In this document: positions 1-64,000 of the stretch, in pieces
Layout: each line of letters opens with the position of its first letter
How positions within the stretch are numbered: position 1 is the stretch's first letter
Origin: Candidatus Nanoarchaeia archaeon
Lineage (GTDB): Archaea; Nanobdellota; Nanobdellia; SCGC-AAA011-G17; JAFCDX01
Assembly: GCA_028716945.1 (NCBI GenBank)
Contig: JAQUOT010000002.1
Coordinates: 194,202-258,201 of the forward strand
Direction: 5' to 3'
Length of the DNA stretch: 64,000 bases
Notes under the pieces: model-generated
The model's database searches: none
What the model saw: only the letters and a program-made list of their open reading frames with translations
Told to the model about the DNA's origin: nothing
Translations under genes and position numbers: made by a program

Positions 1-837
1 CCTCAAAATTCAAATTCATTTGTTGTAGCTCATTTACTTAAATTATTAGGTTTAACATCAAATACAACTTATTATTACGTAGTTAGTTCTTCAGATAAAT
101 GGGGAAATACAAATACTTCTTCACAATACTCATTTATTACTTCTTTAACTTCTTCAAGTACTTCAGTATCTAGTAGCAGAGGAGGAGGCGGTGGAGGTGG
201 TTCAGGTAAACCAACTTGTACTGAAAAAGATTATAATTTTACTAAATGGTCTGAATGTATAGAAGGAGGAAAAGCAACAAGAACTTATACTTTAATTAAT
301 AAAAATTGTATTAAAAATACAAATACTTATGATGTAAACTTATACATAGAAAAAGATTGTTATTATAAATCAAAAAATCCAATACAACAATCAGTACCTG
401 AAACAGGATCAGAAGTTCAAAGTAATGCCCCCATTGAAGATAATAGCCCACTAACAGGATTTTCAGTAATGGATTTAATTCCAAGACAATTGTCAGATAA
501 TTGGAAACATTTAGTTAATTTGATATTATTGTTAGTATTATTGCTTGCTTTATATGTGATATATCAAAAGAAAAAATATCCTAAGATAAAACAAGAAGCA
601 ATTGATAATGTCATAAGAGTTTCAGCTATTACTAAGAATAAAGGAAGTTCTGTTGTAGCTGTTGCACAAGCAGCTAAATTAACTCCTACTAAAAAAGTAG
701 AAGTAAAAAAAGCCCCAACTAAAGATCAATTAAAAAATGATTTTATAGAACAAACTTTAAAGAGAATACAAGAAAGGGAAAAAACAATAAAAGTACAGAA
801 TGAAAAAAGTAGATTTAACAGAGATTTTAGGTTATAA
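1..837 (+). CDS. C-terminal part of a large surface protein (5' end outside window). Has an S/T-rich stretch, a GGGGGG linker, a Cys module (CTEKDYNFTKWSECIEGG), a TM anchor and a basic cytoplasmic tail.
   Basis: Frame 1 is open from nt 1 with no stop until 837. Hydrophobic LVNLILLLVLLLALYVIY segment followed by KKKYPK. Confidence 0.55.
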   Translation, partial: PQNSNSFVVAHLLKLLGLTSNTTYYYVVSSSDKWGNTNTSSQYSFITSLTSSSTSVSSSRGGGGGGGSGKPTCTEKDYNFTKWSECIEGGKATRTYTLINKNCIKNTNTYDVNLYIEKDCYYKSKNPIQQSVPETGSEVQSNAPIEDNSPLTGFSVMDLIPRQLSDNWKHLVNLILLLVLLLALYVIYQKKKYPKIKQEAIDNVIRVSAITKNKGSSVVAVAQAAKLTPTKKVEVKKAPTKDQLKNDFIEQTLKRIQEREKTIKVQNEKSRFNRDFRL

Positions 838-986
838 TTCTTTAAAACACTTTTAAATACCATTAAAGCCATTTTATCCTTATAGATATTTTTATAAATA
901 ATAATTTATTTAAGGTATTGAAGTTGCATCTTAATAGTAGTAAATAAACCAAAAGATTTAAATAATAGATAATTATATATTAAATT

Positions 987-1577
987 ATGGGAAAAGACAA
1001 AGGAACATACGAACTTGCTGAAGAAATAAGAAGAAAAAAAGTAATCCCTGAAAGACATCAACATTTTATTAATCAAGGAATACCTGATGTAGCAGCAATG
1101 ATACTTGCCACAGAAAGAGGAATAGGATATGGGAATTTACCTGATCTAAATAAACTTGCAAAAGACTATCTAGATAAATTTGCAAAAGATTATAAACCCA
1201 ATCCAAGAGAAGGGTTGTCCGAAGGTTTGTTAAAAATAATAGATAATGCGCAAACAAAAGATGGACACAATTTAGGTTATCTTTATATAAATTTACCAGA
1301 AGATATAAATAAACCTGGTTTAAATCAACCTTTTTCATACGGGTTAAGAATCCCAATTCAAGGAGAATTTGATCTTGTAAAGTTTTTAGAAAGTAAAAAA
1401 GCATTAATCGCCGATGGAATTATTATACGATATAGTTTGACAAAAAAAGAAGTAATTGAATTTTTTGGACAGGCAACTTCAAAACAAGAATTTGAAGTTA
1501 TATCAAATAAATTTAGAAGTTTGGCTAATATGCTCTATGAAGAATTAGAAAAAACCGGGCACATCAAACCATTTTAA
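987..1577 (+). CDS. hypothetical protein
   Basis: 196-aa ORF with a TATA-like AT-rich upstream region. No recognisable motif. Confidence 0.45.
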   Translation: MGKDKGTYELAEEIRRKKVIPERHQHFINQGIPDVAAMILATERGIGYGNLPDLNKLAKDYLDKFAKDYKPNPREGLSEGLLKIIDNAQTKDGHNLGYLYINLPEDINKPGLNQPFSYGLRIPIQGEFDLVKFLESKKALIADGIIIRYSLTKKEVIEFFGQATSKQEFEVISNKFRSLANMLYEELEKTGHIKPF

Positions 1578-1696
1578 TAAACTTAATCCTAATAATCTTT
1601 TCGTAATATAATTTTTAATACTCTTTTTATTTCCAGAGAGTTATAATTGATAATAATATAAAAACTTGAAAAATAATAAAGAATTTGCAGAAAAAA

Positions 1697-3025
1697 TCAA
1701 ATTTTAATTTTTTTACCATTATACATCAAATAAAGGTTTTTTCCTTGAGAATAACCACATTCTTTAGCCAATTCTGCAAGAGCATTTAATTTAGCTCCAT
1801 CTCCATGTGCAGGAATAATGTTCTTGGGTTTAACCATAGTAATTAAATCTCTCAAATCCTCTCTTGAACTATGTCCAGAAGAATGAATATCTGTGAATAT
1901 TCTTACTCTTGCTTTTTTTAATTTAGATTCAAGAACTTTTCTATTAGCAATATTAACAGGGTCTGGAATAACTTTACTAGCAAATATTACACTGTCTCCA
2001 TCCTTGAAATTAAATTGTAATTGTTTTTTTACCATTTTATCCAAAGTAGAACCTGGTTCTCCCTGATTTCCAGTACAAATTACAACATATTCATCTCTAT
2101 TTTTTTCAATCTTAGAAAGAACTTTTTTAATATCTCTTTTGTAAGAAACAATTTCTCCTTTTTTAGAAAAATTAACTATACTTACATTTTCTGCTGCTTT
2201 GATATATTTACCCATTGACCTACCAAGAAATACAACTTTTCTTTTTAATTGCTCTGCAAATTCAACAGCACTTGATATTCTTGCTATATGAGAAGCGAAA
2301 GTTGTTACAAAAATAGCATTTTTTTCATTGCTTACTCCAAGCATAACATCTTTTAATAATTCTCTTGCTACTTTTTCACTTGGAGTTTTTCCTTCTCTGT
2401 CTGCATATAAAGATTCAACAATCATTGCAGCAACATTTTGATATCTTAATTCTTTTAATCTTGCATAATTTGGTGCATCTCCAATAATAGGATTATTATC
2501 AAACTTAAAATCATTGCAATAAAGAACAATTCCTTCCTTTGTATGCAAACACATCATTGCACTTTGTGGAGTACTATGCGTAATGTTAATGAATTCAATT
2601 TTTAATGAGTCTGAAATCTTCATAGTTGTATTTAAATTAATGGTTCTTAAATCATTAGGCAAGATAGCATCTTCTTCTGCAATTATTACTTTAAGAACTT
2701 CCATTGTATACGGACTTGCATATATAGGACAATTATATTTTGCTGCTAGATAAGGAACAGCTTCAATATGATCTAAATGTACGTGTCCAAGACAAATAGC
2801 TTTTACTTTTTTAGTCCATCCTAATTGATCTAATACAGTATCGTCTGGTAAAGCCCCTATTTTTCTTAATTTTATTGTAGAAAGATTTAATTTTTCCTCT
2901 TCTTCAAGATTAACAATTGGAGGTAGATAAATACCCATATCAAAGATAACTACTTCATCACCAACTTTAACAGCAGTCATATTTTTTCCAACTTCATTAT
3001 AACCGCCAACAGTACATATTTCCAT
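1697..3025 (-). CDS. rnj: beta-CASP / metallo-beta-lactamase ribonuclease, archaeal RNase J-like
   Basis: 442 aa with the HxHxDH motif (GHVHLDHIEAVPY) and a beta-CASP C-terminal half. Size is typical of aRNase J. Confidence 0.75.
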   Translation of the reverse strand: MEICTVGGYNEVGKNMTAVKVGDEVVIFDMGIYLPPIVNLEEEEKLNLSTIKLRKIGALPDDTVLDQLGWTKKVKAICLGHVHLDHIEAVPYLAAKYNCPIYASPYTMEVLKVIIAEEDAILPNDLRTINLNTTMKISDSLKIEFINITHSTPQSAMMCLHTKEGIVLYCNDFKFDNNPIIGDAPNYARLKELRYQNVAAMIVESLYADREGKTPSEKVARELLKDVMLGVSNEKNAIFVTTFASHIARISSAVEFAEQLKRKVVFLGRSMGKYIKAAENVSIVNFSKKGEIVSYKRDIKKVLSKIEKNRDEYVVICTGNQGEPGSTLDKMVKKQLQFNFKDGDSVIFASKVIPDPVNIANRKVLESKLKKARVRIFTDIHSSGHSSREDLRDLITMVKPKNIIPAHGDGAKLNALAELAKECGYSQGKNLYLMYNGKKIKI

Positions 3026-3051
3026 TATTAATATAAATTTTTATTAGTTTA

Positions 3052-3330
3052 TTAAGGTTTTGATATCTCTAGAACATATTTAGCAGGTTTCTTAGGAATA
3101 TAAACTGTAAAAGGTTTTATCCTTTTGTAATCAACTATTTTTTTGTTTTTATCAAGAAAATAAACGTCAAAACTAAAAAATACAAAGAAACTATGTATGC
3201 CTGAAGCAAATCTCGACTCTTTTTTAGCTACAAGCATTATATTTTTCTTTTTAGAGAACATTAAACCTCTAAAATTCTTAAAAAGAGTATTACAAACTTC
3301 ATATTTTATTTTTTTGAGATTTATTTTCAT
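3052..3330 (-). CDS. DUF192 (COG1430) family protein
   Basis: The FFVFFSFDVYFLDKNKKIV...YVLEI pattern matches DUF192. Its end overlaps the upstream small ORF by 4 nt. Confidence 0.45.
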   Translation of the reverse strand: MKINLKKIKYEVCNTLFKNFRGLMFSKKKNIMLVAKKESRFASGIHSFFVFFSFDVYFLDKNKKIVDYKRIKPFTVYIPKKPAKYVLEISKP

Positions 3331-3515
3331 TTATTTCTTAATAGAATTAATTTTTGTTTTCCATTTGGAGTCTTTAATAACCTTTTATAAAAGTTATTTG
3401 ACATTATTATTTGGGCATCCATAAAATCTTTTACTTTAGCTTTCCATTTATGGGGATTGTTTTTAACAAAATTAGCCCATCTAACTATCTGTTCTTCATG
3501 ACTTGGATCTCTCAT
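3327..3515 (-). CDS. small hypothetical protein (62 aa)
   Basis: Overlaps both neighbours by 4 nt (coupled operon). Confidence 0.3.
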   Translation of the reverse strand: MRDPSHEEQIVRWANFVKNNPHKWKAKVKDFMDAQIIMSNNFYKRLLKTPNGKQKLILLRNK

Positions 3516-4075
3516 TTTAACCTTAACCTCTTTATTTCCTTTTTAATCTTTTCTATTTCTTTTTCATCTAAACTATCCGAATAAATTATTCTCAAATGTT
3601 TAGCATCTTCCAAATCTTTATTTGATTTTAATAATTCTTCTTTAAAAGCAATATTTGTTTCTATACTAGAAAAATATATATCCAAACCAGTTAAAGGTAG
3701 CTTTTTTCTTGTTTTTAATTGATATTCGTCAATAGAATCTTTTGCAAATTTTAATTCTGCTTCTGGAACAAAAGTTCCTTTTTTAATATATCTTACACTC
3801 AAATCCTGAGATAAATAATCATTATAGATTATTAAAGGATCATTTGACTGCATACATTCAAAATTATTATTTTCTAACTCTTTATGTAATAAAATAAATT
3901 TTTCTCTAGGCAACTTTTCTATTATAATATCTATATCTTCTGTTCCTCTTGTTCTGCCATGAGCAATAGCTACAAAACCAGAAACAACAATATATTTACC
4001 ATATTTTTCTAATATTTTAGCAAAATCTTTTATGAACTTATCAAGAATTGTCTTATCACTAATTTCTCTTTTCAT
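3512..4075 (-). CDS. nucleotidyltransferase-fold protein
   Basis: GFVAIAHGRTRGTEDIDIII resembles the GS...[DE]xD nucleotidyltransferase motif. Confidence 0.45.
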   Translation of the reverse strand: MKREISDKTILDKFIKDFAKILEKYGKYIVVSGFVAIAHGRTRGTEDIDIIIEKLPREKFILLHKELENNNFECMQSNDPLIIYNDYLSQDLSVRYIKKGTFVPEAELKFAKDSIDEYQLKTRKKLPLTGLDIYFSSIETNIAFKEELLKSNKDLEDAKHLRIIYSDSLDEKEIEKIKKEIKRLRLK

Positions 4076-4156
4076 TAGTTTATAATGTTTTTAAAATATA
4101 TAAAGTTATTTACTTTTAAATTAATATTTTAATATATATTATTAATTACATATATG

Positions 4157-4165
4157 TATTTAAAT
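4157..4165 (+). promoter_or_regulatory. TATA-like box (TATTTAAAT) centred ~25 nt upstream of the nrdD ATG; probably leaderless
   Basis: Sequence and spacing. The same spacing recurs at other genes in the window. Confidence 0.35.
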
Positions 4166-4185
4166 TTATTTGAATAAAAAAAGGG

Positions 4186-6261
4186 ATGGATTTTGGAAAG
4201 AGGGGTGTAGTTCTAAAAATAAGGAAAAGAGACGGTAGATTAGTTGATTTTAGCAAGGAAAAGATAATTGAAGCCATCTGGAAATCTGTACAAGATGTTG
4301 GTGGAAAAGACAGAAAAGAGGCAGAAAACCTAGGAAATCAGATTGCCGGACTTGCTCTTGAGAAATTTGCTAAAAAAATACCTACTGTTGAAGATATTCA
4401 GGATATAGTTGAAAAAGTTTTGATAGAAAATGGACATGCTAAAGTAGCAAAAAATTATATTCTTTACAGACAGCAAAAATCAAACTTAAGAGAAACAAAA
4501 GAATTCATTGTAGATTCTATTAAATTAGTTGATGATTATATTGGAAAAGAAGACTGGAGAGTATATGAAAATGCAAATGCAACTTATTCTCTTCCTGGAT
4601 TATTAGGATATTCTGCTGGTTCTATAATGTCTTTTTACGGACTACACCATATTTATCCAAGAGAAATAGCACTAGCTCATACTTCTGGTTATATTCACAT
4701 TCATAATTTATCAATGGCATTGAATGGTTATTGTGCAGGTTGGTCTTTAAGAAAATTATTGCATGAAGGTTTTAATGGTATTCCAGGAAAATTAGACTGC
4801 AGGCCTCCAAAACATATGAGAAGTGCTATTGGTCAAATAATAAACTTTACAGGTACTTTGCAAAACGAATGGGCAGGTGCTCAAGCATTTAATAGTGTAG
4901 ATAGTTACCTAGCTCCTTTTGTTAAAGCAGATAGTTTATCTTACAAAGATATTAAACAAAATATTCAAGAATTAGTTTATAATTTAAATATTTCAAGCAG
5001 ATGGGCCGGACAAACACCCTTTTCAAATATAACACTAGATCTAAATGTTCCTAAAGATTTGTCAGAACAGCCTGTTACAATTGGAGGAAAACTAATTGAT
5101 TCAACTTATTCTAACTATCAAAAAGAAATGGATCAAATCAACAAAGCTTTTATTGAAGTTTTAATAGAAGGAGATGCTAAATCAAGAGTATTTACTTTCC
5201 CAATTCCAACCTATAATTTAACAAAAGATTTTGATTGGGATTCTGAAACTGCAAATTCTTTATTTGAAATGACTGCAAAATACGGACTTCCTTATTTTCA
5301 AAATTTCATAAATTCTGATTTAAATCCAGGAGATATTAGAGCAATGTGCTGTAGATTACAATTAAATCTAAAAGAATTACAGAAAAACGTAACAGGTGGA
5401 AGATTTAGTTCTGCTGAATCCACAGGAAGCATTGGTGTAGTAACTATAAACTTGCCAAGATTAGCTTATGAATCAAAAACAGAAGAAGAATTCCTTGAGA
5501 AACTTGAAAGATATATGTTCTTGGCAAAAGAAAGCCTTGAAATAAAAAGAAAACTAGTAGAAAGAAACATTCAAAGAAACTTATTACCTTATACTAAAAG
5601 ATATTTAGGAACATTAAAACATCATTTTGCAACAATTGGTATTATAGGTATGCATGAAGCTTGTTTAAACTTATTCAACAAAGGAATTGATACTCCAAAA
5701 GGCCAAAAATTTGCAATAAAAACCTTAAATTTCATGAGAGAAAGGTTAGTAGAATTCCAAGAAGATACAAAAAATATCTATAATTTAGAAGCAACTCCAG
5801 GAGAAGGAGCCTCTTACAGATTAGCAAAAAAAGACAGACAACAATATCCACAAATTAAAAACAGTGGAACAAAAGAGCCTTATTATACCAATTCTACACA
5901 GCTGCCTGTTGGACATACTTCAGATTTATTTACTGCTATAAAACATCAAGAACCGCTTCAGAAATTATATACAGGAGGAACTGTATTCCATACTTTCTTA
6001 GGAGAATCCATTGACAAAGAAGCCTGTAAAGTTCTTGTTAAAAAAATTGCATCGAACTCAACACTGCCTTATTTTACAATAACTCCTACGTTTTCAATAT
6101 GTGAAGAGCATGGTTATTTGAAAGATGATCAAGCAATTTGTCCTCATTGCAACAAACCAACAGAAGTTTATTCTAGAGTTGTAGGTTATCTAAGACCTGT
6201 AAAAGATTGGAACTTAGGAAAACAAGAAGAATTCAAAGAAAGAAAAGTCTATAAAATATGA
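4186..6261 (+). CDS. nrdD: anaerobic ribonucleoside-triphosphate reductase (class III)
   Basis: 691 aa. C-terminal glycyl-radical motif RVVGYLRP and a CPHC Zn ribbon. NrdG follows with an overlapping stop/start. Confidence 0.88.
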   Translation: MDFGKRGVVLKIRKRDGRLVDFSKEKIIEAIWKSVQDVGGKDRKEAENLGNQIAGLALEKFAKKIPTVEDIQDIVEKVLIENGHAKVAKNYILYRQQKSNLRETKEFIVDSIKLVDDYIGKEDWRVYENANATYSLPGLLGYSAGSIMSFYGLHHIYPREIALAHTSGYIHIHNLSMALNGYCAGWSLRKLLHEGFNGIPGKLDCRPPKHMRSAIGQIINFTGTLQNEWAGAQAFNSVDSYLAPFVKADSLSYKDIKQNIQELVYNLNISSRWAGQTPFSNITLDLNVPKDLSEQPVTIGGKLIDSTYSNYQKEMDQINKAFIEVLIEGDAKSRVFTFPIPTYNLTKDFDWDSETANSLFEMTAKYGLPYFQNFINSDLNPGDIRAMCCRLQLNLKELQKNVTGGRFSSAESTGSIGVVTINLPRLAYESKTEEEFLEKLERYMFLAKESLEIKRKLVERNIQRNLLPYTKRYLGTLKHHFATIGIIGMHEACLNLFNKGIDTPKGQKFAIKTLNFMRERLVEFQEDTKNIYNLEATPGEGASYRLAKKDRQQYPQIKNSGTKEPYYTNSTQLPVGHTSDLFTAIKHQEPLQKLYTGGTVFHTFLGESIDKEACKVLVKKIASNSTLPYFTITPTFSICEEHGYLKDDQAICPHCNKPTEVYSRVVGYLRPVKDWNLGKQEEFKERKVYKI

Positions 6262-6932
6262 GATTAAAATTAACTAACAAACAAAGTTTAAATGATTGGC
6301 CCGGCAAAATAGTTTTTCCTGTGTTGATTGAAGGTTGTAATTTTAAATGTCCTTATTGTTTTTTGCCCGAATTAGTAACTAATTTTACTAAAGAAGAAAT
6401 AAAACAAGAAGAATTATTAAAAAAAATAGCTGAATTAGATAAAACTTGGTATGATGGGATATTAATTAGTGGTGGAGAGCCTACAATACACAAAGAATTA
6501 CCTGAATTTCTTAAAAAAATAAAAGATATTGGATTTAAAATAAGGATATTTACAAATGGTTCTAATCCTAATATGTTAAAGAAGTTAATTGATGAAAAAT
6601 TAGTTGATAGTATTGCAATGGATGTAAAAAATACCAAAGAAAAGTATGAATCTACTACAAATTCTAAAATTAATATAAAAGACCTTGAAGAAAGCATGAA
6701 AATAACTGCTTCTTTAAAAGATTATGAGTTTAGAACTACTATAATAAGAAAATTCCATACTAAAGAAGATGTTGTTAAGATATTCAAATGGATTTCTTCT
6801 GTAATAGACAAAAAACCTAATTATAAAATACAAAATTTCTATGATAGAGCAGAATACATTGATGAAAATATGAAAAGAGAAGAACCTTTTCAAGAAAAAG
6901 AAATAAATGATATTTACAAAGATATTACTTAA
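6258..6932 (+). CDS. nrdG: anaerobic RNR activating enzyme (radical SAM)
   Basis: CNFKCPYC radical-SAM cluster motif. Overlaps nrdD by 4 nt. Confidence 0.85.
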
Positions 6933-7359
6933 GATTTTTATCTTTTCTAAAATTTAATTTATCCTTTAAAGAAGTTAAATTCATTTTATCTTTGAAATTA
7001 ATATTTTTTAAATCCACAGGTTTCATTTGACTTAATTTATTTATGTATCTTATAACCATAAATATAAAAAATGCTACAATTAAAAAATCTAAAGTAGTAT
7101 TTATAAAATTACCATAAGCAATTATTGGAGCTCCTGCTTCTTTTGCCGCAGCTATTGTTGCATAATGTTTTCCTGATAAATCCGCAAATAAATCTTGGAA
7201 ATTTACTCCGCCAATTAATAATCCAATTGGAGGCATTATAATATCATTAACCAAAGAAGTAACTATCTTTCCAAAAGCTCCACCTATAATAATACCCACA
7301 GCTAAATCAATAACGTTTCCACGCATTGCAAATTCCTTAAATTCTTTACCAATTCCCAT
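6925..7359 (-). CDS. mscL: large-conductance mechanosensitive channel
   Basis: [33 protein letters not shown] is the MscL signature N-terminus. Confidence 0.85.
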
Positions 7360-7631
7360 TATTTCTCCTTTTTACCCCAGAATAATCGACATAAACAATG
7401 TCCATCTTTTTTTATTTCATTTATATGCCAGAAACAAGGGCATATTTTCTTTGCATCTTCTTTAGTATTTCCTGTTAAAATTCTGCAGGGACAATAAGGA
7501 ACACCATATGTTTCTCTGTTAGCTTCTAATCCTTCTAGAATAATATCCCTTTCTTTTTCATCAGGATTTAAATGAAATCCTTTTATTTTAGCGTATTTTT
7601 CAGCTACTTCTTGCTCTTTTTTAATGTTCAT
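7359..7631 (-). CDS. ferredoxin:thioredoxin reductase catalytic-subunit-like protein (FtrB-like)
   Basis: The CPC...CPC...HCLC arrangement is characteristic of the FTR catalytic subunit. 90 aa, immediately upstream of the thioredoxin gene. Confidence 0.7.
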
Positions 7632-7649
7632 GGTATCTTAGTATATGTT

Positions 7650-7982
7650 CTATTTTAAATTCTTATCTATCCACATTTTTATTTCTAATTCTGATTTTAA
7701 ACCTATAAATTCATCTACTATTTTTCCATTTTTAAACATTTTAACACTTGGAATAGCAGAAACATCATATTCTCCTGCTTTTTCTCCTGCTTCGTCTGCA
7801 TTTGCTTTTGCTAAGATAAACTTTCCTTTGTATTCTACTGCTAACTTTTCTAGAATAGGTTTTAACATTCTGCATGGACCACACCATTCTGCCCAAAAAT
7901 CTACAATTACAGGAACTTCTTTGGATTTCTTTATAACTTCTTTTTCAAAATTATCATCATTGACTTCTATTTCAAATTTCAT
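7650..7982 (-). CDS. trx: thioredoxin
   Basis: WCGPC active site. 110 aa. Confidence 0.85.
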   Translation of the reverse strand: MKFEIEVNDDNFEKEVIKKSKEVPVIVDFWAEWCGPCRMLKPILEKLAVEYKGKFILAKANADEAGEKAGEYDVSAIPSVKMFKNGKIVDEFIGLKSELEIKMWIDKNLK

Positions 7983-8548
7983 TTTGATAATACCTCTACG
8001 ATCTTATTTGCAAATTCCTTTGCAGCACTTGGACCATTTGCAGTAATTATTAATCCATCTGCTGTAACTTTATTTCCTGTATATATTGCTTTTCTTGCTG
8101 TTAGTTTTGAAGCTTCACTTGTAAATACAGTTGCTTCTCTTCCTGTTAATAATCCTGCATTTGCTAATATTACCGGAGCAAGGCATATTGCACTTACAAC
8201 TTTTGCTTCTCTATAAAAAGATTTTGCTAGATTAATTGCTTTTGTATCATTGTAATAAACTGTTGCTCCAGGTCCTCCAATAAAAACAACTGCATCGTAA
8301 TTTGTATCTGCATCATTTAACAATAAATCAACTTTTACATCTTTTCCATAAACGCTTGTTGCTCTTTCATTAGAACTAGTTGTAGTTACCTGTATTCCAT
8401 TATCTTCAAATATTTCTTTTGGAATAAAATACTCTTCATCCTTAAAGTTTTTAGGTGCAATAACCATTAACACTTTTTTATTCAAACCCATTTTAGCACA
8501 ACCACCTAACATTAAGCAGATTAATATTAATAAAATTATCCTTTTCAT
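7979..8548 (-). CDS. DJ-1/PfpI family protein with a lipoprotein signal
   Basis: N-terminal LILICLMLGGC lipobox-like signal. DJ-1 fold motif with the nucleophile elbow (AICLAP). Confidence 0.7.
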   Translation of the reverse strand: MKRIILLILICLMLGGCAKMGLNKKVLMVIAPKNFKDEEYFIPKEIFEDNGIQVTTTSSNERATSVYGKDVKVDLLLNDADTNYDAVVFIGGPGATVYYNDTKAINLAKSFYREAKVVSAICLAPVILANAGLLTGREATVFTSEASKLTARKAIYTGNKVTADGLIITANGPSAAKEFANKIVEVLSK

Positions 8549-8710
8549 TCAAATACCTTTTCTATCATAAACCACATTGTTATAATAACTAAGAATATTG
8601 TTAATAATCCTAAACCCCAGGTAAATTTAGTTCCAAATAACCAAACTCCCATTAGTTTATATGCTAAATAAATAAATAATAAATCCCTTATAATGCTTCT
8701 AAACCCCATA
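8549..8710 (-). CDS. small membrane protein (54 aa), not in the ORF track
   Basis: Translates to MGFRSIIRDLLFIYLAYKLMGVWLFGTKFTWGLGLLTIFLVIITMWFMIEKVFE. Its TGA stop directly abuts the ATG of the DJ-1 gene. Confidence 0.3.
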
Positions 8711-8814
8711 ATTTTAATTAGGTTTAAAACTATTTAAAACTATAATAAGTAAAAATATCACTTTAGAGTAATTACCAGAGAAAGGTTTATAAAATCTTTA
8801 AAACTTAAAAATTC

Positions 8815-9606
8815 ATGGCAGAAAACTTAAATTCAACTAAAAAACATGAAGTATTAATGGGTTTAACTACAAATCCAAAGTATGATTGGAAACTAAAAAT
8901 TGGAGAAATTATAAACCACGAAATACGAAGAATTGCTTTATTTCCAACACAATTAGATATTAAAGAACGTGAACAACTATATTATGCTCTTGAATCAATA
9001 CCTATAAAACCAGGAACACCAAAACTTCAAATTCCCCTAGTACATTTAAGACACGATACAAAAGCAGAAGAAATAAAATATTTAATTGAAAATTGGAAAA
9101 CTAAAGTGTTTAATGTGCATGAAGAATTACTCGATTCTAAAGAATTAGATGACTATAGACATATAATTTATGTAGAAAATAGATTTAAAACTCCTGAGCA
9201 ATCTTTTAAAGAAAGCTTGAAAAACTGTGCAGGATTATGTTTAGATGTTACACATTTACATGAAGGTAGAATAAATTTATTTTCTAAATTGAGAGATATG
9301 AATGGGTTATTAGAAGAATGTAAAGAAGATAATATTATAGGATGTTCTCATGTATCTGCAATAGATACAAATAAATGGAATCCAAGGAATTATTTATTTG
9401 GTTTTGAGAGACATAAATTGAGTGATTATACTGAACTAAAATATATACAAAATTATTTAGATTATTTACCTTATTTTATAAGTTTAGAACTAGATAATAA
9501 ACTTGAGCACCAAATACATATAAAATTCTATTTAGAAAATTTGATAGAAGGAAAAGATCTATTAAGCGAGGATCCGATAGATATGAAAAGATTATTAGAA
9601 AAATAA
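8815..9606 (+). CDS. hypothetical protein
   Basis: 263-aa ORF. No confident motif. Confidence 0.45.
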   Translation: MAENLNSTKKHEVLMGLTTNPKYDWKLKIGEIINHEIRRIALFPTQLDIKEREQLYYALESIPIKPGTPKLQIPLVHLRHDTKAEEIKYLIENWKTKVFNVHEELLDSKELDDYRHIIYVENRFKTPEQSFKESLKNCAGLCLDVTHLHEGRINLFSKLRDMNGLLEECKEDNIIGCSHVSAIDTNKWNPRNYLFGFERHKLSDYTELKYIQNYLDYLPYFISLELDNKLEHQIHIKFYLENLIEGKDLLSEDPIDMKRLLEK

Positions 9607-9612
9607 AATTTA

Positions 9613-9942
9613 TTAATAACTTGTTTTTGGTTTCTTAAAAAAAGTAATTTCATATTTTAGTGGGTATACAGAATAGATAACTAATAATCCTTTTTCGTCA
9701 CAACTAGGATTTGAGCAACTTAATCTAAAAGCAGGATATTTAGCCCAATCTCCAAGATTACCTGTGTGATTAAAATGATTTCCACATTTACAAGGTTTTT
9801 CAAGTTCAGGGTTTAATAAAATTTCTAATTTTTTAATCTTTTCTTCGGTTGACATGGATTTTGTTTCTGAATAATCTTTCTCTAAAGGAGGCATAAGCCT
9901 TACTGGAAATTTAACTTTTCCCAAAATCTCGTTTCCTGACAT
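9613..9942 (-). CDS. hypothetical Cys-containing protein
   Basis: 109 aa with CKCGNHFNH and CSNPSC motifs. Confidence 0.4.
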   Translation of the reverse strand: MSGNEILGKVKFPVRLMPPLEKDYSETKSMSTEEKIKKLEILLNPELEKPCKCGNHFNHTGNLGDWAKYPAFRLSCSNPSCDEKGLLVIYSVYPLKYEITFFKKPKTSY

Positions 9943-9985
9943 AAATTATATATAACAAAAAATTATTTAAACCTTTTCATTAGAA

Positions 9986-11797
9986 CTAATATTTTTCTAT
10001 ACTTACTGCAACTCTTTTTAAATTAGCTTCTCCTGTAATGTCCAATTCTAATGGAAATAATCTATTTATTAACAATTCTGTAAAATGGAATGGAGCTACT
10101 AACAAACCAGAAGGAATATCTTCATTTATTTTTATATTTGCAATAACTTCTCCAACTTTTGAGTTTATTATTACTAAATCATTCTCTTTTAAGTTTAAAT
10201 TTATTGCATCTTGTTTATTAATTAAAATAAAAGGCTTTTTTTGTGCTTTTGTTAACGTTTTTGATCTTGAACTTAACTCATCTGCACAGAATCTATATTG
10301 ACATCTTTCTGTTGTCAAAACAAAAGGATATTTTTTAGATGTTTTTTCTTCTATATGAGAAAATTCTACAGGAGTAAAATCTGTTGTTTTTATTTTATAT
10401 TTTACAAACTTTCCATTTTCATTCTCTTTTATTTCATTTAAATTTGAATATCCAGGAAGTTTTTTAATGTCTTTCCAAATATCATTAATATTATTATATT
10501 TATAATTTAATTTGAATCTATTTGCTAGTTCTTTCATAATTAACCAGGAAGGTTTTGAATTATACATTGGTTTTATTACCTGATCAAAATGTCTTATTCT
10601 TGATTCTGCATTTGTAAAAGTTCCTTCTTGTTCAAAACTAGTACAACAAGGTAAAATAACATTAGCATATTTTGCTGTTTCATTTGGAAAAGGACTTATT
10701 AAAACTATAAACATTTTTTCAAATCTTTTTCTTATTAGATTTAAATTTGGTAATGATTTTGCAGGATCCATATTCATAACAAATAAAGATTTAACAGGAT
10801 TTTCCATTCCTAAAGCTCTAACCATTGTTCTTCCATTTTTTAAAGGAACACATTGCATATCAGAAACACCTTGAATATTTGTTTTACCTCTCATTGAAAC
10901 TATTTTTCCATTTTTAGCTAGAACTAAATTAATTGCAGAAAATATTGAGTTAGAACCATAACTATGCTGTGTTAAACCCATACCAAAACCAAATAAAAAG
11001 TTTTTAGATTTGGAAATCATTAAAGCTAATTTTTTAATTTCATCTTTTGAGCATTTACAAATACTTTCTACGTGTTCTATGTTGTATCTTTTTAATATTT
11101 CTCTTAGTTCTTCATCAACATCAACTTTATCCCATTCTACTAATAGATTTAAAACACAATTTAATAATGCAATATCAGTGGAAGCTTCTATTTTAATAAA
11201 TAAGTCAGCATAATGAGCGGTTTCATTTTTGAATGGTCCAACATATATTAATTTACAACCTGCTTTTTTTGCTTTTAGTATTCTATTGAATATTATAGGA
11301 TAGGTAAATAATGGATTTGTTCCCATTAACAAAATACAATCTGCTTTTTCATAGTCTTCAAATTTAGAAGGCATTCTTGTTATTCCAAATGCTCTAAAAA
11401 AAGCATAACAACTTGCTGCATGACATATTCTTGCACAGGAATCTATATTATCTGTATCAAAATAATCTCTTGCAAACTTTTGAAATAAAAAACAATCTTC
11501 ATTTGAGCTTGGAGAACTGGCTAGAAAAGCTATATCTGTCTTGTAAATGTCTTTTGTTTTTTTGTATATATAATCGTAAGCATTTTTCCAGCTAGTTTTT
11601 ACAAATTTATTTCCTTTTTTTATTAAAGGCTGCTTTATTCTGTCTTTTGCCTCTAAAATTTCATAAGAAGTTAAGCCTTTTACACAGGGATTTCCAGAAC
11701 TGACATAATCATGAGGATCTCTATTAAATACGATTTTATTGTCTTTCTTTATTTTTAATGAACATCCACAACCGCAATAAGGGCAAATAGTTCTCAA
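9986..11797 (-). CDS. molybdopterin (bis-MGD) oxidoreductase, formate-dehydrogenase-alpha-like
   Basis: N-terminal 4Fe-4S motif MRTICPYCGCGCSLKI. 603 aa. No partner subunits adjacent. Confidence 0.75.
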   Translation of the reverse strand: MRTICPYCGCGCSLKIKKDNKIVFNRDPHDYVSSGNPCVKGLTSYEILEAKDRIKQPLIKKGNKFVKTSWKNAYDYIYKKTKDIYKTDIAFLASSPSSNEDCFLFQKFARDYFDTDNIDSCARICHAASCYAFFRAFGITRMPSKFEDYEKADCILLMGTNPLFTYPIIFNRILKAKKAGCKLIYVGPFKNETAHYADLFIKIEASTDIALLNCVLNLLVEWDKVDVDEELREILKRYNIEHVESICKCSKDEIKKLALMISKSKNFLFGFGMGLTQHSYGSNSIFSAINLVLAKNGKIVSMRGKTNIQGVSDMQCVPLKNGRTMVRALGMENPVKSLFVMNMDPAKSLPNLNLIRKRFEKMFIVLISPFPNETAKYANVILPCCTSFEQEGTFTNAESRIRHFDQVIKPMYNSKPSWLIMKELANRFKLNYKYNNINDIWKDIKKLPGYSNLNEIKENENGKFVKYKIKTTDFTPVEFSHIEEKTSKKYPFVLTTERCQYRFCADELSSRSKTLTKAQKKPFILINKQDAINLNLKENDLVIINSKVGEVIANIKINEDIPSGLLVAPFHFTELLINRLFPLELDITGEANLKRVAVSIEKY

Positions 11798-11887
11798 TGT
11801 AACACCTCTTGTTATCTATTATTTATTAGTATTTATAATGGTTTTCTTTTTAGAAAGATATAAAAGGAGGGTTTGGTTTAAGTTGAT

Positions 11888-12097
11888 ATGGCTTATTCAG
11901 ATTTTATTACAAATTTAAAAATAAATCAAAATGTACTCGTATTAGCTATCTTTCTTATAAGCTTAGGTTTTTCTGAAGTTTATTCCTTAAACTATTTGTT
12001 TTGGATATCTTTATTTGGTTCTTATATAATTGGAATATTTGTAATAATTTCTATGGTTGCTTATACCTACAACTATTCTAAAGGAAAATTAAAATGA
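11888..12097 (+). CDS. small membrane protein
   Basis: Two predicted TM helices. First of three ATGA-overlapping small ORFs. Confidence 0.4.
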   Translation: MAYSDFITNLKINQNVLVLAIFLISLGFSEVYSLNYLFWISLFGSYIIGIFVIISMVAYTYNYSKGKLK

Positions 12098-12264
12098 GTG
12101 AAGAAATTTCTATAATTATTGCTATTTGTATAGCTTTCTTTAATTTTGGAGCATTATTATTTGGTAGAACCTTTTTAAACGAAGAAACTAATAAAATATT
12201 AAAATATGTTAATATATTAAGAAATATAGGATTATTAAAAGAAACTGAAGATATTAAAAGATGA
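12094..12264 (+). CDS. small membrane protein (56 aa)
   Basis: Start overlaps the previous stop (ATGA) and its stop overlaps the next start (ATGA). Confidence 0.3.
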   Translation: MSEEISIIIAICIAFFNFGALLFGRTFLNEETNKILKYVNILRNIGLLKETEDIKR

Positions 12265-12518
12265 AAAATAAAACATTATCCAAAAAATGGAGTATTATTA
12301 AAGATTTTTTTAAATATGTATGGAGTGGTAAAATAGCAAATGATGATAGATTTCAATTTACTATGACAACTGCTTTATATACCTCTACTATGATTCTTGT
12401 CATACAAATTATGTTAGATTATTTAACTTTACCACAAAAAGCATTTTTATTATTTTTAATGATTATTCTTACGTCCATTGTAATATGTTGGTATCATTAT
12501 AAACTTAATAAAAAATGA
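12261..12518 (+). CDS. small membrane protein
   Basis: 85 aa with two TM segments. Confidence 0.4.
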   Translation: MKNKTLSKKWSIIKDFFKYVWSGKIANDDRFQFTMTTALYTSTMILVIQIMLDYLTLPQKAFLLFLMIILTSIVICWYHYKLNKK

Positions 12519-12700
12519 GTATTCCAAAACCCTTTCCACCCTTGCCGTCTCTTAAAGAATATTCCATAAATAAGTAAAGAATATCTAACTTTTAAGGCTT
12601 GCTACTTAAGAAATCTTCATTTTAAGTATTATTCATTAGTGATGAAAAATATGTTATTTAGTATATAAATCCTTAAAAATAATAAGCCCGTAAAAAAGGT

Positions 12701-13288
12701 ATGACCCATAAATGGAAAGATAAAATAAAACCTGTAGATCCAGCACAAATGCCGGTTCAAACTAATATTCCAGTAGACCCTAATTTAATGACTTTTGGAG
12801 ATATGAAAAGCTTTCCACCAAGACAATTTATAGAAAAATATGAAAGGTGGTGTCCAAAATCAAATGCAGAATATTGTGGCAGAGGAAAAAATTTTTTAAA
12901 TTTTAAAAATCAAAAAGCGCTTGAATCAGTTTTAAAAGCCATTAAAAAATTTAAAAATGAATTTACAATAAGAGATATTATAAGAACTTTAAATGCGGAA
13001 CATTTAACTGATGGCTCTTTACAAAGAAGGGTATTATCTTATTTAGTTTGTAAAGGAATTATAAACAAAAAAAGAATAGAAATTAATAAAAAAGACGAGA
13101 AACTTAAAAAGCCAAAATATTTATTTACAATAGTTAAAGAACCAAAAGAGTGTGAATATTTAAAATTAATAACCTTTACTAAAGGTAGACTAAAAGGAAA
13201 ACAAAAATTAACTTGTACTTTAGATTGGACAAATGAATCTGAAGAGACACGTTATTTTGATGAAAATGATGATGGAGAATTATTTTAA
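12701..13288 (+). CDS. hypothetical protein
   Basis: 195-aa ORF. Confidence 0.45.
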   Translation: MTHKWKDKIKPVDPAQMPVQTNIPVDPNLMTFGDMKSFPPRQFIEKYERWCPKSNAEYCGRGKNFLNFKNQKALESVLKAIKKFKNEFTIRDIIRTLNAEHLTDGSLQRRVLSYLVCKGIINKKRIEINKKDEKLKKPKYLFTIVKEPKECEYLKLITFTKGRLKGKQKLTCTLDWTNESEETRYFDENDDGELF

Positions 13289-13309
13289 TTTTTTTAAAAA
13301 TAAATAAAA

Positions 13310-13576
13310 ATGAGCGATAATTTTTTTATTGATTTGTTAAAGATGTTATTATTAATTTCAGTACTTATAGTGATAAATAAGGCTTGTCATAATGAACCCT
13401 TAAATATTACAAATTTTAGTGATTTTGAAACAGATTCTAAAAATGCTATGGAAAACACAACAATTGTTGCTGAAAAAGTTTTTAATACTTCTCTTTGGGA
13501 CGAAAAAATAAATAAAACTGGAGAATTTATTTCAGAAATTGTAAATAATAATTCAACAAAAAATGAAACTCTCTAA
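13310..13576 (+). CDS. small secreted protein
   Basis: N-terminal hydrophobic signal. Confidence 0.3.
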   Translation: MSDNFFIDLLKMLLLISVLIVINKACHNEPLNITNFSDFETDSKNAMENTTIVAEKVFNTSLWDEKINKTGEFISEIVNNNSTKNETL

Positions 13577-13691
13577 AGGTTACAGCATTACAAAACCCTT
13601 TACGCCTAGATGGTTTATATTTGTAGGCTCGATTTTTCTAATTATATGCTCTTTAATCGCTTTAATTAGATATTATTTGAAATAATATTAA

Positions 13692-14099
13692 TTATTGTCT
13701 ATATCTAATCCAAAGGAAAATTCCTATTCCAAAAGAAAGTATACCTACTATTCCGATTACTAAAGAAACATGCAACCAAAAATATGCTCGTTCAAATAAT
13801 AAACTTTGTGAATTTATCTTAAAGTCTGTAATATTATTTTGAAAATTATAATTTGATTTTGATAATTCTTCTATCTCTTTTGGAAATAAAGGGGTTTGCG
13901 TTTCAACAGAAATCTCTGTAGCCGATTTTAATATGTTATCTGCTTTTTCAGCTTCTTTATCTAATTCGATACTAATTTTATCTAATCTATTTTCTAAAAA
14001 ATAATCTGTTCCAATTTGTATTAAAAAACTAAATAGAATAAGAGTTAATCCCAATGACATTAAAAACTTTCTAGGGTTATCATAATTTATGTTTAACAT
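13692..14099 (-). CDS. membrane protein
   Basis: N- and C-terminal TM helices. Confidence 0.4.
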   Translation of the reverse strand: MLNINYDNPRKFLMSLGLTLILFSFLIQIGTDYFLENRLDKISIELDKEAEKADNILKSATEISVETQTPLFPKEIEELSKSNYNFQNNITDFKINSQSLLFERAYFWLHVSLVIGIVGILSFGIGIFLWIRYRQ

Positions 14100-14214
14100 A
14101 AAATTAGATATGTTTTATTAGAATATAAATCTTTCTCGAAATATTATAGCCCATTACTATTAACACTGATAGAAATTGGAAAATAGAGTTTAGCTAAAAA
14201 AGAAGTTATAATTC

Positions 14215-14967
14215 TTAAGCATTAACCTTCTTAAAGAAATACCCACCTAATATAACAATAAATACAGTAAATCCAACTAATACGATAAAACTTAACAAAG
14301 GATTTATCTCAGACGTTCCTAGTAGTCCATATCTAACACCTTCTACACCATAAGACAAAGGATTAAAATGAGCTATTGTTTTTAATATAATAGGAGCATT
14401 GCTCAAAGGAAATAAAGCCCCTGATAAAAAGAATAATGGAAACATAAGAAAATTCATTATCAACTGAAAACCATGCATATCTTCCATTTTAGAAGCAATA
14501 GCTATTCCTAAAGCAGTAAAAGACAGTCCAATTAGTATCATAAAAACAAATGCAATTAAAAATCCGTATAAACTAAAAGAAGTCAATCCTGCAACAAACA
14601 TTGCCAATATCAAAGTCAATGTTCCCTGAATTAAAGCAGTAGTAGCTCCTCCTATTGTCTGCCCAAACATTATAGAAGTTCTTGAAACAGGAGCAATCAA
14701 AGTTTCTTTCAAAAATCCAAACTGCTTGTCCCATATTATCTGTATTCCTGAAAAAATAGAAGAAAACATTACTGTCATTGAAACTATTCCAGGAACCATA
14801 AATTTAACATAACTTCCAGTACCAGGCAAAGACATAACAGAATTTAAACCAAATCCAAGTATGATTAAAAAGAATAATGGCTGTGCTAAACTTCCAATGA
14901 TTCTGCTTTTAGATCTTATAAATCTTTTAATGCTTCTAAGCCAAAGAGTATAAATAGCACCAGTCAT
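14215..14967 (-). CDS. ABC-2 type transporter permease
   Basis: Six predicted TM helices. Overlaps the ATPase gene by 4 nt. Confidence 0.8.
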   Translation of the reverse strand: MTGAIYTLWLRSIKRFIRSKSRIIGSLAQPLFFLIILGFGLNSVMSLPGTGSYVKFMVPGIVSMTVMFSSIFSGIQIIWDKQFGFLKETLIAPVSRTSIMFGQTIGGATTALIQGTLTLILAMFVAGLTSFSLYGFLIAFVFMILIGLSFTALGIAIASKMEDMHGFQLIMNFLMFPLFFLSGALFPLSNAPIILKTIAHFNPLSYGVEGVRYGLLGTSEINPLLSFIVLVGFTVFIVILGGYFFKKVNA

Positions 14968-15953
14968 CTTCTCATTCTCCTTACTCTAAATTTAAAATTG
15001 TCTTCAGGAGTTGCTTCTTCTTCTCTTATTGTTTTTCCAGTATAATACAAGAATACATCTTCCAAAGTTGGTTTGTTAATAGCTAAAGTATGGATTGTTA
15101 TTTTATTTCTGTCTGCTAGTTTAACTATTTCTGCAACTCTTGTTTCTGCATGCTCTACATTTATTGTTAAAGAACTATTGTGCTCTTTAAATGATTTGCA
15201 AAATTTATATTTTTTTAATATATTTAGTAATTTTTCTCTTTCATTAGTTCCTATTGTAATAATATCTCCACCTATTTTATTTTTTAAATTTGCAGAAGTG
15301 TTTATAGCAACAATTTTACCATTATCTATTATTGCAATTCTATCGCATAATTTATCTGCTTCATCCATGTAATGTGTTGTTAAAATTATTGTAACATTTT
15401 TTTCCTTGTTAAGAACTTTAATATGGGCCCAGATTTTATTTCTTGTTTGTGGATCTAATCCTAGAGTAGGTTCATCTAAAAACAAAACTTTTGGCTCATG
15501 TAATAATCCTCTGGCAATCTCTAATCTTCTTCTCATTCCACCTGAAAAAGTTTTAACTAAATCATTTTTTTTCTTGTCTAATTCAACTAATTGTAATAAT
15601 TCTATTATTTTTTTCTTTCTTTCATTTTTAGGAACATTATATAATCTACCATGGAAATCCATATTTTCGTAAGCAGTTAATTCTTCATCTAAAGTAGGAT
15701 CTTGAAATACCATTCCAATAGAATGTCTTACATTATCTCTTTGTTTTTCTATATCAAAACCATTAACACTAGCTTTTCCTTTAGTAGGACTCAATAATGT
15801 AGCTAGCATAGATAATGTAGTTGTTTTTCCTGCCCCATTAGGACCTAAAAATCCAAATATTTCCCCTTGTTTTACTGAAAAGCTTATATTATCTACAGCT
15901 AGAACTTTATCAAATCTTTTTGTAAGGTTTTTTATCTCTATAATATTTCCCAT
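14964..15953 (-). CDS. ABC transporter ATP-binding protein
   Basis: Walker A GPNGAGKTT, signature LSGGMRRR, Walker B LFLDEPT. Confidence 0.9.
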   Translation of the reverse strand: MGNIIEIKNLTKRFDKVLAVDNISFSVKQGEIFGFLGPNGAGKTTTLSMLATLLSPTKGKASVNGFDIEKQRDNVRHSIGMVFQDPTLDEELTAYENMDFHGRLYNVPKNERKKKIIELLQLVELDKKKNDLVKTFSGGMRRRLEIARGLLHEPKVLFLDEPTLGLDPQTRNKIWAHIKVLNKEKNVTIILTTHYMDEADKLCDRIAIIDNGKIVAINTSANLKNKIGGDIITIGTNEREKLLNILKKYKFCKSFKEHNSSLTINVEHAETRVAEIVKLADRNKITIHTLAINKPTLEDVFLYYTGKTIREEEATPEDNFKFRVRRMRR

Positions 15954-15997
15954 GATATAAAATCCATTAAAAATCTATTTATAAATCTTATTAATAA

Positions 15998-16375
15998 TTA
16001 AAGGTGTTCTTTTATCCAATTAACAAACATTATTGCATTCTTAAAATTATCTTCAGAATCTTGTTTTTTTACTTTAACAGGCCTGTAAGTCATTTTATGT
16101 CTTTCATTTAATAATTTTCTTAACAAGTCTGTTTTTTCTTCTTTAAATTTATTAGCTGCTTCCCTATGCAAATCCAGAGCTTCGTAATGGCTCATGCTTG
16201 CAATTTTTTCCAGATGGTGTATTGTAAAGGCATCATTAGCAGCTATGCAAGCAGTTATGGAATGATCTATAGATGCTTTAAACCTATTTTCATTCATATT
16301 AGACTTAGCACTTTCTATAAATTCAAATGCATCTTCTAATCTAATTTTAGCATTTTCCTTTTTTTCAGACTGCAA
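15998..16375 (-). CDS. HEPN domain protein (putative toxin of a HEPN/MNT pair)
   Basis: 125-aa all-helical protein with an Rx6H-like motif (RKLLNERH). Stop is directly adjacent to the start of the MNT gene. Confidence 0.6.
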   Translation of the reverse strand: MQSEKKENAKIRLEDAFEFIESAKSNMNENRFKASIDHSITACIAANDAFTIHHLEKIASMSHYEALDLHREAANKFKEEKTDLLRKLLNERHKMTYRPVKVKKQDSEDNFKNAIMFVNWIKEHL

Positions 16376-16987
16376 TTAAATCACCTCTAAAACATCTTTT
16401 CCATAAAGAGTTTTGTTATCCTTTATCAAGCTAACTATAGAAGCTTCCTTTTCTTTAAAAAGTTTTTTAAAAATGGCTATATTAATTATATCATAAGAAA
16501 TCAGTATTCCATTGCTGTATTTTTTAATAATATTCTCTATATATTTAGCATCTATCTCTTTATTTATTATTATCATTAAATCTAAATCTGATTTAAAAGT
16601 AAATTTATTTTTTATGGCAGATCCAAAAAGGATTATAGAAACGATGCCTTTTTCTTTTTTTATTTCATCTGCTATTTTTTGTGCAATATGCAAAGCTAAA
16701 TTATTTTCTTTATCAAACAAGTCTATAAGAATGTTTTTAACGAAATAATTTTCTTTGTTTATTGAGATTAATTTTACTTTCCCTTTATTAATTATCTTGA
16801 TTACTCCAGAATCAGCCAGTTCCTTTATTAAAGAAGAGATTCTTACCCTGTGTATATCTGTATTTTTTGCTAATTCATTGATATTATAGTTCCAATTTTC
16901 GTGAAGGCTTAACTCTCTTAAGAGTTTTAATTTATTTCCAGAGTTCAATATATTATCAAGTAACATTTTTGTTACATTATGTAACAT
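16376..16987 (-). CDS. winged-helix domain fused to a minimal nucleotidyltransferase (MNT)
   Basis: N-terminal wHTH, then IILFGSAIKNKFTFKSDLDLMII (GS...DxD nucleotidyltransferase motif). Confidence 0.7.
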   Translation of the reverse strand: MLHNVTKMLLDNILNSGNKLKLLRELSLHENWNYNINELAKNTDIHRVRISSLIKELADSGVIKIINKGKVKLISINKENYFVKNILIDLFDKENNLALHIAQKIADEIKKEKGIVSIILFGSAIKNKFTFKSDLDLMIIINKEIDAKYIENIIKKYSNGILISYDIINIAIFKKLFKEKEASIVSLIKDNKTLYGKDVLEVI

Positions 16988-17010
16988 ATTTGTTATATAT
17001 AAATCTTTTG

Positions 17011-17039
17011 GTTAATCCCTAAAAAGACAAAGATTAACT
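17011..17039. promoter_or_regulatory. inverted repeat GTTAATC-N15-GATTAAC upstream of the MNT/HEPN operon; candidate operator
   Basis: Perfect 7-bp inverted repeat lying in the promoter region next to the TTATATATAAAT element. Confidence 0.25.
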
Positions 17040-17107
17040 TTTAACAGAAAAGCCCATAAATAATAAAATGTTACAATTTATGATAAAACATTAGTTTTGG
17101 AGGAAAA

Positions 17108-17347
17108 ATGGTGCAAGCGATTGTAACTTTAAATAAAAAAGAAGATAGAATATTAAATATAATTAAAGACAAATTTGGTTTAAAAAATAAATCTGAAGCC
17201 ATAAGCTTAATTGTAAATAAATATGAACAAAAATTTTTAGAACCGGAATTAAGACCTGAATTCATAGAAGAAATGAAGAGAATAAAAAAAGAAAAAACTA
17301 TTCCTTTTAAAAGTATAGAAGATTTACGTAAAAGATTTGAAAAATAG
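17108..17347 (+). CDS. small hypothetical protein (79 aa), possibly DNA-binding
   Basis: GGAGG motif 6 nt upstream of the ATG. Charged helical protein. Preferred over the antisense ORF 17071-17406. Confidence 0.45.
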   Translation: MVQAIVTLNKKEDRILNIIKDKFGLKNKSEAISLIVNKYEQKFLEPELRPEFIEEMKRIKKEKTIPFKSIEDLRKRFEK

Positions 17348-17437
17348 GTGTATTCTCCGTAAATAAACTTTCTAAAACAATTACATTTGAAAATTATAAG
17401 CATCACGATGAGATTTATAAAAATCCATTTTAAACAG

Positions 17438-18700
17438 TTATTCGTATCTTAAAGCATCAACAGGATTTAATTTTGAAGCTCTATAAGCAGGAATTGCTCC
17501 AGCTATCATTCCAATTATCATAGAAAATAATAATGCTCCTACAATCAATTGTATATTTACTGCTGATGAACTAAACATTCCTCTAGCCATTCCACTACTT
17601 GTTCCAGCCAATGAATTTATTGAACTTGAAGCAATTATACCTAAGATTACCCCACCTATGCCTCCAATTAATCCAATTAATCCAGAATTTAAAAGAAAAA
17701 TAATCATAATGTCAATATTTCTTGTACCGATAGCTTTCATAATTCCAATCTCTTTAGTTTTTTCCAAAACAGAAGTAAACATTGTATTTGCAATACCTAT
17801 AGCTCCAACAATTAAAGAGATTGCAGCTATTGCTCCCAAAAAAAGGGTCATAGTACTCATGGTTTCTTTCATAGTTTCTTGCATTGCCTCAGGGTTAGAT
17901 ACTGTAAAATCTTTATTTTTTTCTTGTAATATCCCTCTAGATAACATTAATTTTTTTGTTATATCTGAAACAGTCTGATTAGAAATATCCACATCTGCGA
18001 TTTTTACAGAAATAGAATTAAAATCTTTTTCTCCAACATCTTCTAAAATAGCTCTAGCAATATCTATAGGAATATAATATGAAGAACCTTCTTCTAAAAT
18101 TCCAACAACATTAAAAGATTTCCCTGCAATTAATATTTTATTATTAAGAGATACTTCTTTTCCAAAAACAGTTCCAGCTACATTTTTTCCTATAACTACA
18201 GAATAACTATCTCCTTTTGTTAAAAACCTTCCAGAATCAATTGTATCTGTAGTAATATCTTTCCATATAGAGATATCTACTCCATTAACTTTTGCATCTT
18301 TAACTGTTTTCCCAGAATAAGCTATATCTGCGGTTCCAGATATTTGTCCCATAACTAATTTTACATTTGGAGTTGCTTTTATTACAGTTACGTCTCTTGC
18401 AGTTAAATTTTTTGATTCAGTAGTACTAGATATACTACTTCCTCTGCCTTCTCCAGGTCCTCCTTCTCCACCACCAAAACCTCCTCCCATAGCTCTTTGC
18501 ATACCTTTAGTTACTGTAAGAACATCTGCACCCAAACTTCCAAGTCTTTCTTCTAATTGTTGTTGTGCTCCTAAACTTATAGAAATAATACTAACAACTG
18601 CGGCAATTCCAATTACAATTCCTATAATAGTTAACCAGCTTCTTAATTTACTATGAATAAAAATATTAAGAGCAAGTTGAAAACATTTTTTAAATTTCAT
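17438..18700 (-). CDS. ABC transporter permease, FtsX/MacB-like
   Basis: N-terminal TM, large extracytoplasmic domain, then a C-terminal three-TM FtsX bundle. Confidence 0.85.
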   Translation of the reverse strand: MKFKKCFQLALNIFIHSKLRSWLTIIGIVIGIAAVVSIISISLGAQQQLEERLGSLGADVLTVTKGMQRAMGGGFGGGEGGPGEGRGSSISSTTESKNLTARDVTVIKATPNVKLVMGQISGTADIAYSGKTVKDAKVNGVDISIWKDITTDTIDSGRFLTKGDSYSVVIGKNVAGTVFGKEVSLNNKILIAGKSFNVVGILEEGSSYYIPIDIARAILEDVGEKDFNSISVKIADVDISNQTVSDITKKLMLSRGILQEKNKDFTVSNPEAMQETMKETMSTMTLFLGAIAAISLIVGAIGIANTMFTSVLEKTKEIGIMKAIGTRNIDIMIIFLLNSGLIGLIGGIGGVILGIIASSSINSLAGTSSGMARGMFSSSAVNIQLIVGALLFSMIIGMIAGAIPAYRASKLNPVDALRYE

Positions 18701-18702
18701 TT

Positions 18703-19794
18703 TTAGGATTGTTTCTTTTTGTCCTTGATTTGGGTATTAACAATCCATCCTGGGGTAGGACCTGCATTATGAATAATGGTTTTTTCTTTTTTAAATATTC
18801 TTTTAACTTTAATGAATATGTCTCTTAATGTTTTCTTTGTCTTTTCTGGGTATTTTCTGTATAAAAAATATACGATTATTAAAATAACTAAAATTATAAT
18901 CCATTTATACCAACTAATTCCAGAAGATTTTGCTTGTCTTCCTGCAGCAAAATTTCCAGTCATACCCAGCATAGAAGAATTTGTCATAGATAAAGGAATT
19001 TCCATCATTACTATTCTTCTTTCACCAATATTATCTGTATAATAAATATCAAATTTTAATTTATTAGAAAAACTTTTAAAATTAGCTGATTCATTTACCT
19101 TCATAGTCTTTGAATTTTCAACTACTGGACCCCCTTTTTTTTGAATTGTAAATGCAACCAAAGTATAATCTCCACTTTCTAAATTTCCTACCATTTGGCC
19201 GTTGGTACCACTGACTGAAAAAGAGTCTTGTTCAGGAACTCTAACAATAACTGAATTAGCAGTATACTTTCCAACATTAGCTATAGCAATAGAAACTTCA
19301 GAACCAGTACTTTCTTGTAATACTGCATCAAATTCTGTTTGTACATCTTCTATAGTAACATTAAATTCATCTCCTATTGTAAAATATTCTGGAGCAAGAC
19401 TGGTTTTTGGATAATAAAACAATTTTATTTTATATTCTCCATCTAAAGCATCTCCAGCAACTTTAACTTTGTAAGGAATAGTCCAAATAGCTTTATAATT
19501 TTCTTTGGAATATAAACTACCTGTTATTGTTTGAATTGGATTTTCATTTGGATCTAAAGAAAACGGATAATTTGGGTTTAACATTACTGAATATCCATTA
19601 CAACCCACCATTGAAGAAGTTTCAAAAGTTAATGTTACATATTCATTTGGAACTGCCGGATTTGGATCTTGATTTACAAGTTTTATTGTAGGATTACAAG
19701 AAGAGTAAACTTTACCAGTACTATATAATCCTGCAGAAACAAAACTAATACTAATTAAAAATAAAATGATTATTCCAATAAAAATATTTTTCAT
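18703..19794 (-). CDS. secreted, C-terminally membrane-anchored protein within the ABC operon
   Basis: Signal peptide, beta-rich ectodomain, TM (WIIILVILIIVYFLY), then a basic tail. Confidence 0.55.
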   Translation of the reverse strand: MKNIFIGIIILFLISISFVSAGLYSTGKVYSSCNPTIKLVNQDPNPAVPNEYVTLTFETSSMVGCNGYSVMLNPNYPFSLDPNENPIQTITGSLYSKENYKAIWTIPYKVKVAGDALDGEYKIKLFYYPKTSLAPEYFTIGDEFNVTIEDVQTEFDAVLQESTGSEVSIAIANVGKYTANSVIVRVPEQDSFSVSGTNGQMVGNLESGDYTLVAFTIQKKGGPVVENSKTMKVNESANFKSFSNKLKFDIYYTDNIGERRIVMMEIPLSMTNSSMLGMTGNFAAGRQAKSSGISWYKWIIILVILIIVYFLYRKYPEKTKKTLRDIFIKVKRIFKKEKTIIHNAGPTPGWIVNTQIKDKKKQS

Positions 19795-19795
19795 A

Positions 19796-20503
19796 TTAAT
19801 TTCTCCATTTTGTATTTGTAGTCTCTTTTTCTATCCTACCGTCTTTGATATGAATGATTCTCTTAGCATATTTTACTAATTCAATATCGTGAGTAATTAG
19901 AATTATAGTTTTACCTTGACTATGTAATCTTCCTAAAAAATCCATTACAAATTTTCCAGTAGTACTATCCAAATTACCTGTGGGTTCATCAGCCAAAATT
20001 ACTTGTGGGTCATTTGATAATGCTCTTGCAATTGCAACTCTTTGTTGTTGCCCCCCAGAAAGTTGGTTTGGTTTATGATTTAGTCTTTCTCCAAGACCTA
20101 AAGATTCTAATAATTCTTTCGCCCTTTTTTTAGCTATATATTCTGGTTCATCACTTATTTCCATAGGAAGCATAACATTTTGTAATGCAGTTAAATTTGG
20201 AAGTAAATTAAATTGTTGAAAAATAAAACCAATAGTCTTCCCTCTAAGAAAAGCTAAAGAAGATTCTGACATTTCAGAAATATTTTGATTATTTAAACAA
20301 ACAGAACCCCAAGAAGGTTTATCTAATGCCCCAACAATATTAACCATAGTAGATTTACCAGAACCAGAAGGACCAGTAATTGCAATAAATTCTTGAGATT
20401 TTATATCTAAATTAATTTCTTTTAAAACAACAAGTGGCTCTTCACTACCCATATCATATTTCTTCCAAACATTTTCTATTTTTATTAAAGACTCTTGTTT
20501 CAT
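19796..20503 (-). CDS. ABC transporter ATP-binding protein (MacB/LolD-like)
   Basis: Walker [10 protein letters not shown], signature [15 protein letters not shown]. Confidence 0.9.
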
Positions 20504-20605
20504 TACAAATAATTACAAAAAATTTTGTTTATAAATAAGATGGACTTATAATCCATTTGCTTTAAAAATGTTTAAATATACAAAAATATACCCAATTAAA
20601 TAAAT

Positions 20606-21292
20606 ATGAGACCATTAGAACAAATTTTTATGGTAGGACCAGGAACAGAAGTATTTTATTCATTTATTATTATAGTTTGTAGTTTAATGGTTTATTTTGG
20701 AACAAAAGAGTTATATGAATTAAGTTCATATAAAGGAATAAAATATTTTAGACTTTCTTTTTTATTTTTTGCCTTAGCTTATTTTTTCAGATCATTTATC
20801 ACCTTTATTTTAAGTTTTTTTAATATAGGTACTATACACGAATTTTCTCCAATATTTATGCCTATAGGGCCATTAACACTATTACTTTTCATGTATTTTA
20901 GTTCTATGGCACTATTCTACCTTCTTTATAGTATAATTTGGAAGAAATGGGATAAAAATTCTATAATGGTCTATACTTTTCATATAATTGCAGTAATAAT
21001 CTCCTTAGTAAGTATCTTTTCTAGAAGAATGGAAGTTCTTTTAGGAATAAATATTTTCCTTTTCATATTTGTTTCAAGCGTATTTTATGTAGCCCACAAG
21101 GATAAAAAAATTAAAAACAAATGGAATAATCTTTACGCAGTTTATATTTTATTGCTTATTTTTTGGGTATTAAATATTATAGATATATTAATCCCTCCTT
21201 TTTTACAAACCTTCCAAATGGTTATTTATTTAGCCTCTTGTGGAATTTTTTTAATTATACTTTATAAAGTTCTTAAAAAAACTGGGAATTGA
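20606..21292 (+). CDS. polytopic membrane protein
   Basis: About seven hydrophobic helices. Confidence 0.5.
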   Translation: MRPLEQIFMVGPGTEVFYSFIIIVCSLMVYFGTKELYELSSYKGIKYFRLSFLFFALAYFFRSFITFILSFFNIGTIHEFSPIFMPIGPLTLLLFMYFSSMALFYLLYSIIWKKWDKNSIMVYTFHIIAVIISLVSIFSRRMEVLLGINIFLFIFVSSVFYVAHKDKKIKNKWNNLYAVYILLLIFWVLNIIDILIPPFLQTFQMVIYLASCGIFLIILYKVLKKTGN

Positions 21293-21296
21293 TACA

Positions 21297-21569
21297 ATGA
21301 TTAAGCGAGGAAAATTAGAAATTACAAAAGATATCTTAGAAATAATATATAATAATAAAAATTCTATAAAACCAACTCCTTTATTGAGAAAATCGAATCT
21401 TTCTTCTACAAGATTTAAAGAGTATTACACTAACCTATTAGAAAAAGGGTTTATACAAGAATTAACTGATAAAGATGGAACTAAATATATTACATTAACT
21501 GAAAAAGGTTTCAGATTTTTAGAAAAATATAAGGCTATAACTACCTTTATTGATGAATTTGAATTATAA
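21297..21569 (+). CDS. winged-helix DNA-binding protein
   Basis: 90-aa archaeal-type wHTH pattern. Confidence 0.55.
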   Translation: MIKRGKLEITKDILEIIYNNKNSIKPTPLLRKSNLSSTRFKEYYTNLLEKGFIQELTDKDGTKYITLTEKGFRFLEKYKAITTFIDEFEL

Positions 21570-21586
21570 AAAATAAAAAAAAGAAA

Positions 21587-21646
21587 TTATCTTCTTTTCT
21601 TTTTCTTAGCTTTTTTCTTAGTTTTACATCCGCAACAATTGCACAT
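21587..21646 (-). CDS. candidate micro-ORF encoding MCNCCGCKTKKKAKKKKRR
   Basis: GGAGG located 7 nt upstream of the ATG. Cys cluster plus a Lys tail. Very short, speculative. Confidence 0.15.
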   Translation of the reverse strand: MCNCCGCKTKKKAKKKKRR

Positions 21647-21658
21647 TTTTATTCCTCC

Positions 21659-21940
21659 TTATTTAACTTTCTTGTCTATGTAATTCCAAAGTTCTGCAAA
21701 TATCCATCCCATTACATAACCTGATAAAAAGGTTAATATCACTAGCATTAATGCATAAACTGCATTAAAATTAGAAACTTGCCAAACATTGTTCAAAAAG
21801 TGCAATGGAAATATCCAATCTAAGAATTTTTGTGTTAAACTTGTGCTTGCTAATATAAACAAAGCCCAAATTAAATGCAATCCACCAATAAAAATTCCTA
21901 AAGTTAAACCAAGCTTATTTGCGTCTAGTTTGTTTGCCAA
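21659..21940 (-). CDS. small membrane protein
   Basis: 93 aa with hydrophobic helices. Confidence 0.4.
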   Translation of the reverse strand: MANKLDANKLGLTLGIFIGGLHLIWALFILASTSLTQKFLDWIFPLHFLNNVWQVSNFNAVYALMLVILTFLSGYVMGWIFAELWNYIDKKVK

Positions 21941-22673
21941 AAATTACACCTCCTTTTTTGTGTTTTTTAAGCAATACTATTAAAGATATTATAAACATTA
22001 GAATACTTAAATATTGCGCTAAGGTTAATCCATAATAAAAAGGTAAATCCTTAAACATATCACAAATAAACCTAAATGCGCTGTATAATAGAATAAATAA
22101 CCAGAATATATATCCAGAAGGTAAGGTTCTTAAGAAATATAATATATTAAACAAAACAAAATTAGAAAATACTTGATATAATTGCACAGGATGTCTTAAT
22201 TCTGAATAATTATCAAATTTATATCCAAATATTGAATTAGTTACTTTTCCAACTAGTTCTTGATTAATAAAATTACCAATTCTAATAAACATAGCTCCTA
22301 AAGCAAAAGGTATTACAATAATATCTGCCAAATCATAGAATTTTATTTTATATTTCTTGCTAAACCATAAAGTCATTAATACATTTGCTATTATTGCTCC
22401 ATGACTAGATAAGCCTCCTTCCCAAGTATAAAATATTTTAATTGGATTAGCATAGAAATAATCAAAATTATAAAAAAGTATATGGAATAATCTTGCTCCA
22501 ATTATAGTTACGATTAAAACATATAAAAAGTATTTATCTATTAATTTTAGATCTATTTTTTTCTCTTTAGCTAATTTTCTTAATAAAAAATAACCTATAA
22601 GAAAACCTAAAGCCATTAATATTCCATACCAAGTTGCCTTTAATGGACCTAAACTAAATGCTACTGGATTCAT
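21915..22673 (-). CDS. lgt: prolipoprotein diacylglyceryl transferase homologue
   Basis: Multi-TM protein with an Lgt-like N-terminus (WYGILMALGFLIGYFL) and an RIGNFINQEL(V)G signature-like block. Confidence 0.7.
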   Translation of the reverse strand: MNPVAFSLGPLKATWYGILMALGFLIGYFLLRKLAKEKKIDLKLIDKYFLYVLIVTIIGARLFHILFYNFDYFYANPIKIFYTWEGGLSSHGAIIANVLMTLWFSKKYKIKFYDLADIIVIPFALGAMFIRIGNFINQELVGKVTNSIFGYKFDNYSELRHPVQLYQVFSNFVLFNILYFLRTLPSGYIFWLFILLYSAFRFICDMFKDLPFYYGLTLAQYLSILMFIISLIVLLKKHKKGGVIFGKQTRRK

Positions 22674-22704
22674 TACAAATAAAAAAGAATAGAAGTTTAT
22701 AAAT

Positions 22705-23253
22705 TTAAGGTTTTACTTTTAATAACTCTAAAGCTTTATTGTATGAATTATCTCCTTTGAAATATAATTCAACGTTTTCACCAAATAAAAAGTTTATTTC
22801 ATTTCCATGGACATGAGTTTGTATATATTTTGCATCTTTATTCATATTTACAACATTTGTTTGTCTTATATACCTCACTGGAAGCATAATAGAACCAGCT
22901 AACAATCCCCAGTTATGATAATTATTTCCAAAACTTATATCAGCATCTTCATAATATTTATGAACATGTCTATTTGTAGGAATTATAAGGTTATCAAAAC
23001 CTTTATTTTCTTTGTATTCTACCTTTTCTCCATTAATTATACCTAAATAAGACCTAAATTTTGTCCTTAAAGGAACGTATTCAACACAACGCTCCATATT
23101 TGGATGACGACCAGAACCACCCTCTTTTGTTAAGGAATCATCTTTTTGAGTCTGCATATTTATTATAAGAATTTGATTTCCAAGATTTGATTTTAATAAT
23201 CCAGTTAATTCATCATAATGTAATTTTTGTTTTATTTCTGCAGGTATTTCCAT
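22705..23253 (-). CDS. hypothetical protein (possibly cupin-like)
   Basis: 182-aa ORF. Confidence 0.45.
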   Translation of the reverse strand: MEIPAEIKQKLHYDELTGLLKSNLGNQILIINMQTQKDDSLTKEGGSGRHPNMERCVEYVPLRTKFRSYLGIINGEKVEYKENKGFDNLIIPTNRHVHKYYEDADISFGNNYHNWGLLAGSIMLPVRYIRQTNVVNMNKDAKYIQTHVHGNEINFLFGENVELYFKGDNSYNKALELLKVKP

Positions 23254-23325
23254 AACAAATCAAAACCAATTTATTATATAAAGATTTATAGGAAATAAAG
23301 GTATTATTAGAAAATATATTTAGAT

Positions 23326-24363
23326 TTAACCACAACTAGCTGTTGGAGTTGTGCTTGTTGCAGAACCTGTAACTGCTAAAGTTCCTGAACATTCACTTGG
23401 TGCTGTGGTATAAGCGTCACATATTGCAGTTTTATAAGCATCTGCGCCTCTTGATCCTGAATAATCTACTCCATTTATTATTAAAGTTGGAGAGCCTTGA
23501 ACCCCATATTTAGTATTCAATGTTACTTGTTCTGCTAATAAAGTTGTAGCTTGTTTATCATAACATGATTTTACTTTAGTTACATCAACTTTTACAGCTT
23601 TTGCTACAGTTTCCCAACAAGTATCTACGTTTTTATAAGTACAATCTGTTGAAACTTTTAATACATAATCCCAGAATTTATCTTTCTGTTCATTAAAGAT
23701 ACATAATTGTCTTACATCTTCATGTACTTCTTGTGCACCGTGCATTGAACAGTATTTTTCTTCTTTATCAAAGCAGTAATCTAATGGTTGTGCTCCTGCA
23801 TTTGTTGCGTAATCAGAATAAATAACATATCTTGGTATTATTTCAGTATTTTTTAATAATTTAGCAACTGGTGCCATAGCTTGCATTGCTTGTATACCAT
23901 AAGGACAATATGACATTACGAATAATTCTACTTTTGCTTTAGCTAATTTAGGAATATTTTTTTGTTGTGTTTGTGTTCCTTGATTTGTTAAAGATGTTTT
24001 AAAGTCATCAACGTTAATTAACCCCATTCCAGATAAAATTATATTTTTTCCGTCTTTTGTTGCATATACAGGAATTTCATTTCCATTGTATTCTACATTA
24101 ATCAAATATAATCCAGATTCTTCAGAAACATCTTTTAATGTTACAGTTCCTGTTTTAACTAAATAAGTATTAACAAATTTAACAGTATCTTCTGCTACTG
24201 CATTTTTGCTGCTACATCCTGAGAATTGCATAACTACCAATACAACAAAAGCAACTGCAAGAATAATAGTAGCTATTTGCCATCCATTTGTTTTTTTAAT
24301 CTTATGATGTACATTAGAAATATGATGTCTCACTTTTGATTCTTTTTTAATTTCGTCTTCCAT
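23326..24363 (-). CDS. membrane-anchored extracytoplasmic thioredoxin-fold protein (DsbA-like)
   Basis: N-terminal TM. CPYG (CxxC) thioredoxin-fold motif. C-terminal Cys-rich tail. Confidence 0.55.
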   Translation of the reverse strand: MEDEIKKESKVRHHISNVHHKIKKTNGWQIATIILAVAFVVLVVMQFSGCSSKNAVAEDTVKFVNTYLVKTGTVTLKDVSEESGLYLINVEYNGNEIPVYATKDGKNIILSGMGLINVDDFKTSLTNQGTQTQQKNIPKLAKAKVELFVMSYCPYGIQAMQAMAPVAKLLKNTEIIPRYVIYSDYATNAGAQPLDYCFDKEEKYCSMHGAQEVHEDVRQLCIFNEQKDKFWDYVLKVSTDCTYKNVDTCWETVAKAVKVDVTKVKSCYDKQATTLLAEQVTLNTKYGVQGSPTLIINGVDYSGSRGADAYKTAICDAYTTAPSECSGTLAVTGSATSTTPTASCG

Positions 24364-24421
24364 TTTACAATTTTTTTGTTATTTACTTATTTATAAAGTT
24401 TATGAATTTTTAAAATATATT

Positions 24422-24934
24422 TCAAATTATTTTATATTTCATAGAATCTTGTTCAAACGTATAACCTTCAGCAAATATAATGTCCTTGCTAAATATACCC
24501 ATTTTATTAATAGAACATTGCACTATTGTTAATTCTAACCCATATTGATAATAATCTCCTCCAAAACTAAACATATCAGAATCACTTAGTTCACACAATC
24601 CTCTTGGGTGCATATGCCAGGTTCCTATAACATCCGCATATCTATGATCTGAACCACAAGCTTCATATTTCATAGTATTTACCTGAGTACTAATTATTGT
24701 TGGTTCGTATATATTACTAATTTTCCAACCTTCTAAGGTTTTTTCTCCTCTTACACATCTTGTTGTTTCTTCTTGGTTGTTTTCATAAATATTATTAAAA
24801 TCAGTCATTATGTTTTGAGGTATTTCAACGACTCTTTCTTGAAAAACTGCTCTTCCAGTTACATAACTGCTTATAAAAAAGAGTATTATTAGAATTGTCG
24901 CAATAGAAATTTTATTTCCGTTTTTGTTTTTCAA
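24422..24934 (-). CDS. JAMM/MPN+ metalloprotease domain protein with an N-terminal signal-anchor
   Basis: VIGTWHMHPRGLCELSDSD matches the JAMM HxHx7Sx2D motif (compare Rpn11 WYHSHPGFGCWLSGVD). N-terminal TM helix. Confidence 0.6.
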   Translation of the reverse strand: MKNKNGNKISIATILIILFFISSYVTGRAVFQERVVEIPQNIMTDFNNIYENNQEETTRCVRGEKTLEGWKISNIYEPTIISTQVNTMKYEACGSDHRYADVIGTWHMHPRGLCELSDSDMFSFGGDYYQYGLELTIVQCSINKMGIFSKDIIFAEGYTFEQDSMKYKII

Positions 24935-24991
24935 ACATACACCTCTTAACTAATTACATTTGTTTTAGTTTATAAATCTTTTCTTGGTTAT

Positions 24992-25870
24992 TTATTCAAA
25001 TACCATAGAACCATAACCTACAAAATTATTATAATCTTTAAAAATATCTCCAGAATTATAATATTTTAATAATTTGGCTTTTTTACATCCCAGATTTTTT
25101 AATATTTCTAATCCAAGAGCAATAGGATATTTTCCGCAAATTGTTTTATCTTCTGTATATTCTAAAAATCCTTTAGTATCAAATTTTTTAATCAATTCTA
25201 CTGCTTGTATATCTATTTTTTCAACTTTTTTAGCAGAACCATCTTGTAAAGTATATCCATAACCAGAACCATAATGAGTAAAATCAGAACTTATAATTAA
25301 CTGAAATCTTCTATCTAATTTAGAAAATAATTTTCCAACTTTCCTGCAAGTTTCAAAATCAATATCAGAAACAGTAATAGGTAATATTCTTAATTTTTGT
25401 AAATTATCTTTTGAAATAAATTGTAAAAAAGGTAATTGTACTTCTAAAGAATGTTCTACTCTGTGTGCATTTTCATCTCTTTTAATATTATTTTCATTTA
25501 ATAATTCTAAAAAATCTTTAATTTCTATAGAATTCATATCAGAAATATTTTTAACTAATCCAAAAGGAGTCTGCCAATCTTGTAAACTTAAAGCAATATT
25601 ATTCCCAGTAAAAGCAGTATGATTTACTCCAAGCATAATATAAAATTCAGGAAATTTTGCTTCTCCTAATTCTTTGTAAGAATAACTTGCACAAGGCCCA
25701 GAATAGGTATAGCCTGCATGAGGTGTTATTACTCCAAAAATATTTTTTGTTCTTTTCCCAGGCAATTTTCCAGGTCCTAATTTAGATAAAAAACAATTTT
25801 TTATTTCTTCTTCTAACTCTTGCAAATCTCCTGGATAAAATTGGTTATTTACGATAGGTATTCTTGTCAT
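24992..25870 (-). CDS. Memo-like protein (AmmeMemoRadiSam system protein B family)
   Basis: N-terminal MTRIPIVNNQFYPGD and overall Memo1-family pattern. Confidence 0.75.
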   Translation of the reverse strand: MTRIPIVNNQFYPGDLQELEEEIKNCFLSKLGPGKLPGKRTKNIFGVITPHAGYTYSGPCASYSYKELGEAKFPEFYIMLGVNHTAFTGNNIALSLQDWQTPFGLVKNISDMNSIEIKDFLELLNENNIKRDENAHRVEHSLEVQLPFLQFISKDNLQKLRILPITVSDIDFETCRKVGKLFSKLDRRFQLIISSDFTHYGSGYGYTLQDGSAKKVEKIDIQAVELIKKFDTKGFLEYTEDKTICGKYPIALGLEILKNLGCKKAKLLKYYNSGDIFKDYNNFVGYGSMVFE

Positions 25871-27588
25871 TTCTTAAGATAATTTATTTCTATTAAGTAT
25901 AATATAATTAAAATTATTATTACAATAAAAATCCAAGGGACAACTAATTTGAGATAATAAAAAGCATAAACTCCTATTGAACATTTTGGACAATTTACTC
26001 CACAATCAATTCCAATTTCATTTGCATCTTTAACTCCATTTTCACAGTGATTTACTGATTCTAAATTTCTAATGTTTTTAGGAGTTTCAGGAGCTTCTAG
26101 ATTTCTCTGAATTAATGTTGCAGGAGCTACAATGGTTTGGCCTTCCCTATTTCCACCAGAACTACCCCCACCTCCACCGCCTCCACCACCAGAATCACCA
26201 GAAGTTTCATGAGCATTTTTTTCTCCAATCAAACTAAAAACATTTACAAAATTATATAAACTTAAATTATAATAATTATTTTCTTTATAATAATCAGCAG
26301 ATATTAAAGTGTTATTAACGTATAAGTTTAAACTAGATTCATTTATATCTAATTCTATTAATTTTGATTGATTGTAGTACATTTCAAATAAACCATTTAT
26401 AAAAATATTATTAATATCTAATTCTAGGATAAACTCTGCTATGCTTAAATTTCCTTTTTCGGCAAGAACATAACTTTTATTAAAAGTAATATTTGTTATA
26501 TTTTCAGAAGTATATAAAGTTAAAATATTTGTTGTTATCTCATTTTCTATAGTGAGCATTCTTTTATAATTACAACTTGGGCAAGAACCTCCACAGTCAA
26601 TTCCTGTTTCATCTCCATTTTGCATTTCATCTATACATGTTGGTTCACAATCATCTCCAACACCATCAAAATCAGTATCCATCTGATCTTCATTATTAAC
26701 GAAATCGCAATTATCACATTCGTCACCAAAATAATCTGTATCAGAATTATTTTGTTCTGGATTGTAAACATCTAAACAATTATCATATTCATTTATTACA
26801 GAATCGTTATCAACATCTCCTGTATCGGTTATGTTTTTGAATTCAAACTGAATCCATTGATTATTTTTTGAATCATCATAAAAGATTCCATACTCCAAAT
26901 CTCCTGTAGCTTCAAAGATTTCTTCTTTACTGTTATTCCATTTTCCATCATAAATATGCTTGCTTATTTTATAGGTTACAAACCAAGTTGAAGAATCAAA
27001 ATGAAATATGATATTAGTTGGATTTGAATATCCTGATGCTTGTTTTTCTAGATTAATTAAAATTAAATCTTTTTTCTTTTGAACTTGGAAGAAAACATCA
27101 TTGTAATCCTTATCTGCCTGATCTAAAGGTAAATCTTCAAAACCAGTCCAAAATTCTCTCTGCGTTTTTTGTTCTTTATCTAACCAAGAAAAAATTGAAT
27201 CTTCTCCGCTATTCTGATTTATAGAAGAAAAATTCTGGCTTAAATACCAATATTGTTCGGTAGTTGCATTTAAATCAAGAGAACAATTTTCAATATCAGA
27301 ATTACAAAGCATTACCAATCCATTTTGTTCTTTCCAATTCCATCTTAAATCTCCATTTCCCTTATTTATTATGTTATAATCTATTACCCCTTTAGAAGAA
27401 GTTAGGATTTTATCAAAATTATTAGAATTAATTATCTCGTAAGCTGTTTCATTTCCAGTATATTCATAATTAGGATTATATACAACAAAACCAGTAATAT
27501 TTACTCCTATTAAAAAGGTTAATAATAAAATAGCCATTATAGCAATACCGATAAGAACATAATCCTCTATTTTTTTAACTAAAGACAT
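25867..27588 (-). CDS. surface protein with thrombospondin type-3-like Ca-binding repeats, a poly-Gly linker, a Cys module and a C-terminal TM
   Basis: Asp-rich repeats (DVDNDSVINEYDNC, DTDFDGVGDDCE). GGGGGGGGG run. C-terminal hydrophobic anchor. Confidence 0.55.
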   Translation of the reverse strand: MSLVKKIEDYVLIGIAIMAILLLTFLIGVNITGFVVYNPNYEYTGNETAYEIINSNNFDKILTSSKGVIDYNIINKGNGDLRWNWKEQNGLVMLCNSDIENCSLDLNATTEQYWYLSQNFSSINQNSGEDSIFSWLDKEQKTQREFWTGFEDLPLDQADKDYNDVFFQVQKKKDLILINLEKQASGYSNPTNIIFHFDSSTWFVTYKISKHIYDGKWNNSKEEIFEATGDLEYGIFYDDSKNNQWIQFEFKNITDTGDVDNDSVINEYDNCLDVYNPEQNNSDTDYFGDECDNCDFVNNEDQMDTDFDGVGDDCEPTCIDEMQNGDETGIDCGGSCPSCNYKRMLTIENEITTNILTLYTSENITNITFNKSYVLAEKGNLSIAEFILELDINNIFINGLFEMYYNQSKLIELDINESSLNLYVNNTLISADYYKENNYYNLSLYNFVNVFSLIGEKNAHETSGDSGGGGGGGGGSSGGNREGQTIVAPATLIQRNLEAPETPKNIRNLESVNHCENGVKDANEIGIDCGVNCPKCSIGVYAFYYLKLVVPWIFIVIIILIILYLIEINYLKK

Positions 27589-27648
27589 ATATTTATAAAC
27601 ACTTTTTTATTTATAAAACTTTATATATTTTTCTGATATCTAAATTCT

Positions 27649-29451
27649 ATGAAATTGGGGTTTAAAAGATTATTGGCAGGTATAGCCTTAACCGGTTTTT
27701 CTTTATTAGCAAAAGCAGAAGCCAAATTTGATTCTTATAGTGATAGAATTGTTTTAACAGAAAAGAATCGTAAATATGCTGGAAGAAAAGTTGTTAATCG
27801 TGAAGAAAAAGTAGCTGGTTGGTATATTGTTGATATTACTGATGAAAAACATAAAAATGTAATCGGGGATGAAAAATATGAAGAAAAACAATATAGAGAT
27901 TTAGCATTTATGTTTGAAATGGAAAAAGATATGCCAATATATTATAAAACCATTGAGAATGCAAGTAATGGTTTTAAAAAAATATTAGCAGCTCAATTAG
28001 GAGTAGAAGCATTAAGATTTACTTATAATACTTTAGTAGATATAGAAGGTTCTTTAGGTGCTTCTGTTGCAACAGGAGGAGCAAATTTATCTGGTGAAGG
28101 ACAAAAATACCTTGTAAGAGAAATTTTTGGAGATTCTCTAGAAGAAATTAATCAGACCTTTAGTAATAATTTAGAATCAAAATATTCAGAAATAGAAAAA
28201 AAAGTAAAAGCAATAAATTCTAAGGATTTAGAAAAAATAATTTCTGGAGAAGAATCAGAATACGTTAATGATTTAAAAAAATTACTTATAAAAGAATTAA
28301 ACAAATCTGTTCATACCAAATTATCAAAAGCAATTGTTCAATTAGAATTAGCCATAAAATATGCTTTAGAAAATAACAGAAGTCTTGCAGAAAATGAAAA
28401 AATGTTTAAGTCTCTTGTAGAAGGGATAAGTGTAGGATTTGGAGTTACGGCTTATTATGTTGAAATGAATGAAAACAATAGTATGGATAATCTTGCAAGA
28501 ACAATTATTATTAGAGGATCAAAAGGAGCAGGCGTTCCATTGAATGCTGTAATAAACAATAAAAAAATATTAGAAGCTCTTAAAGAAGAGAATCACTATC
28601 AAAACGCGGTTAAAAAAAGCGCAGCAAAAACAAGAGAATGGCAAAGAAAACTTTACATTACTTTTAATACAAATTGGGAAGGAGAACGTGTTGAAAGATT
28701 ATTAGATTATATTCAAGAAAACAAACCAAAAGAAAAAAAACCTGCAGAACCTATACAACAAACTCCAAAAGAAAACCAACCTCAAGAAATTATTTTAAAA
28801 GAAGGAACAATGAATATTGATCTAAACAACGATGGAGTAAAAGAATCAATAACTTCGAAGTTTTTCTATAATGAAAGAAATGGAGTATATTTTAATTATG
28901 TTATAATAAACAACACACCACAGATTGGTTCTTGTTCTGATATGAAGCTAGTTAAAACAAAAAATAACGAATATAACCTTTATGTTACTAAAATGACAGA
29001 TGTAGAACCTGATGCTTTGAAAACTTGCACTGTAAAAGAGCGTTATTCTTGGAATGGAGGTATTCCTGTATTAGAATCTACTTCTGGTGAGCCCATACAA
29101 CAAAAACCTAAGATTGAAGTAACTGAAGAAACTAAGCAAACTAAAAGAAGGGTTATGATGAATTATCTTGCTTCTCTTTTTTATGCCAATATATCATATT
29201 TTTCAGATTATAATCAATTTCCTCCTTATTATTCAGGAAACTTAGATAATTATTCAAAACACTTTAAAGAAGCGCGAGGATTAGAATATTATAAAAATAG
29301 TTTCATAGGAGCTACCTGTAATTTAATTTTCAACCCTGTAACTACTTCAAATTTTATTGCTGAATTAAAATGCAATTTAGATAACGATAATGATTTAGAA
29401 ATTTGGAGAATAGATGAAGGCAAAAGATTAGTGCAATTAAATAAAGATTAA
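27649..29451 (+). CDS. secreted hypothetical protein (600 aa)
   Basis: Cleavable signal peptide MKLGFKRLLAGIALTGFSLLAKAEA. Confidence 0.5.
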   Translation: MKLGFKRLLAGIALTGFSLLAKAEAKFDSYSDRIVLTEKNRKYAGRKVVNREEKVAGWYIVDITDEKHKNVIGDEKYEEKQYRDLAFMFEMEKDMPIYYKTIENASNGFKKILAAQLGVEALRFTYNTLVDIEGSLGASVATGGANLSGEGQKYLVREIFGDSLEEINQTFSNNLESKYSEIEKKVKAINSKDLEKIISGEESEYVNDLKKLLIKELNKSVHTKLSKAIVQLELAIKYALENNRSLAENEKMFKSLVEGISVGFGVTAYYVEMNENNSMDNLARTIIIRGSKGAGVPLNAVINNKKILEALKEENHYQNAVKKSAAKTREWQRKLYITFNTNWEGERVERLLDYIQENKPKEKKPAEPIQQTPKENQPQEIILKEGTMNIDLNNDGVKESITSKFFYNERNGVYFNYVIINNTPQIGSCSDMKLVKTKNNEYNLYVTKMTDVEPDALKTCTVKERYSWNGGIPVLESTSGEPIQQKPKIEVTEETKQTKRRVMMNYLASLFYANISYFSDYNQFPPYYSGNLDNYSKHFKEARGLEYYKNSFIGATCNLIFNPVTTSNFIAELKCNLDNDNDLEIWRIDEGKRLVQLNKD

Positions 29452-29452
29452 T

Positions 29453-30541
29453 CTAATTAAAATACTCAGCTAGGCGTTTGTATTTTTTATTTCTGCTTAT
29501 CTTACCTCTTAATTTTCTTAAAGCTCTTTCTTCAATCTGTCTTATTCTTTCTCTTGAATTACCCATCTCTTTTCCTATTTCTTGTAAAGTACATGCTTCT
29601 TCATCTAAACCAAACCTTCTTCTTATAATTTGTTCTTCTCTAGGAGACAATTGGGATAATAATTCTTTAAGACTATCTTTTACTTCTTGTTTATAGATAA
29701 TTTCATTAACAGAAGGCTGCGGGTCTTTAACTGTATCTATATATTCTGTATCTGTTTCATCAGCAACTAATTCATCCAAAGAAACAACCCTATGCAAACC
29801 ATCTTGCCCCATTAAAAAAATATACAATGCTTCAGCGCTTATATTCATCTTTTTTCTTAGATTATCTAATCTCTTCGGATTTAATTTACTTAATTTTTCT
29901 CTTGTACATAATTTGTGCAATTTTGTTAAGTCTTCACGAAGATAATATGGCAGGACAATTAATCCACTATTTTCATGAGCAGCACGCTTCATTTGTTGAA
30001 TAATCCACCAACCTGAATAAGTGGAAACAGTATTTCCCTTAGTATAATCAAATTTTCCTATACTTTTTAATAAACCTATACTTCCTTCTTGTATAAGATC
30101 TACAAATTCCATATAAGGAGGCCTGTGTCTTTCAATAGCAGCCAATTTTACATCGAATCTTAAATTTCTTACAACTAAAAAATTTCTTTTTTCTAAGGCT
30201 TTTTTATGAAGTTCTCTTATTTTTTCTTTTGTTGTATATAACCTTTTTTTATTCAATCCATATTCTTTTATTTTTTCTTTATTATTACATAATTCATAAA
30301 AGTCTACCAAAAATTTGTCTAATAGATTATAATTTATTGTTGCTTTGTTATCATCCACTAAACTATTTAAAGTTCCATTAAGTTTGTTAACTAATTGGGG
30401 GTATTTGTTTAAAGTTTTTAAAATTCTTACTTTAATATCTTCAAATTCTTTAAAGTGTTGTGTATGCTCCTCTCTGGTTAAAACAGGTATATTTTTTATC
30501 TGTTCATACAAGAGATTTATTTGTGGGATGTATCCTGGCAT
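29453..30541 (-). CDS. sigma-70 family RNA polymerase sigma factor (bacterial type)
   Basis: Region 2 (DLIQEGSIGLLKSIGKFDY...STYSGWWIIQQMKRA) and region 4.2 (LQEIGKEMGNSRERIRQIEERALRKLR) both present. Confidence 0.85.
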   Translation of the reverse strand: MPGYIPQINLLYEQIKNIPVLTREEHTQHFKEFEDIKVRILKTLNKYPQLVNKLNGTLNSLVDDNKATINYNLLDKFLVDFYELCNNKEKIKEYGLNKKRLYTTKEKIRELHKKALEKRNFLVVRNLRFDVKLAAIERHRPPYMEFVDLIQEGSIGLLKSIGKFDYTKGNTVSTYSGWWIIQQMKRAAHENSGLIVLPYYLREDLTKLHKLCTREKLSKLNPKRLDNLRKKMNISAEALYIFLMGQDGLHRVVSLDELVADETDTEYIDTVKDPQPSVNEIIYKQEVKDSLKELLSQLSPREEQIIRRRFGLDEEACTLQEIGKEMGNSRERIRQIEERALRKLRGKISRNKKYKRLAEYFN

Positions 30542-30564
30542 TTTAATAAAAAAGCATAAAAAAT

Positions 30565-30572
30565 TATTTAAA
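30565..30572 (-). promoter_or_regulatory. TATA-like box (TTTAAATA on the minus strand) ~27 nt upstream of the sigma-factor ATG
   Basis: Sequence and spacing typical of archaeal leaderless promoters. Confidence 0.3.
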
Positions 30573-30782
30573 ACTATCTAAAGTAGGAGATTTTGGGTTA
30601 AAAGGAATTGGCTTTGGATTAGCATTATTACTAAATTTAGCCCACTTGATTTAAAAAATAAACTAGGGATAACAAAAGAAAAACTTGAATTTATATTAAA
30701 GAAATTAGAAAAAAGACAAGTTATAAAAGAACGTGAAGGACAAAATCCACAAATATTCTTTAATGATTGGTTAAAATAAGAA

Positions 30783-31247
30783 TTATTTTTGTACAACTTC
30801 TGTTGGTTGAACTTTTGCTTCAAGACTTTCAGTAATATGTTTCTCTACAACTCTTTTTTCTGCATTATTATAAACAAATCTTCCAATTTCATAAGCTCCA
30901 GAAATTACATTTGTTACAATAGGGAGTAATAAAAATTCAGGATAATCGTTTCCAACCCAACTATATAAATCGAGTTGAATAGGCAAAGATAAAAACCCTA
31001 TTGTTGCACCAAGTATAGTTGCTGAATCTTCAAGAGTACCATAATCTTCAAGTTTTTTCTTTTTGTTTGATCTCCCTATAATAGCCCTAGGAATAATATA
31101 AGGTATAACATGTACTATAGCCGCAGCTCCTAAAAAATTTTTAGATAAAACTTTTAAAGATTTATAAACTTCAACAAATTCATTTTCGGTATTATTACAA
31201 ACTTCTTTTAATACTTCTTTCTTTGTAAGTTTATATGTTTCTACCAT
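30783..31247 (-). CDS. hypothetical protein (possible membrane protein)
   Basis: 154-aa ORF downstream of RpoK. Confidence 0.4.
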   Translation of the reverse strand: MVETYKLTKKEVLKEVCNNTENEFVEVYKSLKVLSKNFLGAAAIVHVIPYIIPRAIIGRSNKKKKLEDYGTLEDSATILGATIGFLSLPIQLDLYSWVGNDYPEFLLLPIVTNVISGAYEIGRFVYNNAEKRVVEKHITESLEAKVQPTEVVQK

Positions 31248-31326
31248 CCTTAATAAAGATAAATATTAATTTATAAATCTTTCTATATGTAACTACTTTA
31301 AAGTTGTTAGAAATAAAAAAAGAAAT

Positions 31327-31542
31327 TTATTCTGTTCTTGGAGGTAAAGGCCTTTTAATAGTAATAGGTAAAATACCTTTAGTTAGCTCTAATTTAGCTA
31401 TTTCTATAGGATTATAGTTTAACTTGTCAAGTTCTTCAGGCTTTAATTTAAGTAACAAAGGAGCACCCATTGCTATTTGTAAAGCTCTTGCTCCAATTAT
31501 TCTTGCTACTTCATATTTTGTAAACTTGAATTCTTTTTCCAT
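31327..31542 (-). CDS. rpoK: DNA-directed RNA polymerase subunit K (Rpo6)
   Basis: ARIIGARALQIAMGAP motif. 71 aa. Confidence 0.75.
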   Translation of the reverse strand: MEKEFKFTKYEVARIIGARALQIAMGAPLLLKLKPEELDKLNYNPIEIAKLELTKGILPITIKRPLPPRTE

Positions 31543-31576
31543 ATCTTTACCTATTTCTTACTATTTTTAAAGGTTG

Positions 31577-32338
31577 TTATTTCTTTAATAGTTTCCTTAG
31601 CTCTTCTGTTTTTTTAACAGCTAAGTCAACCATTTCCTCTATTTCTTTGTCTGTTAATGCTTGATCTCCACCTTTTTGCATAGCACATAATTGTTTACCA
31701 ATTGTAGCTATAGTCAATCTTGCATCTGCTGCTTTTTCTTCTTCTCTGCTTGGATCTATAAACAGATGGTTGTCAATTTTAACAACAGTGCATTCAACAG
31801 GCACTTTGGATAAAGGAATACCTTTACTAGTTTTTTTAGTGTAATCTACTTTTTCATCTTTGTATTCTGGTAATTTAGCATCTTGTAATGCTGCAATTCC
31901 AGCCAAAGCTGCTGCATCAAATAAGTTTCCATCATCATTCATTGGATAAATATCTAATAATACCATCCAAACTTTTTCTCCTTTTTTAATGCATAATTTT
32001 TTAGTATCTATTGTACCAGATTCTCTAATACCTCTATCAACAACTCTTGATAATTCTATAGCTTCTATAGAAGGTGGACCAGATTCAAAATCTGGATTTG
32101 CCAAAGGTAATAATTCTGAATTAACCATTAAAACTCCATCGTCTGGAGTATCTGGAAAAGGTGTACCTACTTCCATTTTAACACCAGCTAATACAACAGT
32201 TTTTCCCATCGTAACTCTTGCAGAACCTTCTGCATTTTCTAATGGACTATATTCAACTTTTACTGGTCTGTATTCATCAAATTTTCTGTTATCTAATCTA
32301 AATCCTTTTTCTGCTAAAGTATGTACGTGTGATTTCAT
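31577..32338 (-). CDS. rrp42: exosome complex RNase PH-like subunit Rrp42
   Basis: RNase PH fold pattern. Overlaps rrp41 by 4 nt. Confidence 0.8.
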   Translation of the reverse strand: MKSHVHTLAEKGFRLDNRKFDEYRPVKVEYSPLENAEGSARVTMGKTVVLAGVKMEVGTPFPDTPDDGVLMVNSELLPLANPDFESGPPSIEAIELSRVVDRGIRESGTIDTKKLCIKKGEKVWMVLLDIYPMNDDGNLFDAAALAGIAALQDAKLPEYKDEKVDYTKKTSKGIPLSKVPVECTVVKIDNHLFIDPSREEEKAADARLTIATIGKQLCAMQKGGDQALTDKEIEEMVDLAVKKTEELRKLLKK

Positions 32339-33021
32339 TTTCCGTATTTCTCCCTTAAAGCTTTTTTCTGTACTTCATATACTTTTTCACAAGCTTTTTT
32401 TCCTATTTTCATAAATTCTTTTATGTCGTCTTTTTCTACAATACCATCCATTTGCATTAAAGTTATTGCTCCAGTTCTAGGCATCATAGCTATTGGAAAA
32501 TCAACACCTTCTTCTGCTGAATCTTCTTCATAATTTAAATCTGCAATAAAATCACCTTTGAATTTTCCAGCAGAAACAGCTGAAACTAAATCTCTCATTG
32601 GTATTCCTGCATCTGCAAGAGCCATTGCTGCAGCGCTAATTCCTGCACATCTTGTTCCAGCATCTGTATTTATCAATTCAACATAAACATCTACTACTGC
32701 ATTTGGAAATGCTGATAAATCCACAGCAGGTAATAATGCTTTTTCTGTTACTAAAGATATTTCTCTTGATCTTCTAGATGGACCTGGTCTAACTCTTTCT
32801 CCACCGCTGGAAAAAGATATCATATTATAATTGCATCTCAAAACTCCAACTTCTGGATTTTGTAAATATGCTTGGAAATCTCTAGGACCATAGACTGCTG
32901 CAATTGCTGTTGTTTTTCCAATTTTGAACATAGCTGAACCAGCTGCGTTTGGAATAACTCCAACTTTTGCTTCCATCTTTCTTAATTCGTCAAATTTTCT
33001 TCCATCAATTCTCTTTACCAT
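32335..33021 (-). CDS. rrp41: exosome complex exonuclease Rrp41
   Basis: GRKFDELR...GSAMFKIGKTTAIAAVYGP is the RNase PH catalytic-subunit pattern. Confidence 0.88.
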   Translation of the reverse strand: MVKRIDGRKFDELRKMEAKVGVIPNAAGSAMFKIGKTTAIAAVYGPRDFQAYLQNPEVGVLRCNYNMISFSSGGERVRPGPSRRSREISLVTEKALLPAVDLSAFPNAVVDVYVELINTDAGTRCAGISAAAMALADAGIPMRDLVSAVSAGKFKGDFIADLNYEEDSAEEGVDFPIAMMPRTGAITLMQMDGIVEKDDIKEFMKIGKKACEKVYEVQKKALREKYGK

Positions 33022-33023
33022 TT

Positions 33024-33788
33024 TTATTTCTCCTTCTTCTTGGATTCTTTTTCTTCTTTAACTTCTTCTTTTTTCTCTTCAACTTTTTTTTCTTTTTTGA
33101 TTCCAAGTTTATCATTTAAATATTTTTCAATACTATCAGTAAGACCTTCGGATTGGCTTTCTTTGTCTATAATATCAATAGCATCTACTGCTACTTTTTC
33201 CTTAATAGGATCTAATCCTGATATCCAAACATTTCCGTTTTGTCCTACCAAAATTCTTGTTTCTGTCTTTTCTTTAATCATAGTTATCATAGAACCTTGT
33301 TTTCCAATTAATCTTGGAACTTTTGAAGGTGTAATTTGTATCATTCTTCCTTCTGTAAGTTTTCTTAATCCAGGACCTTTCATTCCTAAATCAATAACTT
33401 TGGATCCAGATACATTTACAATTCTTACCATTAATATATCTCCAATATTATAAAATTGTGTTAAGTCTGTTCCACGTTCTATAAATTCTTGTGTTGCGTC
33501 TTTCAAAGATAACATTGCCTGATAAGCCCATCTGATATCTACTCTCCATCCCCAAGGGCCAATATCAACAACTTTTCCAATAACAACATCGTCCCTTCTT
33601 GGTATGTAAGGACCTGTTAAAGGAATTATTTTTATTAATCTTCCATTAAGGTTTACTAAACCTACCATAGAAGAAATTATATTATCTTCTTCTCTAAATG
33701 TTCCATGAGCAGGTAAAAAATCCATACCTTTTGCTAAAATTTGCCCAGGAATCACTACTTCTTTTTCCTGTACTAGTAATTCTGACAT
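33024..33788 (-). CDS. rrp4: exosome RNA-binding subunit Rrp4 (S1 + KH), Lys/Glu-rich C-terminal tail
   Basis: S1 and KH (LIGKQGSMI) motifs. Confidence 0.85.
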   Translation of the reverse strand: MSELLVQEKEVVIPGQILAKGMDFLPAHGTFREEDNIISSMVGLVNLNGRLIKIIPLTGPYIPRRDDVVIGKVVDIGPWGWRVDIRWAYQAMLSLKDATQEFIERGTDLTQFYNIGDILMVRIVNVSGSKVIDLGMKGPGLRKLTEGRMIQITPSKVPRLIGKQGSMITMIKEKTETRILVGQNGNVWISGLDPIKEKVAVDAIDIIDKESQSEGLTDSIEKYLNDKLGIKKEKKVEEKKEEVKEEKESKKKEK

Positions 33789-33803
33789 TTTTTCATTTCT
33801 CCT

Positions 33804-34505
33804 TTAAAATTTTCTGACTATATCAACGACAACTTGTCCATGTGTTGCCTTGTTTAGAGCATCTAATAAATCTTCTTGCATTCCTGCTGGAATTTCAAGA
33901 GATACTTTCAATGATCCATCATTTTCATAGTTTTCTTTTATTAATTTACCGAACATTTTTAATGTACCATATGTTTTACCAACATGTTCTGGTTTTATTT
34001 TTATGGACAATTCTCTTTTTTCATATTTTATTGGTAAAATCTCTCTTAATTGTTTTATTACGTCTTCAACCTGTCCTTCAGCGGTTTTAGTTGCATTAAT
34101 ATTTACTCTAGCTTCTTTCATTGCCATTTCAATTCTTGCTGTAGGATGAGGAAATCCAGTTTTTGAGTCTACTGTATTTTTATGAATAATATCTACTATT
34201 CTTTTTTTCTTTTCGTCTTGTAGTTTATTTTTGTGTTCTGTAGTTAATTGTATTTCTCCTTCTCTTACTATACGTTCAATTATTGCATTTTTATCTGTTG
34301 TTTTGAAAACAGCTTGCAGTTCCTTTTCAGGACTGTGCTCTGCTTGCTTAACATCAGAGAAAACATCATCGGTTACTAAAACTTCAGATATATTTTTTAT
34401 TTTTCCTTCTCTAAATAGAATTGCTTTGTCGCAATCTACTAATATTTCAAAGGTTTTTCCTTCACGTTTAAAACGTGCAATAACTGAACTTTCAATATTC
34501 GTCAT
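33804..34505 (-). CDS. sdo1: ribosome maturation protein SBDS/Sdo1
   Basis: SBDS N-terminal FYSN-like domain pattern. Located in the superoperon. Confidence 0.8.
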   Translation of the reverse strand: MTNIESSVIARFKREGKTFEILVDCDKAILFREGKIKNISEVLVTDDVFSDVKQAEHSPEKELQAVFKTTDKNAIIERIVREGEIQLTTEHKNKLQDEKKKRIVDIIHKNTVDSKTGFPHPTARIEMAMKEARVNINATKTAEGQVEDVIKQLREILPIKYEKRELSIKIKPEHVGKTYGTLKMFGKLIKENYENDGSLKVSLEIPAGMQEDLLDALNKATHGQVVVDIVRKF

Positions 34506-34513
34506 TTTTACAA

Positions 34514-35227
34514 TTAATTATTATATTTTTTTAAGTCTGGAACATCTAATCTTACAAATTTCTTATCTGCAGATTTTATATAAGCTCCATCTATTCTTGC
34601 TAAATCAAAATCTTTATTCAAGACTTTTTTAAGCATTTTTATTGTTAATTTTATTCCTTCTTCTATTGTTATGTTGTCTTTGTATTCTTTATCAAGCATT
34701 TCTTTTATTTCAACTTCTGCTTCTCCAATTGCTGTTGCTTTGTATTGGAAAAATATTCCAGTAACATCAGTCAAGAATAATCTTGGTTCACTTTCATCTA
34801 TTCCACCAAAAATTATTGAAACTCCAAATGGTCTTCCTCCACCATATTGTGTATATGCTTGTTTTACATTACAAATTTCTTTTACTAAAGTCATTGTATC
34901 AATAGGATTGTCATAAGTAACTTTGTGCTGCTGAGCTAATAATTGAGCTCTTTCAATTAATATTCTTGCATCGCTAATAATACCGGATGCACCTGCTGCA
35001 ATATGATCATCTACTTGGAAAATTTTCTCAATAGATTTTGCAACTATGAACTTGTCAAAAATTCTTTTGTCAGCCATTATTAAAACACCATCTTTACATA
35101 CTAGACCAACTGTTGTACTTCCTTGTTTTACTGTTTTTTTTGCGTATTCTGCTTGTAATAATCTTCCATCTGGACTAAACATAGCACTTCTATCATATCC
35201 CATCATTTGTGACATATTTGTTTGCAT
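34514..35227 (-). CDS. psmA: proteasome alpha subunit
   Basis: YDRSAMFSPDGRLLQAEYA N-terminal signature. Confidence 0.9.
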   Translation of the reverse strand: MQTNMSQMMGYDRSAMFSPDGRLLQAEYAKKTVKQGSTTVGLVCKDGVLIMADKRIFDKFIVAKSIEKIFQVDDHIAAGASGIISDARILIERAQLLAQQHKVTYDNPIDTMTLVKEICNVKQAYTQYGGGRPFGVSIIFGGIDESEPRLFLTDVTGIFFQYKATAIGEAEVEIKEMLDKEYKDNITIEEGIKLTIKMLKKVLNKDFDLARIDGAYIKSADKKFVRLDVPDLKKYNN

Positions 35228-35239
35228 TTTATTCCTCCT

Positions 35240-35590
35240 TTAATTTAGATATCTAAATTTTGCTTTTTTTAATATTCCTGAAACACCAAGGCATTTAACA
35301 ATTACCTTTTTGTTATTTATTTCTTTTATTAAAGAAAAACAAGATTTGAGAGCGTCAGTATATTTATTATTAACAAACATAATACCTTTAGAAGTATTAT
35401 TTTGTGTTTTCCAGTCTTCTAACATTATTAAATTAGCTTTTGCCAATCCAAATTTCCCGTAATATTCTTTGTAAGTTTCCATTATTGTATTTTCAGCGCT
35501 AGCTTTATTAATTGGGCTTTCAGATATAACCTCGAAAGCAACATACCTCTTCTTTTCTCTTAAGCTAGGCATTAAAGCTTTTAACTTCAT
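35240..35590 (-). CDS. rnp2: RNase P protein component 2 (Pop5/Rpp14)
   Basis: LREKKRYVAFEVISE motif. First gene of the superoperon. Confidence 0.7.
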   Translation of the reverse strand: MKLKALMPSLREKKRYVAFEVISESPINKASAENTIMETYKEYYGKFGLAKANLIMLEDWKTQNNTSKGIMFVNNKYTDALKSCFSLIKEINNKKVIVKCLGVSGILKKAKFRYLN

Positions 35591-35732
35591 TTTATCAAGT
35601 TTTTAGGAGAATTAAACAATTATTTTTTCAAAATCTTCTCCATCTCTCGCATATACTCTAAAATATACTTATATTTAAATTTTGTGTATTTTATAGAAAT
35701 AAGTTTATATATTAAGAAATTTACTTAAATAT

Positions 35733-36485
35733 ATGATTTCGGGTGTTATATGGTTATACAGCTTAGTTAGCGTATTAATTATTAGCTTGATTTCTTTAAT
35801 AGGTATTTTTTCTTTGAAAATAAAAATTGAAAAATTAAAGCAAATTTTGATTTATTTCATAAGTTTTTCAGCAGGAGCTTTGTTAGGAGATGCATTTATA
35901 CATTTAATTCCAAGTTTGTTCAAAGAAAGTTCTGCTATAATTTCTGCTTTAACTATTTTACTAGGAATAATCTTATTTTTTATTCTAGAAAAAGTAATAC
36001 ATTGGAGACATTGTCATATACCAATTACAAAAGAGCACGTGCATCCTTTAGCTTATATGAATTTAGTTGGAGATTCTTTACATAATTTCATTGATGGATT
36101 AATTATAGCAGGATCTTATTTAATTAATATTCAAGTTGGAATTGCAACAACTCTTGCAGTTATATTACATGAAATTCCACAAGAAATAGGAGACTTTGGA
36201 GTTTTACTACATGCAGGATTAAAAAGAACAAAAGCATTATTTTTAAATTTTGTAACAGGTTTAACAGCAATACTAGGAACAATAATTGCTTTAATATTAA
36301 CTAATTATATTTCAAATTTGCAATTTTATATAACCGGAATTGCAATTGGTGGATTTATTTATATTGCAGGAAGTGATTTAATTCCAGAAATGCACAAAGA
36401 AGTTAAATTAGAAAAATCAATTTTACAATTAGTATTTTTAATTCTAGGAATTTTAGTAATGTTAAGTTTATTATTGTTAGAATAA
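35733..36485 (+). CDS. ZIP family metal (zinc) transporter
   Basis: HEIPQEIGDFGVLL motif. Eight TM helices. Confidence 0.85.
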   Translation: MISGVIWLYSLVSVLIISLISLIGIFSLKIKIEKLKQILIYFISFSAGALLGDAFIHLIPSLFKESSAIISALTILLGIILFFILEKVIHWRHCHIPITKEHVHPLAYMNLVGDSLHNFIDGLIIAGSYLINIQVGIATTLAVILHEIPQEIGDFGVLLHAGLKRTKALFLNFVTGLTAILGTIIALILTNYISNLQFYITGIAIGGFIYIAGSDLIPEMHKEVKLEKSILQLVFLILGILVMLSLLLLE

Positions 36486-36492
36486 ATAAATT

Positions 36493-36930
36493 TTATTTCT
36501 CTTTTTCTAAAGGATAATTGTCACATATTCTAGATATTTCATCTATAACTTGCTGAGAAGTAACTATAAAATCATGGTCTGTATCTAAATCTCTAAGTTT
36601 ATCAGTTAGTTCATCTTTATATTTAGCAATATTATTTAAATCAAATTTTTTGGTTTTAGAAACACCACAATTACCTTTACCATAATTATGAAACATCGCA
36701 TCTCCATCTTTTACAGCCTGCATTACAAATAAATGTTCAGCCCCCATAAAATCAGTTTCATAAGGACCTAATTTGCAAACATAATCCGATTTTAATATCT
36801 TGGTAGCTCTTAAGCTAGGCTCATATTTACAGACATCTTCTATACTCTGTACAGTGGGTTTAGAACAACTAATTAGACCTGTTGCAATAATTAATCCTGT
36901 TATAAAATTCCTTAAAGTTTTATATACCAT
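36493..36930 (-). CDS. small lipoprotein (lipobox LISC)
   Basis: Signal sequence ending GLISCSK. Confidence 0.45.
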   Translation of the reverse strand: MVYKTLRNFITGLIIATGLISCSKPTVQSIEDVCKYEPSLRATKILKSDYVCKLGPYETDFMGAEHLFVMQAVKDGDAMFHNYGKGNCGVSKTKKFDLNNIAKYKDELTDKLRDLDTDHDFIVTSQQVIDEISRICDNYPLEKEK

Positions 36931-36977
36931 TTTAACCCCAGAAAAGTAGTCAATAATCTAATATTTAAATGTTTTGG

Positions 36978-37484
36978 TTAAAACTGATACAATTCTAGAT
37001 AATTTTTAACTTCATCCATCATATCATATAAGTCATTATACAAATCAATTTTATATTCATCTATGTTTTTCTTCATCATGTGTTTTTTATAAATTCTATT
37101 TGTAAGGCTATCATCAGGCCATCTATCATTTGCATTAACAATTAAATACGCACTAAATCTCAATTCCATATCTGCTTTTTTTAATTTTATAGTTTTTCCT
37201 TCTTTTTCAACTTCAACAGGAGTTACTCCTAAAATAAAGAAAGTTACTTCTAAAACTGCAGTACAATAATCACTTACTTCGTTTTTACAAGTCCATTTGA
37301 TTTCAATTTGTTTTCCATTAGGTTTCATTCTTTCAGTATAATTATCTTCATTGAATCCTTCTTTTTCATCACCATAACCTTTAAAATCCAACCAGAATTT
37401 CATTTTTCTATAAAGATCTTCTAAATCAAAAGTTCCAACGAATTTTAACTTTAAACCTTTACCTACAATCTCTTTTTCTGACAT
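36978..37484 (-). CDS. hypothetical protein, paralogue of the downstream neighbour
   Basis: Shared motifs with 37497-37973 (WxEGERE/KWTCKNE...D(Y)...LKVEFF/LEVTFF...W). Confidence 0.5.
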   Translation of the reverse strand: MSEKEIVGKGLKLKFVGTFDLEDLYRKMKFWLDFKGYGDEKEGFNEDNYTERMKPNGKQIEIKWTCKNEVSDYCTAVLEVTFFILGVTPVEVEKEGKTIKLKKADMELRFSAYLIVNANDRWPDDSLTNRIYKKHMMKKNIDEYKIDLYNDLYDMMDEVKNYLELYQF

Positions 37485-37496
37485 CTTTCCTCTTTT

Positions 37497-37973
37497 TTAT
37501 TCTAAATGTTCTTTAGCCATATCATGTAAGGCATATGCATCTGCTTTTAATTTAGCTTCATAAGGCCCTACAATATCCCCTTTAATAATATAATTATTAT
37601 ATAAATACATTAAAAATTTACTTATGGCTGTAGTCTGCCATTTTTTTCTATAATCCAATACTATATGAGCCCAGAAAGTCATTTTAATATTTCCAGTTTC
37701 TCTTCCATCTATTTTCTTTAAACCTTCAACAAAAAATTCTACCTTAAGAAAGAATTTAGTATAATCATCAAACTCTCTTTCTCCTTCCCAAATAATTCTC
37801 ATTTCTTTATAATGGCCTTTATCTTTTTCAGTATGTTCTTTTTCATGGAAATCATATCTATGTTCATCAAACCAAGCTTTCATATCTTTGTATAATTCAT
37901 TAAACTTAAAGAAACCTTTTTTTCTAATTTGTATTCCATTGCTTGGAAGAACGTTATATTTTGGTTTTATCAT
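37497..37973 (-). CDS. hypothetical protein, paralogue of the upstream neighbour
   Basis: Tandem duplicate of 36978-37484. Confidence 0.5.
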   Translation of the reverse strand: MIKPKYNVLPSNGIQIRKKGFFKFNELYKDMKAWFDEHRYDFHEKEHTEKDKGHYKEMRIIWEGEREFDDYTKFFLKVEFFVEGLKKIDGRETGNIKMTFWAHIVLDYRKKWQTTAISKFLMYLYNNYIIKGDIVGPYEAKLKADAYALHDMAKEHLE

Positions 37974-37995
37974 ATTTTTTATTTAGTTTTATAAT

Positions 37996-38553
37996 TTATA
38001 AATATTCTGCTATTTTGGTTAGAGCTGTTTTTGCTTGTTTTGTATTTAAACCTAAGCTTATTCCCAAAGATTCTAAGTCTTCTGCAGATCTTAGTTCAGA
38101 TTTAGATTTAGCTAAAGTAAATATTAATACAGGCACTTTAAATTTCTTACATAAGCTAATGTTTTGTATTATCTTTTTTAACAAGAAAACATCTGCGTTT
38201 TGTATATAGTCTAAAGAATAACCTATTGAAATATTGTGTTTTTGAGCCAAATCACATAAAATATGATTTAAACCAGAATTTATTCCTTTTACAGTTTCTC
38301 TTTTTTTAGTTTCTGGGTTTAATAAAATATTAACGCTTTTTGAAGATAGAGCAATTCTGTTTAATTCTTCATAACCTCCTTCAACTATCATTAATCCTTT
38401 TTTATTTTTTATATTTTTAGAATTTGTTATTATATCTTCTTTGTTAATAAAAAATACATTAGAAAAACCTAAGGTTCTAGCAAAAGCGATTATATCTTCT
38501 TTATTGGTTTTAATTAAAACTAAATCATACATAATTAATCTAAAATAAGTCAA
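37996..38553 (-). CDS. rnp3: RNase P protein component 3 (Rpp30-like)
   Basis: GLNHILCDLAQKHNISIGYSL resembles the Rpp30 core (GIDHVLAKL..NVALGFSL in Pyrococcus). Confidence 0.55.
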   Translation of the reverse strand: MTYFRLIMYDLVLIKTNKEDIIAFARTLGFSNVFFINKEDIITNSKNIKNKKGLMIVEGGYEELNRIALSSKSVNILLNPETKKRETVKGINSGLNHILCDLAQKHNISIGYSLDYIQNADVFLLKKIIQNISLCKKFKVPVLIFTLAKSKSELRSAEDLESLGISLGLNTKQAKTALTKIAEYL

Positions 38554-38589
38554 ATTAAAAAGGTTTCCATAAGATTTATAAATATATAC

Positions 38590-39306
38590 TTGAGTATATG
38601 TTTATTAAAAATGAATGAAATCAAGCATATCGCACTTATTTTGGACGGTAACAGACGTTTTGCCAAGCGTTTGATGTTAGAGCCATATAAAGGTCATGAA
38701 TATGGTGCTGCAAAACTAGAAAAATTGTTTGAATGGTGTCAAGAATTAGACATTAAAGAAATAACACTATATGCTTTTTCTATACAAAATTTTAACAGAC
38801 CTAAAGCAGAATTTGATTATTTAATGGATATTTTCAAGAAAGAATTTGATAGATTAAAAGATGATAAAAGGATATTTGATAATAAAGTAAAAATTAATGT
38901 TATTGGAAGAATAGATATGTTCCCTAAAGATTTACAAGAGAGAATGCATTATATTATGGAAAAAACAAAAAATCATGATAAATATATTATTAATTTTGCA
39001 TTAGCCTATGGTGGAAGAGAAGAAATTATTGATACTATTAAAAAAATAGGAAGAAAAATTGAACTTGGTGAAGTAAAACCTGAACAGGTTACAGAAGAGC
39101 TAGTAAATGCAAGTTTGTATATGAAAGATGAACCTGATTTTATTATAAGAACTGGTGGAGATCAGAGAACTTCTAATTTCTTGATATGGCAGTCTAATTA
39201 TTCTGAATGGTTTTTCCTAGAAAAATGCTGGCCAGAATTTGAGAAAGAAGATTTAATACAATGTATTAATGAATTTAAAACTAGAGAAAGAAGATTTGGA
39301 AAATAG
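38590..39306 (+). CDS. uppS: cis-prenyltransferase (undecaprenyl diphosphate synthase). True start may be the internal Met at ~38611.
   Basis: HIALILDGNRRFAKR motif and the C-terminal RTGG...SNFLIWQ motif. Confidence 0.88.
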   Translation: MSICLLKMNEIKHIALILDGNRRFAKRLMLEPYKGHEYGAAKLEKLFEWCQELDIKEITLYAFSIQNFNRPKAEFDYLMDIFKKEFDRLKDDKRIFDNKVKINVIGRIDMFPKDLQERMHYIMEKTKNHDKYIINFALAYGGREEIIDTIKKIGRKIELGEVKPEQVTEELVNASLYMKDEPDFIIRTGGDQRTSNFLIWQSNYSEWFFLEKCWPEFEKEDLIQCINEFKTRERRFGK

Positions 39307-39401
39307 GATTATAAGGCTTATAAAGCTTAAATTCTTGAATGGAAAGGTTTATATATAATTGTTACTTTGAATTAGTAGTAAAAATATAGGGATTTAATAA
39401 A

Positions 39402-41090
39402 ATGAGTAGAATCAAGAATCTGTTAGTAGGACTAGGATTAACAGCTTTATCACTTATTTCTACAAACTGTGGAAATGGAAGTTCTGTAGAAACTATTAAA
39501 TCTATTAATGTTCCAGATATAGAACAGACACAACCAAATCAAAATTGTAGTTATGATAATAACTTTCCAAAGAATTTAGAATTAAAAGTATCTAATGATA
39601 AATATACTTATAGTTTTCCTGAAAATGTAAAAATAAATAACAGATTATCTTATTTACAAAATTGTAGTCAATTTGTAAGTTATAACGGAAATCAATTTAC
39701 TATAAACCCATTAGATACTTGTGAAGATGCAATAGTTTTTGAAACAGAAGATACTAAAAATAATTGTAATCAAACCTATGCTTTAAAATTAAAAATTAAT
39801 GAACCTGATTGCGCAGAAGTAGATTTACCTGAAGAAATAGAAATGAAAATAGGAGAATCTTATAATAAAACCCTTTCTGGAAATATACCTATAATTATAG
39901 AAGATAATAAATTTGTTAAATTAGATGGAAGAAACATAAAAATAATTAAACCTTGGCATATTTATGATAAAAATATAAATATTCATTCTACTGAAAAAAT
40001 AACTCCTTTATACAATTGTGAAAAAGATAAAAAAATAAATGTAAAAATAAATACAATAACTGGAAAAGATGGAACAATTTATTCATATTATAAACCAATA
40101 AATAGCACAAATATTTTAGTATGTGATCAAACAGAAAGTACTCCTTGTCCTTTTGAAAAAAATGAATTTGCTTCTCTGGAGACACCATATATTCTTTTAA
40201 AAGAAGCAATTAAAAAATTAGAAGAAATTACAACTACAAAAGTTTTTGAAAAGTATGCTCCTTTTAAAATACATTTAAATGCAAGTCCAAATGATTCTGC
40301 AAGTTCAACTATTGTAAAAAAAGAAGACTGGAATAAAGTTAAAGCTGGAGGTTTTATTGGAGGAGAACATGTTTATATATTTCAATATGATTGGGCAACA
40401 AATCCAGAATGGCCTATTTTTTGTCTAAATTTAGAAAATCCAACGCAAGAACCTTTAGAACCTACTGAAACTTGTCAATGCGTAGGAAATGCTGCAACAG
40501 AAAAAAATGTTTGTAAATCTATTTTAAATTGGAATAAAGGAACTTATTTTAGAAATCCAGAAACCGATATTAATCCCTGGTTTATACATGAACTTGTTCA
40601 CGAAAGAGATCCTTCTCCAAGAATATTAAGAAAGGGTTCTGATCCTTATTATACAGATTTATATTTACCAGAAAATACAGCAAATTCATTAGAAACTATT
40701 ACTTCTGGAGTTGTACAAGGTTGGATTGCAGGAAAACCATATTTTATAACAAAAGAAATTAATTCTTTTTGTGATTTACCTTTAGGAACAGATTATACTT
40801 ATTTTAGAGCAATGTGTATTCTTACAGACCATGCCTTTGATGTAGAAGCTATGCCTAAATATTTTGAATATCTTTGGAAAGCTTATGAACACAATCAAGA
40901 AATTAGTGATAGATTATTAACTTCTTCAGAAGATGCTAAATGTGCTACAGATCATGCTACAGGATTAAATACTTATGAATGGTTCTGTGAATTTTCTAAT
41001 TGTAATCAAAAGATATGGCCAAATGGAGAAAAAGATTTTTATTATGTTCCTTTAGAATATTGTGGAGAATTATCTCATATTGATAAATAA
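39402..41090 (+). CDS. secreted lipoprotein (lipobox STNC), Cys-rich
   Basis: Signal peptide LTALSLISTNCGNG. Confidence 0.5.
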   Translation: MSRIKNLLVGLGLTALSLISTNCGNGSSVETIKSINVPDIEQTQPNQNCSYDNNFPKNLELKVSNDKYTYSFPENVKINNRLSYLQNCSQFVSYNGNQFTINPLDTCEDAIVFETEDTKNNCNQTYALKLKINEPDCAEVDLPEEIEMKIGESYNKTLSGNIPIIIEDNKFVKLDGRNIKIIKPWHIYDKNINIHSTEKITPLYNCEKDKKINVKINTITGKDGTIYSYYKPINSTNILVCDQTESTPCPFEKNEFASLETPYILLKEAIKKLEEITTTKVFEKYAPFKIHLNASPNDSASSTIVKKEDWNKVKAGGFIGGEHVYIFQYDWATNPEWPIFCLNLENPTQEPLEPTETCQCVGNAATEKNVCKSILNWNKGTYFRNPETDINPWFIHELVHERDPSPRILRKGSDPYYTDLYLPENTANSLETITSGVVQGWIAGKPYFITKEINSFCDLPLGTDYTYFRAMCILTDHAFDVEAMPKYFEYLWKAYEHNQEISDRLLTSSEDAKCATDHATGLNTYEWFCEFSNCNQKIWPNGEKDFYYVPLEYCGELSHIDK

Positions 41091-41091
41091 A

Positions 41092-42672
41092 TTAACCTGT
41101 AGCAGGATTAGTTAAATAATCCCCATAAGTATTAATTTTAACTTCACAACTAGTTATTCCACATTCACAAGTACTTCCAGGAGTTAAATCACACATACGG
41201 ATTCCCCAATTTACATCTCCAGTACAAGATTTTTTATGCCAAACAACTGTATTACCATAAATATCTGGACTATCTTCATGACAATTCGAAGAAGTTATTC
41301 TAGTTTCTGTACTTGTATCAAAATCATACATATAAATATCATTATTTCCATTTCTACCATCTTGCCATACTACTTTACTTCCATAAATTTTTGGATTAAA
41401 TTGGCCAGGAATAGGATTTAATGATATTGTTGTACTTGTAGTTAAATCATATGCATAAATAATATTTTTATTGGCTCCACCTTGATAAACAACTTTATTT
41501 CCATATACATCCCCATAGAGCCCTGTATCAGTTATTAATTTTTCAGCAATTCCACATTCATAAGTACTTCCAGGAGTCAAATCACACATATAAATATTAT
41601 ACATAGATTGCCAAGTAATTTTATTATCTTTAAATGATTGTGGATTTTTATTATTTGAACTAAACATTGTTATTCTTCTATCATTATTAGTTCCACATTC
41701 ATAAGTACTTCCAGGAGTCAAATCACACATATAAACATCCCCAACACTAGCCGGATAAAGAGCATTTCTATAATCATTCCAAATTATTTTATTATCATAT
41801 ATAAAAGGAGAATTTAAAGCATAAGAATTACTAGTTATTCTTCTTTCTTGATCTTTACCTAGATCATATGCATAAATATCATATCTATATGTACCCCCAT
41901 CCTCATTTCTTTGGTCTTGCCAAGCAATTATATTACCATTAACTGCGGGGAATAATGAAGTATACTGGTTATTTGTTATTTGTTTTATTTCATTTGTAAT
42001 AAGATTTTTCACCATTATTACTTTTTTATTTACAGTAGAATTTTCATAAACAACAAAACTAGCAGCATTTACAGGGAATATTTCTCCTTCACAACTTCCA
42101 GTCTCTTGATTACAAGTTCCTCCCCTCAATCCACAGTTTTGTACAAAAGTTAATTCTCCATTTTGGCATTGAGCTAATTTATTAATATATTTTGAATTTT
42201 CCGGAGCACACATATATTCTCTATTTGTCAAGAAAAAAGGATAAAGAGTTTCATCATTTAATGGAATAACACTAACACAATTTGTAGTATTACATTCAGA
42301 AATAGTACTGCAATCTTGACTACGCCATTCTACTCCTCCAAAGGTATCTCCAAGTTTAGTATTAATTAAAGATCTAAAATTATCATCACATTTAGCTTGA
42401 CTTTCACAATCAGTAATAGGATTTCCATTTTTATCATATCCACAATAAGTTTCATTGATACCTCTTGTTAAAAAACTTTTAACACACCCAAGAGTATTAC
42501 TACTCATATCTTTAAGAACACAACAATGAGGAGCGTATTCTAATTTTGGTAAATTCTCTCCAGAAATAGGTATAAAACAACTTGAAGATATAAAAGTTAA
42601 AGAAACAAAAATTAAGATAGATATTAAAAAGAAATGTATATGAAGATCTTTATATTTACTCTTTTTTAACAT
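41092..42672 (-). CDS. secreted protein with PD40/TolB-like beta-propeller repeats and a triple YMCDLTPGSTYECG repeat
   Basis: Repeats of the type IYAYDL...ITS. Three near-identical CDLTPGSTxECG units. Confidence 0.5.
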   Translation of the reverse strand: MLKKSKYKDLHIHFFLISILIFVSLTFISSSCFIPISGENLPKLEYAPHCCVLKDMSSNTLGCVKSFLTRGINETYCGYDKNGNPITDCESQAKCDDNFRSLINTKLGDTFGGVEWRSQDCSTISECNTTNCVSVIPLNDETLYPFFLTNREYMCAPENSKYINKLAQCQNGELTFVQNCGLRGGTCNQETGSCEGEIFPVNAASFVVYENSTVNKKVIMVKNLITNEIKQITNNQYTSLFPAVNGNIIAWQDQRNEDGGTYRYDIYAYDLGKDQERRITSNSYALNSPFIYDNKIIWNDYRNALYPASVGDVYMCDLTPGSTYECGTNNDRRITMFSSNNKNPQSFKDNKITWQSMYNIYMCDLTPGSTYECGIAEKLITDTGLYGDVYGNKVVYQGGANKNIIYAYDLTTSTTISLNPIPGQFNPKIYGSKVVWQDGRNGNNDIYMYDFDTSTETRITSSNCHEDSPDIYGNTVVWHKKSCTGDVNWGIRMCDLTPGSTCECGITSCEVKINTYGDYLTNPATG

Positions 42673-42712
42673 AATCTAATAAAAATATCCTTTATTTAAA
42701 TAGTTTACTATT

Positions 42713-43705
42713 TTATTTTGCTAAACAAATACCTGTTTTATCAGTATAACAAAATCTAAGTAAAACAGAATATCCAATTCCTCCACTAAGATCTACTTTT
42801 AAGTGTACATTATGCCCAAGCAAACTTGCGGCAGATACTCCTTGATCCCCTATGTTTTTTCTATATTCAAAACTTACTTTGCTAGGTCGCCCATTTACAA
42901 GGGTTGTTGCATCAACGCTTGCTATAGTAATTTCATTGTTATTAGTTTCATCTACTAAAATATAATTTGATTTTATTGCATAATTTTCTGCATACAATCC
43001 TATATATTCTATTCTAGGATCATTTGGAATTTGAAAAGTTTCTGAAGTTATTGTTGCAGAACTTTCGGTTGCCATAGCCAATAAATTTTTTGGTAAAGCC
43101 AAAGTTGTCTGTAATTCAAAAGCAGAAAAAGCTGAATTAGCTGGATCTTTTACAAATTCTTTATAATTTGCACTTGGAACTATTTTAATTTCTGCAGCAC
43201 CAGAGAGAACATTAAATTCTTCTGCATTTTGTAAATTTAATAAAGTAAAACAATCTTTTAATTCGTTTTTAGTAGGTTGTTTACAAGTATAAGGTTTATC
43301 TTTAATAGTTACTTGAGGATAAATATCTATACTTCCTGCAGTTCCAAGTTCTTCTGGAACACCAAATGGAATTGTTGCAGCAGCATAAACAGGTAAGCTT
43401 GTTTTAATATCCTCTGCTTTTCTTGTTTCTCCTGTAATAGCATATTTGAATGAAGTTATATCTTGTCTACCGGTATTTTCTAAAAACAACTGTACACTTG
43501 GACCAAATATACAAGAACTTTTAACATTGAAAGAAGTTTGTAAACATTTCAAAGCAGCTTCTGCTTCTTCTTCACTTTCCCCAATTTTTAATTTTGCTAA
43601 TTGGTCTCCCCAAGTAAAAACAGCAACAGCAATAATAATAACAAAACCTATAACAAGAATAGTAGCAATTATTGGTTCTACTCCTTTCTTACCTCTTTTT
43701 AACAT
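42713..43705 (-). CDS. archaeal type IV pilin-like protein (class III signal peptide)
   Basis: N-terminus KRGKKGVEPIIATILVIGFVIIIA, compare the archaeal prepilin motif KGxSPIIATVLLI. Confidence 0.6.
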   Translation of the reverse strand: MLKRGKKGVEPIIATILVIGFVIIIAVAVFTWGDQLAKLKIGESEEEAEAALKCLQTSFNVKSSCIFGPSVQLFLENTGRQDITSFKYAITGETRKAEDIKTSLPVYAAATIPFGVPEELGTAGSIDIYPQVTIKDKPYTCKQPTKNELKDCFTLLNLQNAEEFNVLSGAAEIKIVPSANYKEFVKDPANSAFSAFELQTTLALPKNLLAMATESSATITSETFQIPNDPRIEYIGLYAENYAIKSNYILVDETNNNEITIASVDATTLVNGRPSKVSFEYRKNIGDQGVSAASLLGHNVHLKVDLSGGIGYSVLLRFCYTDKTGICLAK

Positions 43706-43739
43706 ATTATAATTAAACTTTATTTATTTAAATAGTTTT

Positions 43740-44174
43740 TTATTTAGAAGTATCTATTATTTTTATTTTATGTCCTAATTCAGAAGCTTCTACAAGACAA
43801 ACGTCAAATATTTCTACATCAAGATTTTCTCTTATTTTTTCTTGTGAATACTTTCTTTTTAATAATCTTTTTTTAAGCTCTTTTAAATCACATTTAGTAA
43901 TAATACATAAATCTACATATTTACTAGGTAATAAGTGGGATAAATGCCCATCTATAATTAAATTTTTCTTGGTTTTTTTAATAACTTCAATTAATTTTTT
44001 ATTCAATTTTTCAACATCGATTTCATATTCTTTTTTCTTATTGTAAAAACCTAATTTATTTTCAATAGCAAAATCTTTTATAGAAATATAATCGGCTTTT
44101 AATTTCTTAACTAATTTCTTAGCTAGAGTGGTTTTTCCTGTAGCAACACTCCCAGATATAATTATCACCTTCAT
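43740..44174 (-). CDS. Fap7/AK6-like P-loop kinase (putative adenylate kinase involved in small-subunit rRNA maturation)
   Basis: Walker A GSVATGKTT. The IIDGHLSHLL...RLLKRKYSQEKIRENLDVEI block is typical of Fap7. Confidence 0.6.
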   Translation of the reverse strand: MKVIIISGSVATGKTTLAKKLVKKLKADYISIKDFAIENKLGFYNKKKEYEIDVEKLNKKLIEVIKKTKKNLIIDGHLSHLLPSKYVDLCIITKCDLKELKKRLLKRKYSQEKIRENLDVEIFDVCLVEASELGHKIKIIDTSK

Positions 44175-45049
44175 TTTTTATCTAATCTTTTTTTGTAACC
44201 TATTAAACATTCTTCCACTGCTTCATATATTTTTGGAAGTTTTATTCCTGCACTTTCTAATTTATCTGTATTTAATTTACAATTAGACCTTATATCTTTA
44301 GTAGTATTATTTAATTCTCCTAAACTCATTAATTCAAATCTATGATTAGGATCTACTATTTTTTTATATAAAGTCATAATTTCAAATGCACTTATTGTTC
44401 CAGGATTTGTAAAATTATAAATTCCAGTTAATTTTTGTTTTATTATCTGTCTCAATCCAGAAATCATATGAGGCACAGTTATCATAGAATTTTGTATATC
44501 AATTACTTTAGCATACTCTTTTAATTTATCTATCAGGTTTCTCTTATTATATCTATCATCTACAGGCATTCTTAGCCTTCCATCAAACCATTTAAAATTT
44601 GGATTAATTCTTTCTAATTCTAATAGTCTCTCTTCTGCTGTTGCTTTGCTAAAAGCATAAAATTGTTCTGTAAAATTAGGTTTATCTTTTTCTGAATAAC
44701 CAAAACCATTTTTATCCCCTTGATATATACATCCACTTCCCAAATGAACAAAATAAATATGATTTCTAGCACAAGCACTTGCAAGTTCTTCAGCAACAGA
44801 TACATTTGATTGCAATGTTTCTTGTTTATGAAATTTACAATAATCAATTCCTATAGAATTCGGACCATGTGTTTTTCCTATCGCATTAATCACAAAATCT
44901 AAACTTTTACCTTTCAAATATTCATCCAGATATTGATTTGTGCCTACAACCATATTTTCAATTATTCTATGTGTATCTATAGGTATTCCTAATTCTCCTG
45001 AAATTCTATTTCCTAAATAACCATTTCCAAAAATTAATCCTTTTTTCAT
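44171..45049 (-). CDS. NAD-dependent epimerase/reductase, RmlD-like
   Basis: N-terminal GNGYLG Rossmann motif. 292 aa. Confidence 0.5.
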   Translation of the reverse strand: MKKGLIFGNGYLGNRISGELGIPIDTHRIIENMVVGTNQYLDEYLKGKSLDFVINAIGKTHGPNSIGIDYCKFHKQETLQSNVSVAEELASACARNHIYFVHLGSGCIYQGDKNGFGYSEKDKPNFTEQFYAFSKATAEERLLELERINPNFKWFDGRLRMPVDDRYNKRNLIDKLKEYAKVIDIQNSMITVPHMISGLRQIIKQKLTGIYNFTNPGTISAFEIMTLYKKIVDPNHRFELMSLGELNNTTKDIRSNCKLNTDKLESAGIKLPKIYEAVEECLIGYKKRLDKK

Positions 45050-45050
45050 T

Positions 45051-45317
45051 TTAGTCTGTCATAAATAAAGTATTATCATCAACTTTTATTAATCCAAGTA
45101 AAACAGCCGAATCTAAAAAAGCATGTGCATAATTTACTGCTGCAAAAGCATTAATAAAATCTTGTTTTTCTTTGAAATGTAAAGCATCTTTATAATATCT
45201 TTCAGCCATATCTATCAAAATTTTAGCCTGTTTATCTTGTGTATTTTTAACCTGTTTTAAGGCTTTATCTGTCAATTTTAAGTACTTCTCAAGCCTTTCT
45301 TTGAGGTCTTTTTCCAT
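45051..45317 (-). CDS. small alpha-helical protein (HEPN-like/DUF357-like). Start taken at the internal Met.
   Basis: Helical 88-aa product. The upstream 22 codons of the track ORF would overlap the divergent gene. Confidence 0.35.
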   Translation of the reverse strand: MEKDLKERLEKYLKLTDKALKQVKNTQDKQAKILIDMAERYYKDALHFKEKQDFINAFAAVNYAHAFLDSAVLLGLIKVDDNTLFMTD

Positions 45318-45367
45318 TCTATTTTTACTACGAAAAAGTTTATATAAGTTGTGAAAATAATAATGAT

Positions 45368-46309
45368 ATGTCACACGGCACACGATTATTGGATTTAGAA
45401 GAAAAAGTCATCTTATTGGATACTTGTTCTATGTTTAGTAGATCTATATACGCAATCGATTTTAACCAAAAGAATAGAATTTATCCATATTTAAAAGTGA
45501 TACAAGGGAATCTAACTGGAATAAATAGTTTATTAGAAGATGAAAGAGTATTGATACCAGAAGGAGTTTATCAAGAATATAAAAATTTTATGAAAAAAAT
45601 AAAAAGGGCAGCTAAAAACTTTTCTAAGTATTTAGTATATACAAAAGGAATTGACAAAAAACCTTACACAAAAGGATTATCTATATTAGAAGACACTGCA
45701 GAATTAGGTAATGTAATTAAATTACCATCTCTAACTAAATATTCTAAAATCTTACGATCTAAAAAATCCTCATTTAAGAACATACAAGAATTAGAAGACA
45801 TTAAAAATAAATTTAGTAAAGCATTAGAAGATTCTCACGATTTATCTTTGAAAATGAGTAAAAAAGTATTTCCTGAAAATGAAAAGATAAAATATTTTTT
45901 AAATAAAATAAATTTAATAACCAAAGATTATAAAGGGATTTCAACAGCAGATAAATATTTAGTTGCAACAGCCCTATATTTTTCTATGTTTGAGAAAAGA
46001 GATTGTGCTATTATCTCTAGAGACTTAGATATAGGAATAGCCTTAACCTCTGTATTACACCAAGCAAAATTAATGGAATCCCCATTTAATATTAAAGACT
46101 ATAAAGAAAATTTTGAAAAATATGAAATAAAACTTTATGTATCTGCAAAAGGAAGGATAGAGGGATGGAATGATTTAAGACTAGAAGTATCTTCTAAAGA
46201 TGATCTTATGTCCTTAGAACAAACTTTATCTACTTTAAAAAATAAAGAAGAGGAAGGAGTATTAAAACATAAAATATGGCTTGCAAAAATTGTAAATCCC
46301 ACCCAGTAA
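45368..46309 (+). CDS. PIN-like domain protein with a long insertion
   Basis: N-terminal VILLDTCSM and a distal DKYLVATALYF...IISRDLDI, resembling PIN acidic motifs. Confidence 0.4.
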   Translation: MSHGTRLLDLEEKVILLDTCSMFSRSIYAIDFNQKNRIYPYLKVIQGNLTGINSLLEDERVLIPEGVYQEYKNFMKKIKRAAKNFSKYLVYTKGIDKKPYTKGLSILEDTAELGNVIKLPSLTKYSKILRSKKSSFKNIQELEDIKNKFSKALEDSHDLSLKMSKKVFPENEKIKYFLNKINLITKDYKGISTADKYLVATALYFSMFEKRDCAIISRDLDIGIALTSVLHQAKLMESPFNIKDYKENFEKYEIKLYVSAKGRIEGWNDLRLEVSSKDDLMSLEQTLSTLKNKEEEGVLKHKIWLAKIVNPTQ

Positions 46310-47127
46310 TTAAATTAACTAATACAAATATATCTCTTTGTAAAAATTGTTTTATTCATTATTTTGAGAAAAAAGTTTTTAAAAACGTAAGAAAATATGA
46401 TTTACTAGATGATTGTAAGACTATTGGAGTAGCTGTTTCAGGTGGAAAAAACTCTTTAATAGTTTTATGCTTATTAAACAAATTAGTAAAACAAAGAATT
46501 TCTAAGAATGTAAAAATAATTGCAATCCATATTGATGAAGGAATTAAAAATTACTCTGAAATAGCTTCAAAAACATTAAAACAATTTTGTAAAATTAATC
46601 AAATTGAATTAAAAGAATATTCTATAAAAAATAAAAAAGCTTCTCCAGAAATATGGGTAAGATACTTATTAAATAAAAAAGCACGTGAGTTAAAAATTGA
46701 AAGATTAGCAACAGGACACAATTTAGATGCAGAAGCAGAAACAATTATTATGAATCAATCAAGAAAAGATATAGAAAGGTCTGCTAGATTAGGTCCAATA
46801 ACTGGATTTCAAACAGAAAAGAAATTCATTCCAAGAATAAAACCTTTATATTTTATTTTAGAACAAGAATCTGAAATATATGCAAAGATAAAAGAGTTCA
46901 GAGAATTAAAAAATCCTTATTTAGCTGATTCTTACAGAGAAAACATAAAAAAATTCCTTAATGAAGTAGAATCAAAATATCCAGGAACAAAATATAATAT
47001 AATAAATTCCTTCTTAGAAATATTACCTTTGTTAAAAAACAAATTCAAGACAAAAATAGTAAGCTGTGAATCTTGTGGAGAACCTTGTTCAAATAAAATC
47101 TGCAGTGCTTGCAAATCCTTAAGCTAA
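46276..47127 (+). CDS. ncsA: tRNA 2-thiolation PP-loop ATPase (NcsA/Ctu1-like)
   Basis: N- and C-terminal CxxC...CxxC Zn fingers. PP-loop SGGKNS. Confidence 0.78.
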   Translation: MACKNCKSHPVIKLTNTNISLCKNCFIHYFEKKVFKNVRKYDLLDDCKTIGVAVSGGKNSLIVLCLLNKLVKQRISKNVKIIAIHIDEGIKNYSEIASKTLKQFCKINQIELKEYSIKNKKASPEIWVRYLLNKKARELKIERLATGHNLDAEAETIIMNQSRKDIERSARLGPITGFQTEKKFIPRIKPLYFILEQESEIYAKIKEFRELKNPYLADSYRENIKKFLNEVESKYPGTKYNIINSFLEILPLLKNKFKTKIVSCESCGEPCSNKICSACKSLS

Positions 47128-47670
47128 ACAATCTTTGTATTGTAATAATCCTCTATATTTTAAGGTTGCACTGAATGCAGAAATTTTTCTGTCAATACCA
47201 TAATCTTGTTTAGATTTAATATCTTTCAAAGAAGCACATAAATTATTAGTAGATTTAATATTCTCAATATAATAATCTCCAGTAGTTATTTTAAAATCAT
47301 AATTTGGGTCTAAACTGTTTTTAACATCTCCATTCCCATATATAGTAAATACTAAATCACTTCTTGGAATTCCATTCCCATCCCAAAATCCTAAAGCAAC
47401 TATTGAATCTTGAGGCATTGCTGAAAATGCAGGAGTACTTTGAATTAATGTTTTTACTTCAGTTGTTGTTAAAACGGGTTTTGGTTTAACTGTAGTTTGA
47501 GTTTGTGTTTCTGGTGCTGAAGTTGTAGTTTTTGTTTGAGCTGTACTCACTGTATTCCTTATTACAAAATCATTAGAATTATCTGTAGTTGGATTTGAAA
47601 AATAATTATAACCTAAATAAGAAACAACCATTAATACAATTAAACCTAAAATTAAAGTTAATTTCTTCAT
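47119..47670 (-). CDS. secreted Thr-rich protein
   Basis: Signal anchor followed by a TTxTT-rich linker. Confidence 0.4.
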   Translation of the reverse strand: MKKLTLILGLIVLMVVSYLGYNYFSNPTTDNSNDFVIRNTVSTAQTKTTTSAPETQTQTTVKPKPVLTTTEVKTLIQSTPAFSAMPQDSIVALGFWDGNGIPRSDLVFTIYGNGDVKNSLDPNYDFKITTGDYYIENIKSTNNLCASLKDIKSKQDYGIDRKISAFSATLKYRGLLQYKDCLA

Positions 47671-47692
47671 ATAAATTACTATATATAAATAT

Positions 47693-48277
47693 TTATAAGC
47701 CTTTCTTAGCCTTCATATTTTTCCAATCAATAATAACTTCTCTTTGTCCCTTGCTAATGCCATACTCTTTATATTCGTACTTAAACTTTCCAACATCTTT
47801 TCCATGATTAAAGATAGCTTCCGTCATTATTAAATCATTGGATAAATAATCTTTAACTTCTTGATGTTGTCCATCTCTCCACATTTTAGGAATTTTTAAG
47901 GTATCAATTGTTTTAGTCATACCAAGATTTCTTTTGCCTAAATCATCTAATGAAGTCCAACAACCGGTAACTTTTTCTAATTCAAACATTATATCAAAAG
48001 TTTTGCTTTTTAATGATTCAATAAAATTTTTATTAATGTATGGTTGAAGAACAAAATAATCAAATCTTAAAAGATTATGTCCTACAATTAAATCTGCATC
48101 TTTTAAACATTGAATTAATTCTGTTATTTGATTCTCGTTAAAAAATATGGAATTTCCATCCATACGTACTCCAGCGATAGCAATTTTTAATTTACTTGGA
48201 TCCCTATCCACATTAGATATCATATTAAGTTCTTTAAACAAATATTGTGTTTCTAAATCAAAAAAGATTATTTTCAT
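47693..48277 (-). CDS. DEDD-family 3'-5' exonuclease (DnaQ-like). Start moved to MKIIFFDLETQ.
   Basis: The FFDLETQ Exo I motif and ...HNLLRFD. The track's N-terminal extension runs into a GC-rich promoter element. Confidence 0.65.
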   Translation of the reverse strand: MKIIFFDLETQYLFKELNMISNVDRDPSKLKIAIAGVRMDGNSIFFNENQITELIQCLKDADLIVGHNLLRFDYFVLQPYINKNFIESLKSKTFDIMFELEKVTGCWTSLDDLGKRNLGMTKTIDTLKIPKMWRDGQHQEVKDYLSNDLIMTEAIFNHGKDVGKFKYEYKEYGISKGQREVIIDWKNMKAKKGL

Positions 48278-48298
48278 ATTAAATATAATTAAATTTGC

Positions 48299-48307
48299 TT
48301 TATAAAT
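48299..48307 (-). promoter_or_regulatory. TATA-like box (ATTTATAAA on the minus strand) centred 26 nt upstream of the exonuclease ATG, followed by the GC-rich palindrome CGCGCACCCGCTTGCAAG
   Basis: Sequence and spacing. The GC-rich palindrome sits at the BRE position. Confidence 0.3.
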
Positions 48308-48366
48308 CTTACGCGCACCCGCTTGCAAGTTGCAATTTGTTACAATATATATTTGGGAGTATACTA

Positions 48367-48759
48367 TTATTTATTCTTTTTACTTCTATAATCTTGTATA
48401 GCCTTTTTAAGAGCATCCTGTGCTAATATAGAACAATGGAATTTTATTTCGGGCAATTTACCTAAAGCATTATTTACGTCTTCTTTTGTGATTTTTTCAG
48501 CTTGTTCTAAAGTTTTTCCTTTAGCTAATTGAGTAACCATAGAACTAGAAGTTATTGCTGCAATACATCCAGTTGTAGAAACTTTAATGTCTTTTATTAT
48601 TTCTTGACCTTTTTTATTTTTACCTACCTTAATATATACCCAGAGAATATCGCCACAAATTGCATTCCCTACTTTACCTAAACCATCTGGATTTTCAATT
48701 TTACCCATGTTCTTTGGATGTTTAAACAAAGCCAAAACTTTTTTATTGTATGCTTCCAT
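48367..48759 (-). CDS. iscU: Fe-S cluster scaffold protein IscU/NifU-like
   Basis: GDIL/ATTG scaffold Cys motif pattern (NAICGD...). Confidence 0.82.
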   Translation of the reverse strand: MEAYNKKVLALFKHPKNMGKIENPDGLGKVGNAICGDILWVYIKVGKNKKGQEIIKDIKVSTTGCIAAITSSSMVTQLAKGKTLEQAEKITKEDVNNALGKLPEIKFHCSILAQDALKKAIQDYRSKKNK

Positions 48760-48761
48760 TT

Positions 48762-49946
48762 TTATTTTATTAAAGGACTTATTTTCCTTAATTTTTTTAT
48801 TATTGCAGGTAAAACTTCTAAAACTAAATCTATTTCTTCTTCTGTGTTGAATTTTCCAAGACTTAATCTTATAGAACCATGTGCTTCTTCAGGTGTAAGA
48901 CCAATTGCAGTTAGTACATGACTTGGTTTTAATGATTTAGATGAACAAGCACTTCCAGTAGAACTACAAATTCCTTTTGCATCCATATATCCTCCAATAG
49001 ATTCTCCTTCTACATATTTAAAAGAAATATTTATGTTATTACATAATCTTCTATCGTCTTTTCCAAATAGTTTCTTGGATTCATCTATAGAAGGCCCATT
49101 TAATCTTACATCTTCTAAAGCTAATAGTCCATCAATTAATTTATTTCTTAATTTAGTCATATGCTTTATATTTGAAGAGTTATTAGCAAGTTTAACTGCC
49201 TCTGCAAAACCAATAATTCCAGGAACATTTTCTGTACCTGCTCTTAATCTATACTCTTGGTCTCCACCATCGTTTAATTTTTTTAATTTTACTCCATCTC
49301 TAACATATAAAGCACCAACCCCTTTTGGTCCATGTATTTTATGTGCATTCAGAGAAATTAAGTCTACATTTATTTTTTTAACATCTATTGGAACCTTAGT
49401 AAATGATTGAACTGCATCTATATGAAATAAAACTTTTTTCTTTTTACATATCTTTCCTATAGTTTCTATATCTTGTATAGTACCAATTTCATTATTTCCA
49501 TGTATTATTGAAACTAAAACAGTATTTTCCTTGATTTCATTTTCTAATTGAACTAAATCTACAAATCCCTCTTTATCAACTTTGATAAATGAAGTTTCAT
49601 AACCTTGTCTTTTTAATTCTTCAAAAGTTCTTTCAACAGAATGATGTTCTATTTCACTTGTAATTAAATGAACTCTATTATTTTTTGAAAAAGCAACTCC
49701 TTTTATAGCTAAATTATTAGATTCAGAACCACCTGAAGTAAAAATAATCTCAGAAGGCTTTGCATTTATAGATTTAGCAATTGACTCTCTTGCTTCTTCT
49801 AATCCCATTTTAGCTTCTTGACCTTTATGATGTAAAGATGAAGCATTTCCATATTTTTCTGTATAATAAACAGACATTTTTTCAAGAACTTTTGGATCAA
49901 CTTTTGTAGTTGCACCATTATCTAGATATATTGTTTTCATTAGCAT
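48762..49946 (-). CDS. iscS: cysteine desulfurase
   Basis: PLP motif SLNAHKIHGPKGVGALY and C-terminal SSGSACSS. Confidence 0.9.
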   Translation of the reverse strand: MLMKTIYLDNGATTKVDPKVLEKMSVYYTEKYGNASSLHHKGQEAKMGLEEARESIAKSINAKPSEIIFTSGGSESNNLAIKGVAFSKNNRVHLITSEIEHHSVERTFEELKRQGYETSFIKVDKEGFVDLVQLENEIKENTVLVSIIHGNNEIGTIQDIETIGKICKKKKVLFHIDAVQSFTKVPIDVKKINVDLISLNAHKIHGPKGVGALYVRDGVKLKKLNDGGDQEYRLRAGTENVPGIIGFAEAVKLANNSSNIKHMTKLRNKLIDGLLALEDVRLNGPSIDESKKLFGKDDRRLCNNINISFKYVEGESIGGYMDAKGICSSTGSACSSKSLKPSHVLTAIGLTPEEAHGSIRLSLGKFNTEEEIDLVLEVLPAIIKKLRKISPLIK

Positions 49947-50245
49947 TCACACTCCCCGCAATTCATAGGACAATTTTGTCTAATATGATTTTTAACTAAA
50001 TTTAGCAAAGGAACAACTGTTTTTTTGTTTAAAGAATATATTCTTTGTTTACCTTTTTGTTCTACAGTTAGTATTTTGCATTTGGTTAATCTAGTTAGAT
50101 TGTGAGAAACTTTGCTCTGTTCCATACCTGTTTTTTTAACTATATCATTAACAGATAAAGGGCCTTCTTTCAAGAATAAAATTATATTTAATTTAGTTTT
50201 ATTTGCAAAGTTCATAAAAAAACTGTTATATGATAGGAATTTCAT
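49940..50245 (-). CDS. ArsR/SmtB family transcriptional regulator with a C-terminal CPMNCGECEC tail
   Basis: wHTH with the PLSVNDIVKKTGMEQSKVSHNLTRL recognition region. Overlaps the iscS start. Confidence 0.7.
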   Translation of the reverse strand: MKFLSYNSFFMNFANKTKLNIILFLKEGPLSVNDIVKKTGMEQSKVSHNLTRLTKCKILTVEQKGKQRIYSLNKKTVVPLLNLVKNHIRQNCPMNCGECEC

Positions 50246-50277
50246 ATGAAAATATAATCATATGTTATTTATAAATC

Positions 50278-53200
50278 TTATGGTTTTTGAGATATACTTA
50301 CTGTGCTAGAAATTATAATTGAATCAACTTGTTGAATTTCTGTAGTTCCTTCTACAGGTTTATATTTGCTAGGCGTTACAAATTTAACTTCATATTCTCC
50401 TATTTTAGGTATAGCATAACTAAATACTGCTTTTCCTTTTTCATCTGTAGGTTTATATAAATCCCAGAATAATAAACCTTCTGGAAGAACATTTGTATCG
50501 CAACTTTCAACACAAACATTTACTCCAGAAATAGGGTTTCCATCTTTATCTATTAAAGATAAAGCAACTGTATTAATTGGGTCTTTACATACATCTCCTA
50601 TTTTATTTATACAAATTATATTTAATGTTGCACTTGTAAGATCTATACTTTTTTCTAAATAAACAGGAAGATTTACTTTTTGTTCAGGGAAAATATCTAC
50701 TAATCCATCACAATTATCATCAATAAGATTACCACATAATTCTTTCATTCCAGGATTTATATTTATATTATCATCATTACAATCAATTTCTTCTCCACAA
50801 ATATCTCCAATAGTAGTATTCCATCCATCTTTATCTAAATCTGTACATATAACTTTACAATCGTCATCAAGATTATCTATGGTTCCATCACAATCATTAT
50901 CTTTTCCATCAGTACAATAATCTTTTTCAAGCAAAGGTGTAACTTCTCCTACACAATCTCCCCAAATTCCAGATAAACTACAAGTTTGAAGTCCTTCTTT
51001 ACATATTCCTATATTAAGAGTTTCTAAAGAACCAGAATAACATGTTTTAGTTTGGCCTTCAACACATGAACAACCTTCATCAATTCCTTCAACACAATTA
51101 TTATCTATTCCATCACAAGTTTCTTCTTGTGGATCTCCAGGTATAGAATTACATTCTGTTCCAGTTCCATCTTCTTTACATACATAAATACCTATGTTCT
51201 CACAAATTCCTTGCCCAACAATACAAGAATCTCCTTTGTTTATAAAAATTTCATCAGCTCCATTAATACAATTATCATCTAAATTATTACAAATTTCAGT
51301 TGCTCCAGGATTTATATCTTTATTGTCATCATTACAATCAATTATTCCAGCACCAGAACAATCTATAGTTCTATAAGTGTCTTCATCTTTATCATATCCA
51401 TTATTATTATCTGGATTACAATCTTCATCTTCCCCATTACAAAGAATTTCAGTTGCTCCAGGATTTATATCAGGATTATTATCATTGCAATCTCCAAAAG
51501 AATATCCTACTGCAAAGCAATATGCTTTTTCATACCAAATTAAAGAAGAGGAATAATAATCATCTCCGTCTTTATCACAAATATTAGTACAATCTAAATC
51601 TTCAGAATCAGTTAATCCATCACAATCATTATCTATTTTATCGCTCATGGTTTCATCACCACATTTTTCTTCGGTTGCTCCATTTAAAGGGTTACATGTA
51701 TCTTTTTTTATACCATTTTCACAGATATAAATTCCTGTATTTCCAGAACATATTCCTTCTCCACAAGTTGTTGGTTGATTATACCAAGTTTCTCCAGAAC
51801 CATCTAAAGTTTCAGCATTACAATCATTATCTTTTCCATCACATATTTCTATTGCGCCAGTATAAATAGTGTTATCATTATCATCGCAATCATCTCCCCC
51901 TTCACAAAATTCAGCAAAATGTCCATCCCTATCTGCATCACATTTAAAATCAAAAGTATACGCTGTAAAAACTGCGCTATCTATTTGAGGAATACTATCA
52001 AATTGAATAGATTTTGTAAAATCAAGAGTACTTATTGTTTGTTCAGGCTTTAATGACGTCGCTATATAACTATTTTCCAAATGTTTTTCTAATCTAGAAT
52101 CAAATATAAATCTAGTTCCATATTCTTTAGCAATAGTAAAACTAGGTATTCTTTGTAAATTACATATTACCTCATATTTCTTTGTATAAGTTTCATCATC
52201 TTTAGTAGAAGCAATACAAGAACATCCTTGATTATTTGTAGTGTTACATGCATGTATTGATTTTAATGCGATATTTTTCAAATAAGGATTATAGTATTTT
52301 CCTAAAGAAGAAGTTAAAATTGGAGTTCCTTCTGGAGTTTTTAGAGATATAATCAATTGTATATTTTCTGGAACAGGAACGTCTTCTTTAAAATTAAATT
52401 CTATTGGACCAAGATAATAATAATTACTATCTTCTGTCCCAAATTCTTTTTTAAGAGGTAATTCTTGTTCAATTACTATATTTTTATCAGGAGATATATA
52501 TTCCTTAGTTGCTAAATCAATAATTTGTAAATTATATGTAGAACCTGCTGGAATTGGTTTTGCTAAAGGACTATAACTATCAAAAACAACATTTGTTTGA
52601 TAAACCTTAGCAAGCTCTCCAGGAGCATATTCTAATTTATCTAAATTAACAGATTTAACTGCCCAGGCAGGAATATCCACAATGTAATTTGCTGCGGTTC
52701 CTGTTCCTTGTATAAAACTCATTACATTTCCAGATGAATCTTTTATTATTAAACTAGCATAACCTGCTGCTCCTACAAAACATTCTGGACTTGGATCTAA
52801 TTTAATAGTTAATTCTTCACCTGTAGGAATAGTTATCGCTTCTCCCATTCTACTACAAGATCTAGCTTCGGAATTTGGTCCAAAAATATTAGTTATAATT
52901 AAATCATAAGTTCCTGTAAAATCACTACTTCTTGTATTTTTTACAACAAATTTAGCTCCGATAACTCTTTCTTCTGAAATCAAAGATTGATTAACGTAAG
53001 CCGGATGCGTTGGTAACCAATTAAAAGAAGATATAGTTAAAAAGGGGCAACCTAGTCCTCCTTCATATTTAATTTTCATAGGTAAAGAATACATTATAGG
53101 AGTTCCCCAAGGAGAAATATAAATTTTTAAATCTTTTTCTCCTTCACAAGTTGTTGAAAGAAAACTAGTTTCTATACTCATAGAAATTTTATTCTCTGCA

Positions 53201-53514
53201 CCAATTTTTAAATCTAAATATTTTTTTTCAAAATTATAAGGATATATTCCAAAATATGTTCCTGAAAAAGGAATATTTCCAGTATTGATAGCATCAAATT
53301 TTACATAAAACTTTTGTCCATAAGTTATTGGAGAACCATCTATATTAGTTATTACACTAATTCCTTCTCTGGGATATAATTGATTTCCAGAAATATCAGT
53401 AATCTTTATATTTTCAATAGTAACTTGTTGAATAGCATATGAGATATTAGCAAATAATATACTAAATACTAACAAAAACATACAAATTATTATTTTTTTA
53501 TTTAACATAAACAA
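50278..53514 (-). CDS. giant secreted Cys-rich repeat protein with MopE-type putative metal-binding motifs
   Basis: Signal peptide. At least eight units of CxDxDxxxxPGAxExC(N/D)GxDxDCN. Confidence 0.7.
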   Translation of the reverse strand: MFMLNKKIIICMFLLVFSILFANISYAIQQVTIENIKITDISGNQLYPREGISVITNIDGSPITYGQKFYVKFDAINTGNIPFSGTYFGIYPYNFEKKYLDLKIGAENKISMSIETSFLSTTCEGEKDLKIYISPWGTPIMYSLPMKIKYEGGLGCPFLTISSFNWLPTHPAYVNQSLISEERVIGAKFVVKNTRSSDFTGTYDLIITNIFGPNSEARSCSRMGEAITIPTGEELTIKLDPSPECFVGAAGYASLIIKDSSGNVMSFIQGTGTAANYIVDIPAWAVKSVNLDKLEYAPGELAKVYQTNVVFDSYSPLAKPIPAGSTYNLQIIDLATKEYISPDKNIVIEQELPLKKEFGTEDSNYYYLGPIEFNFKEDVPVPENIQLIISLKTPEGTPILTSSLGKYYNPYLKNIALKSIHACNTTNNQGCSCIASTKDDETYTKKYEVICNLQRIPSFTIAKEYGTRFIFDSRLEKHLENSYIATSLKPEQTISTLDFTKSIQFDSIPQIDSAVFTAYTFDFKCDADRDGHFAEFCEGGDDCDDNDNTIYTGAIEICDGKDNDCNAETLDGSGETWYNQPTTCGEGICSGNTGIYICENGIKKDTCNPLNGATEEKCGDETMSDKIDNDCDGLTDSEDLDCTNICDKDGDDYYSSSLIWYEKAYCFAVGYSFGDCNDNNPDINPGATEILCNGEDEDCNPDNNNGYDKDEDTYRTIDCSGAGIIDCNDDNKDINPGATEICNNLDDNCINGADEIFINKGDSCIVGQGICENIGIYVCKEDGTGTECNSIPGDPQEETCDGIDNNCVEGIDEGCSCVEGQTKTCYSGSLETLNIGICKEGLQTCSLSGIWGDCVGEVTPLLEKDYCTDGKDNDCDGTIDNLDDDCKVICTDLDKDGWNTTIGDICGEEIDCNDDNININPGMKELCGNLIDDNCDGLVDIFPEQKVNLPVYLEKSIDLTSATLNIICINKIGDVCKDPINTVALSLIDKDGNPISGVNVCVESCDTNVLPEGLLFWDLYKPTDEKGKAVFSYAIPKIGEYEVKFVTPSKYKPVEGTTEIQQVDSIIISSTVSISQKP

Positions 53515-54332
53515 TCTTCTCCATCACAATCTTCATCTATTCCATTACCTAATATTTCTTCTGCTCCAGGATGGACTAAATCATTACTATCATCGCAATC
53601 AGTTCCACCACAACTATTACTAGTATATCCATCTTTATCAGAATCAGAACAAGTTGGACCGCTACTAGAACTTCCACCGCCAGAACTACTTCCCCCCCCA
53701 GATCTTCTACAATTAGAAATATCATAACTACAACCATCACAAGATAAGACTCCCCTATCATAATTATCAAAATCAGAGCAAGAAAGCCCATTTAAGTTAT
53801 CTTTAGAACAATCACATTCAGCTTCAATCCTATATCCACTTGCAACGGTTTCAGCTACACATTTTTTAATAATTTCTGTTTTTACTAAATTATCACAAGT
53901 AACATTTCTATTTTCTATAAATATTACTGGGTATAATTCAATATTTTTTGCAGTAATGTCTGTTGGTGCTGCATATCCAATAATATATTGTTTAGTTTCA
54001 TAAACATTCACACTTTTTTCTGCGGTTCCAGAATCAATAACTTGGTCCCAAGATTTTAATCTATATTTTAAAGCAACAATGTTTTTATCCGCTTGATTTT
54101 CTAAATTAATTTCTATTATTTTACTATTAGTATAACAAATATCTTTTATCCCAAAATAAACATTTGAACAAGCAAGACTAATCACAGATTCTATTCTTGT
54201 TTTTTCTTGCTGATTTTTAAAATAATTATATCCCCAGAAAATTATCATAATCGCCAATATTATAACAAGAGAAATTATAATAACGTTGGATACTATTTCT
54301 GATACCCCTCTCTTTGACATTTTATTTTTCAT
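53502..54332 (-). CDS. pilin-like protein (class III signal peptide) with a C-terminal poly-Gly/Ser linker and a MopE-type Cys motif
   Basis: N-terminus SKRGVSEIVSNVIIISLVIILA. C-terminus CDDSNDLVHPGAEEILGNGIDEDCDGEDC. Confidence 0.6.
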   Translation of the reverse strand: MKNKMSKRGVSEIVSNVIIISLVIILAIMIIFWGYNYFKNQQEKTRIESVISLACSNVYFGIKDICYTNSKIIEINLENQADKNIVALKYRLKSWDQVIDSGTAEKSVNVYETKQYIIGYAAPTDITAKNIELYPVIFIENRNVTCDNLVKTEIIKKCVAETVASGYRIEAECDCSKDNLNGLSCSDFDNYDRGVLSCDGCSYDISNCRRSGGGSSSGGGSSSSGPTCSDSDKDGYTSNSCGGTDCDDSNDLVHPGAEEILGNGIDEDCDGEDCLC

Positions 54333-54334
54333 AT

Positions 54335-56437
54335 TTAATCGAACATTGAGAAAGCGCCACCATTTCCACTACCAAATCTTCTATCTTTGTCTGCGCCTGC
54401 TCTTATTCTTCTTTTAAAATCAGCTATATCTTGCTCATTTGCCTTTCCAAATCCAGAAGTATTTCTTAAACTACTTGCTGTTCTTCTTATAGGTATAGAT
54501 TTTCCAATCTTATCATTAACTATTTGAACCCCAGGTTTATCAAAATCAATATTTTCTGGTTGACTTACAGCTTTTTTTCCAGAACCAAACTTTAATTTTC
54601 CACCATATTTTACTAATAAACCCAATAAAACAATAACACCTATAATTGCTAAAGAAGTGAATCCCATATTAGATATATCTTTAGATTGTTGATAGATTGT
54701 AAAACCTGTTAAACTAACTAAACCATCTAATGCTTTTTCAAATATGTTTCTTTCGTCTGTTATTGTTACAGAATCAAAAGTTTTATCCATTATTTTGATT
54801 GAATAAGTTCCTGGTTTGAATAATTTAAATAATTCAATAGATTTTGTCTGATTTGGTGCTAAATAGAATTTTTGTATTGAAGTATCGGATATATCTCCAG
54901 AAGCTTCTATACTAACTTCATCTTCAAATTTATCATTACCCCTATTAGTAAGACTTAATTCTTGTCCAGATAAAAGAATATCAATTATTTCTACAACTTC
55001 TACATTTAAATCCTTAGTTGCTTTAAGACCTTCAGATTTTATATTAACCTTCCAAATACCAGGATAAGCAAATTCTGGTAAATCATATTTCACTTCGTTT
55101 CCAGTCATATCAATTACACTAAATACGATATCATTTTTTGTATTTCTTATTTCAATATCAACTTTTCTTTGTAAAGCATCATTAGCTTGATCATTTAATA
55201 TAGGTTTTATTATAACTGTTTGTTGTGGTTGATATGCTTCCTTATCCAATTCTATTGATAAAGTTGTAGGAACTGGAATAACGTCTATTTTGGTTGTAGC
55301 TTCTCCGTAATTCAAACTTTGATCTTCTGCATTGAATGAAATATTATGATAATAAGATTTTATTATTTTTATAAGGGGTATATTAAAAGTGAATTTTCCT
55401 TCAAGTATATCTGTTGTATAATTTTTATCATCGAAATTGATATTTACTTTAACTCCAGAAACTGCTCCACCTATTTTTTTATAAACTGTTCCAGTAATCT
55501 TTACTATTTCTTCTGGAAGATAAGATTGCTTATCAGTTAATCCACTTACAATCAAATTATTATATAAATTAAATTGTAAAGTATTTTCAAATAAATATTT
55601 ATTTCCATTATTATCAGAAGCTTCTACAAATACCGAATAAGCTCCCGCAGGCATAGAAATTAATTTTGTTTTGTAATTAAATGCGCCAGCAGTAATTGGA
55701 ACTGTATCTACAATATAATTAATTCCGTCTTTTTTAATATAAATTACAGACATACCATTAATGTTTATATCTTTCAAATTAAGAATATTTCCAGAAATTA
55801 TAATATCGTCCCCTAATTGAAATTCTGGTTTATTTATAGCAAAAACTCCTTTCAATTGTTTTGTAATTTCTAATGAACTTGAAGTTGTTTCATCTATTAA
55901 TGTTCCAGAAGTCATATCATTAAAACTTACTCTAAAAGAACAAGTTCCTAATAATTCTCCTGTTATTGGTAAATCATAAGAAAAGGATTCAAGTATATCT
56001 TTTTTTAATCTTAAAGATTTTGCAGCTAATTGAACGCTTTGTAAATCAGAAGTGGTTGTAACTGGTTCTGTTACTGTTCTTGTTACAGTTTCTGTTCCAT
56101 CACTATTAAAATCTTTACAAAAATGTTCCCAACAAACTTCTTCTCCAGAACATTCATCATCTTCATAACAAGCTTTTCTTTCAACTACTTCTTCGTCTAC
56201 TTCTATTGTTTCATTTACTGTGATAGTCCTATATTCTGTAGTTGTTGTTCCACATTCCATAAAAATATTTAAAATTCCATTAACGTCGTTTGCTTCTGTT
56301 ATAGAACCTTTTAAATTGATTTTCTCTCCAAGATTATATTGTGGATTTAAAGTGCTATCAATGGTAATTGCAGAATAAACTTGAGGTAAGATAAAGATTC
56401 CTAGAATAAAAAATATGAATAAAACGCTCTTTTTCAT
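54335..56437 (-). CDS. large surface protein (possible S-layer or adhesin) with signal peptide and a C-terminal TM anchor
   Basis: Signal peptide, about 640-aa beta-rich ectodomain, then TM (LAIIGVIVLLGLLV) and a Gly/Lys-rich tail. Confidence 0.55.
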   Translation of the reverse strand: MKKSVLFIFFILGIFILPQVYSAITIDSTLNPQYNLGEKINLKGSITEANDVNGILNIFMECGTTTTEYRTITVNETIEVDEEVVERKACYEDDECSGEEVCWEHFCKDFNSDGTETVTRTVTEPVTTTSDLQSVQLAAKSLRLKKDILESFSYDLPITGELLGTCSFRVSFNDMTSGTLIDETTSSSLEITKQLKGVFAINKPEFQLGDDIIISGNILNLKDININGMSVIYIKKDGINYIVDTVPITAGAFNYKTKLISMPAGAYSVFVEASDNNGNKYLFENTLQFNLYNNLIVSGLTDKQSYLPEEIVKITGTVYKKIGGAVSGVKVNINFDDKNYTTDILEGKFTFNIPLIKIIKSYYHNISFNAEDQSLNYGEATTKIDVIPVPTTLSIELDKEAYQPQQTVIIKPILNDQANDALQRKVDIEIRNTKNDIVFSVIDMTGNEVKYDLPEFAYPGIWKVNIKSEGLKATKDLNVEVVEIIDILLSGQELSLTNRGNDKFEDEVSIEASGDISDTSIQKFYLAPNQTKSIELFKLFKPGTYSIKIMDKTFDSVTITDERNIFEKALDGLVSLTGFTIYQQSKDISNMGFTSLAIIGVIVLLGLLVKYGGKLKFGSGKKAVSQPENIDFDKPGVQIVNDKIGKSIPIRRTASSLRNTSGFGKANEQDIADFKRRIRAGADKDRRFGSGNGGAFSMFD

Positions 56438-56527
56438 CGTTAATTAAGTATTTTATATTATTTAAATAGTTTACTATAACATAATATTTATATAGTAAAA
56501 TTCAGTTTTTAGTAAAGCCATACGATA

Positions 56528-56537
56528 TTTTTATATA
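56528..56537 (+). promoter_or_regulatory. TATA-like box (TTTTTATATA) centred ~26 nt upstream of the thrS ATG
   Basis: Sequence and spacing. Confidence 0.3.
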
Positions 56538-56558
56538 CTTAATCTTTATTAAAAGATT

Positions 56559-58430
56559 ATGAAATTTTTAAGCTTACACTGCGATTATATAAAATTCAAA
56601 GCTTTAAAAAAAGCAATAAATTCCATAGAATTAAAGGAAGAAGATAAAAAATTAAAAGAAATTAAAGAAACCTTAGTTATACTTACCGCAGTTGAAAAAG
56701 AAGATTCTATTGCTTTAGTTGAAGATTATGTTAAAAACATAGAGGATATTGCAAAACAAGTTAAAACAAATTGTATTGTTTTATATCCTTATGCTCATCT
56801 ATCTTCTCAGCTTGCTTCTCCAGATATAGCAGTTAAAGTGCTTGAGAAAGCTGAAGAAATTCTTAAAAAAGATAAATTCAAGGTTGTAAGGGCCCCATTT
56901 GGAGTTTATAAAGAATTTGAGCTAAAATGTAAGGGTCATCCTCTAAGTGAATTATCTAGAGAATTAAAAATGGGAGATATTCCAAAAGGAAAAACCCAAA
57001 GAGAAGAAATAGTAGAAAAAATAGATAGAAAATATTATTTCTTAACCCCCCAAGGAAAAGAATATAAAGTTGATGTAGAAAACTTAGAAGAAATTAAAAA
57101 AGTATTGGGAGAAATTAAAAACGAAGATCTTTCTACTTATATTTTATTCAATGAGATAAAACATGTAACAGGAAAAGAGCCTCCTTCAATTAAAGAAATG
57201 CAACAACAAGAATTAGTTGGATATGCTCCAGAAGCGGATGTTGGTCATTTCAAATTTTATCCAAAAGGAAATTTAATTTTTGAATTATTAAAAGAATGGG
57301 CATATGAAATTGCAGTAAATAGACTACATTCTCTCCAGATAGAAACACCTGTAATTTATGATTGGGCAGATCCTGAAATAAGAGAACAAGGTGGAAGTTT
57401 CCATGAGAGACATTATGTTGTAAAAGCAACAGATGATCCAAAAAAAGAATGGGTCTTGAGATTTGCAGGAGACTTTGGATTATTTAAAATAATGAAAAAG
57501 GCAAATATAAGTTATAATAATTTACCAATAAGAATGTACGAATTTAGTAAGAGTTTTAGATACGAACAAAAAGGAGAATTATCTGGATTAAGAAGATTAA
57601 GAGCATTCCACATGCCAGACATTCACAGCTTTACATCTGATTTAAATTCTGGGTGGGCAGAATATAAAGAATTATATAAAAATTATGATGATCTAGCTAA
57701 GGGAACAGGAATAAAATATGCAATAGTTTTCAGAGTTGTTGAAGACTTTTATAAAAAATACAAAGACCAAATTATTGAAATGTTAAAATATTCGAAAGCC
57801 CCGGCTTTTATAGAAACTCTTTCAGGTATGAAACATTATTGGGCAGTCAAGCACGAATTTCAAGGATTAGATTCTGTTAATGGATCTACTCAACTTTCAA
57901 CAGTTCAACTAGATGTAAAAGATGCAGAAACATATGGGATAGTTTATACAGATAAAGATAATAAAAAGAAAGGATGCACTATAGTTCATAGCTCTGTTGG
58001 AAGTATAGAAAGATGGTTTTTCTGTATATTAGAAAAAGCATTTTTAGATAAATCTTATATGTGGCCATATTGGCTTTCTCCAACACAATTAAGAATAGCA
58101 ACTGTTGCAGATAGATTTAATAAAGACGCAGAAAAATCAGCTGAAGATTTTAATAAGTTAGGAATAAGAACAGATATTGATGATAGATCTATAACTCTAC
58201 CAAAGAAAATTTCTGAATCAGAAAGGGAATGGATTCCCTATACAATTGTAATAGGAGAAAAAGAAATATCTTCTGGAAAATTGGCTTTAAGAATAAGAGG
58301 AAATAAAGAAATTGAAAATTTGACAAAAGAAGAATTAATTAAAAAATTAAAATCTCAACAAGGAAATATGCCTTGGAAACCATTGCCTCTTAATATATTA
58401 TTAAGTAAAAGACCTATTTTTTACGGATGA
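56559..58430 (+). CDS. thrS: threonyl-tRNA synthetase, archaeal type with N-terminal editing domain
   Basis: N-terminus matches the archaeal ThrRS editing domain (compare Pyrococcus LIHSDYIEYE...VYPFAHLSSELAKP...CKGHPLAELSR). Class II motifs FRYEQ, RAFHMPDIH, GSIERW. Confidence 0.9.
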   Translation: MKFLSLHCDYIKFKALKKAINSIELKEEDKKLKEIKETLVILTAVEKEDSIALVEDYVKNIEDIAKQVKTNCIVLYPYAHLSSQLASPDIAVKVLEKAEEILKKDKFKVVRAPFGVYKEFELKCKGHPLSELSRELKMGDIPKGKTQREEIVEKIDRKYYFLTPQGKEYKVDVENLEEIKKVLGEIKNEDLSTYILFNEIKHVTGKEPPSIKEMQQQELVGYAPEADVGHFKFYPKGNLIFELLKEWAYEIAVNRLHSLQIETPVIYDWADPEIREQGGSFHERHYVVKATDDPKKEWVLRFAGDFGLFKIMKKANISYNNLPIRMYEFSKSFRYEQKGELSGLRRLRAFHMPDIHSFTSDLNSGWAEYKELYKNYDDLAKGTGIKYAIVFRVVEDFYKKYKDQIIEMLKYSKAPAFIETLSGMKHYWAVKHEFQGLDSVNGSTQLSTVQLDVKDAETYGIVYTDKDNKKKGCTIVHSSVGSIERWFFCILEKAFLDKSYMWPYWLSPTQLRIATVADRFNKDAEKSAEDFNKLGIRTDIDDRSITLPKKISESEREWIPYTIVIGEKEISSGKLALRIRGNKEIENLTKEELIKKLKSQQGNMPWKPLPLNILLSKRPIFYG

Positions 58431-59750
58431 TTTATTTTTTAATTTTGTGAGAGCTACTCCTATTAGTAATACAATTCCAGTTATTAATGCAGGATAAATT
58501 GCTTCTGCTTGATTTATTGCTATTCTTCCCATAAATATTTGTATTAAATATATTACTAATCCAACTGATATACTAATTCCAAGTATTTTTTTAGGAATTG
58601 ATATAAAGAAAGATAAAAATAAAGGCAAAAATATAAGTGCAGCAAAACCATTTATTGTATATGCAAAAGTTAATGTATCATAAACTGTTAATGAAATTAT
58701 TCCACCTCCAATTAAAAGAGCAGCAGTAAATATACGCGTCCATAAAACACGTCTTTTCATAAATGATTTACGCAGAGAAGATAAATCAACCGCTAATAAA
58801 AATGTTGCTGAATCAAGGCTAGACATCATTGCAGCCAAAAGTATAACTGGGAAAAATGCAGCTATAATGGGGGGAAGAATATTTTTATATCCTTGAGCAA
58901 AAGCATCTGTTGGTGATAAACCTGGTGAGGCTTGTACAACTGCTAAAGAATAATAAAATATGAAGCAAGCAAGCAAGAAATAAAGAAGAGCAGTTATTCT
59001 TAGACCTTTTGCAGCTACTTTTCCACTAGAAGAGCTATAAATTCTTTCCCAAATTTCTGGTCTAGTTATTGTTAAAGAAAAGGACATTAAAAATAGAAGA
59101 AGCATATTAAAAGATACAAATTTAAAATTCAATGAAGATAAAATATTTGGTTTTGGAAATATAAAAAAAGGTAAAAGTATTGTGATAAATAAAAGTATTC
59201 CTTGAAATATATCTGTTTTAACAACTGCTCTATAACCCCCCATTAGAATATAAGCCAATACTATTAAAACTGTTAGAGCTGTAGAAGCAAAGGCTGACCA
59301 ATGAAGAATCCCTTTAAATAAAATTCCATTCATATTTATTTGAAGTATAATTACCCAAGCTAAAAAGATTAACAAAGCTATCTTAGCAAATCTTCCACTA
59401 AACCCACCCCATTCTTTTCTACAGTAATCTGAAATACACATATAATTATTTTTAGAACCACTTTCTCTTGCTTTAGAAGCAATAAAAGACATAACAATTA
59501 ATCCTACAACCGAACCCATTATAGCTGCTAATCCCCCCAAAGGACCATAGGCAACAGTAAGAGCTACACCAAAGAAAAACATGGATTCAGTAACTAAGGT
59601 TGCAAAAAGAGTCATCACTGTGGAAAATTTACTCATTTTACGATTACCAATAAGAAATTCATTAAGAGTTTCTCCTGAAAGGCAAAAATAACCTATAGCT
59701 ATAACAATAATAGAATAGATTATTATAAGGATTATATCAATGGGTAACAT
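58401..59750 (-). CDS. sodium:solute symporter family transporter
   Basis: About 13 TM helices. SSF-like N-terminal region (TLNEFLIGNRKMS). Confidence 0.7.
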   Translation of the reverse strand: MLPIDIILIIIYSIIVIAIGYFCLSGETLNEFLIGNRKMSKFSTVMTLFATLVTESMFFFGVALTVAYGPLGGLAAIMGSVVGLIVMSFIASKARESGSKNNYMCISDYCRKEWGGFSGRFAKIALLIFLAWVIILQINMNGILFKGILHWSAFASTALTVLIVLAYILMGGYRAVVKTDIFQGILLFITILLPFFIFPKPNILSSLNFKFVSFNMLLLFLMSFSLTITRPEIWERIYSSSSGKVAAKGLRITALLYFLLACFIFYYSLAVVQASPGLSPTDAFAQGYKNILPPIIAAFFPVILLAAMMSSLDSATFLLAVDLSSLRKSFMKRRVLWTRIFTAALLIGGGIISLTVYDTLTFAYTINGFAALIFLPLFLSFFISIPKKILGISISVGLVIYLIQIFMGRIAINQAEAIYPALITGIVLLIGVALTKLKNKSSVKNRSFT

Positions 59751-59872
59751 AATTATAACGAATTATTTGTTATTTTTATACTTTTCTAATAACCTATTAA
59801 GACACAGAAAGGTTTAAAAATAGAAAAGTCTATAAATTAACCATTAGACAGTTACAAAAACGCGGGGTTAAA

Positions 59873-61315
59873 ATGGATTATAAAAGTGCTAAAAATAGAA
59901 GAGAAAAGGTACAATCTAGAACAATTATATTAAAACAGGATGGATTTGAGAAACCATTAGAAAATTATAATTTAGATTCTGAAAAAGATTCTCAGCTAAA
60001 AGTATTTTTAAAAAGAGAGAGTGGAGCTGAAATAGAAAACATAGAAGCCCCACAACACATAAAGATTATGCAACAACAAGAGTTAATCGATTATGAACCC
60101 TCTTCAGATATTGGTCATTTTAGATTTTATCCTAAAGGCACTTTAATGAAGAATCTTATTGAAGACTTAGCTGAAGATATTGCAATAAATAAGCTTGGAG
60201 CTATAAAAATTGAAACTCCTCTTTTATATAGGGCAGAAACTCCAGATATTGCAGAACAAGCTGCATCTTTTCATGAAAGAGATTACAGGGTAAAATTAGA
60301 AGATAGAGAATTACTTTTAAGATTTGCAGGTGATTTTGGTTTGTTTAGTATGATGAAAGATGCTAAATTAACTTATAAAAATCTTCCATTAAGAGTTTAT
60401 GAAATCTCTAATTCATTTAGATTCGAACAAAGCGGAGAATTATCTGGATTAAAAAGATTAAGGGCGTTCACCATGCCAGATATACATTGTTTTTGTAAAA
60501 ATTTTGAAAGTGGATTAGAAGAATACGCAAAATTGCACAAGTTTTATGATCATCTTCTTCATGAAACAGAATTACCTTTTGCATTGGCTTTCAGAACTGT
60601 TGAAGATTTTTGGAGTCAAAATAAAAAATTTATTTTAGATAGATTAAAAGAAAGTAAAAAAGATGGATTGGTTGAAATTCTAAAAGATATGAAACATTAT
60701 TGGAATTTAAAAAATGAATTTCAATATATTGATAATAACGAAGATAATGTACAACTATCAACAGTACAATTAGATATAAGTGATTCTAAAAGGTATGGAC
60801 TTGGATATGTTGATTCTGATAATCAAAAAAAACCAATGGTAATTGTACATAGTTCAATGGGTTCTGTAGAAAGAATTTTGAGTGCAATATTTGAAGAAAG
60901 AGCAAGAGAGATGAAAAGAGGGCAAAAACCTACATTTCCATATTGGCTTTCTCCAACACAATTAAGGTTAATTCCGGTTAATCCTACCTTTATAAGATAT
61001 TGTGAAAATATTCTTTCAGAATTTAAAGGGATCAGAGTGGATATAGATGATAGAGATGAAAGTGTTGGAAAAAAAGTTAGATCTGCTGAAAAAGAATGGA
61101 TTCCTGCTTATGCAGTTATTGGAGAAATAGAATCAGCATCCAATTTATATAATTTAAAATTAAGAGGAAAAGAATTTTCTAATTGTTTAGGAGAAAAATT
61201 AACTACAACAGAAATTAATAAATTACTTTTAAATGCTCAAGGAGAAAAGCCTTATAGAGATTCTTATCTAAATAAAAAAGTAAGTAAAAAAATAAGATTT
61301 GGTTCTTTATATTGA
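59873..61315 (+). CDS. threonyl-tRNA synthetase paralogue lacking the editing domain (catalytic + anticodon-binding only)
   Basis: About 55% identical to ThrRS at 56559-58430 over the catalytic core. Motifs FRFEQ, RAFTMPDIH, GSVERI. No N-terminal editing domain. Confidence 0.85.
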   Translation: MDYKSAKNRREKVQSRTIILKQDGFEKPLENYNLDSEKDSQLKVFLKRESGAEIENIEAPQHIKIMQQQELIDYEPSSDIGHFRFYPKGTLMKNLIEDLAEDIAINKLGAIKIETPLLYRAETPDIAEQAASFHERDYRVKLEDRELLLRFAGDFGLFSMMKDAKLTYKNLPLRVYEISNSFRFEQSGELSGLKRLRAFTMPDIHCFCKNFESGLEEYAKLHKFYDHLLHETELPFALAFRTVEDFWSQNKKFILDRLKESKKDGLVEILKDMKHYWNLKNEFQYIDNNEDNVQLSTVQLDISDSKRYGLGYVDSDNQKKPMVIVHSSMGSVERILSAIFEERAREMKRGQKPTFPYWLSPTQLRLIPVNPTFIRYCENILSEFKGIRVDIDDRDESVGKKVRSAEKEWIPAYAVIGEIESASNLYNLKLRGKEFSNCLGEKLTTTEINKLLLNAQGEKPYRDSYLNKKVSKKIRFGSLY

Positions 61316-61317
61316 AT

Positions 61318-62466
61318 TTAGTTTCTTTTCCAGAAATAAATACCTAAAATCATTGCAATAAAAACAATTGCTCCGATGAATTCATAAACTAATTTCTTTG
61401 CAAATCCCATAAATTTGTTATCAGTTTGAGGTATTACATCAGTAACTTCTTTTACATCTTGTGCCATTACTGGTTCTTGTACTTCTGTAGTAGGATATAC
61501 TATTGGTTTAGCTTCAACTATTCTAGTTAAAGTATGTCTATGACTTGATCCGCCTGATCCACCAGATGAACTTGAACTTGATATAACTACAGGCGCAATA
61601 TTTGATTCATTTTCACCTTGATCATCTTCGTCTTCACCTTGGTCATCTTCTGTTTCATTTACAAAACCACAAATAGATACATTTATTGTACTCTCTTCTG
61701 TTCTAAGTAAACTAAGAATATTCATCACTGCAGATCTATCTGGAATTTCTATAATTCCATTTCCATCGAAATCAAATTTAATTTGATCAAGAGGCAATCC
61801 ATTAGTTAATGCATCTTCTATAAAATTTAAAGAAGTATTTGCTTCTTCTTTACTAATAAAACTATCATTATTTGCATCTAATTCTTCACATGCAGTTGAA
61901 TTATAATTGAATTCTGTTTCATTTGATTCATTTTCATCAATAGATTCAGTTTCATTTGATTCTGTATCATTTATTGGTGTTGGGTTAGTTAAAATGTATT
62001 TTAATGCTTCGATATCATATTCATCAAAATCATTGTCATCATCCATATTCATATTTGAACAATCTGCTACAGGTGAGCAAGTTATATTTTGATTACTTAC
62101 TAAAAAAGTTAAACAAGATAAATCAGGAATTTCTATTAGATTATTACCATCGCAATCTCCTTTTAAAGGTTGTAATTTATCTAAATTAACTTCTGAATTT
62201 TCTTCAGTAATATTTTGATTTTCAGTTAAAACATTTTCTAAAAATATGATATCTAGTTCATTGATATTCCCGTCATTATTTGCATCCATATTTGAACAAT
62301 TATAAGTTGTATTACATAGATTTTGATCTGCAACTATTTGATTCATGCACGATAAATCAGGTATTTCTATTAAATTATTACCATCGCAATCGCCTTGTAA
62401 AGCAAATGCTAGTGGAACTAAAAAAATCATTACAAAAAACATTAATATTTTCTTTATAGTATTCAT
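61318..62466 (-). CDS. secreted protein with dockerin-like / EF-hand-like Ca-binding repeats, acidic linker, poly-Ser/Gly segment and C-terminal TM
   Basis: DANNDGNINELD matches the dockerin loop DxNxDGxINxxD. GDCDGNNLIEIPDLSC is repeated twice. Confidence 0.5.
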   Translation of the reverse strand: MNTIKKILMFFVMIFLVPLAFALQGDCDGNNLIEIPDLSCMNQIVADQNLCNTTYNCSNMDANNDGNINELDIIFLENVLTENQNITEENSEVNLDKLQPLKGDCDGNNLIEIPDLSCLTFLVSNQNITCSPVADCSNMNMDDDNDFDEYDIEALKYILTNPTPINDTESNETESIDENESNETEFNYNSTACEELDANNDSFISKEEANTSLNFIEDALTNGLPLDQIKFDFDGNGIIEIPDRSAVMNILSLLRTEESTINVSICGFVNETEDDQGEDEDDQGENESNIAPVVISSSSSSGGSGGSSHRHTLTRIVEAKPIVYPTTEVQEPVMAQDVKEVTDVIPQTDNKFMGFAKKLVYEFIGAIVFIAMILGIYFWKRN

Positions 62467-62608
62467 TTTAACCTGTATATTACAGTATCTACTTGTTTAT
62501 AAACCTTCCTATTATTAACTACTAAGAAGTAACAATATATATATATATATTCAAGAAATACTAGTCTAAACTAGGTTTAAATGGCTTATTAACAGGTTTT
62601 ATTAAGAA

Positions 62609-63379
62609 TTATTGTACTTCTGGCACTACATCATCTAAATTCTTATTTTCTCCAAAAACAAATATAGCCCATAAAGGTTTATTTATATCTAAATTTCCAG
62701 TTATAGCATTAACTTTTAATTCCAATGGAACTTTTATATCCCAAATAAATAATATTTTTCCATAAGATTCTGTTGTATATATAAACCAAACTTTCTTTTT
62801 ATCTATTTTAACTTCTTTATATTCAATATTTACTCCAGGATTATCATAAGTTTCTAACTGATATCTAAAAGTATTCTTTGCTTGAAAAGGCATTACTTTA
62901 AAAGGAATTTCTTCTTCGTTTACATATAATATCCCTTTGTTTACTTTTACTCTAGATAAACTAAAATTAATTTTATTATCGTCTAAAAATAAAGAATTTT
63001 CATTTTTTACTTGTATTATTCTTATATTTCTTGATAAATTATAAACTAATTTTGGAGAAACAATAGGACTCTCATGTAATATATTCACTTCTTGATTTCC
63101 AATAAAAATTTGTTTAGGGGTTATAATAATTGGTTCTTCTGGGATAGATAAATGCACAATAGGATGACCATTTATTTTAGTTATAGCTTTTCCATCTATA
63201 TTAAATATATTTTCATTATAATTTCTAGATATTATGGCTTTACTATCTAAAACTATATCTTTAAGTTCTACGCTAGTAGTATAATTTGCTACAGGATCAT
63301 AACCTATTACTTCTTCAAATGCAAATACTAAATTAACTAATAATGCTGCAAATATTAAGTATAAAATCGCTTTTTTCAT
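62609..63379 (-). CDS. secreted hypothetical protein
   Basis: Signal peptide MKKAILYLIFAALLVNLVFA. Confidence 0.45.
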   Translation of the reverse strand: MKKAILYLIFAALLVNLVFAFEEVIGYDPVANYTTSVELKDIVLDSKAIISRNYNENIFNIDGKAITKINGHPIVHLSIPEEPIIITPKQIFIGNQEVNILHESPIVSPKLVYNLSRNIRIIQVKNENSLFLDDNKINFSLSRVKVNKGILYVNEEEIPFKVMPFQAKNTFRYQLETYDNPGVNIEYKEVKIDKKKVWFIYTTESYGKILFIWDIKVPLELKVNAITGNLDINKPLWAIFVFGENKNLDDVVPEVQ

Positions 63380-63429
63380 TTTGTTTTTATAATGTAAAAG
63401 TATTTAAAAGTTACCTCTTTAAAAACCTT

Positions 63430-63636
63430 ATGAAAATAAAAATAAAGGTTAAAACTGGACAGAAAGAGAATAAAATAATTAAAGAAAACGATTCTTATAT
63501 TGTTTATATTAAAGAGAGGCCAGAACACGGAAAAGCCAATCTAGCTATAATAAAATTGTTTAAAAAAAAGTTAAAAAAAGATATTAGAATAGTTTCTGGA
63601 TTTACTTCCAAAGAAAAAATAATTGAATTAGATTAA
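63430..63636 (+). CDS. DUF167 (YggU/UPF0235) family protein. Start placed at the internal MKIKIKVK.
   Basis: YIVYIKERPEHGKANLAIIKLF matches the DUF167 core. Confidence 0.55.
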   Translation: MKIKIKVKTGQKENKIIKENDSYIVYIKERPEHGKANLAIIKLFKKKLKKDIRIVSGFTSKEKIIELD

Positions 63637-64000
63637 GTTCTTAAACCAATTCCAAATATTTGAAAAGAAGTTTCCTATTAAACTAAACAAACCATCACCA
63701 TTTACATTAACAACGGCTCCCCCAGTTATACTATTTAAACCACTATTATCTTGATTAGTTTGATTTTCTGGTATTTCTTCTTTCTTTTCTTCTATACATT
63801 CTTGAGTTTTATTAATTGGTTTACTTTTAAAATTTTTACATCCATTTTCATCATACCAATCTAAACATTTTTGTTTTCCATTTATACATTCTTCCCAGCC
63901 ATTACAAATCCATTTTGAACTACAAGAGCTTCTACCCCCACCGCCTCCACCTCCGCTAGAACTTGAAGGTGTTGGTGCAACATAAGGGTTAACTTTTATA
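63628..64000 (-). CDS. C-terminal part of a surface protein (5' end beyond the window) with a GGGGGGG linker and a CxxxWICNGWEECINGK Cys module
   Basis: Open minus-strand frame from the window edge to the TAA at 63628-63630. No Met in the visible part, hence absent from the track. Confidence 0.45.
   Translation of the reverse strand, partial: IKVNPYVAPTPSSSSGGGGGGGRSSCSSKWICNGWEECINGKQKCLDWYDENGCKNFKSKPINKTQECIEEKKEEIPENQTNQDNSGLNSITGGAVVNVNGDGLFSLIGNFFSNIWNWFKNLI

What the first reader, a model, noticed from the sequence alone, without database searches (positions are those of the whole stretch)
21915..22673. Bacterial-type Lgt homologue together with classical lipobox proteins in an archaeon
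A multi-TM protein with an Lgt-like N-terminus and an RIGNFINQELVG signature-like block is encoded here. Several nearby secreted proteins carry textbook bacterial lipoboxes: DJ-1 at 7979-8548 (LMLGGC), 36493-36930 (GLISC) and 39402-41090 (ISTNC). Archaeal lipobox proteins are known, but canonical Lgt homologues are generally not found in archaea. This suggests an acquired bacterial-style lipoprotein anchoring route.
Basis: partly seen in the sequence, partly recalled or inferred. Interest (0 to 1): 0.6.

Follow-up and report, generated by a model that had tools for sequence, protein, structure and literature searches.

The report
Canonical bacterial-type Lgt in DPANN archaeon
A tiny-genome archaeon (Nanoarchaeia, DPANN) encodes a complete, conserved copy of Lgt, the bacterial enzyme that lipid-anchors secreted proteins; recent papers say archaea lack this enzyme, yet it turns out to be widespread in this archaeal lineage.

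Summary
The ORF at 21915-22673 (-), 252 aa, is a genuine Lgt. It scores 218.5 bits on PF01790 (cut-off 24.9) and 163.4 on TIGR00544 (cut-off 118.9). Its AlphaFold model (pLDDT 92.6) matches only E. coli Lgt (5azb, TM 0.81). The key E. coli residues Y26, H103, R143, N146, E151, G154, Y235 and R239 are conserved, and E243 is Asp.

The contig is archaeal: it carries the exosome superoperon, RNase P protein subunits, proteasome alpha and a ThrRS with the archaea-specific editing domain. Its source is a Candidatus Nanoarchaeia MAG. An independent assembly reproduces the locus, and lgt codon composition matches the host.

Relatives at 41-93% identity lie on at least ten archaeal contigs of up to 910 kb (Woesearchaeota/Nanoarchaeia). 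Catalytic residues are near-invariant across 119 sequences.

Lipobox substrates exist. The DJ-1 lipobox is conserved in orthologues, including one on an archaeal contig.

No Lsp, Lnt or AliA could be found or tested in the sequence available. The donor lipid is unknown.

Papers from 2018 to 2026 state that Lgt is absent from archaea, although databases already label these MAG proteins as Lgt. Verdict: a new member of a known kind, of moderate-to-high interest.

The parts
21915..22673 (-). lgt: Lgt-family prolipoprotein lipid (diacylglyceryl-type) transferase, 252 aa, 7 TM helices, minimal head domain
   Evidence: PF01790 218.5 bits. TIGR00544 163.4 bits against a cut-off of 118.9. AF2 pLDDT 92.6. 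Foldseek finds only 5azb, TM 0.81. Catalytic residues are conserved.
23326..24363 (-). Membrane-anchored extracytoplasmic thioredoxin-fold protein (CPYG motif, GSPT cis-Pro loop, C-terminal Cys). It is a conserved neighbour of lgt and carries a lipobox-like FSGC at Cys50 in this genome.
   Evidence: Pfam VSR_TRX, Thioredoxin_4 and DSBA. Homologues lie directly upstream of lgt in L001, L002, L003 and L009/L010, where Lgt identity ranges from 93% down to 41%. The lipobox Cys is present only in the window and L001.
22705..23253 (-). 182-aa ORF of unknown function between the Trx-fold gene and lgt, 31 nt upstream of lgt
   Evidence: No Pfam hit. Found only in the window and L001. Gap structure.
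21659..21940 (-). 93-aa small membrane protein that overlaps the lgt 3' end by 26 nt
   Evidence: Conserved only in the closest relative, L001; not homologous to the small ORFs downstream of lgt in other loci.
24422..24934 (-). 170-aa N-terminally anchored protein with an intact JAMM-like H-x-H...S-x-x-D motif, in the same gene string
   Evidence: Sequence. Conserved upstream of the Trx-lgt pair in L001 and L002. No Pfam hit at E<=1e-3.
7979..8548 (-). DJ-1/PfpI family protein with signal peptide and lipobox (LGGC, Cys17): predicted Lgt substrate
   Evidence: PF01965. Passes PS51257. Its ATG abuts the upstream stop codon. The lipobox is conserved in the closest long-form orthologues: 27 of 62 long forms pass PS51257 against 0 of 58 short forms. 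One lipobox-bearing orthologue lies on an archaeal contig.
36493..36930 (-). 145-aa Cys-containing secreted protein with a canonical lipobox (LISC, Cys22): predicted Lgt substrate
41092..42672 (-). 526-aa secreted repeat protein with a PS51257-passing lipobox (ISSSC, Cys32): possible Lgt substrate
39402..41090 (+). 562-aa secreted Cys-rich protein. A Cys follows the h-region, but the lipobox is non-canonical (STNC, Asn at -1).
31577..38553 (-). Archaeal exosome superoperon (Rrp42/41, Rrp4, SBDS, proteasome alpha, RNase P Pop5 and Rpp30). It establishes that the contig is archaeal.
   Evidence: RpoK/Rpb6 is also called at the equivalent position in the independent assembly.
56559..58430 (+). 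ThrRS with the archaea-specific editing domain (taxonomic marker)
   Evidence: PF08915 158 bits.

Best explanation
The gene encodes an active Lgt-family enzyme of a Nanoarchaeia (DPANN) archaeon. Like bacterial Lgt, it sits in the cytoplasmic membrane with seven TM helices. It binds a phosphoglycerol-headed membrane lipid through the conserved Arg pair (R131/R201, equivalent to E. coli R143/R239). It then transfers the lipid's glyceryl-lipid moiety to the thiol of the +1 Cys of lipobox signal peptides on Sec-exported proteins, giving a thioether lipid anchor. Candidate substrates here are the DJ-1/PfpI protein, the 145-aa protein and the 526-aa protein.

The gene belongs to a CPR/Bacillota-like, small-head Lgt type. 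It was most likely acquired from bacteria long ago and has since been inherited within Woesearchaeota/Pacearchaeota-type Nanoarchaeia.

Shown: family membership, fold, catalytic residue conservation, archaeal host, wide distribution in DPANN, and presence and conservation of lipobox substrates.

Inferred: the enzymatic activity, the donor lipid (bacterial-type phosphatidylglycerol or archaetidylglycerol, probably scavenged), the signal-peptide cleavage step (no Lsp seen), and the direction of transfer.
For: - Profile and structure: PF01790 218.5 bits and TIGR00544 above its equivalog cut-off. The AF2 model has pLDDT 92.6 and its only significant PDB match is E. coli Lgt 5azb (TM 0.81, E 7.7e-14).
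- Catalytic residues: Y26, H103, D129, R143, N146, E151, G154, H196, Y235 and R239 are conserved in the query, and E243 is Asp. Across 119 archaeal-clade sequences, Y26, R143, N146 and G154 are 100% conserved, E151 99%, R239 98%, H103 96%, and position 243 is E or D in 98%.
- Archaeal host: exosome superoperon, RNase P proteins, proteasome alpha and archaeal ThrRS on the same contig. A neighbouring gene is 100% identical to a Ca. Nanoarchaeia MAG protein. The identical Lgt occurs in the same synteny in an independent Logan assembly. lgt GC3 is 0.142 against a host mean of 0.136 +/- 0.032.
- Distribution: Lgt relatives lie on archaeal contigs of 20-910 kb, flanked by S17e, Alba, tRNA-intron endonuclease, Sec61beta, NAC, S19e, L31e, L15e, RpoL, S6e, fibrillarin or Nop5.
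- Substrates: three genes pass PS51257. The DJ-1 lipobox is conserved in the closest long-form orthologues, one of them on an archaeal contig.
Against: No biochemical data exist for any archaeal Lgt. No Lsp (PF01252) was seen in the window, its 10 kb extensions or any related locus. The downstream step of the bacterial route is therefore unaccounted for.

The natural donor, phosphatidylglycerol with sn-glycerol-3-phosphate ester lipids, is not the standard archaeal lipid, and no lipid-synthesis genes are present in the window. AliA (arCOG02177) is reported in DPANN 'with some gaps', so lipidation in this organism could depend on AliA instead; I could not test for AliA.

E243 is Asp, E202 is Gln, and G142 of the signature motif is Ile. 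The raw lipobox count in the window is only about 3 against roughly 1 expected false positive.
Confidence: 0.8

Rival explanations
1. This is an Lgt-fold enzyme with a changed job. It retains the catalytic core but acts on a different acceptor or donor, for example lipid remodelling or handling of scavenged host lipid rather than lipoprotein anchoring. Lipoprotein lipidation in this archaeon would then be done by AliA-type enzymes.
For: AliA is reported in DPANN. No Lsp partner was seen in any context (see the calls listed under the best explanation). The arms and head differ from E. coli Lgt: the head is 19 residues instead of 42. The 2026 mBio paper notes that some Lgt paralogues with altered residues may use other substrates. 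The conserved neighbour is a thioredoxin-fold protein rather than a lipoprotein-pathway gene.
Against: Every residue implicated in catalysis and in phosphoglycerol-head binding is retained and near-invariant over 119 sequences. The small head and the L[AS]SHGA motif are shared with ordinary CPR and Bacillota Lgts. Lipobox proteins are present and the lipobox is conserved in DPANN orthologues. The protein passes the NCBIfam equivalog threshold.
Confidence: 0.12
2. Contamination, mis-binning or assembly chimera: the lgt gene is bacterial DNA wrongly joined to archaeal sequence.
For: The family is otherwise bacterial. DPANN and CPR organisms co-occur in the same samples. Other bacterial-type genes sit on the same contig (sigma-70, MacB-type ABC transporter).
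Against: lgt sits inside a same-strand gene string 9 kb from the archaeal exosome superoperon. The same arrangement appears in an independent Logan assembly and, at 93% identity, in a 766 kb Nanoarchaeia contig. More than ten further archaeal contigs carry Lgt next to archaeal ribosomal or informational genes. GC3 is identical to the host.
Confidence: 0.02
3. The gene is an ancient vertical inheritance rather than a bacterial import. Lgt would have been present in the archaeal ancestor, retained in Nanoarchaeia, and replaced elsewhere by its proposed radical derivative AliA.
For: [quoted passage not shown] The DPANN Lgts are diverse (41-93% identity), fully ameliorated, and not cleanly nested inside one bacterial phylum in my tree.
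Against: The archaeal sequences interleave with CPR and Bacillota sequences at 35-41% identity and share their specific motifs. All named archaeal hits fall in Nanoarchaeia-type DPANN only. This lineage is known for many bacterial imports, including sigma-70, GroEL, DnaK and the MEP pathway.
Confidence: 0.08

Closest known systems
Bacterial Lgt (phosphatidylglycerol:prolipoprotein diacylglyceryl transferase; E. coli Lgt, PDB 5azb/5azc; PF01790, TIGR00544)
   Same: Full-length homology and a seven-TM fold (TM 0.81). The H103-G-G/A motif and the R143-x-G-N146-F-x-N-x-E151-L-x-G154 signature are present. Y26, Y235 and R239 are retained. The lipobox-type substrates are the same kind.
   Different: The host is an archaeon. 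The head domain is about 19 residues against 42 in E. coli. G142 is Ile, E243 is Asp and E202 is Gln. The donor lipid in an archaeal (or scavenged) membrane is unknown. No Lsp partner was detected in the sequence available.
Small-head Lgts of CPR (Peregrinibacteria) and Bacillota
   Same: These are the nearest named bacterial relatives, at about 35-41% identity. They share the L[AS]SHGA and F[IV]R[IL]GNF motifs and a 19-27 residue head. They interleave with the archaeal sequences in the tree.
   Different: They are encoded next to bacterial cell-wall genes (PBP transpeptidase and Mur ligase in L013). The archaeal versions sit next to archaeal informational genes and are often paired with a thioredoxin-fold membrane protein.
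AliA/AliB (arCOG02177/arCOG02178), the archaeal lipoprotein lipidation components of Haloferax volcanii (Hong et al. 2025, PMC12462473)
   Same: The proposed job is the same: thioether lipidation of the lipobox Cys. Both are membrane proteins with two functionally important arginines. AliA is also reported in DPANN.

Membership tests
Lgt (PF01790 / TIGR00544) | Score above the curated profile thresholds over the full length | tested here: met
   PF01790 218.5 bits against 24.9, profile positions 1-239 of 240. TIGR00544 163.4 bits against 118.9.
Lgt (PF01790 / TIGR00544) | Seven-TM Lgt fold with arm and head subdomains | tested here: met
   AF2 model with pLDDT 92.6 and pTM 0.87, showing seven long helices. 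The only significant PDB match is 5azb (TMq 0.81, E 7.7e-14). The head is reduced to about 19 residues, as in CPR and Bacillota Lgts. This is a prediction, not a solved structure.
Lgt (PF01790 / TIGR00544) | Lgt signature motif G142-R143-L-G-N146-F-I-N-G-E151-L-W-G154 and the H103-G-G-L motif | tested here: met
   The query reads I-R-I-G-N-F-I-N-Q-E-L-V-G and S-H-G-A-I. R143, N146, E151, G154 and H103 are all present; G142 is replaced by Ile, as in its CPR and Bacillota neighbours.
Lgt (PF01790 / TIGR00544) | Essential residues Y26, Y235, R239 and E243 | tested here: met
   The query has Y16, Y197, R201 and D205 (a conservative E to D change). Across 119 clade members, Y26 is 100% conserved, R239 98%, and position 243 is E or D in 98%. 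Y235 is variable (Y, F or D).
Lgt (PF01790 / TIGR00544) | Lipobox-bearing preprolipoprotein substrates encoded by the same organism | tested here: met
   Three real genes in the window pass PS51257. The DJ-1 lipobox is conserved among orthologues, including one on an archaeal contig. Genome-wide enrichment was not testable.
Lgt (PF01790 / TIGR00544) | Catalyses transfer of diacylglyceryl from phosphatidylglycerol to the lipobox Cys | not testable with these tools
   This needs an in vitro assay or complementation. The donor lipid in this archaeon is unknown.
Complete bacterial lipoprotein pathway (Lgt-Lsp-(Lnt)) | Presence of signal peptidase II (Lsp, PF01252) in the same genome | tested here: inconclusive
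   No PF01252 hit among all window ORFs of at least 90 aa, the 10 kb extensions or any related archaeal locus. The rest of the roughly 1 Mb genome could not be searched.
AliA/AliB (arCOG02177/02178) | Membership of arCOG02177/02178, a family not detectably similar to PF01790 | tested here: not met
   The ORF is a strong PF01790 member, whereas AliA reaches only 29% HHpred probability to PF01790. Whether a separate AliA gene exists elsewhere in this genome was not testable: no AliA sequence was available and afdb50 was offline.

The most novel reading that the evidence does not exclude
In Woesearchaeota/Pacearchaeota-type Nanoarchaeia, a bacterial-family Lgt has replaced (or supplements) the archaeal AliA system and fills the reported 'gaps' of AliA in DPANN. 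It would work on whatever phosphoglycerol lipid these lipid-scavenging cells carry. That means one of two things. Either Lgt has adapted to archaetidylglycerol, an ether-linked isoprenoid lipid of opposite glycerol stereochemistry, and so operates across the 'lipid divide'. Or these archaea carry bacterial-type ester phospholipids taken from bacterial hosts.
Probability: 0.35. Interest if true: 0.8.

Novelty: new member of a known kind. Interest (0 to 1): 0.6.

Why it matters
[quoted passage not shown] That absence was the premise for the search that found AliA/AliB. The mBio statement came from a RefSeq survey that omits most DPANN MAGs.

A canonical, conserved Lgt on many unambiguously archaeal contigs shows the statement is too broad. 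At least one large archaeal lineage has the bacterial enzyme.

This has three consequences:
1. It revises the phyletic picture of lipoprotein biogenesis and bears on the proposed Lgt-to-AliA evolutionary scenario.
2. It offers a natural test of whether Lgt chemistry can use archaeal ether lipids, or whether these DPANN carry bacterial-type lipids. That in turn bears on their host range and on the lipid divide.
3. It supplies a small, easily synthesised gene for complementation in E. coli or Gram-positive lgt mutants and in H. volcanii aliA/aliB mutants.

Tried and rejected
1. Lsp search. A whole-genome search was not possible.

2. AliA hypothesis for the unannotated 228-aa multi-TM protein at 20606-21292, which sits next to an HTH gene, as reported for some ali neighbourhoods. 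It belongs to a highly conserved Woese-/Pacearchaeota family. The AF2 model (pLDDT 79.6) gives only weak GPCR/rhodopsin-like 7-TM matches in the PDB and no Lgt-like match. The afdb50 library was unavailable. There is no support for AliA, and the idea was dropped.

3. Small ORFs downstream of lgt as a conserved partner. They are not homologous across loci. Rejected.

4. The Trx-fold neighbour as a conserved lipoprotein substrate. The gene pair is conserved, but the lipobox Cys is present only in the window and L001; other orthologues use a TM anchor. Rejected as a conserved substrate.

5. Identifying the donor lineage. An NJ tree with 100 bootstraps leaves the deep nodes unsupported. Cluster name look-ups were mostly empty.

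6. RNA markers for taxonomy. The window has no tRNA or Rfam hits.

7. Supplementary tables of Hong et al. for an arCOG holding Lgt. They are not held in the library.
Full report
OBSERVATION. The ORF is exactly as described: 21915..22673 on the minus strand, ATG start, 252 aa. It matches Pfam PF01790 (LGT) over essentially the whole profile (positions 1-239 of 240) at E 1.1e-64 and 218.5 bits, against a gathering cut-off of 24.9. It exceeds the trusted cut-off of the NCBIfam equivalog TIGR00544 (163.4 against 118.9 bits). The only solved structure it matches by sequence is E. coli Lgt 5azb/5azc (E 1.9e-33). No other membrane-transferase family scored.

CATALYTIC APPARATUS AND FOLD. I aligned the ORF to E. 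coli Lgt. My typed E. coli sequence agrees with the 5azb alignment printed. The query keeps Y26, G98/G99, H103, G104, D129, R143, N146, E151, G154, H196, Y235 and R239. E243 is Asp, E202 is Gln and R246 is Lys. The periplasmic head is cut from about 42 to about 19 residues, and G142 of the signature is Ile.

An AlphaFold2 model built on a 70-sequence alignment has pLDDT 92.6 and pTM 0.87, with seven long helices. Foldseek against the PDB returns a single significant hit, 5azb (TM 0.81, E 7.7e-14); the next hit has E 0.66.

IS THE HOST REALLY AN ARCHAEON? Yes. The window has about 27% GC and no tRNA or Rfam hits. It does carry the classical archaeal exosome superoperon at 31.6-38.6 kb: two RNase PH subunits, Rrp4, SBDS, proteasome alpha, and RNase P Pop5 and Rpp30. 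It also has a ThrRS with the archaea-specific editing domain and a short archaeal-type RNase J.

A gene 600 bp from lgt is 100% identical to a protein of a 'Candidatus Nanoarchaeia archaeon' MAG (locus tag PHD81_, 268 kb contig). The identical Lgt is also found in an independent Logan assembly of run SRR22315509, with the same gene order. lgt has GC 0.241 and GC3 0.142, against a GC3 of 0.136 +/- 0.032 for the window's genes. It lies in a same-strand string with gaps of -4, 57, 58, 72, 31 and -26 nt: 573-aa ORF, Memo, JAMM-like, Trx-fold, ORF182, lgt, ORF93. Contamination or chimerism is effectively excluded.

HOW WIDESPREAD IS IT? The word-indexed search found 1477 proteins at E<=1e-10. The best 120 have 41-93% identity, and all nine that carry an organism name are Nanoarchaeia, Nanoarchaeota or Woesearchaeota MAG proteins already labelled 'prolipoprotein diacylglyceryl transferase'.

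Genomic context confirms archaeal hosts for many of them:
- A 766 kb Nanoarchaeia contig at 93% identity, syntenic with the window.
- Woesearchaeota contigs at 66% identity (L003) and 41% identity (L009/L010, from 288-910 kb contigs, with Sec61beta, NAC and Rpp30).
- A 350 kb contig with S17e and TrmB, and a 186 kb contig with Alba, S17e and tRNA-intron endonuclease.
- L014 with S19e, L31e and L15e, and L015 with RpoL and S15.
- L004 with S6e and aIF5B, and L005 with fibrillarin and Nop5. L005 is labelled 'Methanosarcinales' but has 34% GC.

Across 119 clade sequences, Y26, D129, R143, N146 and G154 are invariant. E151 is 99% conserved, R239 98%, H103 96%, and position 243 is E or D in 98%. 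That is strong purifying selection on the catalytic core.

The exhaustive search of 50%-identity representatives gives 335 clusters at E<=1e-30. The nearest members that could be classified as bacterial are:
- a Peregrinibacteria (CPR) Lgt (P0183) and a Bacillota cluster (P0249);
- P0174, on a 1 Mb contig flanked by a PBP transpeptidase and a Mur ligase.

These bacterial neighbours share the L[AS]SHGA and F[IV]R[IL]GNF motifs and the small head with the DPANN proteins. A bootstrapped NJ tree groups the archaeal, CPR and Bacillota-like sequences against Proteobacteria (94%). It leaves everything inside that group unresolved, apart from a weak 55% for the core Woese/Nanoarchaeia group. Acquisition from a CPR/Terrabacteria-like donor is the parsimonious reading. 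The direction and number of events are not established.

SUBSTRATES. I applied the PROSITE PS51257 rule to all ORFs.
- Three real genes pass: DJ-1/PfpI at 7979-8548 (LGGC, Cys17), the 145-aa protein at 36493-36930 (LISC, Cys22) and the 526-aa protein at 41092-42672 (SSSC, Cys32).
- The Trx-fold protein at 23326-24363 has FSGC after a long N-region (Cys50) and fails the position rule.
- One antisense ORF also passes, so the count alone is weak evidence.

I therefore ran an independent test. The 120 closest homologues of the DJ-1 protein split into short, signal-less forms and long forms with an N-terminal extension. None of the 58 short forms has a lipobox, whereas 27 of the 62 long forms pass PS51257. 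Nearly all of the closest long orthologues carry LVSGC, LISGC, LLLGC, LGGC, VAGC or similar. One lipobox-bearing orthologue lies on an archaeal contig with aIF2beta, Rpp14, Rpp30, L15e and RadA. In the window, the long-form ATG directly follows the stop codon of the upstream gene. This argues against the shorter start chosen by one gene caller (P0403). So the lipobox is under selection in this lineage.

NEIGHBOURHOOD. A membrane-anchored thioredoxin-fold protein lies immediately upstream of lgt, or one gene away. It has a conserved x-CPYG motif, a GSPT cis-Pro loop and a C-terminal Cys. The pairing holds in the window, L001, L002, L003 and L009/L010, while Lgt identity falls to 41%. Its lipobox is not conserved. 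I read this as a loose 'exported-protein maturation' pairing and not as enzyme plus substrate; that reading is inference.

No Lsp (PF01252) or Lnt appears anywhere in the sequence I could reach. The window also has no lipid-synthesis genes apart from a UppS-type cis-prenyltransferase.

MECHANISM (commitment). I consider it about 80% likely that this is an active Lgt that thioether-lipidates lipobox cysteines of Sec substrates. The phosphoglycerol-binding arginines and the catalytic His, Tyr, Asn and Glu set are intact, so the donor should be a lipid with a phosphoglycerol head.

Whether that donor is bacterial-type PG or archaetidylglycerol is open. Castelle et al. 2021 report bacterial G3P dehydrogenase and fatty-acid genes in some Woesearchaeota, and suggest bacterial hosts on the basis of murein-degrading enzymes. 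That makes PG plausible. Signal-peptide removal would need either an Lsp encoded elsewhere in the genome or the still-unknown archaeal lipoprotein peptidase.

COMPARISON WITH WHAT IS KNOWN. The protein is a member of the Lgt family; all sequence and structure criteria are met, and activity is untested. It is not AliA/AliB, which are barely similar to PF01790 (HHpred probability 29%).

The literature is explicit that archaea lack Lgt:
[quoted passage not shown] - 'no homologs ... have been reported in archaea' (JBC August 2026).

RefSeq and the 524-genome arCOG set largely omit DPANN MAGs, which explains the miss. The DPANN paper on bacterial imports lists sigma-70, GroEL, DnaK/J/GrpE, the MEP pathway, Ack/Pta, queuosine synthesis and Pol III, but mentions neither Lgt nor lipoproteins. 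Full-text searches that combined 'diacylglyceryl' with DPANN or lineage names found no report. NCBI and IMG pipelines, by contrast, already name these proteins Lgt.

VERDICT. This is a new member (host lineage) of a known enzyme family. It is not a new mechanism, but it contradicts a repeatedly published generalisation and opens a direct experimental question about Lgt and archaeal lipids. Interest 0.6.

Noticed in passing
window 29453-30541 (-): A 362-aa bacterial-type sigma-70 family protein (Sigma70_r2 + r4) lies on this archaeal contig, 1 kb from the exosome superoperon. It is present in the independent Logan assembly but absent from the syntenic position in the 93%-related 766 kb contig L001, so it is an indel. 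Sigma-70 in Woesearchaeota was already reported by Castelle et al. 2021.
   Followed up: partly
window 20606-21292 (+) and 21297-21569 (+): A 228-aa 7-TM protein with no Pfam family is extremely conserved across Woese-/Pacearchaeota (more than 120 homologues at 57-71% identity). It is followed by a winged-helix HTH_45 protein. The same pair recurs about 2 kb from lgt on P0026's 350 kb contig. The AF2 model (pLDDT 79.6) gives only weak GPCR/rhodopsin-like matches. Function unknown; possibly a receptor-regulator pair.
   Followed up: partly
window 23326-24363 (-); L002 2082-3086; L003 8734-9657; L009 8799-9959: The thioredoxin-fold membrane protein conserved next to lgt has a monothiol CPYG motif instead of CxxC, a GSPT cis-Pro loop, a His/Lys-rich cytoplasmic N-terminus and a conserved Cys at the extreme C-terminus.
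   Followed up: partly
window 24422-24934 (-): A 170-aa N-terminally membrane-anchored protein has a complete JAMM/MPN+ metalloprotease motif (H-M-H-x7-S-x-x-D) but no Pfam hit. It is conserved upstream of the Trx-lgt pair in L001 and L002. It might be an extracytoplasmic peptidase; any link to signal-peptide processing is pure speculation.
   Followed up: no
window ~11800-21650: A block of about 10 kb is replaced by about 3.5 kb in the closely related contig L001, so it is a variable island. It holds an ABC-2 transporter, a HEPN plus nucleotidyltransferase pair (toxin-antitoxin-like), a MacB/FtsX-type ABC transporter with a LolD-like ATPase, and the 7-TM/HTH pair.
   Followed up: partly
window 50278-56437 (-): Three large secreted proteins lie in a row: 1078 aa and 276 aa with MopE-type Cys-rich metal-binding motifs, and 700 aa with an alpha-2-macroglobulin MG2 domain. 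Many exported proteins in this window are Cys-rich, which fits the presence of an extracytoplasmic thiol-oxidoreductase.
   Followed up: no
L008 11491-13383; P0026 locus 11581-13449: A full-length bacterial-type RelA/SpoT (HD_4, RelA_SpoT, TGS, ACT) gene lies immediately downstream of lgt, followed by ThiF and ThiI, in two different Woesearchaeota-type contigs. This is a further bacterial-type gene and a conserved neighbourhood in that sub-lineage.
   Followed up: no
L005 (CAZOPU010000030.1): This contig is labelled 'uncultured Methanosarcinales archaeon' and carries an Lgt at 38% identity. It has 34% GC, fibrillarin and Nop5, and DPANN-like small pilin genes. It is probably a mis-binned DPANN contig rather than evidence of Lgt in Methanosarcinales.
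   Followed up: partly
window 7979-8548 (-): At least one public gene call (P0403, 170 aa) starts this DJ-1 gene at the internal Met20 and so removes the signal peptide and lipobox. Such start-site miscalls would make proteome-wide lipoprotein counts in DPANN underestimates.
   Followed up: yes

Follow-up and report, generated by a model that had tools for sequence, protein, structure and literature searches.

The window, as the whole 64-kb stretch of DNA analysed here is called, comes from a Candidatus Nanoarchaeia archaeon and codes for a genuine, intact member of the sigma-70 family. The protein is of the primary-like type, with regions 2 and 4, probable regions 1.2 and 3, and no region 1.1. 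The right reading of its origin is that the gene was acquired horizontally and has long been integrated in a very AT-rich DPANN archaeon. Our best guess for its role, to which we assign a probability of about 55%, is that of a domesticated, free-standing regulator of transcription that would bind DNA sequence-specifically.

Sigma on one side and TBP/TFB on the other are the textbook divide between bacterial and archaeal/eukaryotic transcription initiation. Since these systems separate the domains, a sigma factor kept in archaea is a natural experiment on mixing both. The original prediction presented a sigma factor as unexpected in an archaeon, which does not hold: a 2021 study that excluded mis-binning had already described sigma-70 genes in DPANN and found them especially common in Woesearchaeota (Castelle et al., PMC8204110). 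That survey groups the proteins in family fam00359, describes their function as unclear and identified no anti-sigma factor in DPANN. NCBI likewise already lists an identical copy of the window protein, from a 267,750-bp contig of a Candidatus Nanoarchaeia MAG, under the annotation of sigma-70 family factor, and the existence of the gene is thus not news. The present analysis adds a residue-level picture of what is kept and what is lost in two archaeal copies. Together with the archaeal-type promoter, this picture narrows the functional hypotheses and offers constructs and mutants for biochemistry.

Family assignment and architecture

The minus-strand open reading frame codes for 362 amino acids from ATG to stop (Table 1). 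Profile searches, suggested beforehand as a check of the sigma-70 identity, gave matches above the gathering cut-offs for Pfam Sigma70_r4 (PF04545; aa 294-345, 1.9e-18, 66.1 bits against a cut-off of 24.1) and Sigma70_r2 (PF04542; aa 140-187, 2.1e-9, 37.5 bits against 24), and none for region 3 (PF04539) even at E<=10. The NCBIfam model RpoD_Cterm covers aa 120-356 at 5.6e-50, and TIGR02937, the model for the sigma-70 superfamily, reaches 93.8 bits (cut-off 42.9). The closest solved structure is Clostridioides difficile SigA (7l7b_F; 3.6e-38 over aa 105-355), and the AF2 model (mean pLDDT 83.8) retrieves only primary sigma factors as top matches in Foldseek. The motifs quoted in the original prediction, DLIQEGSIGLLKSIGKFDY...TYSGWWIIQQMKRA in region 2 and SRERIRQIEERALRKLR in region 4.2, are indeed found in the protein. 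An unrelated helix-turn-helix family is ruled out by the concurring Pfam, NCBIfam, PDB and Foldseek results.

Table 1. Position of the sigma-70-family gene, of its regions and of adjoining features in the window.
Feature	Position	Strand	Evidence
Sigma-70-family gene	29453..30541	-	ORF, Pfam r2 and r4, NCBIfam, PDB, AF2, Foldseek
Region 1.2, aa ~5-44	30410..30529	-	BLASTP, 76-sequence alignment, AF2 helices
Helical insert, not conserved, after region 1.2 and before 2.1, aa ~45-117	30191..30409	-	Alignment, AF2
Region 2, aa ~118-191 (core-binding helix 2.2; -10 recognition/melting 2.3-2.4)	29969..30190	-	E. coli sigma70 alignment
Region 3, aa ~192-285, diverged 3.0 (H455Y, R451V) and 3.2 linker	29687..29968	-	RpoD_Cterm/SigA alignment
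Region 4, aa ~286-347, canonical 4.2 helix-turn-helix SRERIRQIEERALRKLR	29501..29686	-	Sigma70_r4 1.9e-18
Weak archaeal TATA-like element GATAGTTTTAAATAAT	30563..30578	-	PWM from other 62 genes
Start-less 65-aa winged-helix-like frame	30582..30776	+	Translation; sub-threshold Pfam HTH matches only

The closest likeness is to the sigma-70 factors of groups 1-2 in bacteria, primary and primary-like, such as C. difficile SigA and E. coli RpoD. The predicted order of regions 1.2-2-3-4 is the same, identity over regions 2 to 4 is ~40%, and the fold is shared over the full length. The window protein also has a near-canonical region 2.2, the residues Y430, W433, W434, Q437 and R441 (E. coli numbering, used throughout) and a canonical reading helix in region 4.2. 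In contrast to RpoD proper, its ~170 bits fall short of the RpoD/SigA equivalog cut-offs, which span 354-572: RpoD_Cterm gives 170.2 bits where 354 are needed, PRK05658 156.9 against 555 and PRK09210 146.6 against 572. It further differs from SigA and RpoD in being encoded by an archaeon behind an archaeal-type promoter, in the lack of region 1.1, in the stretch HENSGLIVLPYYL at regions 2.4/3.0 and in having regions 1.2 and 3 below detection by Pfam. Its gene, unlike that of the best bacterial match, lies outside any dnaG-rpoD operon. The frame runs intact from ATG to stop, but to call the gene complete is not quite right: its product lacks region 1.1 and has diverged heavily in regions 2.4/3.0.

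Alignments and the structure model suggest that regions 1.2 and 3 are present yet diverged. Residues 8-57 align with region 1.2 of a bacterial sigma factor (P0008; BLASTP, E=2e-5), the segment PQINLLYEQIKNIPVLTREEH matches DPVRMYLKEIGxVxLLTxEEE column by column in an alignment of 76 sequences, and AF2 predicts the helices 5-16 and 23-44 with pLDDT >90; Pfam r1_2 (PF00140) gives no match even at E<=10. Region 3 aligns contiguously with both RpoD_Cterm and SigA. Its predicted helical bundle has a pLDDT of 70-82, with values below 50 for aa 248-273. E458 is kept, H455 is replaced by tyrosine, and the ETPIG motif that precedes the sigma finger is lost.

No match to the region 1.1 profile PF03979, which most bacterial matches carry, was found in the protein. 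It begins at region 1.2 and the autoinhibitory region 1.1 is therefore absent. This natural start, with regions 2 and 4 intact, recalls sigma-70 proteins from which region 1.1 was deleted. Dombroski et al. reportedly observed in 1992/1993 that sigma70 fragments without region 1.1 bind promoter DNA in the absence of core polymerase. Those fragments are laboratory constructs of a bacterial protein.

Region 2 keeps D403, Q406, E407, G408, F419, Y421, Y430, W433, W434, Q437 and R441. It differs from E. coli sigma70 by N409S, Y425N, K426T, F427V, R436I, T440K and the change of ADQAR to HENSG, and HENSGLIVLPYYL takes the place of the 2.4/3.0 stretch. The otherwise near-invariant block of regions 2.3-2.4 agrees at no more than 8 of its 24 positions; W433, W434, Q437, R441 and P453 are kept there, and R436I, T440K, R448G, R451V and H455Y are changed. 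A scan of metagenome contigs with the alignment of the two archaeal sequences settled on their bacterial-like motifs and returned canonical bacterial RpoD at 80 of 80 loci. It is useful only as a control, in which all 80 loci carry WWIRQ(A/S)I(T/S)R(A/S)I(A/S)D(Q/H)(A/G)RTIRIPVHM almost unaltered. Region 4 keeps the equivalents of R584, E585, R586, R588 and Q589, in a part of the model with pLDDT >90.

Integration in an archaeal genome

The gene lies in an archaeal neighbourhood. As the original prediction had it, the same strand upstream codes for Pop5 (Rpp14), the proteasome alpha subunit, SBDS, Rrp4, two RNase PH proteins (Rrp41/42) and RpoK (Rpb6). The window also encodes a threonyl-tRNA synthetase bearing the archaea-specific editing domain and RNase P p30; scanning it for Rfam families and tRNA genes gave no matches. 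The placement of the sigma gene directly downstream of this exosome superoperon is only positional: the two are separated by a gene for a 154-aa protein (30783..31247), which has its own top-scoring promoter, and by a spacer of 241 bp.

That the sigma gene is an artefact or foreign DNA is hardly credible and already largely refuted, whether one thinks of a chimeric assembly, of a bacterial fragment in the wrong bin or of an integrated virus or plasmid that brought the sigma along. The nearest relatives in sequence are bacterial RpoD/SigA proteins at ~40% identity, and the phage sigma family phrog_351 matches the protein at 1.4e-50, as this explanation would have it. The phage family, however, scores no better than the cellular RpoD models. 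Two independent Logan assemblies, obtained from different runs, are 100% identical to positions 22248-34286 and 25427-36385 of the window. Both span the two junctions of the sigma gene, which are also found on the 267-kb contig, and the frame of 362 codons is intact and identical in the three assemblies. GC content is flat across the window, and the gene itself (GC 0.282, GC3 0.179, codon-usage z = -0.86) is indistinguishable from its neighbours. The codon usage thus agrees with what had been noted for the gene, and the proposed comparison of composition with the flanks reveals no break. The exact run-level assemblies, flat GC and codon usage rule out a chimera or mis-binning.

A phage, plasmid or defence origin is rejected as well. 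None of seven neighbouring proteins has a match in PHROG, and the matches in PADLOC are generic or marginal: MzaA for the sigma protein itself and AriB (E 4.8e-4) for a neighbour of 600 aa. The window protein resembles the PHROG 351 sigmas and the defence-associated MzaA in standing outside a housekeeping role and in comparable profile scores, but it has no viral or defence neighbourhood and reaches 165 bits against an MzaA cut-off of 800. The PHROG 351 sigmas and MzaA act on the bacterial polymerase.

Upstream of the ATG the original prediction placed an archaeal TATA element, which was compared with a position weight matrix learned from the other 62 genes (consensus RAAAGGTTTATAAATA, modal start -35/-36). 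Genes in the window carry a BRE/TATA element at -35/-36. The element of the sigma gene starts 37 nt before the ATG (-37), that is, at the usual leaderless position of this genome and consistent with the claim and with a resident rather than foreign gene, but it is weak (5.2-5.4 bits; TATA part 6.0, BRE part -0.7) and has no BRE. Five nucleotides around the modal position would contain a site of this kind by chance with a probability of ~0.012. This weak TATA-like match shows a gene that appears to be wired to a leaderless-type archaeal promoter, from which it may be expressed.

The sigma-70 identity, the archaeal contig, the exclusion of a chimera, the host-like composition and the position of the TATA-like element together imply a long-integrated horizontal acquisition, in line with the origin first proposed for the gene.

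An archaeal relative

No sequence above 50% identity to the protein exists among 1.84 billion cluster representatives, where it is a singleton at 50%. The only archaeal relative recovered is a Woesearchaeota sigma (P0153, MFO8016056.1), 31-34% identical, whose contig also carries Rpo11 and S7. It stands here alone for the DPANN sigma-70 proteins and shares with the window protein an archaeal genomic context, the Pfam pattern of r2 and r4 only, and no anti-sigma nearby. Derived residues are common to both (WWxxQxMKR...ENxG, IIRRRFGL, LQEIG). The insert between regions 1.2 and 2.1, which is missing from Firmicutes-type SigA in the alignment and predicted to be helical by AF2, bears the motif DKATI..LD..F..C in both proteins, and the N-termini alone match at E=4e-4 (BLASTP). 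The Woesearchaeota protein differs in an N-terminus longer by ~40 residues, and it keeps F/K/F at positions 425-427, which read N/T/V in the window protein. Besides their low identity, the two genes have neighbourhoods that are not syntenic.

The two proteins form a neighbour-joining pair with a bootstrap of 54/100. Both are long branches, their median distance being ~1.2 against 0.76 among bacterial sequences. With such support and two long branches, common ancestry in a small, fast-evolving archaeal lineage is suggested and not proven. They are also the most divergent at the 24-position block of regions 2.3-2.4 among the full-length proteins of the 353 compared. By alignment, both copies keep the putative helix for docking on the core, the tryptophans for melting and the helix that reads the -35 element; both have lost the predicted duplex contacts of regions 2.4/3.0, and the window protein has lost region 1.1 as well.

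Other searches extended little beyond this pair. A scan of one genome per GTDB species returned only a Thermomonospora protein (35%) and a fragment of region 4 from Saccharibacteria, a sparse yield that comes from its reliance on exact peptide patterns. Neither the archaeal pair nor its archaeal-specific segments alone brought up further archaeal members in word-indexed protein searches; other DPANN sigmas may be missed because the word index is dominated by bacterial RpoD. The most divergent matches of the exhaustive search were inspected for archaeal context: P0215 lies in a bacterial context (trigger factor, SSB), P0183 belongs to a phage, and P0200, P0268 and P0196 are bacterial.

Candidate roles and the adjoining frame

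As a domesticated regulator, the protein would bind DNA sequence-specifically through the helix-turn-helix of region 4.2 and possibly through region 2, and would modulate TBP/TFB-dependent transcription at certain genes; it would not act as a classical promoter-specificity subunit. The window genes surveyed with Pfam include no bacterial RNA polymerase subunit or anti-sigma factor, and the only polymerase gene near sigma is that of archaeal RpoK. This, the failure to identify an anti-sigma in the DPANN survey and the missing region 1.1 point to a free-standing DNA-binding regulator as the most likely role.

A target motif for the protein was not found in the 64-kb window, which gives little power to such a search. 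Composite TTGACA-17-TATAAT sites are not enriched between 22 and 38 kb (82 against 100.6 +/- 10.4 expected), which counts for the regulator over a classical sigma. TTGACA seems depleted relative to dinucleotide shuffles (18 against 39), but the expectation falls to 21.5 under a second-order and 17.7 under a maximal-order Markov model; the depletion disappears and is therefore an effect of composition, so it was rejected as a target signal. The absence of a target motif, the single archaeal relative and the weak promoter match are points against the regulator.

It is unlikely that the gene is an evolutionary relic, transferred, devoid of present function and merely not yet decayed. Such a gene could account for the lack of a visible partner polymerase in the window and of an anti-sigma there or in the survey of PMC8204110, as well as for the weak promoter without BRE, the very long branch with degeneration of the normally invariant 2.4/3.0 regions, and the singleton status at 50% identity. 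The intact frame, identical in three assemblies, counts against it because an unselected AT-rich ORF would gain stops over a long residence, which the fully ameliorated codon usage implies. Nor would a relic be expected to conserve the motifs of regions 2.2, 2.3 and 4.2 with a relative of only 31-34% identity or to yield a confidently folded AF2 model, and sigma-70 genes are reported to be prevalent across Woesearchaeota (PMC8204110).

A still smaller chance, very slim by our estimate, is left to a cross-domain effector that would be delivered to, or act on, the RNA polymerase of a bacterial partner. The original prediction had named action on a bacterial host polymerase as the alternative to a DNA-binding regulator, and the gene context gives it no support. 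Regions 2.2 and 4.2 are near-canonical for binding the bacterial core and the -35 element, as such an effector would need, but the residues for normal -10/extended -10 function with the bacterial polymerase appear to be lost. The N-terminus is region 1.2 itself with no signal peptide discernible by eye, and no neighbours of secretion-system or mobile-element type were found. DPANN hosts, as far as they are known, are other archaea (PMC8204110).

Hybrid initiation, in which the protein would still be a polymerase-bound initiation or melting factor in archaeal transcription, is quite doubtful. Its conserved 2.2 helix would bind the archaeal RNA polymerase at the clamp coiled-coil, where TFE and Spt5 also attach. 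The sigma would help to open some of the AT-rich promoters or redirect the polymerase to them; their TATA box (TTTATAAAT) looks much like a -10 element, and the TATA consensus of the genome includes TATAAA. The retention of D403, Q406, E407, Y430, W433, W434, Q437 and R441 in both sigmas despite 31-34% identity speaks for this role, as does the full sigma2-sigma3-sigma4 architecture with a flexible 3.2 linker. The loss of the duplex contacts around -12 to -17 (R436I, T440K, R448G, R451V, H455Y) and of the ETPIG motif before the sigma finger speaks against it, together with the lack of enrichment of -35/-10 composite sites. We know of no precedent for initiation by a sigma and an archaeal polymerase. 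The specific scheme in which a bacterial sigma was recruited with region 2.2 on the clamp, and W433/W434/Y430 and region 4.2 open or select TATA promoters, is less probable yet. If true, it would be a natural hybrid of two domain-specific initiation systems.

Conservation of the exposed 2.2 helix (Q406, E407) and of the single-strand-binding aromatics nonetheless speaks against the regulator: it is expected if clamp docking and DNA melting persist, and is thus more in keeping with a role on the polymerase than with simple repression or activation.

The winged-helix-like frame noted just upstream of the sigma gene does exist and is start-less, with no ATG, GTG or TTG. It lies on the opposite (plus) strand, head-to-head with the sigma start, and its Pfam helix-turn-helix matches are all sub-threshold (HTH_micro 0.0093, HTH_Crp_2 0.026, TrmB 0.086). 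The 65-aa frame is probably the remnant of a 5'-truncated gene.

Identity and archaeal setting of the sigma gene

The sigma gene codes for a protein with Pfam matches to Sigma70_r2 (aa 140-187, 2.1e-9) and Sigma70_r4 (aa 294-345, 1.9e-18), both above gathering score. In NCBIfam this protein clears the cut-off of the sigma-70 superfamily model (93.8 bits vs 42.9) and aligns with the RpoD C-terminal model over aa 120-356 (5.6e-50); it stays far below all RpoD/SigA/RpoS equivalog cut-offs. Among solved structures it matches C. difficile SigA best (7l7b_F, 3.6e-38, aa 105-355), with dozens of primary sigmas behind it. The AlphaFold2 model, made from 76 homologues, has a mean pLDDT of 83.8, with values >90 at aa 10-190 and in region 4, 70-82 in region 3 and <50 only in the 3.2 linker. 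In the PDB, Foldseek aligns it full-length with primary sigma factors only, all taken from holoenzyme and open-complex structures. These profile and structure matches show that the sigma-70 assignment in the original prediction is correct.

Upstream on the same strand lie genes for Pop5/Rpp14, proteasome alpha, SBDS, Rrp4, two RNase PH proteins and RpoK, and the window also encodes RNase P p30 and a ThrRS that carries the archaea-specific editing domain. NCBI lists the identical protein, as a sigma-70 family factor, for a Candidatus Nanoarchaeia MAG, where its contig is 267,750 bp long. Logan assemblies of two different sequencing runs, SRR22315508 and SRR22315506, match the window at 100% identity as exact substrings (22248-34286 and 25427-36385), each spanning both sigma gene borders and reproducing the junctions exactly. 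GC is flat throughout the window (0.24-0.34) without a break at the sigma gene (GC 0.282, GC3 0.179), whose codon usage is like that of its neighbours (z = -0.86, leave-one-out synonymous-codon likelihood relative to 63 genes). PHROG gave zero matches for seven proteins neighbouring sigma, and PADLOC matched sigma generically to MzaA and the 600-aa neighbour marginally to AriB (E 4.8e-4). The archaeal neighbours, identical assemblies, flat GC, ordinary codon usage and lack of PHROG neighbours effectively exclude a chimera, a mis-binned fragment or a prophage, and the proposed horizontal acquisition and integration of the gene is supported.

Sigma-70 genes (family fam00359) have been reported in DPANN genomes as "particularly prevalent in Woesearchaeota", mis-binning being ruled out by phylogeny of co-encoded proteins; anti-sigma factors were not found with them and the mechanism was left open (Castelle et al. 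2021, PMC8204110). The surprise first expressed at an archaeal sigma was thus overstated: the window gene is an unusually isolated further member of this known kind. Such genes are already on record in print, and how they work is a question open to testing.

Coordinates of the features discussed (window unless another contig is named)
Feature	Coordinates	Strand	Remarks
HEPN-domain gene adjoining nucleotidyltransferase gene	15998-16987	-	125 aa and 203 aa
Next gene	17071-17406		
Lgt (prolipoprotein diacylglyceryl transferase)	21915-22673	-	full-length; PF01790, 1.1e-64
600-aa gene	27649-29451		convergent with sigma gene; signal peptide; without family match
Sigma-70 gene	29453..30541	-	362 aa, ATG to stop
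Start-less frame	30582-30776	+	65 aa; in 241-bp spacer, head-to-head with sigma start codon
154-aa gene	30783-31247		between exosome cluster and sigma gene
Undecaprenyl-diphosphate-synthase-type prenyltransferase	38590-39306	+	8 kb from sigma gene
Three large neighbouring genes	50278-56437	-	1078, 276 and 700 aa
P0121, best bacterial match	L005 4151-5776		541 aa
Woesearchaeota sigma gene, then immediately a prenyltransferase of the same type	L006 568-2506		

Domain anatomy and relatives

Residue numbering follows E. coli K-12 RpoD (checked against the sequence from NC_000913.3). Region 1.1 is absent and the protein appears to start directly with region 1.2, where PQINLLYEQIKNIPVLTREEH aligns with DPVRMYLKEIGxVxLLTxEEE (BLASTP E=2e-5 vs a bacterial sigma, with matching alignment columns). 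It is followed by a helical insert of ~70 aa (aa ~45-117) that Firmicutes SigA lacks. Region 2.2, DLIQEGSIGLLK, is nearly canonical, keeping D403, Q406 and E407 with N409 changed to S. Region 2.3 keeps F419, Y421, Y430, W433 and W434 and carries Y425N, K426T and F427V. Q437 and R441 are also kept, while IIQQMKRAAHENSGLIVLPYYL replaces an otherwise almost invariant block (R436I, T440K, R448G, R451V, H455Y). This 2.3-2.4 block is almost unchanged in 80/80 bacterial loci from metagenomes; with 8/24 identities, the window sigma and one other protein score lowest among the full-length sequences of 353 sigma proteins collected. The ETPIG motif ahead of the finger is lost, and Pfam models of region 1.2 and region 3 give no match even at E<=10. 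Region 4.2, SRERIRQIEERALRKLR, is canonical, with equivalents of R584, E585, R586, R588 and Q589 all present. The frame is intact, but to call the factor complete was an overstatement.

Among 5.8 billion cluster representatives, searched by word index, the nearest relative has ~43% identity over regions 2-4, and all named matches are bacterial RpoD. HMMER, run exhaustively against 1.84 billion representatives clustered at 50% identity, returned 82,754 matches, only the sigma protein itself exceeding 50% identity. The best non-self match, P0121 (173 bits), is bacterial and lies in a dnaG-rpoD operon; its C-terminus has a tandem duplication of regions 3-4, either real or an assembly repeat.

A single archaeal protein is found among full-length matches, MFO8016056.1 (P0153; 383 aa, 31-34% identity), from a Candidatus Woesearchaeota MAG and on a contig encoding Rpo11 and ribosomal protein S7. 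Like the window sigma, it shows the Pfam pattern r2+r4 only. Both share the derived state WW(I/V)xQxMKR...ENxG, IIRRRFGL, LQEIG, SRERIRQIxER and the insert motif DKATI..LD..F..C, all absent from bacterial sigmas, and their N-termini alone match by BLASTP (E=4e-4). This conservation of motifs at 31-34% identity, together with the intact and ameliorated frame, disfavours a decaying relic. The two pair up in a neighbour-joining tree (bootstrap 54/100; 151 sequences, 216 columns), although the pairing may be attraction since both are long-branched (median distance ~1.2 vs 0.76 among bacterial sequences). Other strongly divergent matches considered as archaeal members were found to be bacterial or phage-borne. 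Additional targeted searches with tools biased toward conserved bacterial motifs, which probably explains the outcome, recovered no more archaeal members. The prenyltransferase genes near both archaeal sigma genes are probably a coincidence.

Promoters and possible mode of action

An expectation-maximisation motif search that took 80 nt of upstream sequence from each of the other 62 window genes yielded a very sharp archaeal BRE/TATA consensus, RAAAGGTTTATAAATA, preceding most of them (e.g. 8815-9606 and 47119-47670). In many genes it starts at a fixed -35/-36 from the start codon, which implies largely leaderless mRNAs. Where the exosome cluster ends, internal promoters precede RpoK (11.7 bits at -35) and the 154-aa gene, whose site is among the best (17.4 bits at -36). 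The original prediction placed sigma directly downstream of the exosome superoperon; the separately promoted 154-aa gene and the 241-bp spacer intervene, so the exosome transcription unit does not include it. The predicted TATA element ~27 nt upstream of sigma is correctly placed but weak: the best site, GATAGTTTTAAATAAT at -37, scores 5.2-5.4 bits (TATA part 6.0, BRE part -0.7), a value reached somewhere in ~16% of 80-nt coding controls, with p ~0.012 for a site as good <=5 positions from the modal location. Expression of the gene can be inferred from this weak promoter match. The winged-helix-like frame noticed in the spacer exists, but on the strand opposite to sigma and with sub-threshold Pfam HTH matches only; it has a helix-turn-helix-plus-wing look and is most simply a 5'-truncated gene remnant, possibly truncated by the arrival of sigma. 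At its other end, the sigma gene stops 1 nt from the 600-aa gene, which leaves no intergenic space for terminators.

The sigma protein is intact and, by its model, folded, and it lacks region 1.1. It retains the aromatic residues that serve melting, a near-canonical exposed 2.2 helix and a canonical -35-reading helix, and has lost the duplex-contact residues of regions 2.4/3.0. The main rival explanation, judged the more interesting, is a melting factor docked on the clamp coiled-coil of archaeal RNAP, where this element is conserved; such a factor would need the W433/W434/Y430 triad and the exposed residues of 2.2, which both archaeal sigmas conserve. Nothing specific favours an effector on a bacterial partner. 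No bacterial polymerase subunit or anti-sigma was found in the Pfam survey of the window. Sigma-70-type promoters are not enriched there (82 vs 100.6 +/- 10.4 expected), nor is TTGACA frequency anomalous after allowing for trinucleotide composition. Fragments of sigma-70 that lack region 1.1 can reportedly bind promoter DNA unaided (Dombroski et al. 1992/1993). As sigma also has an intact 4.2 helix, it would most economically be a free-standing, sequence-specific DNA-binding regulator that may act on TBP/TFB-dependent promoters.

Other features of the window

Lgt is a second typically bacterial function beside sigma on this archaeal contig. GAATTC occurs 26 times vs ~63-65 expected from Markov models and CTTAAG-related words are likewise depleted, which may reflect restriction-site avoidance. 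The HEPN-domain and nucleotidyltransferase genes probably form a HEPN/MNT toxin-antitoxin pair. In codon usage the nucleotidyltransferase (z = -2.3) and the next gene (z = -2.2) are outliers, unlike the HEPN gene (z = -0.4). The three large genes look like those of typical DPANN giant surface proteins, with MopE-type metal-binding motifs in the 1078-aa and 276-aa proteins and an MG2 (alpha-2-macroglobulin-like) domain in the 700-aa protein.

Follow-up and report, generated by a model that had tools for sequence, protein, structure and literature searches.

Gene organization of the locus

The locus described here belongs to a tiny DPANN archaeon (Nanoarchaeia) of the symbiotic type and lies in a 64-kb stretch of DNA, which is called the window in the following. 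It consists of three genes for surface proteins, A, B and C, which follow one another in this order on the minus strand (Table 1). The three open reading frames that an earlier note on this DNA had proposed are real and their boundaries hold, as do the 2-nt spacing between A and B (TAA-AT-ATG) and the 13-nt overlap of B and C, the latter given a TTG start of C. An alternative ATG start of C is found two codons after the TTG, at 53508, and the N-terminus that begins there (MLNKK..) agrees with the N-termini of the homologues; from this start the overlap of B and C is 7 nt (ATGTTAA).

Table 1. Features of the A-B-C locus and of the second gene pair B2/C2, in window coordinates
Feature	Position	Strand	Description
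Gene A	54335..56437	-	700-aa type-I membrane protein
Gene B	53502..54332	-	276-aa modular type IV pilin-like protein
B leader MKNKMSKRG	54306..54332	-	predicted prepilin-peptidase site KRG/VSEIV, ahead of the hydrophobic domain
B pilin module	53853..54305	-	residues 10-160; N-terminal long helix 12-56 and beta-sandwich 60-154
B Cys-rich module	53709..53816	-	residues 173-208, CDCSKDNLNGLSCSDFDNYDRGVLSCDGCSYDISNC; kept in all B homologues; no Pfam match; low AF2 confidence
B terminal MopE-type unit	53505..53651	-	residues 228-276; Pfam PF11617
Gene C	50278..53514 (TTG start, 1078 aa); 50278..53508 (ATG start, 1076 aa)	-	secreted, anchorless
C MopE/Cys-rich repeat region	50710..51942	-	residues 525-935 (TTG numbering); 4 full and 3 half MopE units
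C C-terminal beta domain, Ig-like	50281..50637	-	residues 960-1078; kept in C homologues
Replaceable cassette B + C	50283..54324	.	blastn against the close relative L003
Gene B2	42713..43705	-	330-aa second pilin-family gene, MLKRGKKGVEPIIATILVIGF..; family HMM E 7e-46
Gene C2	41092..42672	-	526-aa Sec-secreted protein, 25 Cys, beta-propeller

The pilin module of B

Archaeal class III signals are characterized by a short charged leader, G, A or S at position -1, a charged residue at -2 and a processing site that precedes the hydrophobic domain (PMC4371748, PMC3387779), and these criteria were applied to B by hand. B starts with MKNKMSKRG followed by VSEIVSNVIIISLVIILAIMIIFW, that is, Gly at -1 follows a positively charged residue at -2 and the site lies ahead of the only hydrophobic domain of B, which is N-terminal and comes after KRG. 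As for the class III (prepilin-like) signal that the earlier note had claimed, the processing motif is present by the published criteria, but the dedicated pilin models stay below threshold on B alone, Pilin_N (PF07790) giving 16.9 bits (cut-off, 25.2) and TIGR02537 18.1 bits (cut-off, 20). Support for the class III assignment therefore comes from further evidence, namely the family, the fold and an operon.

A profile of B residues 1-170 collects 713 proteins at E<=1e-3, most of which are 150-175 aa long and many of which start with KRGISPLIATVLII. Pilin_N is matched by 18 of 50 relatives detected with this profile (E<=1e-3), and the pilin module of B carries the residues W33, C55, N79, P135 and C146, which are conserved in the family. 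When PDB was searched by sequence profile, B gave weak, helix-level matches to archaeal filament subunits and nothing else. AF2 prediction of B alone from a 50-sequence alignment, a check that had been suggested in the earlier note, gave the pilin fold, a long N-terminal helix against a beta-sandwich, with pLDDT 88-98 for these two elements and low confidence for the C-terminal 115 residues. The best fold match of this model in PDB is an archaeal type IV pilus subunit, and the filament-subunit fold is matched over its whole length. An earlier AF2 model made from a 3-sequence alignment had a pLDDT of 59, and Foldseek then gave generic Ig/FN3 matches only.

Furthermore, two members of the B family are encoded in L019 inside an operon with genes for a T2SSE ATPase and a T2SSF platform protein. 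The family profile, the modelled fold, the processing motif and this relative in a type IV pilus operon place B in the archaeal family of type IV pilins. Its leader is predicted to be cleaved by prepilin peptidase, and the mature protein may be incorporated into a filament.

Genes for a prepilin peptidase (PibD/FlaK/EppA), a pilus ATPase (PilB type) and PilC/TadC were not found in the window (30 ORFs scanned; Walker-A/TM heuristics on 52 ORFs), and the family HMM detected no stand-alone (major) pilin of the B family there. Archaeal pilin genes often sit apart from the machinery genes (PMC4371748). A 7-TM ORF at 20606..21292 was considered as a prepilin peptidase and rejected because it has no Pfam match and no GxGD motif. 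No record identical to B was present in the assembly index, and a metagenome scan with the alignment of the B pilin domain returned one locus, which was already known.

The C-terminal extension of B

Behind the pilin module, B contains the Cys-rich module, a Gly/Ser linker (residues 212-225) and the terminal MopE-type unit. The ending that had been read from the sequence, a Gly/Ser linker plus a MopE motif, is thus borne out, and one PF11617 unit is recognized (residues 245-272; 36.9 bits; cut-off, 27). In this unit Gly replaces the canonical Cys in all B homologues (EILGNGIDE[DN]C), whose C-terminal ends read ..CDG[SE]D[LC]xC. The missing Cys was considered as the mark of a free cysteine available for a disulfide to C. 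This idea was dropped because the Gly-for-Cys variant is not specific to B and recurs in other, unrelated surface proteins, such as those of L013.

Extended pilins are found elsewhere in the family as well. About a third of the best 150 of the 713 relatives of B exceed 250 aa, with LamG, TSP3, CBM, MopE and beta-helix modules, and P0135 combines a pilin, a GS linker, MopE repeats and a large domain in one chain.

The secreted protein C

C has a Sec-type signal, no other hydrophobic segment and no anchor, so it is predicted to be secreted, as the earlier note had it. From its N-terminus on, C is made up of a "head" that is lineage-specific, a stalk of MopE/EGF-like modules rich in disulfides and an Ig-like domain at the C-terminus. 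The N-terminal region of ~500 aa is confined to the C gene family; a word-indexed homology search with residues 28-520 found no homologues and no domain matches were obtained for this region, and therefore an adhesin role is a guess. PF11617 matches C with 111.5 bits (E 2e-32) in 5 stretches. Counted by motif, there are 4 complete MopE units and 3 half units (CDGxDNDC only), with CxxGxGxC modules in between, and the at least eight copies claimed before are reduced to 5 by Pfam and 7 by motif. Searched by sequence against PDB, C gives a single weak match, to residues 15-43 of MopE* (2vov, E 0.052). The homologue of the C-terminal domain in L015 has a weak match to Big_1, which at 22.8 bits is under the cut-off.

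The PF11617 cut-off is also passed by homologues in L013 and L015, and L013 encodes four PF11617 proteins within 18 kb. Proteins with PF11617 are frequent among these archaeal genomes, and the earlier description of the MopE unit as otherwise known from bacterial surface proteins was too narrow. A DsbA-like membrane protein is encoded in the window, which is consistent with the export of disulfide-rich proteins.

The membrane protein A

The signal peptide and C-terminal TM segment ascribed to A are both recognizable, as an N-terminal signal-like segment and a single TM at about residues 593-612. The cytoplasmic tail of 88 aa is kept in homologues (FGKAxExDIxDFxxR ... G-x-FSMF). The ectodomains are Ig-like and include one MG2 domain (residues 397-475; 35.8 bits; cut-off, 32.8). 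A full alpha-2-macroglobulin architecture (several MG domains, thioester and bait region) was not found in A, which has no CGEQ thioester and only 6 Cys, all in residues 62-166, and a profile search of PDB gave complement C4 as the sole match (E 0.49). A contains an MG2-type Ig-like domain and no more of this architecture.

A is present without B and C in L003, L004 and L014; an opposite-strand gene stands between A and B in L015-17, and L005, which has a fused form of B, has no A alongside. A was considered as the anchor of C and was rejected as the main model because A and B/C each occur without the other alongside. By its distribution A appears as a frequent conserved neighbour and not as an obligate part of the B-C module. 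Of the three-gene unit proposed at first, the linkage of B with C stands and the membership of A does not; failure of the three genes to co-occur in relatives, which the earlier note had named as evidence against its proposal, was found in part for A and not for B and C.

Linkage of B and C in relatives and the strain-variable slot

B and C are adjacent in five lineages (the window, L001, L010/11, L013 and L015-17), always in the same order, usually overlapping and with spacings that range between 7 nt of overlap and a gap of 29 nt, and the B proteins of these lineages are 46-67% identical. The adjacency persists even where the opposite-strand gene parts A from B. In a sixth lineage, L005, a B homologue is fused to a domain 33% identical to the C-terminal domain of C; this protein, P0009, is encoded at the same genomic position and present on five contigs. 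P0009 is without the head and stalk of C and is therefore possibly a deletion product, not a clue to contact. Wherever the contig continued, no B homologue without C or a piece of C was found. From these arrangements, B and the downstream C are considered to be a conserved, translationally coupled two-gene module. The tie between B and the co-encoded C that had been claimed is supported in the functional sense, and the two proteins may also be in physical contact.

The B-C slot is bordered by gene A (or an RmlD-like gene) on one side and by the arsR-iscS-iscU genes on the other. In the blastn comparison with L003, the flanks are 92-95% identical and the homology stops at the start codon of B and the stop codon of C. 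In place of B and C, L003 carries a stretch of 1.5 kb in which a single unrelated gene (507 aa) is found, that is, an exact swap, and its A is 96% identical. The slot is filled with unrelated genes in L004 and L014 as well.

The second pair, B2 and C2

Another pilin-family gene followed by a gene for a secreted protein is found 8 kb from B/C. In the pilin module, B2 and B share 26% identity (E 2e-14); B2 has Glu at +2 and differs in its C-terminal module. C2 begins 40 nt downstream of B2, and the repeats of its propeller have their match in the C-terminal part of P0039, in which pilin, Cys-rich and propeller parts form a single chain. In addition, L019 has a pilin gene and then a gene for a 1181-aa secreted protein.

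Proposed function and alternative explanations

On balance, and with moderate confidence, we regard B as a modular or adaptor pilin which displays the anchorless giant C, the two genes being a coupled module in an exchangeable slot. Once cut by prepilin peptidase, B would be taken up by the type IV pilus machinery and built into a filament, at its tip or its base, or else into a short pseudopilus. The C-terminal extension of B would hold C and thus expose the giant at a distance from the cell, where it would serve as an adhesin or in recognition. Exchange of the slot between close strains would be consistent with diversified surface specificity in a host-dependent DPANN archaeon. The location at a pilus tip or fibre, the contact of B and C via MopE units and the role as an adhesin or in host attachment are plausible, and the pair in its strain-variable slot is a candidate for a swappable attachment device. 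A more general scheme is that of "split modular pilins" in DPANN Nanoarchaeia, in which an adaptor pilin (B/B2) captures an interchangeable anchorless giant (C/C2) and presents it on a type IV filament, cassettes being swapped to change host or surface specificity; this scheme is tentative, being possible and yet doubtful.

It is rather unlikely that B is a class III-signal protein outside an extended pilus, which would anchor C in the membrane, in a short pseudopilus or in an envelope structure like the Sulfolobus bindosome. Non-filament archaeal surface proteins also use class III signals (PMC3047682, PMC4371748), the pilus biogenesis genes do not adjoin B or B2, the window is without a major pilin of the B family and C, having no anchor of its own, needs one. 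However, the pilin module of B is a full member of a family that includes stand-alone pilins of about 160 aa and members of the T2SSE/T2SSF operon, its fold is that of filament subunits over the entire length, and pilin genes unlinked to the machinery are frequent in archaea (PMC4371748). A, B and C might also be independent surface proteins which became neighbours through a hotspot of surface-gene turnover, the shared MopE unit being a common building block. The unrelated genes in the slot of L003, L004 and L014 would fit this, as would the MopE units in many other nearby secreted proteins (e.g., the 421-aa and 394-aa proteins of L013) and the clear occurrence of A without B and C, but we hold it to be improbable in view of the conserved and mostly overlapping B-C arrangement at such divergence, the fusion protein P0009 and the constant company of C or a piece of it on contigs that continued beyond B.

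Least probable by far is acquisition or handling of metal (copper) as in Methylococcus MopE, in which case the repeats would be the sites that bind the metal. This function is suggested by the name of PF11617 ("Cu-binding_MopE", "putative metal-binding motif"), by the weak sequence match of C to MopE* and by a ZIP transporter elsewhere in the window. However, the match covers only residues 15-43 of MopE*, whose copper site was reportedly found by Helland et al. (2008) to consist of a kynurenine and histidines in other parts of the protein. Moreover, the Asp/Cys-rich motif fits Ca2+/disulfide structural repeats, the MopE units alternate with EGF-like CxxGxGxC modules like the stalks of surface proteins, and a linked metal transporter or chaperone gene was found in none of the loci. 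The PF11617 motif does not imply copper binding.

Significance and comparison with known systems

Appendages resembling pili have been observed between ultrasmall cells, which by their size are likely CPR or DPANN, and their hosts (PMC7906910). For the recognition and holding of hosts by DPANN archaea, the locus offers candidate proteins, the pilin-family B, with relatives in pilus operons, and the conserved anchorless giant C, in a slot that differs between strains with 92-96% identical flanks. The idea of modular pilins, documented for bacteria, can be extended to an archaeal family that is large (713 relatives) and had no annotation until now, and its module can be part of the pilin chain or the product of a gene of its own that is coupled to the pilin gene. 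Split modular pilins, if true, would unite an archaeal counterpart of the minor-pilin/PilY1 tip complexes with surface variation of the cassette type, and would offer a concrete candidate, at the level of molecules, for host recognition by episymbionts.

Bacterial modular type IV pilins such as PilB (vWA module) and PilC (lectin module) of Streptococcus sanguinis are widespread, show a great variety of architectures and probably lie exposed at the tip of the filament (Raynaud et al. 2021, PMC8179133). As in these proteins, a module is grafted via a short linker on a small pilin module in the B family, the modules being LamG, TSP3, CBM, MopE and beta-helix. Unlike the bacterial ones (IPR012902), B has a Pilin_N-type module and processing site of the archaeal kind, its graft is small (about 115 aa, Cys-rich plus one MopE unit) and without an obvious binding domain, and the bulk of the "module" is the separate, co-translated gene C. 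The survey of the bacterial modular pilins did not cover archaea (PMC8179133).

PilY-like DUF2341 adhesins, large Sec-exported non-pilins encoded near pilin-like genes, have been predicted in archaeal type IV pilus loci (Makarova et al. 2016, PMC4858521). The B-C pair also resembles the minor-pilin/PilY1 tip complexes of bacterial type IVa pili, in which a large Sec-exported non-pilin is encoded beside a pilin-like gene and is thought to be displayed by it. The C-terminal domain of PilY1 is a beta-propeller, and C2, next to B2, has a beta-propeller too. In contrast to these systems, C has no sequence similarity to PilY1 or DUF2341 proteins, there is a single pilin partner instead of a four-pilin set, and the B-C locus is outside a pilus operon.

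As with the bindosome proteins of Sulfolobus, a functional protein that is not part of a filament would be brought to the archaeal surface by a class III signal; unlike them, the present system has no solute-binding domain and no linked ABC transporter, and B has a complete pilin beta-domain. Finally, PF11617 repeat proteins include Methylococcus MopE, myxobacterial surface proteins and the Cys-rich region of teneurins (PMC3278476), with which B and C share the Cys/Asp-rich unit C-x-D-G-x-D-N-D-C-D-G, whereas here the unit sits on a pilin and is repeated along a giant protein secreted by an archaeon.

Gene structure and predicted products

The three minus-strand open reading frames that the earlier note described are present (Table), with a 2-nt gap between A and B and, if C begins at TTG, a 13-nt overlap between B and C. 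An alternative ATG start of C at 53508 gives the N-terminus MLNKK.., which agrees with those of C homologues, and the coupling overlap ATGTTAA. The topologies proposed in that note are borne out by hydropathy: A has a signal segment, one transmembrane segment at about residues 593-612 and an 88-residue tail, B has an N-terminal hydrophobic domain only, and C has nothing but a Sec-type signal and is therefore without an anchor. Pfam detects one MG2 domain in A and the predicted MopE motif (PF11617) both in B (36.9 bits, residues 245-272) and in C (111.5 bits, five stretches). A manual count yields four full and three half MopE units in C, interleaved with CxxGxGxC modules, so the "at least eight" copies reported before were an overcount. 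In the head of C, no homologues or domains were detectable by Pfam, homology and PDB profile searches.

In the cytoplasmic tail of A, FGKAxExDIxDFxxR and the terminal G-x-FSMF hardly vary among homologues that are 27-96% identical, and these sequence motifs hint at an intracellular partner. An insert of about 70 residues with four extra Cys (residues 62-132 of A) occurs in the versions of the window and of L003, the near-identical relative, and is missing in the homologues of about 620 aa.

Table. Coordinates of the features (window positions unless another locus or a protein is named)
Feature	Location	Strand	Description
A	54335..56437	-	ORF
A tail	54335..54600		near-invariant motifs
B	53502..54332	-	ORF
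B Cys-rich module	B residues 173-208		
C	50278..53514	-	ORF, TTG start
B2	42713..43705	-	330 aa, pilin-family HMM match
C2	41092..42672	-	526 aa, Sec-secreted, 25 Cys, beta-propeller; 40 nt downstream of B2
Replaced segment	50283..54324		1.5-kb counterpart in L003
507-aa protein	L003 12106..13629		replaces B+C
Archaeal-type ThrRS	56559..58430		PF08915 editing domain
Second ThrRS core	59873..61315		without editing domain
ThrRS region	56510..61314		both ThrRS genes and an SSF-family transporter
Single ThrRS	L003 8202..9928		bacterial-type (tRNA_SAD)
Sigma factor	29453..30541	-	362 aa; Sigma70_r2 37.5 bits, Sigma70_r4 66 bits
Lgt	21915..22673	-	full-length, 218 bits
ORF near Lgt	39402..41090		lipobox-like LISTNC
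RNase_H-superfamily ORF	47672..48373		211 aa; 21 bits, below cut-off
DsbA/thioredoxin-like protein	23326..24363	-	membrane-anchored, 11 Cys; VSR_TRX 46.8 bits
Dockerin-like protein	61318..62466	-	382 aa, secreted/TM; Dockerin_1 22 bits, just below cut-off
Pilus ATPase gene	L019 1..2378		2219-aa product
Peptidase_C25 protein	L019 5601..9146		1181 aa, secreted; directly after a family pilin
RHS/YD-repeat-like genes (by eye)	L004 6529..9479		downstream of A homologue

B as a member of the archaeal type IV pilin family

When 1.84 billion representatives were searched with a profile built from B residues 1-170 and two homologues, 713 proteins scored E<=1e-3, and 67 of these reached E<=1e-10. Most of them are 150-175 aa long and start M-K-K-R-G-I-S-P-L-I-A-T-V-L-I-I-G-F, the textbook archaeal class III/Pilin_N N-terminus, and Pilin_N is matched by 18 of 50 relatives. 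They align over B positions 5-150, so that the beta-domain is common to them and not the helix alone; AF2, given a 50-sequence alignment, models residues 10-160 as a 45-residue helix and a beta-sandwich (pLDDT 88-98). The class III signal claimed for B stood when the published rules were applied by hand, but dedicated models fell short on B alone, which scored 16.9 bits against Pilin_N (cut-off 25.2) and 18.1 bits against TIGR02537 (cut-off 20). The rules ask for G, A or S at -1, a charge at -2 and a site before the H-domain (PMC4371748, PMC3387779); KRG|VS in B accords with all three and is similar to the RA|VS sites of Haloferax PilA. In addition, one operon at L019 encodes two family members (288 aa, and P0029 of 927 aa), a T2SSE-type ATPase and two platform proteins of T2SSF type. 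On this evidence, B is assigned to the family of archaeal type IV pilins; its cleavage and assembly are putative. Domain scans and motif/TM heuristics on ORFs found no pilus biogenesis genes within the 64-kb window. The product of the pilus ATPase gene in the metagenomic L019 operon has several intein and LAGLIDADG matches.

About 49 of the best 150 of the 713 relatives exceed 250 aa, and their extensions include LamG, bacterial TSP3 repeats, CBM, MopE repeats and a pectate-lyase-like beta-helix. These archaeal proteins are unnamed or "hypothetical" in public records. The extension of B is short and kept in all its homologues: a Cys-rich module, a Gly/Ser linker and, at the very end, one MopE unit; AF2 modelled it without confidence.

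Conservation and replacement of the B-C module

B homologues are rare (two full-length matches in an indexed search and two further clusters in an exhaustive one), and C or a piece of it lies directly downstream in every one with enough contig. The order A-B-C recurs in L001 (B-C overlap 4 nt, C 38% identical) and L010/L011 (overlap 4 nt), and L013 has exactly the order of the window, A-B-C-HTH_5-IscS-IscU, with a B-C gap of 0 nt; in L015-17, A is followed by an opposite-strand RmlD-like gene and then by B-C-HTH_5-IscS. Across these lineages, B proteins share 46-67% identity. A sixth lineage is represented by L005-9, five contigs that come from different samples; there the corresponding place upstream of HTH_5-IscS-IscU is occupied by the single 466-aa protein P0009, with neither an adjacent A nor a separate C. 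P0009 combines a B homologue with two repeats that resemble dockerins by eye (no Pfam match) and a domain 33% identical to the C-terminal domain of C.

A, whose homologues all come from Nanoarchaeia/Nanoarchaeota MAGs, also occurs without B and C. It is followed in L003 (JBAZJB010000001.1, 'Candidatus Nanoarchaeia archaeon' MAG; A 96% identical) by an unrelated 507-aa protein with a signal and a TM segment, in L004 by a propeller-like protein and proteins RHS/YD-like by eye, and in L014 by small cytoplasmic-type genes. By blastn, the window and L003 are 92-95% identical on both flanks of B-C, and homology ends exactly at the B start codon and the C stop codon. Therefore, the three-gene locus of the earlier note is better described as a two-gene module in a replaceable slot beside a conserved membrane protein: B and C are kept together across lineages, but A is not always present or adjacent.

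In the L004 slot, which belongs to a Nanoarchaeota MAG, the two genes judged RHS/YD-repeat-like by eye, with small membrane ORFs between, look like a polymorphic toxin/immunity arrangement. The dockerin-like protein of the window has repeated modules, the N-terminal one sharing 32% identity with the N-terminal module of the L003 replacement protein.

B and B2 are the only two proteins of the window that an HMM of the family N-terminal domain recovers; L003 retains B2-C2, not B-C. The repeats of C2 match the C-terminal part of the Woesearchaeota protein P0039, in which pilin domain, Cys-rich region and propeller form one chain; P0135 likewise joins pilin, Gly/Ser linker, MopE repeats and a large domain. 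With the L019 pilin and its Peptidase_C25 neighbour, a pilin and a large secreted partner, fused or split, thus recur in the lineage.

Genomic setting

The window (G+C about 27%) is archaeal, encoding a ThrRS with the archaea-specific editing domain and apparently, from N-terminal sequence only, a proteasome alpha subunit and exosome RNase PH subunits. The origin of the A homologues places the organism among the DPANN archaea. In the relative L003 (92-96% identical), the corresponding place is taken by just one ThrRS, of bacterial type, and this is also the case in L001 and L004. Bacterial-type genes in this DPANN genome include a sigma factor and the lipoprotein-pathway enzyme Lgt, with lipobox-like signals in ORFs near the latter. 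The RNase_H-superfamily ORF is missing from the otherwise collinear L003.

Interpretation

The best-supported reading is that B, as a minor or modular pilin, tethers the anchorless C through a putative contact; the lineage-specific head of C would then be exposed on a type IV filament or close to one. The MopE/CxxGxGxC array would form a rigid stalk, stabilised by disulfides and probably binding Ca2+, and not a copper site. The DsbA-like membrane protein fits the export of disulfide-rich proteins and, by its sequence, is plausibly an extracytoplasmic disulfide oxidoreductase for the many Cys-rich secreted proteins. That the locus handles metal, as the PF11617 matches might suggest, is very improbable; C is linked to MopE by a weak match to residues 15-43 of 2vov and no other.

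B might instead be a non-filament membrane anchor in the style of a bindosome, a reading consistent with a window devoid of detected pilus genes and still rather unlikely given relatives in the L019 pilus operon. Somewhat less likely again, A, B and C would be independent proteins merely sharing a hotspot; the varied neighbours of A are compatible with this, and the constant B-C pairing and the fused P0009 speak against it.

Archaeal type IV pilins, modular pilins, PF11617 repeats and variable surface-gene slots are already known kinds. New are their combination in DPANN archaea, the division of pilin and partner between two genes whose counterparts are fused elsewhere, and a cassette swap with exact boundaries between near-identical strains. 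The B-C module is a useful lead for DPANN host attachment and no categorical surprise. Bacterial modular pilins are pilins extended by an adhesive module that is probably displayed at the filament tip (PMC8179133); the long B-family relatives are the archaeal equivalent of these proteins, which were surveyed there without archaea. Functional analogues of the proposed tethering are these modular pilins, bacterial minor-pilin/PilY1 complexes and the PilY-like adhesins predicted for archaeal T4P loci (PMC4858521).
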